Notes: a model not told the origin generated them from the letters alone. A DNA stretch of 64,000 nucleotides from Antedon mediterranea (GCF_964355755.1 NC_092679.1:2758201-2822200); one strand, 5' to 3'; counted from the stretch's first letter, positions 1 through 64,000 are shown. Program-made: numbers and translations.

Positions 1-593
1 AATAATATCACACTTTACTGAAAGAATAACGGTATAATTTACAATAACAACAAACACGGAAATTCCCCCACACCTACCAACCGATCTTCAGCTTTAGTGA
101 ATAATAACCGTATAGTAATAATTGAAAAGACTTTTAGTGTATACAATTGTTATTATTGATTGAAAGAGGGAATTATTGAATATGTTCCTTGACTTAAGAT
201 AATGATCTACTGTATGAAGTTTCTGTTTCCTGAAAATTCACCCAAATGATACTATCAAATTTTAGAATTTTAATTTTTAACAATTGGAAGCTCTTCGATG
301 ATATCGATACAAATCAAACTATTGAACCAGACAATAATATACTGACTGCTAATATTTCCTCATGCCATACTTTATCAGTTATTGTATGAATACCACGATG
401 TCACCTTTCTAACACTTGGCCCAACATATGCTGATATAGCTCTTATCAATTCATAAGTTAGTTAAAGCTCATATTGTACGTTTACTGCGTGACATAGTTG
501 CTGGGATCAGACCTCTTTGTAACATCAATTATAGGCCTACTTAACATTTAACTTCGTAACAGATCTTCATTCGTTGTTGTGTGAGACACAATA

Positions 594-3500
594 ATGTTAC
601 CATTTATGCTGCTTATATTATTGGAACTGCTGATACGTAAGTTTAATGTTATTTATAGGGTATACCCTCCAATTAAAGACCACTATTGGCACAACAGATG
701 GATAGTCTATTAGTGTTGGTCACTAATTGGAATAAATTGATGAAAGATTCTGAACCAGATATGTTGTTTTTTTGTTCAACCAGAATACAGAGCTTGGGAA
801 GGTTTTAGTTGGAGCCTGGAGAATTAGGCAATTTACACTCATAGGGTGCGCAACGCAGGGACGTTACGCGCAACGCAAATTAATTTGTGACCAATCATAT
901 CGATTCGACGGATCATTCATAATCGCGCCGTGATTGGTCATGTTACTTGCATATTGCGTTTCGTCCTAGTGGGAACCGTCTTAAACATTCACAGACTAGG
1001 CCTTACTAATTATTCCTGCTGCAACCGCAATAATAAAATAATTATTTGCATACAATTTGAATATATAATCGATATACGTTATAAGTACGACATATTTAAA
1101 AGGAAAACAATATTTTTCTGTTTCGTAGTATTGATTTTAAAATATTTATCCTTGTTCTTACATTGAACCTATCCATTTTATGGGCAATAATACAATTATT
1201 TTACTGAGAAGTTTATACGGCCAACTTTTGCCAAACTAAAACTTGGTTCCCACTAGAGACACAACACAAGGCCCTGTAAACAGTTCGAATATTTTATCTT
1301 GCTTGTGATTGGTCAAATCGCTCACATAAAAGCGCCATAATTCCAACCACCCATCACCTGCACATTTAAGTGTTATTTTCTACTGGTCTCTGGTGACCAT
1401 GTTAGGTTGAAAATAATTCATAATAATGTTGTTCTTAAATCTTCATTAGATTGGAACAGAGTCGAAGCCCGGGTGATACATGAAGGAATTTGTTATGAAA
1501 ATGGAATAACGTATGAAAAGCAAGTAAGAAAGATGGGCTGCGACAGCATATCATGGTAAGATTTGTTTGTTTTCTGCTCTGTGTTCGTCCGCCAACAAAA
1601 CACTACCTTTGTCGCGTTTGCGTGTCTCCCAAATATGGACACCTTTCCCAAAATCCCCGGTAATGCAATTTCAAGCTTCTTTTTTTTTTTTGCAATAATT
1701 TTAAGAAAGTATCAAACAAGATGGTAATATTAGTAATATCAATCAATAGATTTAGAGGTGATCTTGGTGGATCGTTTGTTACATAATTATTCTAGGCAAT
1801 ATTTGGTATTTTGATTATCATGGAGAATATTAACGTTTTCTAAATGATCTTATCTTAACATTATCTTGAATAAACCAATCCTGTTCTTTTTTACAGTACT
1901 TGCATCGATCTTAGATGGGAATGCACAAAATTAGCATGTCCAGGTAGGCATTCGTTTATTTGATAAGCCATATAACGTTGGGTTGTTATACCGCTCAAAT
2001 AGACTTCCGTTTTCGTTTTAAAATACAAGGAAACTTTCTACATGTAAAAATATATTTTGTATTGAAATAAAAATTGGAAAGATAATAGAAAGAATCTAGT
2101 ATAATACAACCCTGATTGTTCATTAGTTCATACATCGCAGAGGTCCCTTTTTATTGTTCAATTAATGTATTGTTAAGCGAAAATACTAAATTTAGGGAGA
2201 TAGTGTTGAAAAGGCTTCCGCATTTCTGTTCAGTCCGCTACAAATATCCTAAAACTTTCTAGAATTAACTGCTTCCGTGTCTTTGGTGTATCGTGATTGA
2301 TGGCCATGTCTGGGTAGGGGGTGGGAGAAATCATTAATTCTTTAATTCAATAGATTGCCAATCATATATACAAAATTATTGGAACGTACTGTAACAGTTC
2401 GCCTTCTGATCGCCATAAATAAATCTATTTCAAAGGAACTTATTTCCTAATGTTTTGTCGTGTTTTACCTTCAATTATTACATACGGCATCAGGTGGTTC
2501 CATTTATCGTCCAAATTGATTATAAATGTAATATTGTCTTTTGAGAAAGCCTGTCCTAGGCACTCTTACAGTATGTCCCTATTCGAAAATATAATAAATA
2601 CCGTTATAATAGTTAGAAATAATCTTCATATGGAAGCGGTTCAAACAATGTGTGAATACTTTTTTTTTATTTCTTAGTATATACTGTAATTTATTATTCT
2701 AATTAACAGTAAGAAAATCGAGAATTAAGAGAGAAGTAGAATATAATGCAACGACTACCGAGCCATCGACTACCGAGCCGTCGACTACCGAACCGTCGAC
2801 TACAGAACCGTCGACTACAGAACCATCGACTACCGAACCATCGACTACCGAGCCGTCGACTACAGAGCCGTCGACTACAGAACAATCGACAACCGAGCTG
2901 TCGACTACCAAGCCATCGACTACAGTCGAGCCATTGACTACAGAACAATCGACTACAGAACCGTCGACTACCGAGCCATCGACTACCGAACCATCGACTA
3001 CCAAGCCATCGACTACAGAGCCATCGACTACCGAGCCGTCGACTACCGAGCCGTCGACTACCGAGCCGTCGACTACCGAGCCGTCGACTACCGAACCGTC
3101 GACTACCGAACCGTCGACTACAGAACCGTCGACTACCGAACCATCGACTACCGAACCATCGACTACCGAGCCGTCGACTACAGAGCCGTCGACTACAGAA
3201 CAATCGACAACCGAGCTGTCGACTACCAAGCCATCGACTACAGTCGAGCCATTGACTACAGAACAATCGACTACAGAACCGTCGACTACCGAGCCATCGA
3301 CTACCGAGCCATCGACTACAGAGCCATCGACTACCGAGCCATCGACTACCGAGCCATCGACTACCGAGCCATCGACTACCGAGCCATCGACTACCGAGCC
3401 GTCGACTACCGAACCGTTGACTACACAACCGTCGACTACAGAACCGTCGACTACCGAACCGTCGACTACCGAGCCGTCGACTACAGAGCCGTCGACTACA

Positions 3501-6500
3501 GAACAATCGACAACCGAGCTGTCGACTACCAAGCCATCGACTACAGTCGAGCCATTGACTACAGAACAATCGACTACAGAACCGTCGACTACCGAGCCAT
3601 CGACTACCGAGCCATCGACTACAGAGCCATCGACTACCGAGCCATCGACTACCGAGCCGTCGACTACCGAGCCGTCGACTACCGAACCGTCGACTACAGA
3701 ACCGTCGAGTACAGAACCGTCGAGTACAGAACCATCAACTACCGAGCCGTCGACTACAGAGCCGTCGACTACAGAACAATCGACAACCGAGCTGTCTACA
3801 GTCGAGCCATTGACTACAGAACAATCGACTACAGAACCGTCGACTACCGAGCCATCGACTACCGAGCCATCGACTACCGAGCCGTCGACTACCGAGCCGT
3901 CGACTAACGGAGCCGTCGACAACGGAGCCGTCGACTACAGAACAACATGTTTATGTCTAACAACTGATTCACTAACCACTGAGCCATCGACTACTGAGCC
4001 ATCAACTACTGAGCCAGCGACTACTGAGCCATCGAATACCGAGCCATCGAATACCGAGCCACTGATTACAGAGCCATCGACTACAGAGCCATCGACTACA
4101 GAGCCATCGACTACAGAGCCATCGACTACAGAGCCATCGACTACAGAGCCATCGACTACAGAGCCATCGACCACTGAGCCATCGACCACCGAGCCATCGA
4201 CTACAGAGCCATCGACTTCAGAGCCGTCGACTACAGTCGAGCCGTCGACTACAGAGCCGTCGACTACAGAGCCGTCGACTACAGAGCCGTCGACTACAGA
4301 GCCGTCGACTACAGAGCCGTCGACTACAGAGCCGTCGACTACAGAGCCGTCGACTACAGATCCGTCGACTACAGAGCCGTCGACTACCGAACCGTCGACT
4401 ACCGAACCCTCGACTGCCGAACCATCGACTGCCGAACCATCGACTATCGAAGCATCGACTACGGAACCATCGAATAAGTCTAAGTCATCAGAAAAAGTCT
4501 CAACGACTGAGCCATCTCAATCCTCGACGATTGAGCCATCGACAACTCCAGTATCAATTTCTAGGAGTGTCACGACCGTTTTGTCACTAACACCTTGTGA
4601 ATGTGGTTCAACAGCAGAAACTGTAGTTTGTATGTTTAACAGTCAAGTTTACAATGCAGGTGATGAAAGGTTTGAAGAAGAAGGATGCAATACGTGGTAA
4701 GTTTAAACTAAAACATTATAAAAATGTGTAAATTAAAATGTATGTCATAGGCTTAAGGGGCATTCCCACCTGTTTACTGTCACATGAAAATCGAATAATC
4801 CTTAAACGTACACATAGACTATGTTTAACAACGACATTATGTTATTGACATATTAACTCTCTTGCTAAAATTGGAGTATCAAAGTTAAATCTAAATAAAG
4901 GTTCGAATTTGTATCATCATACGCATTGGCCTGATTTTGTAACGCACACGCCGGCTAATGTCTCAAGAAAAGGCCATATACATGGTTGTATAGTCGCGTG
5001 CTCAAGTTAGTGTTTACCGACCGACCGACCAAAAGGGTACTCAATAAAAGTTTCAAATAAACCTACCAAAAATGTAGTCAACTTCGCACAACGTTTTTTT
5101 AAAATTATTTTATTTTGATATTCTTCTTTTTTACCCCAAATAGTACCTGCAATACTGGAAAATGGGAGTGTACTGATATAGGCCTAGACTGCCAAGGTAA
5201 GGTTAAACACAAACCAAAATCAAACTTAAGCTGGATTCCCACTAGAACGTAACGCAAAGACGTAAACGCAACGCAAGCGTTTTAACCAATGACAAGCGAA
5301 GTTATAGAGAGTTAGCAATCACAAGCGAATAAGCCATCGTTTGTGATTGGTCAATTCACTTGCGTTGCGTTACGTCCTTGCGTTGCGTCGCTAGTGGGAA
5401 CCACGTTTTACTGACAAACAAATTGATTACAATACAATTTATGTATTATCTATGTTTTTTATTTTCCATATATGGACACCTTCTCAACATTTAGACAAGT
5501 GAGTATTAATTTGTTTATATTAAATTAGAATATCTTAATTATTATTCTATTACAATATAAAATAATTAATATAATATAGCAGGTTTATTTTGTAGCATAT
5601 GTATTTATGTTTGTAGTAGGTTTAAATTTATAGCTGGTTTATTTCTGTAGCATATTTTAAATGTTTATAATTCTAGTGTAGCATACTTCACCGTAAAAGC
5701 CTGTTTTCCTGTCGATGTTGTGATACCGATAGCGAGTACCTTTTCCTGTAAATCGTTAGCATTTCAATGTTTACGTAGAAGATCGCCGATTATTGTTAAC
5801 GATAGCGTCGAATAACGTCGACAGGAAAACAGGTTTAAATTGAAATAAGGATTTCGTAGCTACAACTTTAGTAGCAACGACTTTTGTAGCAACACCTTTT
5901 GTAGCATACACTAAATGATATCTACTTTTACAATGCAGAACTGTTGTCCAGATGAGCTTTACCCTGAACTTAACCTTCAGCACTATTGCAAATGATATCG
6001 AAGAGTTCAAAACGTAAGTGGACGCTTCCATAATGCTTGGTTCCCACTAGAACGTAACGCAAGGACGTAAACGCAACGCAAGCGTTTTAACCAATGACAA
6101 GCGAAGTTATAGACAGTTAGCAATCACAAGCGAATAAGCCATCGCTTGTGATTGGTCAATTCACTTGCGTTGCGTAACGTCCTTGCGTTGCGTCGCTAGT
6201 AGTGGGAACCACTACAGTAGAACGCAACACAGCGACGTATTGACCTAAAGTGCCGTATAGCGCAATCACAAGTGGGAACCGACGACACAACAGTACTGCA
6301 AACATCGCATGTTTGATTTCACGCAGGCGGAGGCAAACACAATTATTGTAAGGGCATTTGCTTACGTTGCGTAGGTTGCGTTACGTTGCGTCGCTAGTGG
6401 GAATCAAGTTTTAGATCCAACTTCATTTCTTTCAATTCTGACGGAATACAACAAGTTTTCAAGTTATATAATACAATTCAGTAATTGTTTCAATTTATTT

Positions 6501-8616
6501 TACAGTTTCATTGTAGGTCAATTATCTACAACGTTTGGCGTTGGAATAAATACTTTTATAGATGTACAGGTAAAAAAGACATTTTGGTTCAACGTTTTTA
6601 ACGAAATTGAGGAGAGAACTTGAAAGCAAATAGAAAGTTTCCAAATTCTTATGTGAACCATGGGTCTATAAAGTTAGATGTTATGATGTATCTACACATA
6701 TTTTAATATGTGTAGATACATCATTTAAAAATGGTCTTAGTTACTTGGTTATGTTTAGTTCTTCTAAATTTTATATTTTCGTTTTGTAGATACGCGAAGG
6801 TAGTGTTATTGTTGAATTCAAGCTTATTGATAATGATGATGAGGACATAAATGTTGAAGAAGTAGCTACTAAGATGTTTGAAGAGGTAATAATAATGATA
6901 ATGATAATGATGGTGATGACGATGACGACGACGATGATAATAATAATGATAATCTTCTATAGTAAATTGAAAAAGAAGAATAATGAATTTACTTTTGCGG
7001 TACCATAATATGTTTCTAAAAACGAAATAAAGTTGAGTATGTCTGGAGTAATAGTTGTAGCATCACAACATAAACACAGCAACTCGCAACCTAATTTATT
7101 TCTTATTATATTATATCTTACAACAGATAAGTACAGTATACTTCACAGGTATTTTTCGGTGACGTTTTTTAAAGGAAATTCGTACAACTCGTATAAAACA
7201 TTTAACTGTTTCTTGGTTTTCCGTGATTGTAATATATTGTAATGTTAAGTATGATGATGAATACAATATTTTCTTTCTGATATAGTTACCTTTCGTTACC
7301 ATCGAATACAACAACCAAAGTATACCTGTCATTAGTGTTGACGATCCAGAGATCATTTACCGCCCTACGATTACAACAAATAAAATGACAACAGATTCAC
7401 CACAAGAGTCACCTGCTGATGATGATGGCAACAACACAGCGCTTATACTAGGATTAATTTGTGTGGCTATTGTAATTGTGGTTGGAATAGTATTAGTGTT
7501 TTATATAGTAAGTGTTTGAATATATTCTATAAATCTCACATGAGCACATTGTATGGTTGTTTAACTGCCCCCACACTTTAATATCTCTATCCTTTGAAAA
7601 CACGTTACCAAATCTGCACACAAATCGCCAATCTTTGAATTGATTGCGTTTTAAAATAACTACCGTATGTTAACCCGTATAGTAAATTTAGATTGAAACC
7701 TTGGCGAATTAGTCGACTATTAAAGTTCAATGAATGTCGTCTTAAACTCTGACTACACTATCAAACTAGTTTGACAAAAAAAAGTGTGATGTGCCCAAAT
7801 ATGTTAGTGATATGACATTATCATGTCCATATATGGACACATCACATTTGTTGCCATATAAAGTTTGAAGGTGTAAACAGAGCTTTAGGTATAATTGTAC
7901 CATGGAGTAGAATTTTACCGTGTAAAGGGTCCTTCATTGTGCATATAGTACATTGTATTAAAATCTTTTGCATAAAATCACCAAACTATATTAATGTTTT
8001 TAGGAACGTAAACGGAGAAGCAACGTATCAATTAAACAAGATACAGCGAACCTACCAGTAAGTAATTGATTTAGTGTTTTAATATAAAATATGCTTTTTT
8101 AAAAGAGTTATACCACCTTATTGATTACACCATTTCTATCTCATCCGTTTCTCAACGTTATCAGTTTCTACTTTTTTAAAAGAGCATTCTCCGTTACTGC
8201 TCCTCGTCTGTGGAATGCTCTACCGAGCTCTATAAGATTTTGCAAAACTGTTGATACTTTTAAAAAATTATTAAAAACACATTTATTCATTAAGGCATAT
8301 GGAAATCATGAGGTTTCTTAAAGTTGTTTAGACTTAGAATTGTTTTGTATACCTTTTCCTGGCCAGCATTATCTTTGGGGTGCCTCTGTCTTGGTTGTTG
8401 TCTCTGAGCACCCGGTCGTCTGTGGCAAGGCAAATGTGTATCCTGCTCCTTTGTTTGGTCACCTAGGTAGGGGTCCGGGACCGCGACAGAACGACAACGG
8501 ATGGGGACCCTCCAAAGAAATTGCATTTTATTTGTCAGGAATTTGTATGATTTATTTCTTTTTTATTTTTAAATGCGCCTTGAGCACTCTGGAGTGGTAT
8601 GTGCGCTATAAAAATC

Positions 8617-8647
<31 letters not shown>

Positions 8648-11075
8648 TTGGTTGTCTCGCCTATCGGGCTTCCATCAATACCGTTCCGGATTACATCAGT
8701 CGCATGTTAACCAGGACTCAGCCCGGAGGTCGACCTACTACCAGATCCATCTCTAATTGTAATTATATTATTCCTCGACCTTCTTTAGAGATTTTTAAAC
8801 AATGTTTCAGTTATAAAGCGCCTATGTATTTTAATATCACCCGATTCTGCTACTGTCAATAGGTATGTATCTGTATAACTATCACCTAGGGACAGTAGCA
8901 GAATCGGTTGTAATATGATTCCTAACATCATTCGACAATCTGAAAATGTTATTTCCTTTAAACGTGAACTTAAACAATTTATTTCCAGTTAATATTGTTC
9001 GTACTATGTATATATATATATATATTTTTTCATTTGTCAACGATTTTAACTTTTATATGAATTTTATATAATCATTGTAAATTTTTAAGCCTTTAATATA
9101 TTTTATGTCATTTGAATATTTAATATTTTATGTGTTGTACTGTATGTATGTTTTATCGAGGGCCCTGAATGATCAGTTCTATTAGGAACTGGATAGGCTA
9201 CCCTCAGTAAATATGGTAATAAATAAATAAATAAATAACCAATCAGAGGTAATTAATTAAACAATAAAGTGCGCATGAGCCCAATCACAACGAAACAATG
9301 TTTCCTTCAGATCAAATGTTAACAAAATAATCGGTTACTTTTTTTCGAGCGGAATCTGGTAAATCCCGGCAGTTGATCGTTTATTATATGGCTGCGGGAA
9401 ACACGGCCTTGCACGCAACGCAATTACGTATGAACGCCGCAAGTAATTTAATCATCAAACTATAATAATAACTAAACGCTAAACATTGTTTTTAATATTT
9501 GTTTCAGAGGGAAGCTGAAGCAGGCGAAGTTGAAATGGTAAAATAACATGTTATCATTTATTCTGTTAAATATATTAAATGATCCGTGACGACAAAGATA
9601 TGATAAGGTGCCAAAGACTATAGTTATTGGCAACGTGACGCGATGACGTGTAACCAATGACTTATGATATTAGTAATGTAATAATGTGTTTTTTTACAGG
9701 TACAGAATGACAGTAATGTAAAGGTAAACAGTACAGATACATTAATATGATACATTAATATTAAGCCTATCGTCGTACAATATAAAAATCTTTTTGTAAT
9801 TTATGTTATTAGTCTATAAATTGAAAAATATGGTTTTTTTTATGCAGAAAGTTGAGAACGAATATGTAAACACAGTTGCTGTTGTAGATGTAATTGCTAT
9901 GGTAAGTTTCCATATTCAGAAGACAAGGCATGTAAGGCGTTCATGCGAACAGGTAGCTTAGTAAAGCTTGGTTCCCACTAGAACGTAACGCAAGGACGTA
10001 AACGCAACGCAAGCGTTTTAACCAATGACAAGCGAAGTTATAGACAGTTAGCAATCACAAGCGAATAAGCCATCGCTTGTGATTGGTCAATTCACTTGCG
10101 TTGCGTTACGTCCTTACGTTGCGTCGCTAGTGGGAACCACGCTTGTAGGGTGTCACTGCCAACTCAACTAACGCACGCAAATAAACCAACCCATAAACGA
10201 TGGATTATTCGAATGTCGCCCTGTCATGTTGAGCTTAAGATGTCATTGTGTTTCGTCCTACCTAGTGGGAACCAAGCTTAAAAACGCCAACGACTGCATA
10301 AAGCATGGTTCCCGCTAGAACGCAACGCAGTGACGTATCGACGCAAAGTGCTGTATTGCGTAATCACAAGGGCATTTTCTTAGGTTGCGTAGATTGCGTT
10401 ACGTTGCGTCGCCTGTGAGAACCAAGCTTTAGTGGGAACCAAGCTTAAAAACGCCAACGACTGGAGTACAATCGACGCCGTGTCAACTTCTATCTACAAA
10501 TATAGATATACTTTTCCGAGAAATCCTTTGTCGACCGCGACAGTGATTTTAATAGTTATTGACGTCACGATTTTGTTTTTATTGTTTACAGGAAGAAAAG
10601 GAAAAAAACCCCGAGGTAATTGCCGTAAATTAGAAGTAGTAGCAACTTTAGGCCTAGGCCTTGATGTTCATTTTATATAGGGGTGTATGAAAAAGTTAAA
10701 TGGCATGTTATTACTGTACATTATATTTGATAAAACTAATTTTGTCTTTTGCAGGAGAGTCATGAGGAGAAACCTGTAGATGAAAAGTTTACAGAGGTAT
10801 GGTAGTAAATTTGAAAGTACCGTAGTTAATCATAAAACAGTTTTGTTTGCAATGCTATGTATGGACAAATTAAATTCAAAGTTATTCCATTATATTTGAT
10901 AAAACTCCTTTTTTCTTTTGCAGGAGAATACCGTACAGGAGACTTTTACAGAGGTATTGTAGTAAATTTAAATATACCGTAGTTAATCATAAATATGTTT
11001 TGCAATGCAAATTACAGAAAAAACTATAAAAATATGATTAACCTTCAATTATATTTTCAGAGTTCGGAAATTTGA
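594..11075 (+). CDS. Gene A: type I transmembrane mucin-like protein (signal peptide, VWC-like module, furin site, TTEPS mucin stalk, VWC-like module, SEA domain, TM, tail with one YxN motif)
   Basis: Phase-consistent GT-AG exons: 594-636 (MLPFMLLILLELLI), 1450-1555, 1897-1943 (CTCIDLRWECTKLACP), 2710-4696 (RKSRIKR, TTEPS repeats, CECG..CMFN..CNT), 5144-5196 (CTCNTGKWECTDIGLDCQ), 5495-5498, 5939-6013, 6506-6569, 6790-6885 ([10 protein letters not shown]), 7286-7507 (TM LILGLICVAIVIVVGIVLVFYI), 8004-8057 (ERKRR), 9700-9723, 9848-9901 (ENEYVNT), 10592-10615, 10755-10796, 10924-10953, 11061-11075 (SSEI*). Exon homology to genes B-D supports the model. Confidence 0.85.
2752..4470 (+). repeat. Coding 15-bp tandem repeat (TTEPS) of gene A, with higher-order blocks
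   Basis: Unit tcgact ac(c/a) ga(g/a) cc(a/g). The marker block [21 protein letters not shown] recurs about every 300 bp. Confidence 0.97.
5228..5408. mobile_element. MITE family 1 (~180-bp palindromic element, termini aagcttggttcccactag..ctagtgggaaccaagctt); representative copy
   Basis: Near-perfect internal palindrome. Further full or partial copies near 840-980, 1240, 6034-6410, 9963-10446, 11450-11628, 17755, 19727, 23037, 26135, 26524-26670, 31069, 32360, 33546-33711, 52810-53050 and 62720-62902. Confidence 0.9.
8180..8646 (+). mobile_element. LINE 3' end fragment
   Basis: RAFSVTAPRLWNALPSSIR..TFKKLLKTHLF is a typical CR1/L2 ORF2 C-terminus, followed by a UTR and a (TTA)n tail. Confidence 0.75.
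8700..9238 (+). mobile_element. Second LINE 3' end fragment, interrupted by a small inverted-repeat insertion (8841-8908)
   Basis: YIIPRPSLEIFKQCFSYKAP..SFKRELKQF-like C-terminus and an (AAAT)n tail. Confidence 0.55.
9963..10446. mobile_element. Cluster of MITE family 1 copies
   Basis: One full copy at 9963-10143 plus nested partial copies. Confidence 0.85.
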
Positions 11076-12820
11076 GTGTGACGTCAAACAAGAAGACACA
11101 ATTAACATAAATGTGTTGGACATGTGAAAATGAATTATGAGAACTTTTGTATCAATGTGGATACAAGATAAAAAGTGGGGTTATCAAGGGTGGAGGGTGC
11201 CTTTAAGGTATAACTAAATTTGGAAATCTTCAATAACATGCAGATTAACACATATAATGAGGTTATCACGGAAATTAATGTGATGTTTTGGTATAAAAAA
11301 ACAGTAACTATTTTATTGATTATTTTGTAAAAAAAACAAGATAAATTGACGTACAGGGCCATTGGCCTTTATGTTATTTTCTAACACTAACTAAGCGCGT
11401 ACATAATGATGTAAGACAGAGAGATGTGTGCCTATTTAAAGTACCATTTTTCTAGAACGCAACGCAGCGACGTATTGACGCAAAGTGATGTATTGCGTAA
11501 TCACAAGTGGGAATTGACGACGCAAAAGGTTTGATTTCACGCAGGCGGGGCAAACACAATTATTGGAAAAGCATTTCCTTACGTTGCGTCGGTTGTTGCG
11601 TTGCGTAGCTAGTAGGAACCAAGTTTTAATATGTTCTAACATGCACTAACTAAGCGCGTACATAATGATGTAAGACAGAGAAATGTGTAGCTATTTAAGT
11701 ACCATTTTTCGGGAAGAGTGGTCAAGGAGGGTGGGAGGTTTGGAAGTTGGGCAAGACGTGTGGCGTGCAATAGGCTATAAGCATTGGCTTAACATGATCC
11801 AGGCGCCACATGTGATAACATGTTTTATCATTTTTAGTTATAGATTTATTACTGTAGGGATGTGTACATGTTTGTAAATGTTACCGTCTTAGAATTGTAG
11901 AAGGAGAAATAAAACGAACACTGAAACATATGATGCTGTGTTGAGAGTTGTCTATGATATTGGACAATACTCTATGAATGATTAGATGACTGTAGGGATG
12001 TGTACATGTTTGTAAATGTACCGTCTTAGAATTGTAGATTTCTATCCTTAAAATTTAAATTGTACATTGTTTTTATATATTCAAAAGAGAGAGATGAAAA
12101 AATAAAACGAACACTGAAACATGTGACGCTGTGTTACAGAGTTGTCTATGATACTGGACACTACTCTAATGATTAAACAAAAGGTTATATATCTATTCGA
12201 ACTTGATTACTATTATAATATTGTTGATTCTGAAAGTTATTTTACGGTACGATAAAACGTATTGTCACAACAAAGGCAAACAAACAAAACAAAAACAGTA
12301 TATCAATTGTTCGCGGATTAGTGAAAATACCGTAAGTCTTAGCAATTTGTAAAGACTCAATATGCAATGCGTCGTTTCGTCATGTATATCCATGAATTTT
12401 CCAGTCGCTATCCCTCAACCATGCGTGCGTCATAACTGTTGACGAGACAATTGCCTGAATACGGATATTTCCTCCACCCATATAATTGTTAAGGTAAAAT
12501 GAACAGGAACAATATATAGTCAAGGATATCATTTATCCAACTTTAATCCATTGATAGAAAGGGAATTTATATGAAACTTCCTATGAAGAAACAATAATCT
12601 ATTCAGCACATCTATTCATCTCACAAAAATCCTTTCTTCTTCATGTTGAAAATTGATTGAGCTCTTCATTGTCAATGTCAATATAGGTCCAGATATAGAA
12701 ATCAGACTATTCTATAGAACAATATTATTGTATTTCCTCATGCCATACGTTTTGGGTATTGTATAAATAATTGTCACCATTACTTATATCCGTATTAAAA
12801 GTGATAAAATATATACGTGC

Positions 12821-15800
12821 ATGACATCTTCATTGCCTACTGTACGTTGCTGTAATAGCATCTCATCATTATCATCTTTTGTGCTGTTTCCGTTATTTGA
12901 AATGCTGATACGTAAGTTAAATGATATTTATAGGGTATCCTTCTAACAGAAACCCATTACTGATGCCAAATGTTCGGTAATCTTATCATTGTAGTGTTTT
13001 TGACTAATGGGATATTCAATGAAGTGTATTCATATCTTCCCGATACTCGAATATCAGCCACAAATAATATAATGCGCCCCACGCGTGTACTTTATGTTCG
13101 CTGCGTTTCTTTTACAAAAATATAAAGCAGTTATTTACGAGTCATACAGGTAGACGATAGACTTACAGACCGATAGAACATCTTCATATGCACCCGGGTC
13201 AATGAAGGAGATTTTGAAATTGATGGCGAATCAATTGAATGACAAAACAGAGCGTGCATTAAATGTATTTTTTTTAACCAACAGTAAGAAAATCGAGAGT
13301 TAACAGATCTTTAATTGTTTCAACTTGTTTGTTTGTAATAACAAGCCAACTAATAGCGACTACTGAAACATTTACAACTGAACCACCAACTACAGAACCA
13401 TCTACCACTGAACCACCAACTACAGAACCATCTACCACTGAACCACCAACTACAGAACCATCTACCACTGAACCACCAACTACAGAACCATCTACCACTG
13501 AACCACCGACTACAGAACCATCTACAACTGAACCACCAACTACAGAACCATCTACAACTGAACCACCAACTACAGAACCATCTACAACTGAACCACCAAC
13601 TACAGAACCATCTACAACTGAACCACCAACTACAGAACCATCTACCACTGAACCACTAACTACAAAACCATCTACCACTGAACCACCAACTACAGAACGA
13701 TCTACCACTGAACCACCAACTACAGAGCTATCTACCACTGAACGACCAACTACAGAACCATCTACCACTGAACCACCGACTACAGAAGCATCTACCACTG
13801 AACCACCAACTACAGAACCATCTACCACTGAACCACCGACTACAGAGCCATCTACCACTGAACCACCAACTACAGAGCCATCTACCACTGAACCACCGAC
13901 TACAGAAGCATCTACCACTGAACCACCAACTACAGAATCATCTACCACTGAACCACCAACTACAGAACCATCTACCACTGAACCACCGACTACAGAACCA
14001 CCTACCACTGAACCACCGACTACAGAGTCATCTACCACTGAACCACCGACTACAGAGTCATCTACCACTGAACCACCGACTACAGAACCATCTACCACTA
14101 AACCACCGACTACAGAACAATCTACCACTGAACCACCAACTACAGAACCATCTACCACCGAACCATCTACCACCGAAATACCGACTACAGAACCATCTAC
14201 CACTGAACCACTAACTACAGAACCATATAATACTGAACCACCAACTACAGAACCATCTACCACTGAACCACCAACTACAGAACTATCTACCACTGAACCA
14301 CCAACTACAGAACCATCTACCACTGAACCACCGACTACAGAACCATCTACCACTAAACCACCGACTACAGAACCATCTACCACTGAACAACAAACTACAG
14401 AACCATCTACCACTGAACCGCCAACTACAGAACTATCTACCACTGAACCACCAACTACAGAACCATCTGCCACTGAACCACCAACTACTGAGCCACCAAC
14501 TACTGAACCACCAACCACAGAACCACCGACAACTGAACCAACTACAGAACCATCGACTACTAGACCAACAACCACCAAACCAACAACTACCAAACCATTG
14601 AGTACAAAACCATCGACTACCAAACCATCAACTAAAACAGGCCTAGCAATAGGATCAGCAGCTACTTGTGTTGTAATTGTGGTTGGAATAGTCTTAGTAG
14701 TTGTTTATATAGTAAGTATTCGACTACAGATTTTCTTCAAATAATTCTCACATGATGTATTGTTGACCAACCAACCTACCAATCACAGTATCCTACAATC
14801 CTTTTTATCATTAAGCATGAACATTAAGATAATCTGTAAAAAACACTTATTTGTTTTGTAGAAACGTCGTAAGAGGAAACCCAAAGAATCTAAACAAGAT
14901 ACAGCTAACCTACCAGTAAGTGATATAGTATAATTATGTATTTAATTCACAGGGTAAAACAAATTGTTATAAGGATAACTATTGAACCCCAACATTAATG
15001 CAACCTTTTAAATGTGTTTTTGTTGTTTCAGATGTATACTGAAACAATTGAAGCTACGGTAAAATGTTGTTATTGTTTATTTTTATGATTTATGACAACT
15101 TAAATGACCTGATCAGGATAATATGAAGACGGTGTCCACAACAAAGAGGCGATGACGCCAATAGCGACAATGACGTTTCTTATTACTACTAGACGGGATG
15201 ACAGTGTTTGGTTACCACTACGCCATGACGCCACGCATATGACGTTAACGCAACGCAATGACGTAAAGATAATATGTCTACACTAGTTCAAGTTCAAGTT
15301 CAAATTTATTCACATAATGCAAACATATACAAAATATAAAAGATACAAGTGGTTGGAAATTAAGTAAATAATAGTTGCATTATGCCTGGAGAATACCATT
15401 TAAACCCCAAGGGGCTTTAAGCCTGGATCCACCAGAAAGAATAAAAAAGTTAAAAATAATAATAATAAGCAAAGTGAAGGTACGCTACTGACAGACAGGG
15501 ACGGACATGTACGACGATACAAACACGACAAGGACGACAGGAAGGACAAACTGTATTTATATGAGTTGCCTAATTAAATTTAATTATAAGTTATTAATAT
15601 GATCAAAATAATTAATTTACTTTATATTTTGATATTAGATAAGATTTGTAGTTTATTTTTAGAGTATTATTTGTTTTGCTATTAGTTATTGACGGATTAA
15701 GAGAGTTCCAAAGTAGGGGACCGGTATGTAGTATAGAGTTAAGTATTTGCTTACTGCTATAGTTTTTGGAAATGTAGTTGTTTGCGTTCCTAGTGTTATA

Positions 15801-18800
15801 TTTGTGTAGTTCGTTATTTTTAGTGAAGAAACCGTTGAAAGTGGATGGTAGTTTGTTATTTGAGTACCTAAACATGAAGAGGGCAGTTTGCAATTTATTA
15901 ATGTCAAAAATGTTTAGGGTATTTAGGGTGTGAAAAAGAGGTTTAGAGTGGGAGAGGTATTTTGAGAGAGTGCAAATGCGAAGGGCCTTTTTTTGGAGTT
16001 TGAAAAGTTTGTCTATTTTGGTTGTTTCCGTGCTGGTCCATGGACAGAGAGTTCGATGTTTTGAGTTAGTGGCTGCCCATGCAATGTTGTAGTAAGAGAG
16101 ATGTGGAAGTATTAGAGTATTATATAAAGAAAAAAGGATGTTAGACGGAAGAGTGAATTTAAGTTTATTTAGTATGCCAATAGTTCTTGAAATTTTGTTT
16201 GATATGTTATTAATATGGAGATTCCAGTTCAGTTTATTATCAATAATTACACCAAGAAAATGGGTGTGGTCGACTGGTTTGATGGGTATATTATCGATAT
16301 AGATATTTGTATTTGTAGCATTATTATTGTTTTTATTTCCGGAAAAGTGAATGTAATTTGTTTTGCTGATGTTTAGTGAAAGCTTGTTGATTTTAAACCA
16401 GTTTGAAACGTTTCGGATTTCTCGGTTGAAAGTTTGAATTAAAGTGTTAGGATCTGGGCTGGAGAGAAAGATATTAGTGTCATCTGCAAATAGAACATAA
16501 GAGAAATAGTTTGAGGCGTAAATCAGATCATTTATGTAGATTAGGAAGAGAAGGGGACCAAGAATAGAACCTTGAGGAACGCCACATTTAACAGGAAGGA
16601 TGTCAGAGGAGTGAGAATTAAAAGAAGTGAATTGCATTCTGTCTTGAAGGTAGTTAGTAATTAGGGATAAAGGAATTCCACGGATGCCATAGTGGCAAAC
16701 TAGTTTGACAAAAAAGTGTGATATGGCCAAATATGGTAGTGATATGACATCATCATGTCCATATATGGGCACATCACATTCTTTTGTTACATAAAGTTTG
16801 AGCTAAACAAATAATTTGACGAAATTATCAATCAATCAATCAATCAATCAAAGTAACGTTTATTTCTCTTCTTCTCTTTCATAGAATATAAAAATTAACA
16901 GTAAATATGATTAAAATAAGAGGGGCGACATTCAAACAATTAAACAATACAACATTATTGATATTAATTATAACATTTATTATGTTTTGATCTTTTACAG
17001 AAAGAAGAAAATGAATATGATACAATTGATACGGTATTTTTTTTAATTTTCAACATATAGTCTAGAAGAATAGCATTAATTAAATGTGTGATAGGTTTGC
17101 CAAATCTGTGTAACCCAGTGGGCTTCTGCGCGAATGTACCCACTCTGAAACAATCGATTGATTTGATTGTTGTCTCAGACCCAATGTATAATAACTAGTG
17201 ATTATTATGAGTATACAGATACAGATTCCTTTTCATATCCAATATAATGGAAATTATGTTTTTTTTTTACAGAAAGATGAGAACCAATATGTAAATACAT
17301 CTGCTGTAAATGAAATTAATATGGTAATTATTTTCAATATAAATATTGTCTAAAAGTATGCATAGAAAATAAAGCAATTTGACAGCAGCATCAGCGAATG
17401 CACCAAATGTAGATTGACAATGTAGACAGTAATTCACAAGCAATTCGTATGGTTATGTTTTTGTCTTTTTTTCACAGCATGATGAGAACCAATATGCTGT
17501 TGTAGATGAAATTGCTATGGTAAGTTTGGTTACCATAATCAAATCGGTGTTGAGTAAAGCTCTATCTACACTATCAAACTTTATGTGACAGCAAAATGTG
17601 ATGTGCCCATATTTGGACATGATGATGTTATATCACTACCATATTTGGGCACATCACTACCATATTTGGGCACATCACTACCATATTTGGGCACATCACT
17701 ACCACATTTGGGCACATCACACTTCTTTTGCCAAACTAGTTTGACAGAACTTTAAGCTTGGTTCTCACTTGGACGCAACGCAACAATGTGTTGTTGCATT
17801 ATCGTCGTCGTCAGCACAGCGTAAACAATTTGACCAATCACAAGTCACAACCGTTTGGATGATTGGTCAAATTAATTGCGGCGCGCGCGTCCTTTGGTTT
17901 CCGCGTCTACTGTACCTAACTAAGACATAGTCAATTATTGACTATGCTTATGATTAACAGTATTGGTCTTGTTTTGTTCTTTTACATAGAAAGATGAGAA
18001 CCAGTATGCTGCAGTATATGACATTCCTATGGTAAGTTTTTTTTCTTTTACCTAAACGTATTCAATGCTGTACCAGCAAGTTTTAGAGTTTGATATATCG
18101 AGTCGCGGAAGCAATATGTATTTTCGTTGTTTTCATTTCCATATCATTGTGTCAATAAAAGTAGTTACTACGACATATTTCTAAAAACTTGATCAACAAG
18201 CAAACATTTATAATTTGTAAAGTTTCTTCTTTTTCTTTTTTTTACAGAAAGAGAAGACGATTCCCGAGGTAAGGCTTAAGTTATAGTGCAACACTAATAT
18301 CTCAACGTATTGAAGTTAGCAATGCTTATTTCATTAAAAAAATTAGGCATACAAAAATTTAATTTTAAACAACACTGCCATCAAATAAAACTAAATGATA
18401 CAGTAGTATTTTTTGTCTTTTTATAAAGGCCTACACTTTTTTTTCAAATTACAAACAAAATATAAAATGTTTAAAAAAAATAATTTTTGTTATTTTTTAT
18501 ACGATTTGAAATACAATAAAATAGAACTATAAACTAAAAAATTCATCCTAGAATATTGTTGATGATGATGTTGATTAAAAAAATGAAAATGGTACCGGTA
18601 AATCGAAAACGGTGCCTGTAAACCGAAAACGGTGCCGGTAAACCGAAAACGGTGCCGGTAAACCGATAACGCTGCCGGTAAACCAAAAACGGTTGTCAAG
18701 AAATAGAACAACTGTATAACGAAATGGGAATGTAAAATACGGTGATAATAATTTCACCCTCAATTATATTTCAGAATGTGGCCGTACAAGACGAATCAAA

Positions 18801-18846
18801 GTTGTACATTAACATTAAACCCTCAAAGACGAGACGACCCAAATAA
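12821..18846 (+). CDS. Gene B: transmembrane mucin-like protein without VWC/SEA, with a multi-tyrosine cytoplasmic tail
   Basis: Exons 12821-12911 (start uncertain, signal peptide degenerate), 13285-14711 ([17 protein letters not shown] repeats fused directly to TM), 14862-14915 (KRRKRK), 15032-15058, 17001-17033 (ENEYDTI), 17273-17323 (ENQYVNT), 17478-17519 (ENQYAVV), 17990-18031 (ENQYAAVYDIP), 18248-18268, 18775-18846 (LYINI..PK*). Confidence 0.8.
13375..14630 (+). repeat. Coding 30-bp tandem repeat ([10 protein letters not shown]) of gene B
   Basis: Unit aaccaccaactacagaaccatctaccactg. Confidence 0.97.
15286..16694 (-). mobile_element. 5'-truncated non-LTR retrotransposon (LINE; CR1/L2-like reverse transcriptase) in a gene B intron
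   Basis: Open RT frame with GVPQGSILGPLLFLIYINDL, LFADDT and FLGVIID, stop at 15612. The 3' UTR ends in AATAAA plus a (CTTGAA)n tail on the minus strand. Confidence 0.92.
17556..17753. mobile_element. MITE family 2 (termini aagctctgtctacactatcaaact..agtttgatagtgtagacagagctt, internal 21-bp catcactaccatatttgggca array); representative copy
   Basis: Further copies near 7743, 16695, 22092, 22860, 30514, 37724, 39631, 40601, 47770, 51022, 55533, 56096, 57370 and 63174, with a variable number of 21-bp units. Confidence 0.9.
18590..18695. repeat. 20-bp minisatellite (aaaccgaaaacggtgccggt) before the last exon; homologous arrays at 23815-23920 and 33180-33300
   Basis: Direct reading; same intron position in genes B, C and D. 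Confidence 0.9.
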
Positions 18847-19231
18847 GGAGCCGTGAGTCGACCAATCAGCATCATTTGGATGATCAATCGCGCCGTGATT
18901 GGACAATTACTTGCGGCGTGCTTACGTCATTGCGTTGCGTTCAAATGGAAACCAGGCTTGAAGGGAACGTACAGTAATGTGAACAATCGTGCTATTCTGT
19001 TCTTATCTCAGACCATGGAGAAATAAGCTAAATTATTTCTCTATGCTCAGAAAAATGCTCAGAAAAATTGTAGATCTGTGAAAACTACAAAAGAGTGTTG
19101 TTAGGACGTACGCACAATAAATAGATAATAATGTAATTTAGGGTTGAAAAAACAGTAAATATTTTATTTTGATAGTATATACATTAACTTACGTATCAGT
19201 CTGCTTAGATCAATATATTTATGTTATTAAT

Positions 19232-19642
19232 TATTCATTCATTCATTCAATCTTTTATTTCGGAAACTCTGGTCCATAGAAAGTAAATTACATATAAATG
19301 AAATAAATAAAATAGACAAAATTACTACTACCATCTCAGGATGGCATTCCATCTGGAGAGCATCTTCGACTTAACTAAGACGTTGCTTATAATCGTTGAG
19401 ATTAAAATATTTTTGCTTGCATTAAGTCTACACATCAGGCCATATATTGATATTCTTAACAATTCATAAAAAGAAGGAATTCTACATTCCGTAAACATGA
19501 GGCTGGCACTGCAATGTCGAGGCCTTTGCAACAACATTCTTAAACCATTATTGTAGCATACCTGGAGAGATCGCAAGGTACCTTGATTATAGTTGCACCA
19601 TAATGTAGCACAATACATATTTACACAATATGTTCTAAATAA

Positions 19643-19645
<3 letters not shown>
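19232..19645 (-). mobile_element. LINE 3' end fragment
   Basis: MYCATLWCNY..LQVCYNNGLRMLLQRPRHCSASLMF ORF2 C-terminus; AATAAA plus (TGAA)n tail on the minus strand. Confidence 0.7.
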
Positions 19646-19676
<31 letters not shown>

Positions 19677-19817
19677 GTAGGCCTGTTTTTTTTAAATAAA
19701 TTATTTTACATCTATTTTTTTACATTTGACCAATGACAAGCGATGGATTATAACTGTCGCTTGTCATTGGCCAACTCGCTTGCGTTGGTCTCTAGTGGGA
19801 ACCAAGCTTTATGGCCC

Positions 19818-20158
19818 TGGGTGCGATTTTGTTATTCGTACATAAGTTGGGGACCCCATGTGAAAGGTACTACTTCCTAAATATGACTAAACCCAACCCT
19901 CTAAATAATCTGTCTCTCACTATAAAGTAATAGAAGTAGCTCATGGGAGTCGAACTCCATACATCGACATGTAAAGTCCATAGTCTAATACACTCGACTA
20001 CACAGACGGCTCGACAGAAATCGTTTGCATTAGCGAATTGTAGTTAGCTCAATTCTTACGTCACACCTTTTGGATATGACTACTTAATATTCATATTTAT
20101 TTTGTGATGTTTCACGAGGGGTCCCCAACTTATGTACGAAAAGAAATATCGCGCCTTG
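19818..20158. mobile_element. Inverted-repeat element with a tRNA-like internal segment
   Basis: TIRs ..ttcgtacataagttggggacccc / ggggtccccaacttatgtacgaa... The minus strand at 19937-20010 has A-box-like and gagttcgactccc B-box-like motifs. It is absent from the homologous site upstream of gene D. Confidence 0.65.
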
Positions 20159-20378
20159 GGCTCTCACTATTAGTGAGAACAAAGCTTAACTTCTATGGGA
20201 TAATAATTTTACAAAAGAGCGTCGCGGTTTACGTCACATAGATCCATTGTGACTAATTCTATAAATTGTAGATTACGATACTTCCCTTTCATTTTGTGTC
20301 CGACTTTTGTCGCCTTTATATAATATACATCTAACTTTTAGCTGCGTGACAGAGATCATTCGTTACTGAGGCTCAATT

Positions 20379-23300
20379 ATGTTATTTTTACCATTTTTGC
20401 TGCTTATTGAACTTCTGATACGTAAGTTAAATATATTTATAGGATATACCCTCCTATTAAAGACCACTATTGGGACAAAAGGTGAAATAACTCTTATTAT
20501 TAATCTAATCTCAATCTAAATTGAAAAAAAATCCAATGAGGAAATATGTGACATTTAATATACGCGTTGCCTCGTTCTTCGGATGGGAGGTAATTCCGTT
20601 CGTCCGTGTACTTCATAGTGCACGTTAAAGATTTTTTTTAATTTTGCTTACAATAATGAATTACTAATATTATTTATTATGTACTTCATGATTTAATTAC
20701 TATCATTAAGAACCTACCGAAACATCAAAGTGTATATGTCCAACAAGTGAACCTTGGACAACCGAACTTTCGACCACCGAACCATGGACAACCCAACATT
20801 CTACCACCGAACCCTCGACCACTGAACCTTCGACCACCGAACCTTCGACAACACAACCTTCGACCACCGAACCTTCGACCACCGAACCTTCGACCACCGA
20901 ACATTCGACAACCGAACCCTCGACCACCGAACCTTCGACAACCGAACCCTCGACCACTGAACCTTCGACCACTGAACCTTCGACCACCGAACCTTCGACA
21001 ACCGAACCTTCAACCACCGAACCTTCGACAACCGAACCCTCGACCACCGAACCTTCGACAACCGAAACCTCGACAACTGAACCTTCGACCACCGAACCCT
21101 CGACCACTAAGCCTTCGACCACCGAACCATCGACAACCGAACCCTCGACCACTGAACCTTCGACTACCGAACCATCAACCACCGAACCTTCAACAACCGA
21201 ACCCTCGACAACTGAACCTTCGACTACCGAACCATCAACCACCGAACCTTCGACAACCGAACCCTCGACCACTGAACTTTCGACTACCGAACCATCAACC
21301 ACCAAAAAATGTGTATGTCCAACAACAAGTGAAACCCGAACTACCGATCCAGCTGATCCATCCGCTACAGAACCACCGACTACCAAACCATCAACTCAAA
21401 CAGGCCTAGTAATAGGATTAGCAACTACTTGTGTTGTAACTGTGGTTGGAATAGTCTTAGTAGTTGTTTATATAGTAAGTATTCGACTGCATATTTTCCC
21501 CAAATAAATCTCACATGATGTATTGTTGACCCACCAACCAACCAATCACAGTATCCTACAATCCTTTTTATCATTAAGCATGAAAATTAAGGTAATCTGT
21601 AAAAAACACTTATTTGTTTTGTAGAAACGTCATAAGATGAAACCCAAAGAATCTAAACAAGATACAGCTAACCTACCAGTAAGTGCTTTAGTATAATTAT
21701 GAAAATAATTCACAGGGCGAAACGGGGGGCGAAACGAATTGTTATAAGGATAACTATTGAACCCCAACATTAATGCGACCTTTTCAATGTTTTTTTTTTC
21801 AGATGAATACTAAAGCAATTGAAGCTACGGTAAAATGTTTTTATTGTTTATTTTTATGATTTATGACAACTTAAATGACCTAATCAGGATAATAGTTCAA
21901 GACGGTGTCCAAAACAGAGAGACGATGACGTCAATAATGACAATAACGTTCCTTATACGAAATGACAGTGTTTGGTTATCACTACGCAAGGACGTATTAA
22001 TTAACACGCAACGAAAATGACGTAAACGCAACGTAATGACGTAAACATAACGTAAATGGCGTAAACGCAACGCAATTGCGTAAATGCATGTAAAGCTCTG
22101 TCTACTCTATCAAACTTGTTTGACAAAGAAGTGTGATTTCCCAAATATGAGAGTCATATGCCCAAATATGGTAGTGATATGACATCATCATGTCCATATA
22201 TGGGCACATCACATTCTTTTGTTACATAAAGTTTGAGCTCAACAAATAATTTGACGAAATTAAGCAATACAACATTATTGATATTAATTATAACATTTAT
22301 TACGTTTTGATCTTTTACAGAAAGAAGAAAATGAATATTATGATACAATTGATACGGTATTTTTTTATTTTCAACATATAGTCTAGAAGTATAGCATTAA
22401 TTAAATGTGTGATGGGTTTGCCAAATCTTTGTAATCCCAGTGGGCTTCTGCGCGACTGGACCCACTCAACCGAGACAACAATAATCGATTGATTTGATTG
22501 TTGTCTCTGACCCAATGTAGATCGACCATTTTTAAAATAACTTTTGATTACTATGATTTTTTTCTCTTTTACAGAAAGATGAAAACCAATACGTAAATAC
22601 ATCTGCTGTAAATGAAATTAATATGGTAACTATTTTCAACATAAATATTGTCTAAAAGTATGCATAGAAAAACATTTAGCAATTTGACAGCATCAGCGAA
22701 TGCACACCAAATGTAAATTGACAATTTAGACAGTAATTCACGAGCAATTTGTATAATTATTTTGGGTTTTTTTCACAGCATGATGAGAACCAATATGCTG
22801 TTGTAGATGAAATTGCTATGGTAAGTTTGGTTACGGTAATAATCAAATCGGCGTTGAGTAAAGCTCTATCTACATTATCAAACGTTATGTGACAACAAAA
22901 TGTGATGTGCCCATATTTGGACATGATGATGTCATATCACTACCATATTTGGGCACATCACTACCATATTTGGGCACATCACTACCATATTTGGGCACAT
23001 CACACTTCTTTTGCCAAACTAGTTTGACAGAGCTTTAAGCTTGGTTCTCACTTGGACGTAACGCAACGACGTGTTGTTGCGTTGTCGTCGTCAGCACAAC
23101 GCAAACAATTTGACCAATCACAAGTCACAACCGTTTGGATGATTGGTCAAATTACTTGCGGCGCGCGCGTCCTTTGGTTTCCGCATCTACTGTACCTAAA
23201 TTATGACATAGTCAATTATTGACTATGCTTATGATTAGCAGTATTGGTCTTGTTTTGTTCTTTTACACAGAAAGATGAGAACCAGTATGCTGGAGTATAT

Positions 23301-24071
23301 GACATTCCTATGGTAAGTTCTTTCTTTTACCTCAACGAATTCAATACTGTACCAGCAAGTTTTAGAGTTTGCTATCCCGAATCGCGGAAGCAATGTCTTT
23401 TCGTTTTCATTTCATATAATAAATTGTGTCAATCAAAGTAATTACTACAACATATTTCTAAACTTGATTTTTTATTTTACAGAAAGAGAAGACAATTCCC
23501 GAGGTAAGGCTTAAGTTAGTGCAACGTTAATATTTCAACGTATTTAAGTTGGAAATGCTTATTTCATTTTAAGAATTAGGCATACAAAAATGTAATTTTA
23601 AATTACACTGCTAACAAATAAAACTAAATGTGTTATTTTTTTATCTTTTTATAAAGGCCTACACCTTTTTTCAAATTACAAACAAAATGTAAAATGTAAA
23701 AAACATATTTCATTTTTGTCATTTTTTATACGATTTTAAAAACAATAAAATAGAACTATAGACTAAAAATTCATCCTAGAATATTGTTGATGATGATGCT
23801 GAAGAAAAAAAAATTGGTACCGGTAAATCGAAAACGGTGATGGTAAACCGGAAACGGTGCCAGTAAACCGATAACGCTGCCGATAAACCGAAAACCGTGC
23901 ATGTAAACCGAAAACGGTTGTCGAAAACACGAGAAAGAGAACAAACTGGAAAACGAAAAAGGAAAATACGTTGATAGTAATTTTACCCTCATTATATTTC
24001 AGAATGTGGCCGTACAAGACGAATCAAAGTTGTACATTAACATTAAACCCTCAAAGACGAGACCCAAATAA
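20379..24071 (+). CDS. Gene C: short-stalk transmembrane mucin-like protein with multi-tyrosine tail; chimera of a D-like 5' half and a B-like 3' half
   Basis: Exons 20379-20421 (MLFLPFLLLIELLI), 20711-21474 ([15 protein letters not shown] repeats, KKCVCP, TM), 21625-21678, 21803-21829, 22321-22356 (ENEYYDTI), 22575-22625, 22779-22820, 23271-23312 (ENQYAGVYDIP), 23483-23503, 24003-24071. The frame is open throughout. Confidence 0.85.
20755..21303 (+). repeat. Coding 15-bp tandem repeat (TTEPS) of gene C
   Basis: Unit accgaaccttcgac(c/a); same codon style as gene D 27575-27805. Confidence 0.95.
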
Positions 24072-24447
24072 GGAGCCGTGAGTCGACCAATCAACATCAT
24101 TTGGATGATCAATCGCGTCGTGATTGGTCAATTACTTGCGGCGTGCTTACGTCATTGCGTTGCTTCCTAAGTGGAAACCAGGCTTGAAGGATCGGAATGT
24201 GATCAATCGTACTATATATTCTGTTCTTATCTCAGACCATGGAGAAATAAGCTAATTATTTCTCCATGCTCAGGAAAATTGCAGATCTGTGAAAGCAACA
24301 AAATAGTGTTGTCAGCGCGTACGTAAAATAAATTATATATAGATAAATGTAATTTGTCAAGGGTTAAAAAACAGTAATATTTTATTTTAATACAGTAGTA
24401 TATACATTAACATACGCATCAGTCTGCTTAGATCAATATATTATTTA

Positions 24448-24487
<40 letters not shown>

Positions 24488-27174
24488 TATTGCCAAAAAC
24501 CAGATACAAACAAACAAAAACACAGAAACTAAGGGAGTAGGCAGGAACCTAAAAGTGAACCTAATCACTATAACAAGAGTTCAGGTTCCGTACTCCCAAA
24601 GTAACAACAATGATATATAATAAACTATATAAAAATATTTAAATAACAAATAGACGAATCAACAGTGTCAATATAAAATAAACGGATAAAATACATTATA
24701 GTCGATTCAACAAAGTCAATATAAAACATGTGATTTAAGTGAATTTAAAAATGTTGGAAAACTGTCTAAAATTAAAGAATTTTGATGTTCAGTTAAATTA
24801 TATATCGTAGGCCTGTTTTTTTTTTTAAATCGCTTCGCTCGCTCCCCCTCTAGAAAGTGTAATGACTCGGTTAAAAAGGTTTTAGAAGGACGTTGTCCTT
24901 GTACGGTACGTTTTCTGTCGGTAACCATTATTGTAATGCTTGACATTCGTAAAACTAAATCTACTCTGTTTCACAGTGTCTTAGATGATTAATAACTAAT
25001 TAAAGTATGGTGTTTCTTGTTTGGTAGGGCCCTTATAGGGCGGAGGTGTAGAGGCGGAGTTAATTTGAGGGAGGTGCTTATTCGAGGGATATGTTCAATT
25101 TTTTAGTTTTAATAATATGGTAACAGATATGAAAAGTGGTAGCCTAAATAAATTAACGAATGTTTGGTAAATTGTAGATAACAGTGAATTCTACTACAAA
25201 TAGTATAATTGTGTTATTATGAATATAATAAAATATATAAATGTGGATAGGCGTTTATTAGATAGTTGGGGGGGGGGGGGTGGGGGGGGATTCTTATTCA
25301 AAGTGATGTTTTATTGGGGAGGTGTTGGGCGTTTATTCAAATAAATACCATCTTAATAATCAGTACATGATTTAGTTTAAACATCTTTTGAAACTTCCGC
25401 GACACGGCGACAGAGTGGGCCGTTTCGGCAACAACGTTTTAGACGGCTTGCAACATGGGCAGATGTATCCCGGTAGGCCTACTAACGGGACACAGATAGC
25501 CCACATTTATTCCTGCCAGCTTGCTCAATAAAACTCGGCTATCGGGATTTCACTCGATTTTAAACAAAATGTCTTACCATCAGATAACCCTGTGTAATTT
25601 TATAATATTATTCCTCACTATATACTCCGATGCTTTATGGTGTATATTTTCATTTGATCTTTTTAATTTGGAGTATAATTTTTATTTTTTAACTACTGTA
25701 CCTTCACACGCACACGCGCGGTCCGATCCGAAAATAGCCACTAGCTATAGCCACTAAACCAGGAAGTTGCAAGGTGGAACGTGAACTCATTGTGAACCCG
25801 GAAATTACCTCCACCCCGTACAATTGAAATTGAATTGAAAATCAACCAATGAAATTAGAAATTTTTCTTCCTAATATAGAAATATGGAACAATATCGTAA
25901 TAGTGAAAACTAATGTTATCAAATTTACATTTCGCGGTACATCTGAGATAGATCAGGTAAGTATTCATGGCGGAGATTTGTGCTCGCCTATGTCAGAATT
26001 AACCATAATTTATATATAGATCTCAAGCATCTGAAGATCCCCCTCATGGACTAGAGTGAATAAGTTGACATTAAACTGTTGGCATTAATAATTAGCATTC
26101 TTGATCATACCAATACTGTTACAATGTATATGTATTTGACCAATCACAAGCGATGGATTATAACTGTCTTGTCATTGGCCAACTCGCTTGCGTTGGTCTC
26201 TGGTGGGAACCAAGCTTTATGGCTCTGACGTACGTCTTTGCAGAGCGACCTCTATTAGTGAGAACTAAGCTTAACTTCTATGGGAAATAATAATTATTTT
26301 TACAACAGAGCGTCGCGGTTCACGCCACACAGATCCATTGTGAATAATTCTATAATTTGTTGATTACAATACTTCCCTTTCATTTTGTGTCCGCCTTTTG
26401 TCGCCATTCTCACAATAGAATGATTAAACGAGAATCTATTTTTATTTATTACAGTTTTAAGTCACCTCTTTCATTTCATATTTTTATTGCACAATCATTC
26501 ACAAAAAGAACTTCACTATAATATAGCTTGGTTCCCACTAGGACGTAACGCAACGTAAAGTGATTTGACCAATCACAAGCTATGGATATTCAAACAGTCA
26601 CGTGTGATTGGTCAACTCATTTGCGTTGCATCTACGTCCTTGCGTTACGTCCTAGTGGGAACCAAGCTTTAGATAGTAAGTAATGTCTGTGGGACAAAAT
26701 TTCCGGGGGGCAACCTGCCTAGAAGAATATTTATAACACCATGACAACAAAATAGACGTGCTATAACGATTGTTTGATTCTGATTTTATTATAGTGACTT
26801 TATATTATCATTTTATTGTTGACGTTTGAAAATTATATAATGTTTAAATATTGTTTACACATTTCGAAAACTTGTTGGTAGGCTTGAGGCCCCCCGGACA
26901 TTTACCCCCAAAATGTATAAACAATATGTTTGAATGATATAGTCTCTCTTTTAACAATATTACATTCATTGTTAAGGTCAAACGTGGATTTAATAAAAAG
27001 ATAACACAAAGTTAAACTATTGAAATCAGACAATTGTATAAACAGAGTATTCATCCTATACTTTGTTGTCATGGTATTATAATAAATAAACCGTTTGTAA
27101 AACTTAGCCCAAATATCTAAATACATCTAACTTTTAACTGCGTGACAGAGATCATTCGTTACGGAGGTTCAATC

Positions 27175-30100
27175 ATGTTATTTTTACCATTTATGCTGCT
27201 TATTGAACTGCTGATAAGTAAGTTAAATGTTATTTATAGGGTATACCCTCCAATTAAAGACCACTATTAGGACAAAAGGTGAAATAACCCTTATCATTAG
27301 TCTAATCTAAATCTAAATTGAATAACAAAAATCAAATGAGGAAATCATAGGCCTATGTGACGTCACTTTTAATATACGCATTGCCTCGTTCTTCGGATAG
27401 GAGGTAATTCCGTTGGTCCCGTGTACTCAATAGTTCACGTTAAAGAACTTGGTACAATATTCGAAAAGAATTTTTTGATTTTGCTTACAATAATGAATTA
27501 GTATTATTATCATTAATTACTATCATTAAGAACCTACCGAAACATCAACATGTATATGTCCAACAAGTGAACCGTGGACAACCAAACTTTCGACCACCGA
27601 ACCTTCAACCACCGAACCATGGACAACCCAACCTTGGACCACCGAACCTTCCACCACCGAACCCTCGACAACCGAACCCTCGACCACTGACCCACCAACC
27701 ACCGAACATTCGACCACCGAACCTTCGACAACCGAACCCTCGACCACTGAACCTTCGACTACCGGACCATCGACCACTGAACTTTCGACTACCGATCTAT
27801 CAACCACCAAAAAATGTGTATGTCCAACAACAAGTGAAACACTAACTACCGATCCACTAACTACCGATTCACTAACTACCGATCCATGGACTACCGGTAC
27901 ACGGACTACCGACCTATCGACAAGCAATCCGTCGACTACCGATCCGCGTATTACCGAATCATCGACAGCTGATACATCTACTACCGGTCCGACAGCTGCC
28001 GATACCACATCTGCTACCGAATCATCGACACCTGATACATCTAATACCGGTCCGACAGCTGCCGCTACCTCATCTGCTACCGAATCATCGACACCTGATA
28101 CATATACTACCGGTCCGACAGCTACCACCATCACATCTGCTACCGAATCATCGACACCTGATACATATACTACCGAACCGTCGACTACCGATACGCCGAC
28201 TACTGAACCGTCCACAACTGAACCGCCAACTACTGAAGCATCAACAACATGTTTTTGTCTAATAACAAGTGAACTTCCAACTACTGAACCATCGACTACC
28301 GATCAATCGACTATTGACCAATCGACTATCGACCAATCGACTATCGACCAATCGACTATCGACCAATCGACTACCGATCAATCGACTACAACGCAACCAA
28401 CCGGGTTTACGACGACACCATCATTAACACCTTGCGAATGTGGTTCAACAACAGAAACTGTAGTTTGTATGTTTAACGGTCAAGTTTACAATGCAGGTGA
28501 TGAAAGGTTTCAAGAAGAAGAATGCAATACGTGGTAAGTTTAGACAGTTATACAATATTAACAGTGCGAATTTATAATGTTTTTGAACATTTCTTTAACG
28601 TACGGTAAGCGAACATAAACTTAAAGATGTAGTGGCCCCAAAAACATGAAAAATAAAGGTTAATTTTAAAAAATACTTTGAATAAGCCATTTTGTGCATT
28701 TAAGCAGTTTTAATAAAGTAATATATATATATTTTAAATTTTTTGTTAAATATATATCTTAATGTTTTATAAGTGAAATCACAATTGTTTTTCCAGCTTT
28801 TTTTATGGAAGTGAATAACTTCATAATTACTGCAAAATGGCCTATTCAAAATCTGATTTTATAAATCTTTATTTTTTATCTATATATATTCATTCATTCA
28901 TCTAATTATTTAAAAAAAGTAAATTAATGTAAATGTGGTTTCTTTTTAACATCAAAATAATCTTAGCCTATATATACTGTTTAAAAGATATGTATTTTTT
29001 AGCAATGTACCTTATAAATAAGAGAAATATATAAATGTGCATATATATATATTATTATTATATTTATAACAGAGAACTATAATAAAAGTGGGACGAACCC
29101 ACAAGACAACAACAAAAATTCATTATTTTGGGGGACAATACATCTTTAAAGCAATGATATTAGTGATAATAATGATATTTTCTTATCTACGTAGTACCTG
29201 TTCAAGTGGAAACTGGATTTGTACTGATGTAAACCCAGACTGTACTGGTAAGATTAAACACAAACCACATTCTCATTTAAAAATATATATAGAGAATAAT
29301 TGTCTTATTTAGTTATAGGCCTATTTTGAAAGTAAACTAACACAAATTAAATGATGCAAAACTTTCATTAACATTTGTCACATTACATATAATTTCATAA
29401 AAATTTATTTTATTTTATTTTCCATATATTGACACCTTCCCAACGTTCAGATAAGTGAGTATTAACTATTTATTGAATTAGAATATTAGTAATAATTCTT
29501 ACATGTAGCATTTATTTTTGTAGCCTGTTTATTTTTGTAGCATGTTTATTTTTGTAGCATGTTTATTTTTGTAGCATGTTTATTTTTGTAGCATGTATAC
29601 TGAACGGGTTTATTTTGTAGTATTTTTATTTTTGTAGCATGTTTATTTTTGTAGCATGTTTATTTTTGTAGCATGTTTATTTTTGTAGCATGTTTATTTT
29701 TGTAGCATGTTTATTTTTGTAGAATGTTTATTTTTGTAGCATGTTTATTTTATAGTATGTTTATTTTATAGTATTTTATTTTTATTTTTTATTTTATTGT
29801 TTTATCTTTATACTATGTTTATTTATAGTATATTTAATGGCCAACAATAAAATGTTCTGTATAGCATACCCCAATATGAAATGATTACTTTTTTGCGACA
29901 AATGATTTGCATTGTATAACATCATTGTACTAAATAATACATTTTTGTAGCATATTTAATCTTTTATATGTAACTTTCACTACAGTACCGTTATCCAAAT
30001 GGGCCTTATCTTAAACTATAACTTCAGCGATATTGAGAACGCTACCGTGTTCATAGTGTAAGTGTACACAAATTATTATATTTTACCGGTGTTTTTAGAT

Positions 30101-33043
30101 GTGTTGCTCATACCTAAGCAACAACAAATAAGTGAATTGTATGATACAATAACTTATATTTACTGATACAACGAAAGCCAACAATAGATTACTGTAGGTA
30201 AATAATTGATTTCATTCATTCATCAATGAAAACGATTTCCATTGTCATTTGAATATAAACTATACATAGAAACTATGTTTTCTCTGAGATATACAAAAAC
30301 AATTAATTCAAAGTGTCACATCACTCTCGTGCGGTTTGCTGATTCATTAGTGCTCGATTGGCAGTTGGATAGAAGCTGTTACGAAACCTATTTGTATAGG
30401 CTACTTGAGGTGGTGGGCCGGTAACGTCTACCGCTACATAACACATCAAACACATTATCTCATGAATCTTCAATTTACAGTGAGATACCTTTTTCTCAAG
30501 ATATTAAAGTTTTAAGCTCTGTCTACACTATCTACTAGGCCCTACTATCAAAGTAGACTTGATAAAAAAAATGTGCCCAAATAGCATGGTGGTGATATGC
30601 ACAAATATGGTACTGATATGGCATCATATTTGGGCACATCACCATTGTTTTGTCACAAGTTGGATAGTGTAGACAGAGTTTTAGTTATTATTTCCATGGT
30701 AAATTTCACTATAATTCCAAAGGCAGCTGAAAAATACAATACATTTTGTTTTGAAGAATTTATTTTGAATAACTTTAATTAATTTGTTTTAAAGATATAT
30801 TGTTGATCAGTTAGCTGAAGAGTTTGAAATTGAAAAAAACAATATTATTGACGTACAGGTAAGAAAGACATTAAATTGGTCCAACAGTTTTAAGGAAATG
30901 CGTGAGAACGCGAGGAGACTTAAGAAAGAGAAAAGCGTTAAGGTCAATTTACACAGACGAGCGGTAACGGTAAGCGGAAACTCGCGTAGCTTGTCGTCCC
31001 ACGTAGATTCTGTATCTATCTTAGAGCGGAAACCGTCCGTATGCTCCGTGTTGTATGTAATGGTCATAAAGCTTGGTTCCCACTAGAACGCAACGCAAGG
31101 ACGTAGACGCAACGCAAGCAAGTTGACCAATGACAAACGACACATTGAATAATTCATCGCTTGTGATTGGTCAACTCACTTAATTTGCGTTACGTCGTTG
31201 TGTTGCGTCTCTAGTGTGAACCACGCACAAAGAATAACATAGATTCTATATCATATATTGTTACCGTTACCACTCGTCTGTGGAAATTGGCCTTTACGCG
31301 CGGGTCGAACGCTTGCAAATAACTAAAGCACATTTTCCTGTCAACAGATATCATCCTTGATAATAGTTTCTATTAAGGTTTAATTTCCTTTATGCTCAAT
31401 GGATGTTTTTTTTTTCTTTGTAGATACGCGAAGGTAGTGTTATTGTTGAATTCAAGCTTATTGGTGATGATGAGGACATAAATGTTGAAGATGTAGCTGC
31501 TATGATGGTTAATAGGGTAAACCATAAAACTAATATGATATATCTATAATAAAAGCAAACGAGTAACTTATTTATTATGATATGAGATACTTATACAGTA
31601 GAAAATGGTGGTAAAAATCATGGGAATCTGTCGAAAACTTCAATTGAATCAACTGTAAGGAAACATAATTCTCACACGTCACTCAATATAACATTCGTCA
31701 GCTTTATGTAAATAATTCCATTTTTTAAACACCGACGTAATACATACATACTCATTATGCTTTGTTTTAGCATACCTAATTAAAAAGTGCACTCATTTTA
31801 ATTGAGAGCCGTACTCGAATAAGCACTGTTGGTGTACTTAGCGATGAAATTGGTACATTTTTTTATGAAGTGTTCCACTTTGTAGGAGGCTCAAACAGTA
31901 TCATATCGTATCAGTTTATTACAATAAGATATAAATGATATTTTGAATCTGTTTATATCTTTTATTCGTATAGTTGCCAACTTTTGTATTCATGTTTAAC
32001 AACCAAAGTATACCTGTCATTAGTGTTGACGATCCAGTGATCATTTACAGACCTGAAACTATGACAACAGATTCACCAAAGTCACTCAGCACAGGGGCTA
32101 TAGTAGGAATTGTAGTGGGTACAATCGTTGTAATTGCACTAATAGTAGTCATAGCTGTTCTTATCGTAAGTAACGTATTATTTTTTCTCTGAATAATGTA
32201 GCGTATTTGTTAACCCACCAACCAAATCATAAATACGCTGAAATAACTGCAAAACTTGTGGCCTAATTATAAGGACAGTCTATACTCCCTTATTGAAGCT
32301 TGGACTAAGCGAGCCGAAATTAATTAAGCTCATCACGCCATGGGCATCATCTGAACTGTCGCTTGTGATTGGCCAAACGCACGTGCGTTGTGCTTAACGT
32401 TATTCTTTTTAATGTTGCGTTCCCGTGGAAACCAAGCTTAAGAAAAGCAACCGATTCTCTGTACTGTATCTATTAACGATGTATCATAGGAATATTCTGT
32501 AATAAAACATCACATGTGTATCTAGTAGTAACCTAACCCTTAACATAACCTTACATAATACAGGCATCAGTGTGTATGAATTAAATCCTGTACAGTATTA
32601 CCAAATATTCCTGATACTTCGGAAATAGATAGTATGTAGAGATACATACAGCAATGGGAACAACACAGATATGTGAATCTATTAGACAAAATATACATAA
32701 AACAATCACAATCAATTTTATTTAGGATTTGTTAAATTATAAAAGTAAACGAAAATTGGTATTATACTATATATTAATGCACTCTTTTTAGATACATAGT
32801 ATTAGTAAGAAGAAGAAAAACAAAGTATCAGGTGAACAAGATACAGAAGCCCTACAATTAGTAAGTAGGCCTACTGGTTTTTATAAATTGTATCTTATTC
32901 AATAACAGTTATAAGGAACTCTGATTTTATAAGTTAAAATGCTGAAATCACGGTTTGAGTGGATCGGAGCCTTGTTATCGTAGTATCAACCATAACATTG
33001 TTTATCTCTATGTTTTTTTCAGGCTGATACCGAAACAATATAG
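27175..33043 (+). CDS. Gene D: transmembrane mucin-like protein with VWC-like module and SEA domain, short tyrosine-free tail
   Basis: Exons 27175-27217, 27531-28533, 29195-29247 ([17 protein letters not shown]), 29451-29454, 29986-30057, 30795-30858, 31424-31516 ([10 protein letters not shown]), 31974-32165 ([26 protein letters not shown]), 32792-32860 (SKKKKNK), 33023-33043 (ADTETI*). Exon-by-exon homology to gene A. Confidence 0.85.
29503..29775 (+). repeat. 17-bp minisatellite (gtagcatgtttattttt) downstream of the gene D microexon
   Basis: About 14 units; a degenerate homolog lies at about 5575-5690 in gene A. Confidence 0.9.
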
Positions 33044-34768
33044 CAAAAATGGTAAAATGTGTTGGTATCTATTCTAAATGATTAACAAAACCATCGGGAA
33101 ATTAATGAAAACGATGCCCACGACAAAAGAGGCGATGATGTGACAATGATATTCATAAAACTCCCCACTTTCTATGACGGTGTCGGCAAACCGAAAATGG
33201 TGCCGGCAAACCGAAAATGGTGCCGGCAAACCGAAAATGGTGCCGAAAAACCGAAAATGGTGCCGGCAAACCGAAAATGGTGCCGAAAAACCGAAACGGT
33301 CACAAAGCACGACGAGACGACAATATATCAATAAAGACAACTTGACGCAAATAAATACGGCTGTAACAATTTTACCCTCAATTATATTTCAGAGTGGATG
33401 GTGTAAGACTGGATGGTGTAAAAAGGTGGAGGGTGTACTGTATATAAATCACAGATATTAATGTATTTTCTGGATGTTTAAAACAATTTATTGTACAGAG
33501 ACGAAATTATTACCGTATAAAGACCTATTGTTCTTATATAATATAAAGCTTGGTTCCACTGGGGACGCAACGAAAGGACGTAAGCGCAGCGTAACTTGGT
33601 AATTTGACCAATCACAAGCGATGGTTTTTCCAAACTGTCACCTTTCATTGGTCAATTCGCTTACGTTGCACTTACGTCCGTGCGTTGCATCCCTAGTGGG
33701 TAGCAAGCTTGAAACTATTTTTGTACTCTTTGTATTATTTTAATATTGCGCAAGTCAAAATAGTTCTAGAAACGCTTAAGTGAAAAACTGACGCATATTA
33801 ATCAAACCAGTTTTTTTTTTCATGGATAGTAGACTTTGACCTCTGAGATTCAAGAAAAATACGAAAGTATTTGCTTATGTTATTTAAGTTAAAACTTTAA
33901 AACGTTTGATAAATTTTACGCCAGAGTCACTGATCTATTGATTTAATGTAATTTGTGTAATTTGTTTAACCTAAACTATCGCTTATTCTTCCAATACAGA
34001 CGAATGTATAGATCTGTGTTGTTTTAATTAAATGCCGCTACTGTAGTTACTAACCGTTTTCATGGTGTCCCAATGCTTTTCAACATGTTTTTCAAAACAC
34101 TTCTATTCTAATATGTCTTACACGATCATCCATACGTTCCATTGATTATAAACCATCATTTTTTTTATTCTATTGACTAAAACTTGGTTCCCACGAAGCG
34201 CACTTTTTATATTTCTAAACAATAACTGTATTTAATCATAAATCCCAAAAGACCGCATTAAGACGTCTCCCACTATTGACCAATCAGATTACAGGAATTT
34301 GTTTAGCATATAGTCTGCCGATTTTGACATCCACAAGCAGAACGCAGCAAAAAAGTGAGTAATGAACCGTTTTGAAAAACCTTATAATTGAAATACTATA
34401 AACATAATCATGATACACTTCTTATATTAAAACTGTACAGAATAATAAGCATAGGTAGATAGAGTTACTAACTAGAATATAAAACAAGAATTGTAAAGTC
34501 TAGGCCTACGGGTAGGCATGTGGTTTCCCTTGTTCTTAGCGCGCTGGTACTTAGCCTCACACGGTCTTACTCAGTCCTTGTTTGGCTTCATTATAGGCCT
34601 AGGCTAACAAGTAACATTCCATTCAAAACCAAAGCAAATTTTAATTGCAGACTTTCACGAAGTAATAAAGTGTGATGATAGTGTTGATTAGTAAACTTAT
34701 AATAATAAACAAACCTGATTAAAAGTGAATTTTATTGCAATTTATTCTTAACAGGCATAAACACAATT

Positions 34769-36512
<1,744 letters not shown>

Positions 36513-37203
36513 GATTTATTGGCTGCTAAACTGGTGGCATATGTTGTGAAACTGAGTTTTATTTTTGTTTTGATTGTCCATGAGTCATTCATTCATTCCT
36601 TGAGCAACCAATCAAATCACAGCTAGGATGGATATCTCCAGGAGGGGCACAAACATACACAGAGTTTTTACAATTCTATATAATTATGATTGTACAATTA
36701 TTGTATTGTTTTCAGGTTTCCTTTCTCTGAACGACTGGTTGTAATCTATTATCACAATCAATTAATAATATAAGACAAAAGCATATTAAACAGCCTCCTG
36801 GTGTCCTGCGCATTATTTTTCTTCAAACATAAAAACTCAACAAATTCATCAGAATCGATACATTTTATTGTCATATAACACATGGTATGCTAAAAGATGT
36901 TGCTATTAATTATATAGCCGATAACCTATGCATACACATTAGTTAAACCTATTCTAAATACATTATAAATTCAAGTTAATGTCACCATAATGTCATGTGG
37001 GTAGTTGTACAGTTAAATAAAACAAACATACAGAGTCCCGTACAGAGTGCAAAGCAATGTTGCAGTACAACCTGCTCAATTAGATTTGGAAAATGGATGG
37101 GTCTGGGGGACGGGGGATGAATAGATGATATTGCTAGACAACTAACTACAGTAGATCTATTAATCAATCAATTTTGGAATATTCAGTGCCGTATCAAAAT
37201 AAC

Positions 37204-40045
37204 CTAGAAATCCTTTTTGCGTTTATTTCTACTGTCATAGTCGTCCCTCGAACGCGAGCCCTCCAATCGTCTCTTATCTGCCGTCTTGGCAGCGTTTAAG
37301 AACTTATCCAAACCGAACGGATCTTCCTCCTCGTTCTTTTCAAATTCTACTGGTCCGTCTCGTCTCTGAGAATGATCAGTTCCTTCAAAGCCCCTATCTG
37401 GTACAAATCTGAAGAAATAAATTTGTAATAATTAATATATTACCAATTTTAATTTTATAATACTTGCATTTTCACTATATTTAAAACATTTTTCGTACCT
37501 CTTTTCTTTAATGATTCTTTCCAAGTCATCACCATATATATCCTTATCGACATTCTTGCTTGGCCTATAGAGGGAGTTGGCAACATTATGTTCCTTCCGC
37601 CATGCTTCTGTGTACACATTGTACGACTCATCTTCACCTCCTGCAAACCCACTATCCATACCCTTCATTAAAGAGATAAATAAAATAAATCGTTTTCAGG
37701 CAGGTTTATGGTTTGTTTATGACCTACTGTCAAACACTATCAAACTAATTTGACAAAAAAAAGTGTAATGTGTCCAAATATGGTAGTGATATGTTCATAT
37801 CTATATATGGGCACATAAAACTTTCTTGTTGTCACATAAAGTTTGATAGTGTAGACAGAGCTTTACAAGAAATATTCTGTCCATTTGCTTTTCTTTCATT
37901 AGCTATCTTATTTTGAAAGAAGCTTCTGCTGTGCTGACTAAATCTATTCACTGATAATTTGCATATTGCACAGGTGTGAAAATATTTCCTTTGTCTAAAG
38001 ATCTATTGTTTTGCTCAGTTGCTGTTCAAGTGAACACAGCATGCTATGTGGCTTTCATCATTCTACCTTCTCTTATTGGATTTTTATTACCTTGAATATT
38101 CATACACCTTGCATTACAGGAAAAACAGTACAGATAAGTAGGACACTTAATTCATCTATGTATGTAAGCTTATCTGATTTGTATGACACTTGGCCACTAT
38201 TTTACCTGACAAACTGCTTAGTCAGTGTTTTTACATCTACTACTAACTGTACTGTAAGCATACAGTAGACCAAAGCATGGGTTATTATTTTGTGCAACAA
38301 GCTCTACAATCTATGTGTAATTTTAAATGTTTTACATAGTATTGACTACTGTTAGTTGAATAAGATAAAATAGCACAGTAATTTAAACGAACAATATACC
38401 TTATCTTGATTGAAAAGTCGTTGATCAAATTGCAGATCATCCGAACGACCTCCGACATTTGGCATACCCAGTGCAATCTTTTCACTGATATCCCTTTCAC
38501 GCTCTCGCTGGAGTTTGTTCCTGATGACAAGAAATATATGTTATAAACATATAAAATTTATAAGTGTATGGCTGTATTCACCAATCACACTTAGTGAGGT
38601 ATTTTCTTGTATTCACTTAGATAGGAGATTTTTCTTAGCCACAGGTTACTTGGGTTAATTGTAAGTCAACTGCTAATGATGAGCTTTCTTTACCTTTTAT
38701 CAGGAGCTGCTCTAGCTAGGTTTCGGTCACGTTGCCGCTGACGGTGTCTATCATCACGTAACCGATCTCTTTCCATTGCATCATCATCACGATCTAAAAA
38801 TATAATTAGTTACAACTTACATAAGTTTGTCAGGCATGATTGGTTATAGTGTTATATTGCCTCTTATTAATTTCATAGGAAAGTGTCTCCTTAATAGGGG
38901 TGTCCCCTGAATATATAGGGGTTGATTTTAGTGTTAATATATTTAGGCCCTGGTTTGTTTTACAAGCGTCTCCTTAATAGGGGAGTCACAAAGGAGGAGT
39001 CCTATGTCATTAACCAATAGTTTTTATTTTGTATCATAGTGTCCATTGCATTAGGGAATAGTATTGCAATATTTATCAGTAACTCATAAACTAATTTATC
39101 AAGCGTAGAGAATGAAGAATCTTGTGTACCTCCTGCATGTGACCGGATTCCTGCCCGTTCTTCTCGCGCCTTTTGCGCCACCGCTAGCAATTTATCCTCA
39201 TGTTTACTCCGTTCTTTCTGAGCAATTGTCTTTTCGACCTTTGCTCGGATTTCAACAGCTTCACGCGCCTTCCTATCGGCAATATAAAGCGCCTCTGCTA
39301 ACTTCGCAAAGTTCTCATTAATCTGTGGGTTCTGCATTCCTCGTCCGTCTGATGTCAAACGCTTATCTAGCGGGATTGTGTAACCCTGTAAAATTAAATA
39401 GAAAATGACAAAAGAAATGATATATGAGAGAGGATTTTATAAACTTGTTTAATTTTATAGATTCTAATGTTTATAATTTTGTTAGTACTTGTTCTACAGT
39501 ACACAGTATAATTCCTATTGGGGAAAGCCTTTTGACAAACAATAACTCCTGAATTGGTTGTACTGAAGCACATTCAATTCATGAGAAAGTATCCTTTTAA
39601 TAGTAGGGTTGTCTAGGAGGAGGTCTACTCTAAAGCTCTGTCTACACTATCAAAAAAAGTGTCCATTGTATCATGGGCACATCACAAACATAAAGTTTGA
39701 TAGTGTAGACAGAGCTTAATTAATAAAATATAATTTTGAACAAACCTTTTGATTTTTCCAGTTGGATATACATGGTGGAATCTTCCATTCTTGTTGCTCC
39801 TTGACTGTCACCTATTAGAATATTTTACATGTTTAGCATTATTTTAGTAAACATTAATTTACAATACATTCTTTTATTAAGTATACTGTACAATTAGTTA
39901 TATATTTAGATAAACTAAATTTTTACTTTTCTTGTCGGAGAGTGCATCACTGGAGCTGGTGGTGACGGAGGCCCTCGTGGTATCTTTTTATTAGTTCTAA
40001 AAAACAATTTAGAAAACATGATAAATTGAGATATTTCCAAAGGTT

Positions 40046-40092
<47 letters not shown>

Positions 40093-42087
40093 CTACTATG
40101 ATCCAATGAAATATATTGTATTTTGACCTACTTAAACTTTGGCGGTTCCATTGGGTCCTTCTGTGCCTCTACCATTCTGATGACACGTTGTTTTGCTCCA
40201 GAATTAAAAGATACTCCTTGTTGAGATGGTGTGTACCTGAATAAAAAAACACAGAATTGATTAAATTTATTAATTTATACTAAACCTTACAGCGAGAGTA
40301 ACCATTGTAGATGGTCTCAAAATGTTCAAGGCCTAGCTTACAAGGTAGTAGATTGTCTCAAAGGGTTTAAGGCCTAGCTTACAAGGTTTATCTTTTCAAT
40401 TGAATTAAACTACATTATTTTTTACCGAATATACTGGGCTGGAGCTTGCTTCTCAGCTGCTCTTACAGGCATAGCTGCTGATATTTTACTTTGAACAAGT
40501 TTCTCTAGAGCTTGCCGTGTCTTCTCGGTTGTCTATATAAATTTAAAGAACCAACAATATGTAATTAACATATATTTATTGATTAATAATAGTATTTGAC
40601 TAAAGCTCTGTCTACACTATCAAACGTTATGTGACAACAAAATGTGATGTGCCCATATATGGACATGATGGTGTCATATCACTACCATATTTGGTCATAT
40701 CACTACCATATTTGGACATATTACTATCATATTTGGGTTCGAGGTTATCTGTACCATACTAATTGCATACTTGGGCAAGATGCTTTACTCTCATTGCCTA
40801 ATCTGGTAGGCGCTGCACTGCTGGCTGCCGTGGGTCCGTGGAGGGCCTAATCCGAATTTCCTCACTGAGGACAAATATTAATACAAAATACAAAAATACA
40901 AATATTTGGGTACATCTCCAGCCATGATAACATTAATACTTTCTTACTTCTTGTATTTGTTCTTCATCTGGAATTTGTAAATCGGGATCATCCTCTGCTG
41001 GCACACCTTTGACAATTGTGTCTTGAAACTTAGAAAACACAATCTAACAAAACCAATACAACAGTGTTAATACATTATCTATTAAGTGCATTCTTTTGTT
41101 TTTATTTTCCAAGTTTAAACCCATTATTTATTAATTAAATGCTGAATTTTGATTAAAAAAATGTATGTATGTTAACTGTTACCTTATCTTTGCCATGTCC
41201 TTGTCTTGCTATAGCATCATACCGGACTTTGCCTTCAGCATCTACTGTTTTAGCCAAGGCATTGCCTGCGGACTTCTTTCGCCCCATATTAAGCGGGTAC
41301 TGAGCAACAGGTATTTCGGGAAAAGCACCACCATCAGCAAAGTCCTACATACATGAAAAGAAAAAGTGGAATAGAAGAATTATTTATTCATTTCTGTACT
41401 GTTTTTTTTTATATAGAGGAACATAATTTTTTCAAAAGTCAGATTACTACAACACTTTCAATACTTGCCATTGCTGATCGGGGAATCCATCCTTTACGAT
41501 GTCCATACGGAGGGGCAGCATTCTTCGAAACAGATACTACATTCAACTGAAAAAAACCAAAAACAAACATACTGTAACATCATCATGTTGATGGTGATAT
41601 TATTATTAGAAATGTACAGTTTTGTTTTATTATATATTAGGTTATATTAAATTTTAAAAACAAACCTTCCTCGAAATCCTTTCTTCGTCGACAAAGTCAT
41701 CATGAGTCCGCTGAATGGGTGGCGGAAGGATACTGAAAAAAAGAAAAACTTATTTTTAGAAACAAAAACTCATTTTTCTGAGTAAAAACATACATTATAA
41801 CTTGTAATTAGGCCTAGGCTATACAAAGTACAAGTAATAAATATAATTTTATATCATAAAACACTACCGGTCTCCACCGGGCGTTGGTCATCAGTGCGAC
41901 CCCCGCTGGATACTCAAAAAGGCGGCAGTCAGGACAGGAGGACCCTGTCCCTGCCTGGTGGCTAGGCCTAGCTTTTAAAGTAATATCTGGGAGGATAGAT
42001 ATACAAATCAAGTAATCACACATGGACTACTACTATAAATATGCGATCATATGGTTAAAATATTACTTACTCCGCGAGAGATACCAT
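37204..42087 (-). CDS. SNW1: SNW domain-containing protein 1 (SKIP/Prp45 splicing factor)
   Basis: Multi-exon. Motifs YGHRKGWIPR, DFADGGAFPEIPVAQYP, YIRYTPSQQG, DPMEPPKFK, GPPSPPAPVMHSP, IPPCISNWKNQKGYTIPLDKRL, INENFAKLAEALYIADRKAREAVE, QYDLQFDQRLFNQ, DPFGLDKFL. Start exon 42087-42071, stop at 37204-37206. Confidence 0.96.
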
Positions 42088-43156
42088 AATATACTGTTTT
42101 TAACGTATTTCTTCGAACACAATTATCTAACTTCGCGTTTTCGATCAACTTCACACTTTGTGCTTCCGTGAGTGACCTGAATTGACCTATAACTAAAAGT
42201 GTAAAAATCGTAAATTACAATGATAATATTAGGAACAAGGTAACAATAACTTCATAATTAAATAATATATAGGCTAATACTTTATATTTATTTATTATTT
42301 AAGTATTTTTTATAAGTAATTATTTGTTAAATGTAAATTTGTATTTTAGATAATGTGGCTAAAAGTTTGAGCAGACAGTCTGAGAACAGGGATTTGAGAT
42401 TAGAATGGAGCTCAATGGTTTTGTTTTGTTGTGTCAAAACTCATAAAATATTAGACAAAATAATTGAAAAGGCCTAGGTAGTTCACATAGAACGATTTAC
42501 TAATTATATTTGACTTAGATAGCACATCTAATGAGATGGTTATGTAATGTTAGAATAGGAATACCCAACCCAGGTCTAGGCCTAGCTGGCTAGTTTTATT
42601 AGTCATGAAGGTACCTCCAAGAATTAGTTTAGTCTTTAAAAGCTGTTGTTCTAGCTAGGCCTAGACTCAATCTACCCAAGGTTAAAGCAGAGGAATATCC
42701 TTGGTCAAAGATTTACAATCTAGGCTACTTAGTAATAGTCTATTACTAAAGTATTGGCCTAGCTATGGTATAATCTTAGGGGATATTAATTATTTTAAAT
42801 GTCGAATCATTTGATTCATGTTTTAGCCTCTGAATAATCTGAATTTGGAAAATATTTTAAAATATTTTATTTTCTTTACATGAATGAATTATTTATGAAT
42901 TATTTTATAATTAATTACTGTATAAATGTGTCATTTTTTTCTATTGGTTTATAATATCAAATAAGATAATGAAATATAATTAATACTAGTAATAGTATAT
43001 AAAGGTTTTAACATTTTAAAATTTCCTCATCTTTATCGTTTCAAATTAATTAATTAAATTTCAGTATATCACCGGGCGGTTTAGAATTAATGTTCTTTGC
43101 CTGATTTGTTTATATATTTAATTAGAAAATTTATTATTTTCTTTTAATACCAGACC

Positions 43157-46100
43157 ATGACTTCTAAGACGGCAATGATTATAAGGGATCTGAGAAATTC
43201 AAAAAGTTTATTCCGATGGTTTGTTGGTGGTTCAATTGTCTCGATTGCTGTCATTGGTTATCAGGAACGAAAAAAACCCGGAAAACTAGAGGTTTATTCC
43301 ATATTTGGTGCTGTTAGATTTGGCAGAGCTTTTGCAACTGTAAGTGACATTGTTAAATTTCATATTTCACTCCTTATTTGGCTAAATTTTTTATTCAATG
43401 TACCTAGGTAACTAATAAATTAAACAAACTTCTTTTAATTCTGGAGCAAAACAATGTGTCATTAGAATGGTCGATAAACTAATTTATTTCAAAATCATAA
43501 TATCTAACTTTTATGTCTTAGTTACATATTTTACTTTCCATAATTATTATTACCATGGAGGTATACCTCCACGTTATTACTATACTATATTACATTTTTC
43601 ATTGAATATTTTTAATAGAGGACCCTAAATTATCCGATTCTACTGGATAAATACATTTAAAAATTTAACGTTTACTCCAAAGCTAGTTGACTGAATTGCA
43701 GACTAAAAACTGAACTAAAAGAGTTGTTAAACTTTAGCATTCAATGGTATAGTAACTGTATATAACATTGGTTTATTTTCAGGCAACATCAATTGTAGTT
43801 GATTACAAATTGTCATTGTTTGGCAAAGAATCTAGTACACCTGATTATCAGTTTGTAAAGAATGAGGTAAGAACAGTATCTCAATTTAGATATTATTAGG
43901 TTGGTTTTGTGGAAGTTGCTAATTTTTTTTTTTTGTTGTATGATTTTTTATATGGATTTACTATCTGAAATAAAGAAATAAATGTGTTATTATTATATTT
44001 TCTACAGTGTACCAATAGCCACTTTTATAAATATCTGTTGCAATTTATTTGTTATTTATTAACACTGTACAAGCCATCTCAAAAAATAATTTCTTTTATT
44101 TTCAGGTCCACCTTCGATCGGCTAAAAAGCTTTACAAACTATGTTGTAAGAATGGCGGAGTCTTCATCAAAGTCGGACAGCACCTGGGGGCGCTAGATTA
44201 TCTGCTTCCAAAGCAATATGTCAACACGCTAAAAGTTCTTCATGATGATGCTCCGCAGTCTCCATTTCAGGACATCATAAAGTTGGTGAAAGAAGACTTG
44301 AAAAATGTGAGTGATTCTAACTTTCTTTCAAAATATGTTTGAAATTCAAATTATTAATAGTTAAATTTCATTTTTTTTAGGCTGAAAAAATATTCAAAGA
44401 TTTTTCACCAGAGCCCATTGGCGCAGCTTCGTTAGCACAGGTTCATAAAGCAACTTTGATGGATGGTACGCAAGTAGCGGTCAAAGTTCAACATCCAAAG
44501 GTCAAGAAATACTCTGAAGTTGACATGAAAACTATAAGTGTAAGATCATAGGTTATTTCTTCTCCTGTTAATGACACGATGTGACCCTTAGGGGAGAAGA
44601 ATGTTGTTGAGAAGGTGTAATATCTAAGTCCACAGCGCTCTGATCTTCATGAAATAGCGCTATATAAATGTCACATTACTGTACATTACTGTAATTGTAT
44701 ACTAAATATATTATGATATATTTAGTTATTTTATTAACATTACTGTGTTATTTTTTCATTTCCCAGTTTCTTCTGAACACAGTTGCATGGTTTTTTCCGG
44801 AGTTTGAATTTTTATGGTTAAGTGACGAGATGAACAAAAACCTCCCATTGGAGTTGGACTTTGTGAAAGAGGGAAAGAATGCGGAAAAAGTTGACAAACT
44901 TTTAGGACATTTTGATTTCCTTAAAGTATGTAAAATAATTAACATTTTAAATTCACTGACATTGTGTTGTAGTGTCTACTACTGGGTACAGGTATTTGTG
45001 TAAAGGTCATTGACATGTTGTTAACTTCCAGGTTCCCAAGATACATTGGGATTTGACGACTGAAAGAGTACTAACAATGGAGTATTGTGACGGAGGAAGA
45101 GTAAATGATTTGACATTCTTGAAACAGAATGCTATAGATATAAACCAGGTATGATAATAATGCAATAGGATTCTATTAGAAAAAGAGGTTATTGGGACCT
45201 GCTACTCTACTAATAGCCATGGAACTATTAATTTCAAAATTTAAACTTTTCGCCAATTTATGTGGTGTAGAGACTTGCTAATTGGAATTTATGTCTTACT
45301 TATTCTATTCATATTCATACACACTTATTGAAAACTAAAAATCTGTTTTCTATTTTTATTATGTGTATGTTTGCCCATGTACAATGTAATGTTATTTGAA
45401 AACTCAGCCCGAAAGCCCTTTTTTAGCTTATTAGAGTATCCACACATAACAAGGTTTTTTCTTATGATTGTAAATCATAAAATGAATGAATTGTTAATGG
45501 CTGACCTCAACAAACAATGTCACCTTTTGTCAAACCTCTCATCGTTAAACTTTAGCATTCAATGGTATATTGAAGTAACAGGTATTATATAACACCTATA
45601 TAAATTCCTGTCATTTGATTGGACGAATGTGGGTCACATGGCGTGCAATAGTACGCACTATTCAACGATCGTTAAATAGTACTTTTTGAAACATTTTTGT
45701 GTACGAAAAAAAAACGTCTAGATGTTATATAAAACAAATAATGAATGTTTTGTATTCGTGTAATGGTACAAATAATGGCACTTGGTGAATGATGAAAGGT
45801 TATATCAACTCGGCTTTGCCTCGTTGATATAACCTTTATTCATTCACCTCGTGCCATTATTTGTACCATTGCACTCATAAACATTCATTATTTGTATATT
45901 ATAGTAACTGTATATAACATTGGTTTATTTTCAGGCAACATCAATTGTAGTCGATTACAAATTGTCATGTTTGGTAAAGAATCTAGTACACAAACTAGTG
46001 AAACAATAAAATGAATGAATTGTTAATGGCTGACCTCAACAAACAATGTCACCTTTTGTCAAACCTCTCATCCAATTGTGAAAGTATGAACTAAGCACAT

Positions 46101-47313
46101 ATATAATTGTCTTAGGTTACAAGAGATCTTGGCAAGCTGTACAGTGAGATGATTTTTGTTCATGGATTTGTTCATTGTGATCCTCACCCTGGCAATGTGT
46201 TGGTGAAAAAGAACAATACTACTGGACGTCAAGAGATAGTGTTGCTAGATCATGGACTTTATCAGGTATAATAATAGTAACCCAATCCAATCAACACCCT
46301 GTTTACACTTCTTTCTCCATGCACACATTTTATTAGCCAGAATAGCGATAGGGTATGTGGTTGATTGTGTGTTTTGTCAAACTAGTTTGATAGTGTAGAC
46401 ATAGCTTTAGTTAGCAAGACTACTCAAAAAGTTATTCCCCGATTTTCATAAGATTTTAAAGAATGCTTTCATAGCTGTAAATTTTGCGCTCTCTGAGTGC
46501 CCTTCCAGTTACACATTAAATTAAGCAAGTTATTCTCATGAACACAAGCACTTTTGTATATCTCCAATCGATTTATTTTCTAGATTTTAACAAACGAATT
46601 TCGACTAAATTATGCCAACCTATGGCAATCACTGATAGCGGCAGACATAGAAGGCATCAAAACGTACAGCCAGCGTCTAGGAGCTGGTGAACTTTACCCC
46701 CTATTTGCGTGTATGATTACAGCGAGGTCATGGGCTGTTGTGACCCATGGAATCGATCAAGTGGAAAGGTCAAATGTAGAGGTAACCATTGATTTAATAT
46801 CAGTGTTTAAGATTTATAATATACTGTATAGTTATACAGTATTTACAATAACAATCATTGAAATAAAGAAAGTTATTATAAAATGAATAAAATAGACAAA
46901 AAATAAACTGTTTTTTTTTTAAATTTCAGGATAATCTGATTAAAGCTAGCATTGTTGACTATTTCCCACAAATTTCACATTTATTAAATCAAGTACCGCG
47001 ACAAATGCTACTACTTCTCAAAACAAACGATCTCTTACGCGGTATAGAATACACGCTACAAGTCCGTAAAGATGCCAGCTCTTTTATAAACATGTCTCGC
47101 TGTTGTGTACGTGCTGTCGCAATTGATCAACTCAATCATTGTAATGGATGGCGATGTTATGTACGAATATTCATGAATGCAAATTTTAGTCTGTTTAAAA
47201 TACGGGTGTATGAATTGGCAACGAGAGTCCTATCACTTCCTGTCTTTCAATATATACAGAATAAGTTTTGGAAGAAAGAACAACTTGTAATAACTGCAAG
47301 TGATATATTATAA
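43157..47313 (+). CDS. ADCK1: AarF domain-containing kinase 1 (ABC1/UbiB atypical kinase)
   Basis: Exons approx. 43157-43339, 43783-43866, 44106-44306, 44381-44538, 44767-44926, 45032-45148, 46116-46265, 46584-46781, 46930-47313. Motifs VHLRSAKKLYKLCCKNGGVFIKVGQHLGALDYLLP, ASLAQVH, VAVKVQH, ELDF, HCDPHPGN, LLDHGLY. Confidence 0.94.
45544..45991 (+). pseudogene. Intragenic duplicate of ADCK1 coding exon 2 (partial, frameshifted)
   Basis: Matches 43726-43841 including the acceptor. It has a 1-nt deletion (ttgtcatgtttgg vs ttgtcattgtttgg) and no donor. Confidence 0.85.
45570..45900. mobile_element. Non-autonomous element with a long internal hairpin in an ADCK1 intron
   Basis: Imperfect palindrome at about 45735-45893 centred on ctcggctttgcctcg; it interrupts a duplicated ADCK1 segment. 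Confidence 0.65.
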
Positions 47314-47907
47314 TGACGGTGAAATGCTTCCAATTTGTTTGTAGGCGTTTCATTGCTATGTTCAAGGTACTCTACACAGATGAATATATACCCAGAAGAG
47401 GGTATGCAGTTATAGTAGATATATTAATGTCACTTTATTAAAGGATGCTAGGCTAGTTCTTCAAACAATTTGTGAAAGATGTATGAGAATTTCGAAAGTA
47501 TTTATATAATTATTAAATTAAATATAATGTTTAAAATTTTTTTAAATAATTCCATTTTAATAAAGATTAATATCATTATCTGTCTCAATGTGTTTCTTTT
47601 ATTCAAATATTAGATAAATATGTGTTTTACAGCTGAAACCATTTGTACATAAAATATAGTTTTAAGTTTTAGTCCCATTGGGCTTATAACTGAGGGCCTT
47701 AATAGCAGACAGCACTCTAATATAATATGTATTCATAGCACATATTGTTCCTGTTGATACCACAGTATAAGGCTCTGCCTACACTATCAAACTAGATTGA
47801 AAAAATGTGATGTGCCCAAATATGGTAGTAATATGACCTTATGTTTATATATGGGAACATCACATAAAGTTTGACAGTGTAAGTGTGAGCTTAACATCTA
47901 CAGATCT

Positions 47908-48895
47908 TCATGATCCATCTTCATTTAATAACATGTTTGGAATGCCGTTGCTTACTGGGAACTTCCGTCCACTTTCTGGGCAGACAAGGTTTCCCTCCAC
48001 TAGTTCAATCTGCAAAGAAAAAAAAATGTTTAGATTAAGCAATGCTTTATTATAACCCATAGGCTATTGAGTTAGAATTGGTTTTATAAAAATTAAGTTT
48101 TTACCTCTAATAATACTCTATGAACTTCTTTCAAAAACTCTTCATTACTTTCAAACTCGGCAATCGGTTCTGGAGGGAGTGAGCCAACCAACTCCAACTG
48201 CAAAAACAATCATGCAAATATTTAGTACAAATACAGTAAAGAACAATAAACACCTGTGTCACAGTGCATTTCGGCCGCCAGTCATTTCGGCCGCCGGTTA
48301 TGGAACGCCTAAAAACATGAAACGCCAAAAAGGACAAATTATATATTTTTCAGTTCGGCCGCCAGAATCATCAATATTGTTAATGTATGGCTTAGAGTGT
48401 TATCATTAACACAAATTTAATCAGTAAGATTTGTGAGCATTTGTAGTTATATGTTTTGATGTTCAGGTGGTTTTCTGATGACTTACTGTCTTGGCAGCTT
48501 CGTAGAGGGCTCTCCATTCCAGTTTTGGAATCATTCGCGAAACAAAATCTGGATTAAAATCAACTTCAACTGTTTTTACTTCTTGAGCCTTTTAGAAAAA
48601 TGTAATAATAATTAATACAATTATAAATATCTGTCAATTAAGATTGATCTTTTTTTTAGCCTAGGCCTACTCAGAAGAGACAATCCTTATATTCGACAGC
48701 AGTTGGAAGTGCACACAACCGGCAGTACAGCTGGCTGATGTATACACAAGTTTAGATCCTCTCTCTCTGCTGGGCCTAGAAAGATATTTGATTTTTAGCT
48801 ACAAATATACAAATAATTACCTCAATTTTTAATGGATAGCCATTACTAACACCCTTTACGTGAGATGTGAGCATATTATGAGTTAAAAGTTTCAT
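47908..48895 (-). CDS. TRMT112: Multifunctional methyltransferase subunit TRM112
   Basis: Four exons: MKLLTHNMLTSHVKGVSNGYPLKIE / EVDFNPDFVSRMIPKLEW / EEFLKEVHRVLLE / VEGNLVCPESGRKFPVSNGIPNMLLNED. Confidence 0.95.
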
Positions 48896-49159
48896 TTTTC
48901 TAATAATACTTAGCCTCATTAAATTGAACGTCAAAACTTCTTGTGTGTCGTGAATAAAAACACATGGCCGCTCAAAACAAAATTAAAAATGTCTTTTAAA
49001 TGGTACGGTACGCTAGCAGTGCCTTCTATTTCTATCACGATTTACCATACCCTAACAAAAAGGCAAAAAGGCACCCATGGCGTATCATAAATAATGCAAT
49101 TTGTGGATCAAAAAAGTGAGTCGCGCGAGTGTCAAAACAAAGATTTGGGGCACACAAAA
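48896..49159. promoter_or_regulatory. Bidirectional promoter region TRMT112/TBCE
   Basis: Divergent start codons only about 265 bp apart. SNW1/ADCK1 and AP4S1/STX5 are also head-to-head. Confidence 0.7.
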
Positions 49160-52100
49160 ATGAATGAAAATTCAGCAAATGTGGGAGATCGCATATGGAG
49201 TGATGGTGAAATTGGAACCGTTAAATATGTCGGAGAAGTAGAATCAACATCTGGTAAAAATGATGTACTTATTATTTGCTAAGAGTGACCTTAAAAGCTA
49301 GGCCCATCCTGTCTGTGACTCTCTGTCTGACTGAATGCCAAGAACATCAGAAGAGGGTGTCGCGGTCACAGTGCATATCGGCCGCCAGTCATTTCGGCCG
49401 CCGGTTATGGAACGCCTAAAAACATGAAACGCCAAAAAGGACAAATTATATATTTTCAGTTCGGCCGCCTGGCCAGAATCGTCAATATTGTTAATGTATG
49501 GAACGCCTTAATTGTCAAAACGTATACATGTGACTATTTGCCTGAATAGACGTGCGTATTCAAACAGCAAGCAATCAACAAAAACAGTCATACATTTTGA
49601 TTTGATTTGCATGGAGCTGCGCTATAAATATTTTACTATCATTCGCTGTCTTCTTCCTGAGCCCAACAACCTCTAACCCCTAAGTCGTGTAGAAATACTT
49701 TAGTTAAAACTACTAAACCAATCGGCTGTGTGATTTACACACGTCTATTCAGGCGATAGGCACATCTATACACCCTTTTTGACAATTAACGCGTGCCATA
49801 CGTTATTAACAATATTGACGATTCTGGCGGACGAAATGAACAATACATATTTTTTTTCTTTTTGGAGTTTCATGATTTTGGGCGTTCCATAACCGAAATT
49901 ACTGGCAGACGAATTGATCAGACACCGGTGTCGCATGGTGTGACTTTCGCCTAGCACTGCCAGTTGACTATCAAACTTTGGTGACTTTGGCCTAGGCCTA
50001 TATATAGTTTTAAATATTGTCAACTCTACTGGATTGTGGTTGTTTTCTTTTCTCTAGTATAGGCCTACAGTATATGCATTTTTATTTTTTTAATTAAAAA
50101 ATTATTTAAACATTTTAATTAGTATAGTAGGGGCCTATATGCGTTATTTAATATATTAATATGATAATTAAATTGTATTTATTTAAATAAAAGCATAGAA
50201 AAATGATGACAATCCGTTATAATTTATAACAGGTTTGTGGTTTGGAGTTGATTGGGACAACCAGGACAGAGGAAAGCATGATGGAACTCACAATAAGAAA
50301 AAGTACTTTGAAACTAAGTGAGTATAAAAATAGACACTCGGCAAAGACAGAAAAGGAACTAGGCCACGTTGTATCCCACAGAAAAAACCGAAAGATGATC
50401 CATTGATCCAAATTTTTTAAACAGTATTTTAACATATAAATATTAATAGTGTTTTAACATTGCCTTTTGAAATTTGATGTATTTTCTTTGTTGTTTTATT
50501 GTCTTAATTATACCAAGCAAAACGAATTTCCATTTTAAAGTGGACTAACAACATTTCCTGAATCTGAATAAGAGCTGCGGCATGATTGATATAGAAAACA
50601 AGAATAACTCAATATGATTTGTATTTTAGATCACCTACAAGTGGATCTTTTGTTCGTCCCAAGAAAACTGTTCCTGGAGTATCGTTCTTGGCAGCCTTAA
50701 AGGAGAGATACATACCAGATGATATCCTAACAGGGGGCATTGACGAAGCTGAGATGTTTGTAGTTGGTGATGGGCAGCAAACCGCTGTAGAAATGGTTGG
50801 CGCCAAGTCTATAGTCCAAAGACAAAGGTATCTTATATATAGAAAAGAAAAACATTTTGCCACACATTGCGTGTCATACTTAATCTTGAATTAAAGTGCT
50901 GGCTGCTGGTGCTACATTTAAAAAACGACTAGAGATTTCTAGGTCAGTAAATAAGAGTAGCTTTTATAGACTAGTGTGACCAGACGTCAATATTATCATT
51001 GTTATTATGTTAAGCCATGTTTAAACTATCAAACTTTCTGTGACAAAAAATGTGATGTGCCCATATATGGACATGATAATGTCATTTCACTACCATATCT
51101 GGGCATGTCACTACCATATTTAGGCATGTCACTACCATATTTGGGCATGTCACTACCGTATTTGGGCACATCACACTACAGTACTCCATATATTTATTTA
51201 ATTTCAGCAACTTTGCCAGACTAAAGAATGCGGTACTTAGAGACTTGAAAATTAACCGATGCAATGAAGGTTCAGTTGTACGTCAATTGATCCCAAATGT
51301 CACAGAGATTGACCTTTCAAAAAACCTCATTAATTCACTTGAAGAAGTTGCGATGCTGGCGAACCAATTGCAGAATTTACAAGACTTGAAATTAAGGTAA
51401 TAAAGTAGTTAATTTTAAAGTTAGATAATTTTAATCAAAACATTAAACATTTAGTGTAAGTACAAAACCATAATGAAGATTTTTATTTTATGGAATTTGA
51501 AAATCGATTTACATGTCAGAGAGCAAATTTGTTTTCATTGTAAACATTTGTTTTAATTATTGGTAAACTTCAACATTTTAATAACGTTTTTTTTATTTCA
51601 GTGAAAACCGCTTCAGTCTTCCAAAAGATCCCAGGTCATTGAGGTCATCTTTCATAAATCTTCAAAATGTGTTCCTTAATTATGTCAACTTCACTTGGGA
51701 AGAGGTAAGTTTATTATTATTATTATTGTTTTGTTATTATTGTTTGTAAGAATGATGAGTGTAGATCGTCGTGAGGTGGTTTCCCGAATGATCGTAAAAT
51801 CAAAACGGTACTGGGTATGACCAACTAGCGTTATTGTCACCGGCTAGTCATCCATTCATAGAAGTACTAATGTAGTAGCCTACCTGTACGGTGACCATAG
51901 AATGTGACCCGAGGCATGACTAACTACAACTTTTAGATGATAGAAAGTTGAGAAAAAATGTTACGAGTAGATGTACGACATGAAGATGTTTATGAAATTA
52001 TGTCAATAATGTTTACACACTAGGCATACAAATAGTAATGTTTGTTAGTAAAAATAATTTTGAGTTAATAAGAATAAGATATAAGGAAGAAAAGCAAAGA

Positions 52101-55100
52101 GACTATGGAGCGGCTATTCCTGAATATACAATACTAAGTATCGTAGATTTAAATTATAAATTTTAGGCGATCTTGTCAAAGGTCAAGCGCCATATAGCCT
52201 GCCACGTTTCGATATTCAATATTGAACTTGACCCTTTTCTCTCTTTTGACGGTATCTAAAAGAAGTTTCAGATGTTGTCTCACTTTAAAGATGTATTGTC
52301 CCCCTGGACAAATATTTGTTTACATCTTTTTGTTGAATATGCCATTTTAATGTCATATAATAGTTATTCACTTTAACCGAAAATTGGATGGAAAAAAGAA
52401 TTATTTAACTAAAAAAACTGTAATTTAAAGCAAAAAATAGTCTAATTGGCTGCCAGCCAATGAGTTTTTGGTTGAAGTTAACCGTTTATTTTGTCATTTT
52501 ATAAGTGAAAACAATATATTTCAAAGTTTTTTTCTACAGAAGTGATTCAATTTGGAATTACAAAACAACCTATTCAATGTCTGATTTTATTAATCTCCAT
52601 TTTTCATGTTTTTGGGGGATAATACATCAAGTCCCTATGCATCTGTTTGTAATAATCAATCTTCTCCTTTTGTATTACCAAGTAATTTTTCATTTTTTAT
52701 TTAGATTGAATTCTGTGTTCCAATGTGGCCTAAGCTACGTCAACTCCACATTTGTTTTAACAATATCACAACTATCAATAAGTAAGTTAACAACACTTCT
52801 CACAGTTTGTAAAGCTTGGTTCCCACTAGAACGTAACGCAAGGACATAAACGCAACGCAAGCGAGTTAAAGCTTGGTTCCCACTAGAACGTAACGCAAGG
52901 ACATAAACGCAACGCAAGCATTTTAACCAATGACAAGCAAAGTTATAGACAGTTAGCAATCACAAGCGAATAAGCGACCGCTTGTGATTGGTCAATTCAC
53001 TTGCGTTGCGTTACGTCCTTGCGTTGCGTCGCTAGTGGGAACCATGCTTTAAGAATAAATTGTATGTTTGAATATTGGTTGAAAATTTCTATTAAATGAT
53101 ACTACTGTATGCAGTTTAACTGATTTACTTTATCAGGATGCACTTTATATATATTTAGTTATCATTTTGTTGTCTTATATAAAATGCGTATAAATATTTA
53201 TTGTTTTTCAGATTTGACATTGAATTATTACAAAATTTGGAATTATTAAACCTTGAAGGAAACAAGATTTCAGATTGGAATGATGTCCTACATTTTGCAA
53301 AATTACCAAGGTAATCTCTGAATAAAATCCATCATCAAGGTGCTTCTTCCATATGCCAATTTATATATATATATATATCCAATCTGCAGACAGTTTTGTT
53401 TCTATCTTATTATATCTTGTCAATGCAGTTCAGGTTTTGAAATGTACTGCAGAACTGGCACAATATATAGGCTGAGCCAGTTATATAGGACATACTATAT
53501 ACAGTATATTGATTTGATATTTGATATTTGATTTTCCAGGCTAGAAATGTTGATTTTGAACAAGAACATGTTGACACAAGTTGCTTTTAATGATGTTGGA
53601 CCTGACGGTAAAACAGAGTCATTTCCATCTCTCAAGTCAATATCACTTACTGATAATTTACTGTCAGATGTAAGTTATACTGTAAAACCAGAAACTTTCG
53701 CGAGCATTAATCTTTCGCGAACGTCAGTCAATCAAAATACAGTACTAAGTAGCTTCAGGTTGTATTAGGGTCTTTATAACACAAATGTCGCACATATGCG
53801 ATCTTGTTACAATATTTACTTGTACTTTATTTTTCAAATTTCAAGTTTTATGTTGCAAAAATGACTGATGTAACTGATTCGCGAAAGTTCACGTCGCGAA
53901 AGTTTCTGGTTTTACATTATACAATGTGTTGCCATTCTGGCACCGGTATACTTTGATACTACAGGTTTATAAACTAACTTGACAATCGCTGAGTAATTAA
54001 TTATCATGTTTGCTCGTATGTGATATTTTAAAAATTTTAGTGGCAGTCCATAAATGAACTTGAAAAGCTCAAGAGCTTGGAAGACACTCGGACAAAGAAA
54101 AATCCATTTTGCCAACAAGAAAAGTTATTAGACACCAGGCAGATAATAATTGGCAAGATTGGCAACTTGAAAAGATGCAACAATGCATTGGTAAGTAATA
54201 GTCTTTGGATTTGGAATATGTGTGGCAACATTTCTAAGGTACTGTAGGAAGATGTAGTGGAGTTGTGGCTTGGTGGTTATGATGCTTGGCTACCAATCTG
54301 CGTCCTGGGTTCAAGTCCTGTCATATGTCATGATTTTTTTCTGATGACAAATTACAACTCCACTCCCAAAGATTTTGTTAATGTAGAGCAAATAAGTAGG
54401 TCTTTTAAATATCATTATTTTTTATTATGATGGTTATGATGCTTGGCTACCAATCTGAGTCCTGGGTTCAAGTCCTGTCATATGTCATGATTTTTTCTGA
54501 TGACAAATTACAACTCCACTCCCAAAGACTTTGTTTATGTAGAGCATTTTGTGTATATGTTTGTCTTGTGAACAGGATTGCCACCTTAAAGGATGGTGAA
54601 TGAATTTGCTTGTCATTGGCAATTTACCTAAATACATAAAAACAAAACAAAAAACAAAATAGAGGATTAATGTATTTGTTGATACTGTTACGATCACTTT
54701 TGGCCTAAGCCAAAATACCTAAATAACAACGAGGTTTGGAACAAACAATAGCCAACACTCCATTTAATTTCCTTTCACAATGCATAAATACATAACAACA
54801 CAACTATAGAGTTACAAAAATGAGTATGATACCGAGTGGTTGGTTTGCCTAGGCATCCGTACATTCAATCACAACTTTTCCATTTATGTTGTCCTTGCGT
54901 CCTGCCTCGCTTCCAGTCTCGAACACAGTTCGCTGCAAGTCTTTATTCCATTATTACACAGTCGCCAGTGCCATATCCACTGTCTTATTTCTTATCCAGA
55001 AAGCCTACCATCTCCGACATGTACAGTCTTATGAGTGAGTCCTTCCCTTGTCTCACACACCCAACACAGCTTTCCAAAATACTGCGCATCATCACACTCC

Positions 55101-56858
55101 ATTCTGATTCGTCCACTTGACCACCGGTGACTTGATTCATTTGCATGCGACACCTGATTATTGTCACACGTAACAATACACAAAAGACCTTGATCAATAT
55201 CTTCCCTTTAAAAAAAATATCTAAGCAAAATTAACCTCTCCATGTAATGAAAGAAGTGTTATATCAAATTTTCTTTTTGATTTCCTAGGTGTCCGGTATG
55301 GAAAGACGAGGTGCAGAGCTGGATTACCTGAAGACATTTGGCAAGGAATGGCGAGCAAGTGGAGGTGACCAAGATCCGGAAAAGAACAATCCATCGGAGG
55401 AATTTCTTAAAAAACATCCACGGTACAAACATCTTATAAAGGGTAAGTCCATACAAGTACAGAGTTATTGTTGTTGCGATTAATCCTCTTGTCCTATAGT
55501 ACCTTCTATGCTTTAACATGTTATTATTTTAAATCTCTGTCAAACTTTATGTGCCAAAAAATGTGCTGTTCCCATATATGGACATGTTTATATCATAGCA
55601 AAACCATATTTAAGCATATCACTACCATATTTGGGCACATCACACTTTTTCATACTGTAGTGTAGACAGAGCTTAAGAGTTGCCTCTCTTTGTTTGCAGT
55701 GTATGGAGCTCCAGAAGATTACGAATTAATAACAAAAGTAACCACGTTAAAAAGCGGCTTGATTCAAGTTAACATAACGTGTGAACAAGGCAATAATACA
55801 AAGACAATACAAAAGAAACTACCAGGTATTTTTGGTTTCATTTTATTTTTCATACGGCCATAAAGTAATCACTATGATATAGATATCCAAACTTATATAA
55901 ACATTCACTCTCTCATAAAAACAATGCTTTTCACGTTTTAAATACTCTACTGTAATGTATATTCTTTAAAATGCATTAAAGAAACTAGACGTTGTCAGGC
56001 AGCCCAACATGGTCTGCTTTTAGAAGAGTTGATATTAACTAATTCTCAAAACCACTGAGGCTTAATTAATGAGTGTAATATTTTGAACATTAACTTAAGC
56101 TCTGTCTACACTATCAAACTTTATAGGATAATAAAATGTGATGATGATGTCATATCAGTACCATATTTGGGCACATCTCACTTTTGTTTTTGATCAAACT
56201 AATTTGATAGTGTAGACAAGAGCTTTAGAGAGGATTTGAACCCAGGTCCATTAATTGAAAGCTGCACCTTAGATAACTTTACCACTTATTTTTTTATATT
56301 AACCAAACTTCATAAAGCGTCTTTTGTTGGTTTTGTATAGGAACCATGAATATACAGAAAGTAAAAAGCCTTATACACAAGCTAATGAAAGTTGACATCG
56401 CATCTCAGAAGCTGACGTACACCAGTACAAAGGTAGTTATGGTTGCTTAGATTTTGTAGCATTTTACGTTATAGTATATGAGCAAATAGGTGGGCCTGGA
56501 TAAGAAATTTGGGGAAAATAAGTGGGTGGGATTACGCAGAATCAGTTTGGGCTTTAGCCTATTCTCACCTTTGTTTATTATTCATTGGTGACCAAATAAA
56601 TATTATTGTTGTTATACGTACTCTTTTCTCTTTAAATTTAGCCTAAAGTAGGTGGTGACATGGTATGCTACCTAGTCATATTATGTAATCTAAAATGTTA
56701 TACACTGTACATTTATAACATACTAAAAAAATGATTACAAATTGACCTTATCTTTATGTTTTTAGTTGACAGATCAAGAATTTGAACTGAACAATGACAT
56801 GCGCCCTCTATCTTTCTTTGGTATCGAAAATGGTGATACAATACAAGTGAAATGGTAA
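49160..56858 (+). CDS. TBCE: Tubulin-specific chaperone E (CAP-Gly, LRR, ubiquitin-like)
   Basis: CAP-Gly ([32 protein letters not shown]), leucine-rich repeats ([23 protein letters not shown]), [15 protein letters not shown]-terminal UBL ending [11 protein letters not shown]. About 13 exons. An in-frame upstream ATG exists at 49094. Confidence 0.94.
49366..49927. mobile_element. Non-autonomous DNA transposon with long imperfect TIRs in TBCE intron 1; partial copy at 48259-48390 in TRMT112
   Basis: cacagtgcat..cggccgccggttatggaacgcctaaaaacatgaaacgcc is shared by both loci, with an inverted counterpart at about 49770-49925. Confidence 0.75.
52810..53050. mobile_element. MITE family 1 copy with tandemly duplicated left end
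   Basis: aaagcttggttcccactagaacgtaacgcaaggacataaacgcaacgcaagc occurs twice. Confidence 0.88.
54256..54546 (+). mobile_element. tRNA-derived SINE-like sequence, partly duplicated in tandem
   Basis: gtggcttggtggtta (A box) and gggttcaagtcc (B box). The body is repeated at 54430-54546. No intact cloverleaf. Confidence 0.6.
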
Positions 56859-57864
56859 CAGAGAAATATGGTATTCGCTATATTGTGCAATTATTAAAAA
56901 AAATTATAAAAATCTTATAGATTAATTGTCTTATAAATGGATTATGATTTGTTTACTTCTATTTTTATGGTTTATTTTTTGATAAACAATATATTTATAT
57001 ATTTTGATGTATGTAATCATTAGTTATATGCAATGAAATGAGCTGTAAAAATCATAGACATTTTTAAATTGTAGAATGCATAGCGGTGCTGCATTCGTAG
57101 AAATTTGGCAACCATACCTGAAAAAAGTATAAAAAAATAATACTGTAGTAATAGCTTTGTTGATATAAGGTTTGCTGTATACCATGTGTATTTAGTTCTG
57201 AAAAGAACTGTTGAGTTTCTCAACATTTCAATCAATATATTTTAATCATCCTCAGGAGTGAGCTAATAGCTTTTGCGTCATGGAGCTAAGTAATTGTAAA
57301 ATTTGCTCTAAATTGAAAGTAATTTTGACAAACCCACGACCTCCAGATCACTAGTCTGCCTTTATACATTAAGTTCTGTCTACAATATCAAACTAGTTTG
57401 ACAAAAAATGTGTGATGTGCCCAAATATGGTAGTGATATGCCCAAAAATGGTAGTGATATGACAAGGTTTGATAGTGTAGACAAGGCTTTACACCATCTA
57501 ACTTGAACCAGATAGGGTTAGATTTGAGGCCAGAGTAAGTACAATTTAAGTCCGAGTAGGGCAAGACGTCTGACCAATCATTGTATTCTTATGCCTACAA
57601 TAAAGCACCAACTTAGTTGTCAAATTTAAGCCTGGTAGAAATGTGATCATGATACTGTTTTATAGCGGCATGTCACAGTGAACTTCAATGTTACAGTACA
57701 CCACCATTCTTCTCCACCAAGGGCCACGCCATGTCACCGGCTGCCAACTACGGCGTAATTACATGTTTAAAATAAGCTGTTTTTTTTAATGTGGTGATCT
57801 ATTCTCATTGAAATTATTCTTCTGATGCCTTTCTATTCTCTTTGTCTGTTCTTCAACCATTATC

Positions 57865-59112
57865 TCATCTCTTTGATACTTTGTCCATTATTTGAATCGG
57901 CTGGAGGATTTTGGCCATATTGGTCTCTAAAATGTACCCATTGACGATCATTTCGTCTAAGATGATGTGTATCTTCTCTAAATTATATAAAATCTGATAA
58001 AGAGTGCGTTAAGAATTAAGTAAAGAAATGATTGGCGTTTGAACAATATGTGAATGTATTTTAACAACACTGAAAAAATAGATTTAAAAGAAAATGAATT
58101 TATGTTTTATCATTTTTGTATGAAATGTTATTAAATATTAATTTAATAAGTTCAAAAAGGATACATCCATCTCATTCTGAAAATAAACAAAACATTTATT
58201 ATCAATTCTAAAGTCAGTAAAAGAAATATCTTTTAGTATCATTCATTATATATTTATTGTCTCTTTTTATGTTAATCCACCAATAGGCATTTCAATTTTT
58301 AGCTCAAGCAGTATACATATGAAACGCCATATGTGCCAAAATATTTATCTTTTTACTAATAGTATATTGGGTCAAAACTTGGTCTAGAACCTATTAAATT
58401 ATAAAGACTTCTAAACATGTAAATAAAAAGTGTATGTACATTACACGTCATTTTGATAAAAGAACAAGCAATTTGATTAACTTACAACACCCTCAAAGTA
58501 CTTGTTTAAAGTCTCTATAAACAACTGGATAAATTCTAGGCTTGCGACTTCATTCTAAAATAAGAAATATTAATAAAACTGTTTAAATCAGTCCTATACA
58601 GATTTAAAAGCATATTAACTGGGATTATGATAATATTTTAAAATGAATTTTACCTCCTCTTCATCAACAGCTAAGATGACAAACAAAGAGCTGTAACGTC
58701 TGTACACTATTTTATAATCTTGATAGTTAAAAAACAAACACTATATAAAAGAAAAAAAAGGCACTAAATATAACATACCTTCATAAATTTTCGCAAAAGA
58801 GAGAACATTCTAAAAATAAAATGGATTTGAGTTAAAATAACTATAGCGAGGCATTTAATGAATAAGCAAACTGCCTTAAATTGTGACATATTTCAAGAAA
58901 CTATTTTCATCATCAGAAGAACAACTTTAAAATCTCCACACAAAAAAATCTTTGAAACTCATAATATAACAAACCTGGTCTTTGGTCCGTGTTAGGATGT
59001 TTCGGTGGACATCGGATTCAAGCGCTGTTCTGGATTTTAGTGGAACATTTTCGTAATACCGACTGAGACGGGTTCGTCCTTGTTTTCCGATTATGTAGAA
59101 ATATTTGATCAT
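57865..59112 (-). CDS. AP4S1: AP-4 complex subunit sigma-1
   Basis: Exons 59112-58975 ([20 protein letters not shown]), ~58740-58654 ([12 protein letters not shown]), ~58553-58485 ([16 protein letters not shown]), 58176-58165 (NEMD), 57993-57865 ([25 protein letters not shown]). The N-terminal pattern fits sigma-4 best. Confidence 0.88.
57994..58164 (-). other. U12-type (minor spliceosome) GT-AG intron in AP4S1
   Basis: 5' splice site GTATCCTTT; branch site TTCTTAAC about 14 nt before the AG. Confidence 0.88.
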
Positions 59113-60269
59113 GTTTTGTTTTTGGAATAGTATTTCCTTTACATCTCGATGGATATAACCTGTTTTTAAAAATAATTACAACACAAATTAAAAGTACATG
59201 TACATTTACCTAGGACTACTAATACTATATTTATGGTAGAGTACTGAACTGTAATCTACTTCGGGTCATGTTGTACTGTTGTATTTTTATAATATCTATA
59301 TTTATTCTGACCAGAAATAATGTGTATTAAAATTTACAATAATTAATGATTTTTATTATTAAACAAATTCAATCCTAGCTACAGTCTTGATATTTGTATC
59401 AGTTATTTTGATTAATAATAACTACTTATATTGTAATATGCAACATGGCTACTATATAATATAAACAATAATGTCAAATACATTTTTTTTCTTACCATTT
59501 GTGCATTTGTTTTGTTTTTTTTTTATTTTGGAAATTTGCATACCGCCCCCACACATTCATTATATCGCATCTGGCTGAATGCTGCTATTAAGTATGAATA
59601 CTGCTGTTGGATCCGTTACAAGGTCGAGTCGATGAATGACATGCCTAAGTTGTTTAAAAAAAGCTGATGACGTGTGAACGGATTATCTATCATAAAAAAA
59701 ATCAAAATTTAATTGTAATTTAAATGAAGTTTTAACAAGTAAATCTATAAAGGATTTTCAAAGTAGGTATACATTAAATTATTACTTATAACTAGGCCTA
59801 GGCCTATTTCGTATATGATACTCATAGGGCCTAGCCTAGGCCTATAGTTATACACATGTAGTAGAATATTTCCACAGCGGCTGAGCCTGTTTTTTTGGGA
59901 CGGGCGATGTCGCCAGCAGGACGCACGCCGAGACCACTCCGTTTGTGTATCCAGGAAAAAGAAAGAAGCCCACCGTCGGCCTAACGTATGGCTGGTGGAT
60001 TAGTAGAACATTTCTGCCGAGCATTTGTGTAAATTGTATAATATAACTAGGCCTACTAGTACTACTATACTAATCTAATATTACTAATAATAAAAAAGTC
60101 AAAATGTTTTTGTTTTTTTTTTAATCTAGGCTAGGCCTAGAGTTGATTTAATAATATTAATAAAAATCTTAATTAATCATTTCGTATAGGCTAGGCTAGG
60201 CCTAGCCTAATTAATATTCAAATTTTTTTTTTTCTAGTTCAGGAACTGGTTGAAGTTGAGGGATGACCA

Positions 60270-63200
60270 ATGACCACTAGACGCCGACATACGCCCACTG
60301 AAGACAGATCAAACGGGCACGGAGGCTGGATTGTCTCCAATTTTAATCCAACAAATAACCAACAACTTAATATAGGCCTAGGCATGACATGTCAAGATAG
60401 AACACCTGAGTTTAAGTCTGCTGTTAAATATATTCAATCCAGAACAGTAAGTTCAAAAGGGGTGTCTAGAAAACTCAGATATTAAATATAATCTGAGTTT
60501 TCTAGATCTAGAAAACTCAGATATCTGTCTTTTCTAGATCTAGAAAACTCAGACATCAATATCTGACTTTTCTAGTTCCAAAATGGAACTAGAAAACTCA
60601 GATCATCATTTGATTGGTTGGTAGGTCATTTGGATCGTTCCATTATTAATCAGCAGGTAGGTCATTTGAAATATTAGAGTATTATTAAAACTGATTACTG
60701 TGTACGTTTTCTTACTAATATTGTAACATGTAAAAGCGGCCTACGGCTTAAACCACAAAGAAAATACAGTGAATGTTACCGTTAAAATGTAGGCTTAAAA
60801 ATGTACAAGTTGGTGTGGGTACGAGTTGGTTGAGGTATGAGTTAGCCAAGTTGGGAATATGTACGAGTTATTTTGGGTACGAGTTATTTTGGGTACGAGT
60901 TGACCACTTCTAGTCTAGTACTGTAGGACCAGGCCTACTCTTCGCGATAGCGCCCACACGTTGAGCCTTGAATTGAGTTTGCTTAGCTAGGCCTAAAAGG
61001 TAAGCCTACATTTTAAAGGTGTATAATGTATTTTCTTTATGATTTAAGTCGTAGGCTGCTACTACTACAAGTTACAATAATTGTTATTATTAGTAAGAAA
61101 ACGTATAATACTGTGTAGTATTTCAAATATGCTACCCTCTAATAATAATGGAACGATCCATTTGATGATCTGGGTTTTTTGGAACTAGAAAACTTAGATT
61201 TGATATCTGAGTTTTCTAGATCTAGAAAAGTCAGATATCTGAGTTTTCTAGATCTAGAAAACTCAGATATATCTGAGTTTTCTAGACACCCGTTCAAAAG
61301 GAATAGAAAAATATTAATCATCCATTTTATTCCATTTAAAGATGTATTGTCCGCCAAAAACATGAAAAATAAAGATTAATTAAATCCGACTTTGAATATG
61401 TTATGTTGTAGTTTTAATAAAGTCATGGAGATATTATATATCTTTCGTAGAAAAAAAAAGAGGAAAAATGATGTTTTTACTTACATAAAATGACAAAATA
61501 AATGGTTAAATTCAGCCAAAAACCCATTGGTTGCCAACCAATTTGACTATTTTTGCTTTCAATTACAGTTTTTTCAGGTAAATACATTTTTTTTTTATCC
61601 AATTTTTGGTCAAAGTGGATAACTATTATGTTACATTAAAATGGCATATTCAACAAAAATTTTGTTTAGAATTATTTTTTCAGGGGGGCAATTCATATTT
61701 AAAAAGATTTCTTTTCATTATCTTTAATTGTATTAATTATTAGTTATGTTTGTTAACATTTGTAATAATTTGGCCACATTTTTGTAATTAATAATATTAA
61801 TAGTAAAAACATTAATTTTATAGATATTGTAATAAATATACAATATATAATTTTTTCGGAATACTTTTCACATTTTTTAGGGAAATGGAGTTGCAGCACA
61901 CAATCACAAAGCCTCAAGGCAGGCACAACACAGTGATTTCATGCAAATGGCAAAGTAAGTTCTGTTAGATAGAATTATAGTAGTTGTTTGTATACACTAT
62001 TTTACCTTTATTTTTTTTTTCCATTTTGAATAATGAGTTGAGTAGGTATTTTGCGTCAAAGATGGCTATTTAACTGTTATATTTCAACTCTTTCTTCAAA
62101 TTTCCATACTTAAATTTTATTTATCTTTCAGACGTATTGGTAGTGACATTAATCAAACTTTTACAAAATTGGAAAAGTTAACAATATGTAAGTATACAAG
62201 ATAATTGAGGGGATTAATAAGATGTGTCGTATGTTCATAAAAATCACCTTTGTTATTGTATCAAGTTTTGTGTAAAATAATAAGATAAAAATATTCACCA
62301 GCAGATAGACACATCATCATAGGCTACTGTCATTGATAGATGACTGTTTGAGAGAACTTGTTTGCTTCATTTGTCCATCAAACTCAATATTACAGTACTG
62401 TATTTGTTAGAAATATGGCCTTTTAAAGTTATATTGTTTACTTTTATTATATTTACCTTTATTTCTGAATAAGTAGAAGTAATAAGTTTTATATAATCAA
62501 TTTTTATATATTTGACAACCATTTCTTTCTTGTAGTGGCAAAGAAGAAATCTTTATTTGACGATAAATCAGTAGAAATTCAAGAATTGACATATATAATA
62601 AAACAGGACATTAACAGTCTTAATAAACAAATTGCTAAGTTGCAAGAGGTAGGTATATTTTCAATGTTGAATAGATTGTGTTGAATAGCGCCCTCTATAT
62701 CTTATTCAGATTGAAACATTAAGCGTGGTTCCCACTAGCGACGCAACACAAGGACGTAACGCAATGCAAGTAAATTGACCAATCACAAGCGATGGCTGAT
62801 TCGCTTGTGATTGCTAACTGTCTATAACTTCGCTTGTCATTGGTTAAAACGCTTGCGTTGCGTTTACGTCCTTGCGTTACGTTCTAGTGGGAACCATGCT
62901 TTACAATGTGTGTACTTTGTTATATTTGCATTGAATGGTATAAAGCTGTATTGAGTTGTGTATTAATTCATCATACCCCGATTAAAAATCAAATTTGGTA
63001 CACATCTACTTCTAATAACAATAATATTTATTCGATCACCAATGAAAAATAACCAGGAGTGAGAATAGGCTAAAGCCCAAACAGATTCTACACTCACTCC
63101 ATACAATACAAACAGTTAAAATAAAACCATATCCAAGAAAAATACAAATAAACTATACATAACATGAAATAAAGTCTTGTCTACACTATCAAACTTTATG

Positions 63201-64000
63201 TGACAAAAAAATCTGATGTGCCCATATATGGACATGATGTTGTCATATCACTACCATATTTGGGGATATCACTACCATATTTGGGGTCATCACACTAGTT
63301 TAAATATTATGGTAACTTTCTAATTTTAGCTCCTTTGTTTTTTTAGTTTGTACGGCGAAATAGCTCGCAAAATGGCAAACAAATGCAAACACATTCCAAC
63401 ACAGTCGTTCTTGCATTACAATCAAAGTTGGCGACAATGTCCAACGATTTTAAATCAGTTCTTGAAGTACGGACACAGAATCTTAAAGATCAGAAAAATA
63501 GGCGAGAACAATTTTCGCAAGGGCCTCTGACATCGAGTTTACCACCATCGGCTTCCAGTGGAAATAGTAAGAATACATTTTGTTTTTAACATTTCAACTG
63601 ATAAAACACCATTTAAATGTGGTGAACACTCTGAAAACTACATACCCTTGTTTCATAGGCTTAAGATGCCATTCACACTTGGGCTGAGGTAAACACTTCT
63701 TTAAAAATTCTAAGTGAATACCACTTAAGGGAAATTTTTAATTATTTGGTGATGCAATGAAATATTTAGTATTGAATGGAAATATTTCGCTTATTTAAAT
63801 TATTGTTAATACAGCCATCCATTAGTTTTCTTGTGATTTAGATTTTCAGAGCATTTGAGGGAATCCAGTTTTGGAAGACTTCACTTTAGTGGTTTACAAT
63901 TTTAATTTGATATATAGAAAATGTAGATTTCTCCTTGATGGTTTTTTCTCTCTTAGTACGATCGGTACTGATAGATGATGAGACCGCCAGCAGTCGAGGT
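60270..64000 (+). CDS. STX5: Syntaxin-5 (5' part; gene continues beyond the window)
   Basis: MTCQDRTPEF, TFTKLEKLTILAKKKSLFDDKSVEIQELTYIIKQDI, HSNTVVLALQSKLATMSNDFKSVLEVRTQNLK. Exons approx. 60270-60446, 61881-61954, 62132-62187, 62536-62648, 63347-63566, 63957 onward. Confidence 0.95.
60459..61291. mobile_element. Foldback/MITE-like element in STX5 intron 1
   Basis: Termini gggtgtctagaaaactcagat / atctgagttttctagacaccc with internally repeated palindromic units. The subterminal inverted match extends to ggatcgttcc..attatta. Confidence 0.8.
62720..62902. mobile_element. MITE family 1 copy
   Basis: Same termini and core as 5228-5408, in reverse orientation. Confidence 0.88.

What the first reader, a model, noticed from the sequence alone, without database searches (positions are those of the whole stretch)
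14862..18846. Cytoplasmic tail built from phase-0 mini-exons, most carrying one tyrosine motif: a possible splice-programmable SH2 docking cassette
Seen: the internal tail exons are 21-54 nt and all phase 0-0. Four are evident duplicates of one unit (K/H-D/E-E-N-Q/E-Y): YDTI, YVNT, YAVV and YAAVYDIP. The last exon adds YINI. Gene C has the same set (21625-24071). Established: acidic residues before Tyr suit Src-family kinases, YxN binds Grb2, YDxP binds Crk/Nck, and YxxI/V suits SHP-type phosphatases. Inference: any exon can be skipped in frame. Skipping the YVNT exon gives YDTI-x7-YAVV, an ITAM-like spacing, so splicing could rewire the output.
Basis: partly seen in the sequence, partly recalled or inferred. 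Interest (0 to 1): 0.8.

Follow-up and report, generated by a model that had tools for sequence, protein, structure and literature searches.

The report
Feather-star mucin with copied tyrosine exons
Two neighbouring feather-star genes encode predicted cell-surface mucins whose inner tails are built from short in-frame exons, four of them copies of one tyrosine-bearing exon that likely dock signalling proteins as in MUC1 or PECAM-1, but the one RNA sample available shows only the all-exon form, so the proposed splicing switch remains untested.

Summary
Genes B (12821-18846) and C (20379-24071) are two of four tandem membrane-mucin genes in a feather star (neighbour gene 99% identical to Antedon mediterranea). 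Each 113-residue tail has seven internal phase 0-0 exons, four of them copies of one unit. New evidence: an RNA-like run holds two spliced contigs that together cover every tail exon of gene C. Tail exons differ between B and C at 2.7% of sites against 8.1% in introns (p=1e-4), so they are under selection. The switch idea is not supported so far. No skip joint appeared (0 of 4 contigs, one sample). None of 128 exon combinations gives a strict ITAM, ITIM or hemITAM. Paralogue A has the same phase-0 layout with a tyrosine in 1 of 7 exons. B and C are young duplicates, not independent conservation. Gene B's own mRNA was not seen. Best reading: a MUC1/LAT-like phosphotyrosine scaffold grown by exon duplication. 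Spliced multi-exon tyrosine tails are known (PECAM-1, Botryllus FcoR), and this scan met the layout before in sharks, skates and sea squirts. No orthologue was found.

The parts
12821..12911 (+). Gene B first coding exon (two possible in-frame starts, 12821 or 12902; the second would give a basic-then-hydrophobic signal-peptide-like start)
   Evidence: start not confirmed by RNA
13285..14711 (+). Gene B mucin stalk (Ser+Thr 47%, Pro 23%, 61 TTEP units) ending in the transmembrane helix; donor in phase 0
14862..14915 (+). B tail exon 1, polybasic juxtamembrane segment, no Tyr, phase 0-0
15032..15058 (+). B tail exon 2, one Tyr without acidic context; Tyr absent in gene C
15612..16802 (-). Reverse-transcriptase-bearing retroelement fragment inserted in B tail intron 2, absent from gene C
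   Evidence: Pfam RVT_1 E 5e-14
17001..17033 (+). B tail exon 3, unit copy 1 (YDTI)
17273..17323 (+). B tail exon 4, unit copy 2 (YVNT, a YxN motif); non-consensus donor GTAATT
17478..17519 (+). B tail exon 5, unit copy 3 (YAVV)
17990..18031 (+). B tail exon 6, unit copy 4, two Tyr (YAAV and YDIP)
18248..18268 (+). B tail exon 7, 21 nt, no Tyr
18775..18846 (+). B last coding exon (YINI, second YxN motif) and stop
20379..21474 (+). Gene C leader exon (20379-20421) and mucin-plus-transmembrane exon (20711-21474; Ser+Thr 52%)
   Evidence: the last 169 nt of the TM exon are inferred by length to lie on the spliced contig, and C alleles at two TM positions are seen
21625..24071 (+). Gene C tail exons: 21625-21678, 21803-21829, 22321-22356, 22575-22625, 22779-22820, 23271-23312, 23483-23503, 24003-24071; spliced all-exon form found
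   Evidence: two GT..AG joints and loose ends matching exons 2 and 6; 61 letters between exon 5 and the last exon = exon 6 + exon 7 - 2
594..11075 (+). Paralogue A: leader, two Cys-rich VWC-like modules (name recalled), mucin stalk, SEA-like module with GSVIV, TM, then seven phase 0-0 tail exons of which only 9848-9901 has a Tyr (YVNT)
   Evidence: open frame of 989 aa if a 4-nt exon at 5495-5498 is included
27175..33461 (+). Paralogue D: leader, mucin stalk, Cys-rich module, SEA-like module, TM, short Tyr-free tail stopping in exon 33023-33051; a homologous last exon at 33393 keeps a YIN motif
   Evidence: the 3' half matches the RefSeq model XP_071961919.1 = P0121

Best explanation
Genes B and C encode predicted single-pass membrane mucins whose 113-residue inner tail grew by tandem copying of one in-frame tyrosine exon and, in gene C, is found spliced with all exons included; it likely works as a fixed multi-site phosphotyrosine scaffold in the manner of MUC1 or LAT. 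Shown: exon layout, exon homology, the all-exon transcript of C, and conservation above intron level. Inferred from recalled motif rules: the glycosylated stalk meets microbes, matrix or neighbouring cells, clustering lets a Src- or Syk-type kinase phosphorylate the tyrosines that follow acidic residues, the two YxN sites bind Grb2, YDIP binds Crk or Nck, and the Yxx-hydrophobic sites bind SHP-type phosphatases or the endocytic adaptor. On this reading frame symmetry is what let the exon be copied without breaking the gene; it is not in itself a sign of regulated skipping. Signalling capacity differs mainly between paralogues: seven Tyr in B and C, one in A, none in the annotated D tail.
For: Open frames of 619 and 382 aa with one strong hydrophobic helix (mean hydropathy 2.9 and 2.7) after a Ser/Thr/Pro stalk. 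Spliced contig of 379 nt (depth 60.6) with two GT..AG joints across C exons 3-4-5, absent from the DNA-like run X4; its upstream loose end is the end of exon 1 plus exon 2. A second contig (256 nt, depth 101) runs from exon 5 into exon 6, and its length fits exon 6 + exon 7 + last exon exactly. B versus C: exons 9 differences in 339 sites, introns 170 in 2092, Fisher p=1.2e-4; the four unit exons 3 in 168, p=0.0013; 6 non-synonymous changes in 272 sites. All unit-exon and last-exon tyrosines are kept between B and C; YVN is kept in A and YIN in D's last exon. A's tail has its own duplicated phase-0 pair without tyrosine (10755 and 10924). MUC1's 72-residue tail has seven tyrosines and binds Grb2 and Src (PMC5039420, PMC6491460, passages).
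Against: No phosphorylation, binding or localisation data exist. No orthologue was found to test tyrosine conservation between species. Conservation of tiny exons can also reflect splicing signals or gene conversion; synonymous divergence (3 of 64 sites, 4.7%) is too sparse to separate these. One RNA-like sample, as contigs, cannot show that inclusion is constitutive. B's own transcript was not seen: at four diagnostic coding positions all X1 depth carried the gene C letter. B and C have no folded outer domain, so the ligand and trigger are unknown. The presence of the kinases and SH2 partners in crinoids is assumed; one paper search on this gave nothing on point.
Confidence: 0.55

Rival explanations
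1. Splice-programmable cassette: cells choose which tyrosine exons to include and so change the set and spacing of docking sites, as PECAM-1 does with its tail exons.
For: All 128 combinations stay in frame. The YDTI and YVNT exons have non-consensus donors (GTATTT; GTAATT in B, GTAACT in C), while the YAVV and two-Tyr exons have GTAAGT. Precedents are real: PECAM-1 tail exons 10-16 are alternatively spliced and loss of exon 14 changes function (PMC2132561, PMC5664058, passages); Botryllus FcoR3/4 swap ITIM and hemITAM by splicing (PMC12582321, passages). In paralogue D, skipping the 29-nt stop exon would put the YIN last exon in frame.
Against: 0 skip joints among the 4 X1 contigs laid on C exons 3-5; the main contig is unbroken from the TM exon to exon 5. 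No strict ITAM, ITIM, ITSM or hemITAM arises in any combination. The same phase-0 layout in A carries Tyr in only 1 of 7 exons.
Confidence: 0.2
2. The tyrosines serve mainly as unphosphorylated sorting signals (Yxx-hydrophobic for clathrin adaptors) that recycle the mucin for re-glycosylation or clear bound particles, with little signalling output.
For: Four Yxx-hydrophobic motifs per tail. MUC1 internalisation depends on its YHPM and YTNP sites (PMC5039420, passage). B and C lack a ligand-binding fold.
Against: The acidic run before each unit tyrosine and two YxN sites (one kept in A, one in D) fit kinase and Grb2 use better (recalled rules). Val at +3 is a weak AP-2 signal (recalled). One sorting motif would suffice.
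Confidence: 0.15
3. The tail is mostly a by-product: a repeat-rich, unstable locus copies symmetric exons that are tolerated, and most tyrosine copies have no separate role; gene B may be a decaying duplicate.
For: The locus is a young tandem array with large paralogue differences. A and D manage with one or no tail Tyr. B carries a retroelement in a tail intron, has an uncertain start, and its mRNA was not seen.
Against: Tail exons are about three times more conserved than their introns, B's frame is intact over 619 codons, and the copies have diverged after the Tyr into different motif classes that are then kept in both genes.
Confidence: 0.1

Closest known systems
MUC1 and other transmembrane mucins (PMC5039420, PMC6491460; passages read)
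   Same: Ser/Thr/Pro tandem-repeat stalk, single TM, tail with seven tyrosines including a YxN Grb2 site. Paralogues A and D have a SEA-like module with GSVIV, close to MUC1's GSVVV cleavage motif.
   Different: No sequence homology shown. B and C have no SEA module. Their tail is built from copies of one exon; I did not check MUC1's tail exon phases.
PECAM-1/CD31 (PMC2132561, PMC5664058; passages read)
   Same: Tail encoded by eight short exons (9-16) with tyrosines spread over exons 9 and 12-15.
   Different: PECAM-1 has six Ig domains, true ITIMs and documented skip isoforms. Here the outer part is a bare mucin, no ITIM is present, and no skipping was seen.
Botryllus schlosseri fester co-receptors FcoR (PMC12582321; passages read)
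   Same: Invertebrate deuterostome tandem family of type I membrane proteins with several tyrosine motifs per tail, including non-canonical YxxI/L/V cores; two genes change motifs by splicing.
   Different: FcoR are Ig-superfamily proteins with canonical ITIM or hemITAM; the reported tail variants are intron retentions with premature stops, not in-frame cassette skipping.
LAT/NTAL/LAX transmembrane adaptors (PMC3291652, PMC2196071; search listing and abstract openings only)
   Same: Multi-tyrosine scaffold tail with several Grb2 sites; YVNT resembles LAT's YVNV (the term occurs in listed papers; the resemblance is my comparison).
   Different: LAT-type adaptors have almost no outer domain and a palmitoylated Cys pair (recalled). 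Here there is a 230-450-residue mucin stalk and no Cys in the tail.
CEACAM1-related receptors (PMC2110893; passages read)
   Same: Very short cytoplasmic exons carrying tyrosine motifs; long and short tails among tandem paralogues.
   Different: There the ITAM's first YxxL is split by a phase 0 intron and the short form comes from a frameshifting 53-nt exon; here each motif lies within one symmetric exon.

Membership tests
Transmembrane mucins (MUC1 type) | Ser/Thr/Pro-rich tandem-repeat ectodomain | tested here: met
   Ser+Thr 47-52%, Pro 11-23% in the large exon of A-D
Transmembrane mucins (MUC1 type) | Single C-terminal transmembrane helix followed by a cytoplasmic tail | tested here: met
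   Best 19-residue hydropathy 2.88 (B) and 2.72 (C), followed by a basic stop-transfer exon
Transmembrane mucins (MUC1 type) | N-terminal signal peptide | tested here: inconclusive
   Hydrophobic 11-residue windows of 2.55 (B, second start) and 2.68 (C); no predictor was available
Transmembrane mucins (MUC1 type) | SEA domain in genes B and C | tested here: not met
   Stalk and TM lie in one exon with no room for a folded domain; Pfam gives only a repeat-driven Extensin hit. B and C are therefore not filed as MUC1-family members.
Transmembrane mucins (MUC1 type) | SEA domain in paralogues A and D | tested here: inconclusive
   GSVIV motif; no Pfam SEA hit; atlas top hit a SEA cluster at 0.89, a lead only; model pLDDT 64 matches a ferredoxin-like fold, best Z 7.8, rmsd 3.1, 88 aligned, to the IA-2 ectodomain, tied with unrelated proteins
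Transmembrane mucins (MUC1 type) | Dense O-glycosylation and surface location | not testable with these tools
   needs biochemistry
ITAM receptors | Yxx[L/I]-x6-8-Yxx[L/I] | tested here: not met
   0 of 128 exon combinations in B and 0 of 128 in C; consensus recalled
ITIM/ITSM receptors | (S/I/V/L)xYxx(I/V/L) or TxYxx(V/I) | tested here: not met
   0 of 128 combinations in each gene; ITIM as in PMC12582321 plus Ser, ITSM recalled
hemITAM receptors | [E/D][E/D][E/D]xYxxL (as defined in PMC12582321) | tested here: not met
   0 of 128; the YDTI exon is a near miss (acidic run interrupted by Asn, Ile at +3)
PECAM-1-type alternatively spliced tyrosine tails (design, not family) | Tail encoded by many short exons with tyrosines on separate exons | tested here: met
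PECAM-1-type alternatively spliced tyrosine tails (design, not family) | Exon-skipped isoforms exist and are regulated | tested here: inconclusive
   No skip joint in 4 contigs of one run; contigs drop rare variants
LAT-type transmembrane adaptors | Minimal ectodomain and juxtamembrane palmitoylation Cys pair (recalled) | tested here: not met
   Long mucin stalk; no Cys in the tail exons
LAT-type transmembrane adaptors | Several YxN Grb2 sites | tested here: met
   Two YxN per tail; binding not tested

The most novel reading that the evidence does not exclude
A crinoid-specific array of mucin sensors in which the tyrosine exon is the unit of variation at three levels: regulated skipping within a gene, long-tail versus short-tail paralogues (seven Tyr in B and C, one in A, none or one in D depending on a 29-nt stop exon), and haplotypes with extra tail exons. 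The last is hinted at by a junction from mid exon 4 of C into tail-intron-1 sequence, found in both runs laid, which would be a tandem duplication or a C-B hybrid gene with additional tyrosine exons. That would be a tunable, paired signalling system built on a bare mucin, without Ig or lectin domains.
Probability: 0.18. Interest if true: 0.62.

Novelty: new member of a known kind. Interest (0 to 1): 0.3.

Why it matters
It is a clean, transcribed example of a signalling tail assembled by exon duplication, with paralogues frozen at different stages (0, 1 and 4 unit copies). It shows that echinoderm membrane mucins can carry MUC1- or LAT-like multi-tyrosine tails. I found no paper on this family and no relative outside this species. 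The design itself, short tail exons with tyrosines and functional skipping, is established in PECAM-1 and has an invertebrate counterpart in Botryllus FcoR, so even proven skipping would extend a known principle and not open a new one. It would matter more if skipping or exon copy number proved to tune barrier or immune signalling in an echinoderm.

Tried and rejected
No whole genome is held, so other copies of the family and SH2 partner genes could not be searched. The run search listed 5 runs, none on record as RNA; X1 proved to hold spliced contigs. In one search the joint table was filled by intronic repeats (460 rows not shown), so it says nothing on skipping in B; parts without B-type cover are not evidence of silence. 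Homologue searches were limited to single-exon queries: A's TM exon gave 0 hits among 87 candidates and C's stalk end plus TM 0 among 96. One search also missed P0121, which shares a 13-residue run with the query, so these blanks are weak. The profile search of 1.84 billion representatives gave 2 hits: P0121 (gene D itself) and P0122, a repetitive protein matching only 27 profile positions, which I rejected as spurious. The atlas search with C's stalk end scored 0.76 at best, which is uninformative. The tail itself could not be used as a query because no tail exon reaches the tools' minimum length, so whether similar tails exist on other receptors remains open. Pfam found no family above its cut-off for any ectodomain or tail piece; Extensin_1 on the B stalk is a low-complexity match. 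No chain titled as a mucin SEA domain was among the 50 rows of the fold search; this does not exclude the family. Rejected: chance origin of the exons; opposite-strand ORFs over the stalks (mirror frames of the repeat); gene C as independent conservation; strict ITAM, ITIM, ITSM, hemITAM, NPxY, YxxM and YxxQ motifs. Paper searches with no relevant hit. No complex prediction was run.


Full report
Setting. The window is animal DNA of 28-46% GC. An exon of the downstream kinase gene is 99% identical to an Antedon mediterranea protein and 63% to Anneissia japonica, so this is a feather star. Positions 594-33461 hold four tandem genes on the plus strand, here A to D, read from the sequence and modelled. 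All four have a short leader exon, a large Ser/Thr/Pro repeat exon (Ser+Thr 47-52%) and one hydrophobic helix. A and D add Cys-rich modules (VWC-like, name recalled) and a SEA-like module with GSVIV. In B and C the stalk runs straight into the membrane helix within one exon. The 3' half of D equals a RefSeq model (P0121), which independently agrees with my exon calls there.

The observation. B's tail exons are exactly as stated: seven internal exons of 54, 27, 33, 51, 42, 42 and 21 nt, all phase 0-0 with AG/GT ends, then a last exon; the gene reads open for 619 codons. C has the same set and reads open for 382. Exons 3-6 are copies of one unit (pairwise z 4.5-10.8), and A's single tyrosine exon belongs to the same unit (z 5.5-10.9). 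Each tail has 113 residues and seven tyrosines. 'One motif per exon' is loose: two internal exons have none, exon 6 has two, and exon 2's tyrosine is lost in C while exon 3 gains one.

Are the exons used? Five runs hold the region, none on record as RNA. Laid on C exons 3-5, run X1 gave 4 contigs. One, of 379 nt at depth 60.6, covers exons 3, 4 and 5 only, with two GT..AG joints that the comparison run X4 (12 contigs) lacks. Its 249 upstream letters end in the last bases of exon 1 and all of exon 2, and their length leaves 169 for the membrane exon. A second, of 256 nt at depth 101, starts in exon 5 and continues with C's exon 6; the same record lay on the last exon, and the 61 letters between equal exon 6 plus exon 7 minus the two bases shared with the acceptor. 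So the all-exon mRNA of C exists; exon 7 is inferred from that length, not read. The other two X1 contigs are unspliced. No skip joint was listed. This is one sample of unknown tissue, and contigs drop rare variants, so it argues only against an abundant skip form there. B's mRNA was not seen: at 4 of 4 diagnostic coding positions the X1 depth carried C's letter.

Are they under selection? Between B and C the tail exons differ at 9 of 339 aligned sites and the introns at 170 of 2092 (Fisher p=1.2e-4); the four unit exons differ at 3 of 168 (p=0.0013). Non-synonymous changes are 6 in 272 sites and synonymous 3 in 64. For the long intron 2 I left out B's retroelement insertion and compared only the shared flanks; gapped columns were not counted. 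This points to purifying selection, though splicing signals in tiny exons or gene conversion could contribute. It also shows that B and C are young duplicates.

What do the motifs say? The full tails contain two YxN, one YxxP and four Yxx-hydrophobic motifs, and no NPxY, YxxM, YxxQ or PxxP. Over all 128 inclusion patterns of the seven internal exons, a strict ITAM, an ITIM, an ITSM or a strict hemITAM appears 0 times in B and 0 times in C. A relaxed ITAM allowing Val and 6-12 spacers appears in 52 of 128, including the unskipped tail. The proposed YDTI-x7-YAVV product is real arithmetic but not a canonical ITAM, and ITAM-like spacing is easy to obtain from exons of 11-17 codons. The partner assignments (Grb2 for YxN, Crk/Nck for YxxP, Src/Syk for acidic context) are recalled rules, untested here.

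Does phase 0 imply a splicing code? Not by itself. A symmetric exon is the only kind that can be duplicated in tandem without a frameshift, so its copies are skippable by construction. Counting about five independent introns gives a chance of 0.02-0.03 at a recalled 45-50% background, for a single ancestral origin shared by A-D. Paralogue A is the internal control: seven phase 0-0 tail exons, its own duplicated pair, and only one tyrosine. In favour of skipping, the YDTI and YVNT exons have non-consensus donors, and in D skipping a 29-nt stop exon would bring a YIN-bearing last exon into frame.

Mechanism. Most likely (0.55) B and C are barrier- or adhesion-type membrane mucins with a constitutively spliced phosphotyrosine scaffold: outside contact or clustering, phosphorylation by a Src/Syk-type kinase, then docking of Grb2, Crk/Nck and SHP-type proteins. 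The exon anatomy, C's transcript and the conservation are shown; every biochemical step is inferred. Rivals are regulated skipping (0.2), sorting signals (0.15) and a tolerated by-product (0.1).

Comparison with what is known. MUC1 has a seven-tyrosine tail that binds Grb2 and Src and a GSVVV SEA cleavage site (PMC5039420, PMC6491460; passages). PECAM-1's tail is encoded by exons 9-16 with tyrosines on exons 9 and 12-15, is alternatively spliced, and changes function without exon 14 (PMC2132561, PMC5664058; passages). Botryllus FcoR3 and FcoR4 swap ITIM and hemITAM by splicing (PMC12582321; passages). CEACAM tails use very short exons (PMC2110893; passages). LAT papers were seen only as listing and abstract openings. 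B and C work like these but fail the membership tests for MUC1-type (no SEA), ITAM, ITIM and LAT families. The SEA call for A and D is inconclusive: no Pfam hit, atlas lead 0.89, fold match Z 7.8 on a 64-pLDDT model. Searches for a description of this family found none. Earlier notes of this scan report the same tail layout in sharks, a skate and sea squirts, two of them with no skipping seen; I did not check those notes.

One unexplained lead. Both X1 and X4 hold a contig that follows C into exon 4 to position 22601 and then continues in sequence found only in tail intron 1 of B (14962) and C (21737). Three bases before B's copy match the exon end. This suggests a haplotype or paralogue with a duplicated block of tail exons, either 865 bp within C or a 7.6-kb C-B hybrid. 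One contig per run supports it, and it could not be followed further.

Verdict. A real, transcribed and conserved exon-duplicated tyrosine tail on an apparently undescribed crinoid mucin family. The design is known and the splicing switch is unshown. New member of a known kind; interest 0.3.

Noticed in passing
window 5495-5498 and 29451-29454: Probable 4-nt micro-exons in paralogues A and D, between the Cys-rich and SEA-like exons. Each is the only AG..GT(A/G)AG candidate of up to 40 nt in its intron, flanks are conserved, and including it restores an open frame (989 and 537 aa). The RefSeq model of D starts just after it, as if the annotation missed it. Not confirmed by RNA.
   Followed up: partly
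window 22601 joined to 14962 or 21737: Contigs in runs X1 and X4 run from mid exon 4 of gene C into tail-intron-1 sequence: a possible tandem duplication or C-B hybrid haplotype with extra tail exons.
   Followed up: partly
window 33023-33051 and 33393-33461: Gene D's second tail exon is 29 nt with an in-frame stop, where its homologues are 27 or 30 nt; skipping it would put a conserved YIN last exon in frame, a possible on/off tail switch.
   Followed up: partly
window 15612-16802 (minus strand): 396-codon open frame with an RVT_1 domain, a truncated retroelement in gene B tail intron 2, absent from gene C.
   Followed up: partly
window 11061-11126: Gene A's last exon stops after four codons in the spliced frame, while another frame reads 21 codons loosely like the B/C last exon without its Tyr: possible frameshifted remnant.
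   Followed up: no
window 17290-17296 and 22592-22598: The YVNT exon holds an internal GTAAAT right after the Tyr codon; use as a donor would give an 18-nt in-frame exon that removes the YxN motif. Not seen in RNA.
   Followed up: no
window 2712-2735: Gene A's stalk exon begins with a furin-type RIKR site, so its N-terminal Cys-rich module may be clipped off; gene B's stalk exon starts with the same acceptor sequence.
   Followed up: no
window 37200-63600: Ordinary housekeeping genes follow the array: an aarF/ADCK1 kinase and exons resembling SNW1, TBCE, an adaptor small subunit and syntaxin 5 (these four names are recalled, not tested).
   Followed up: partly
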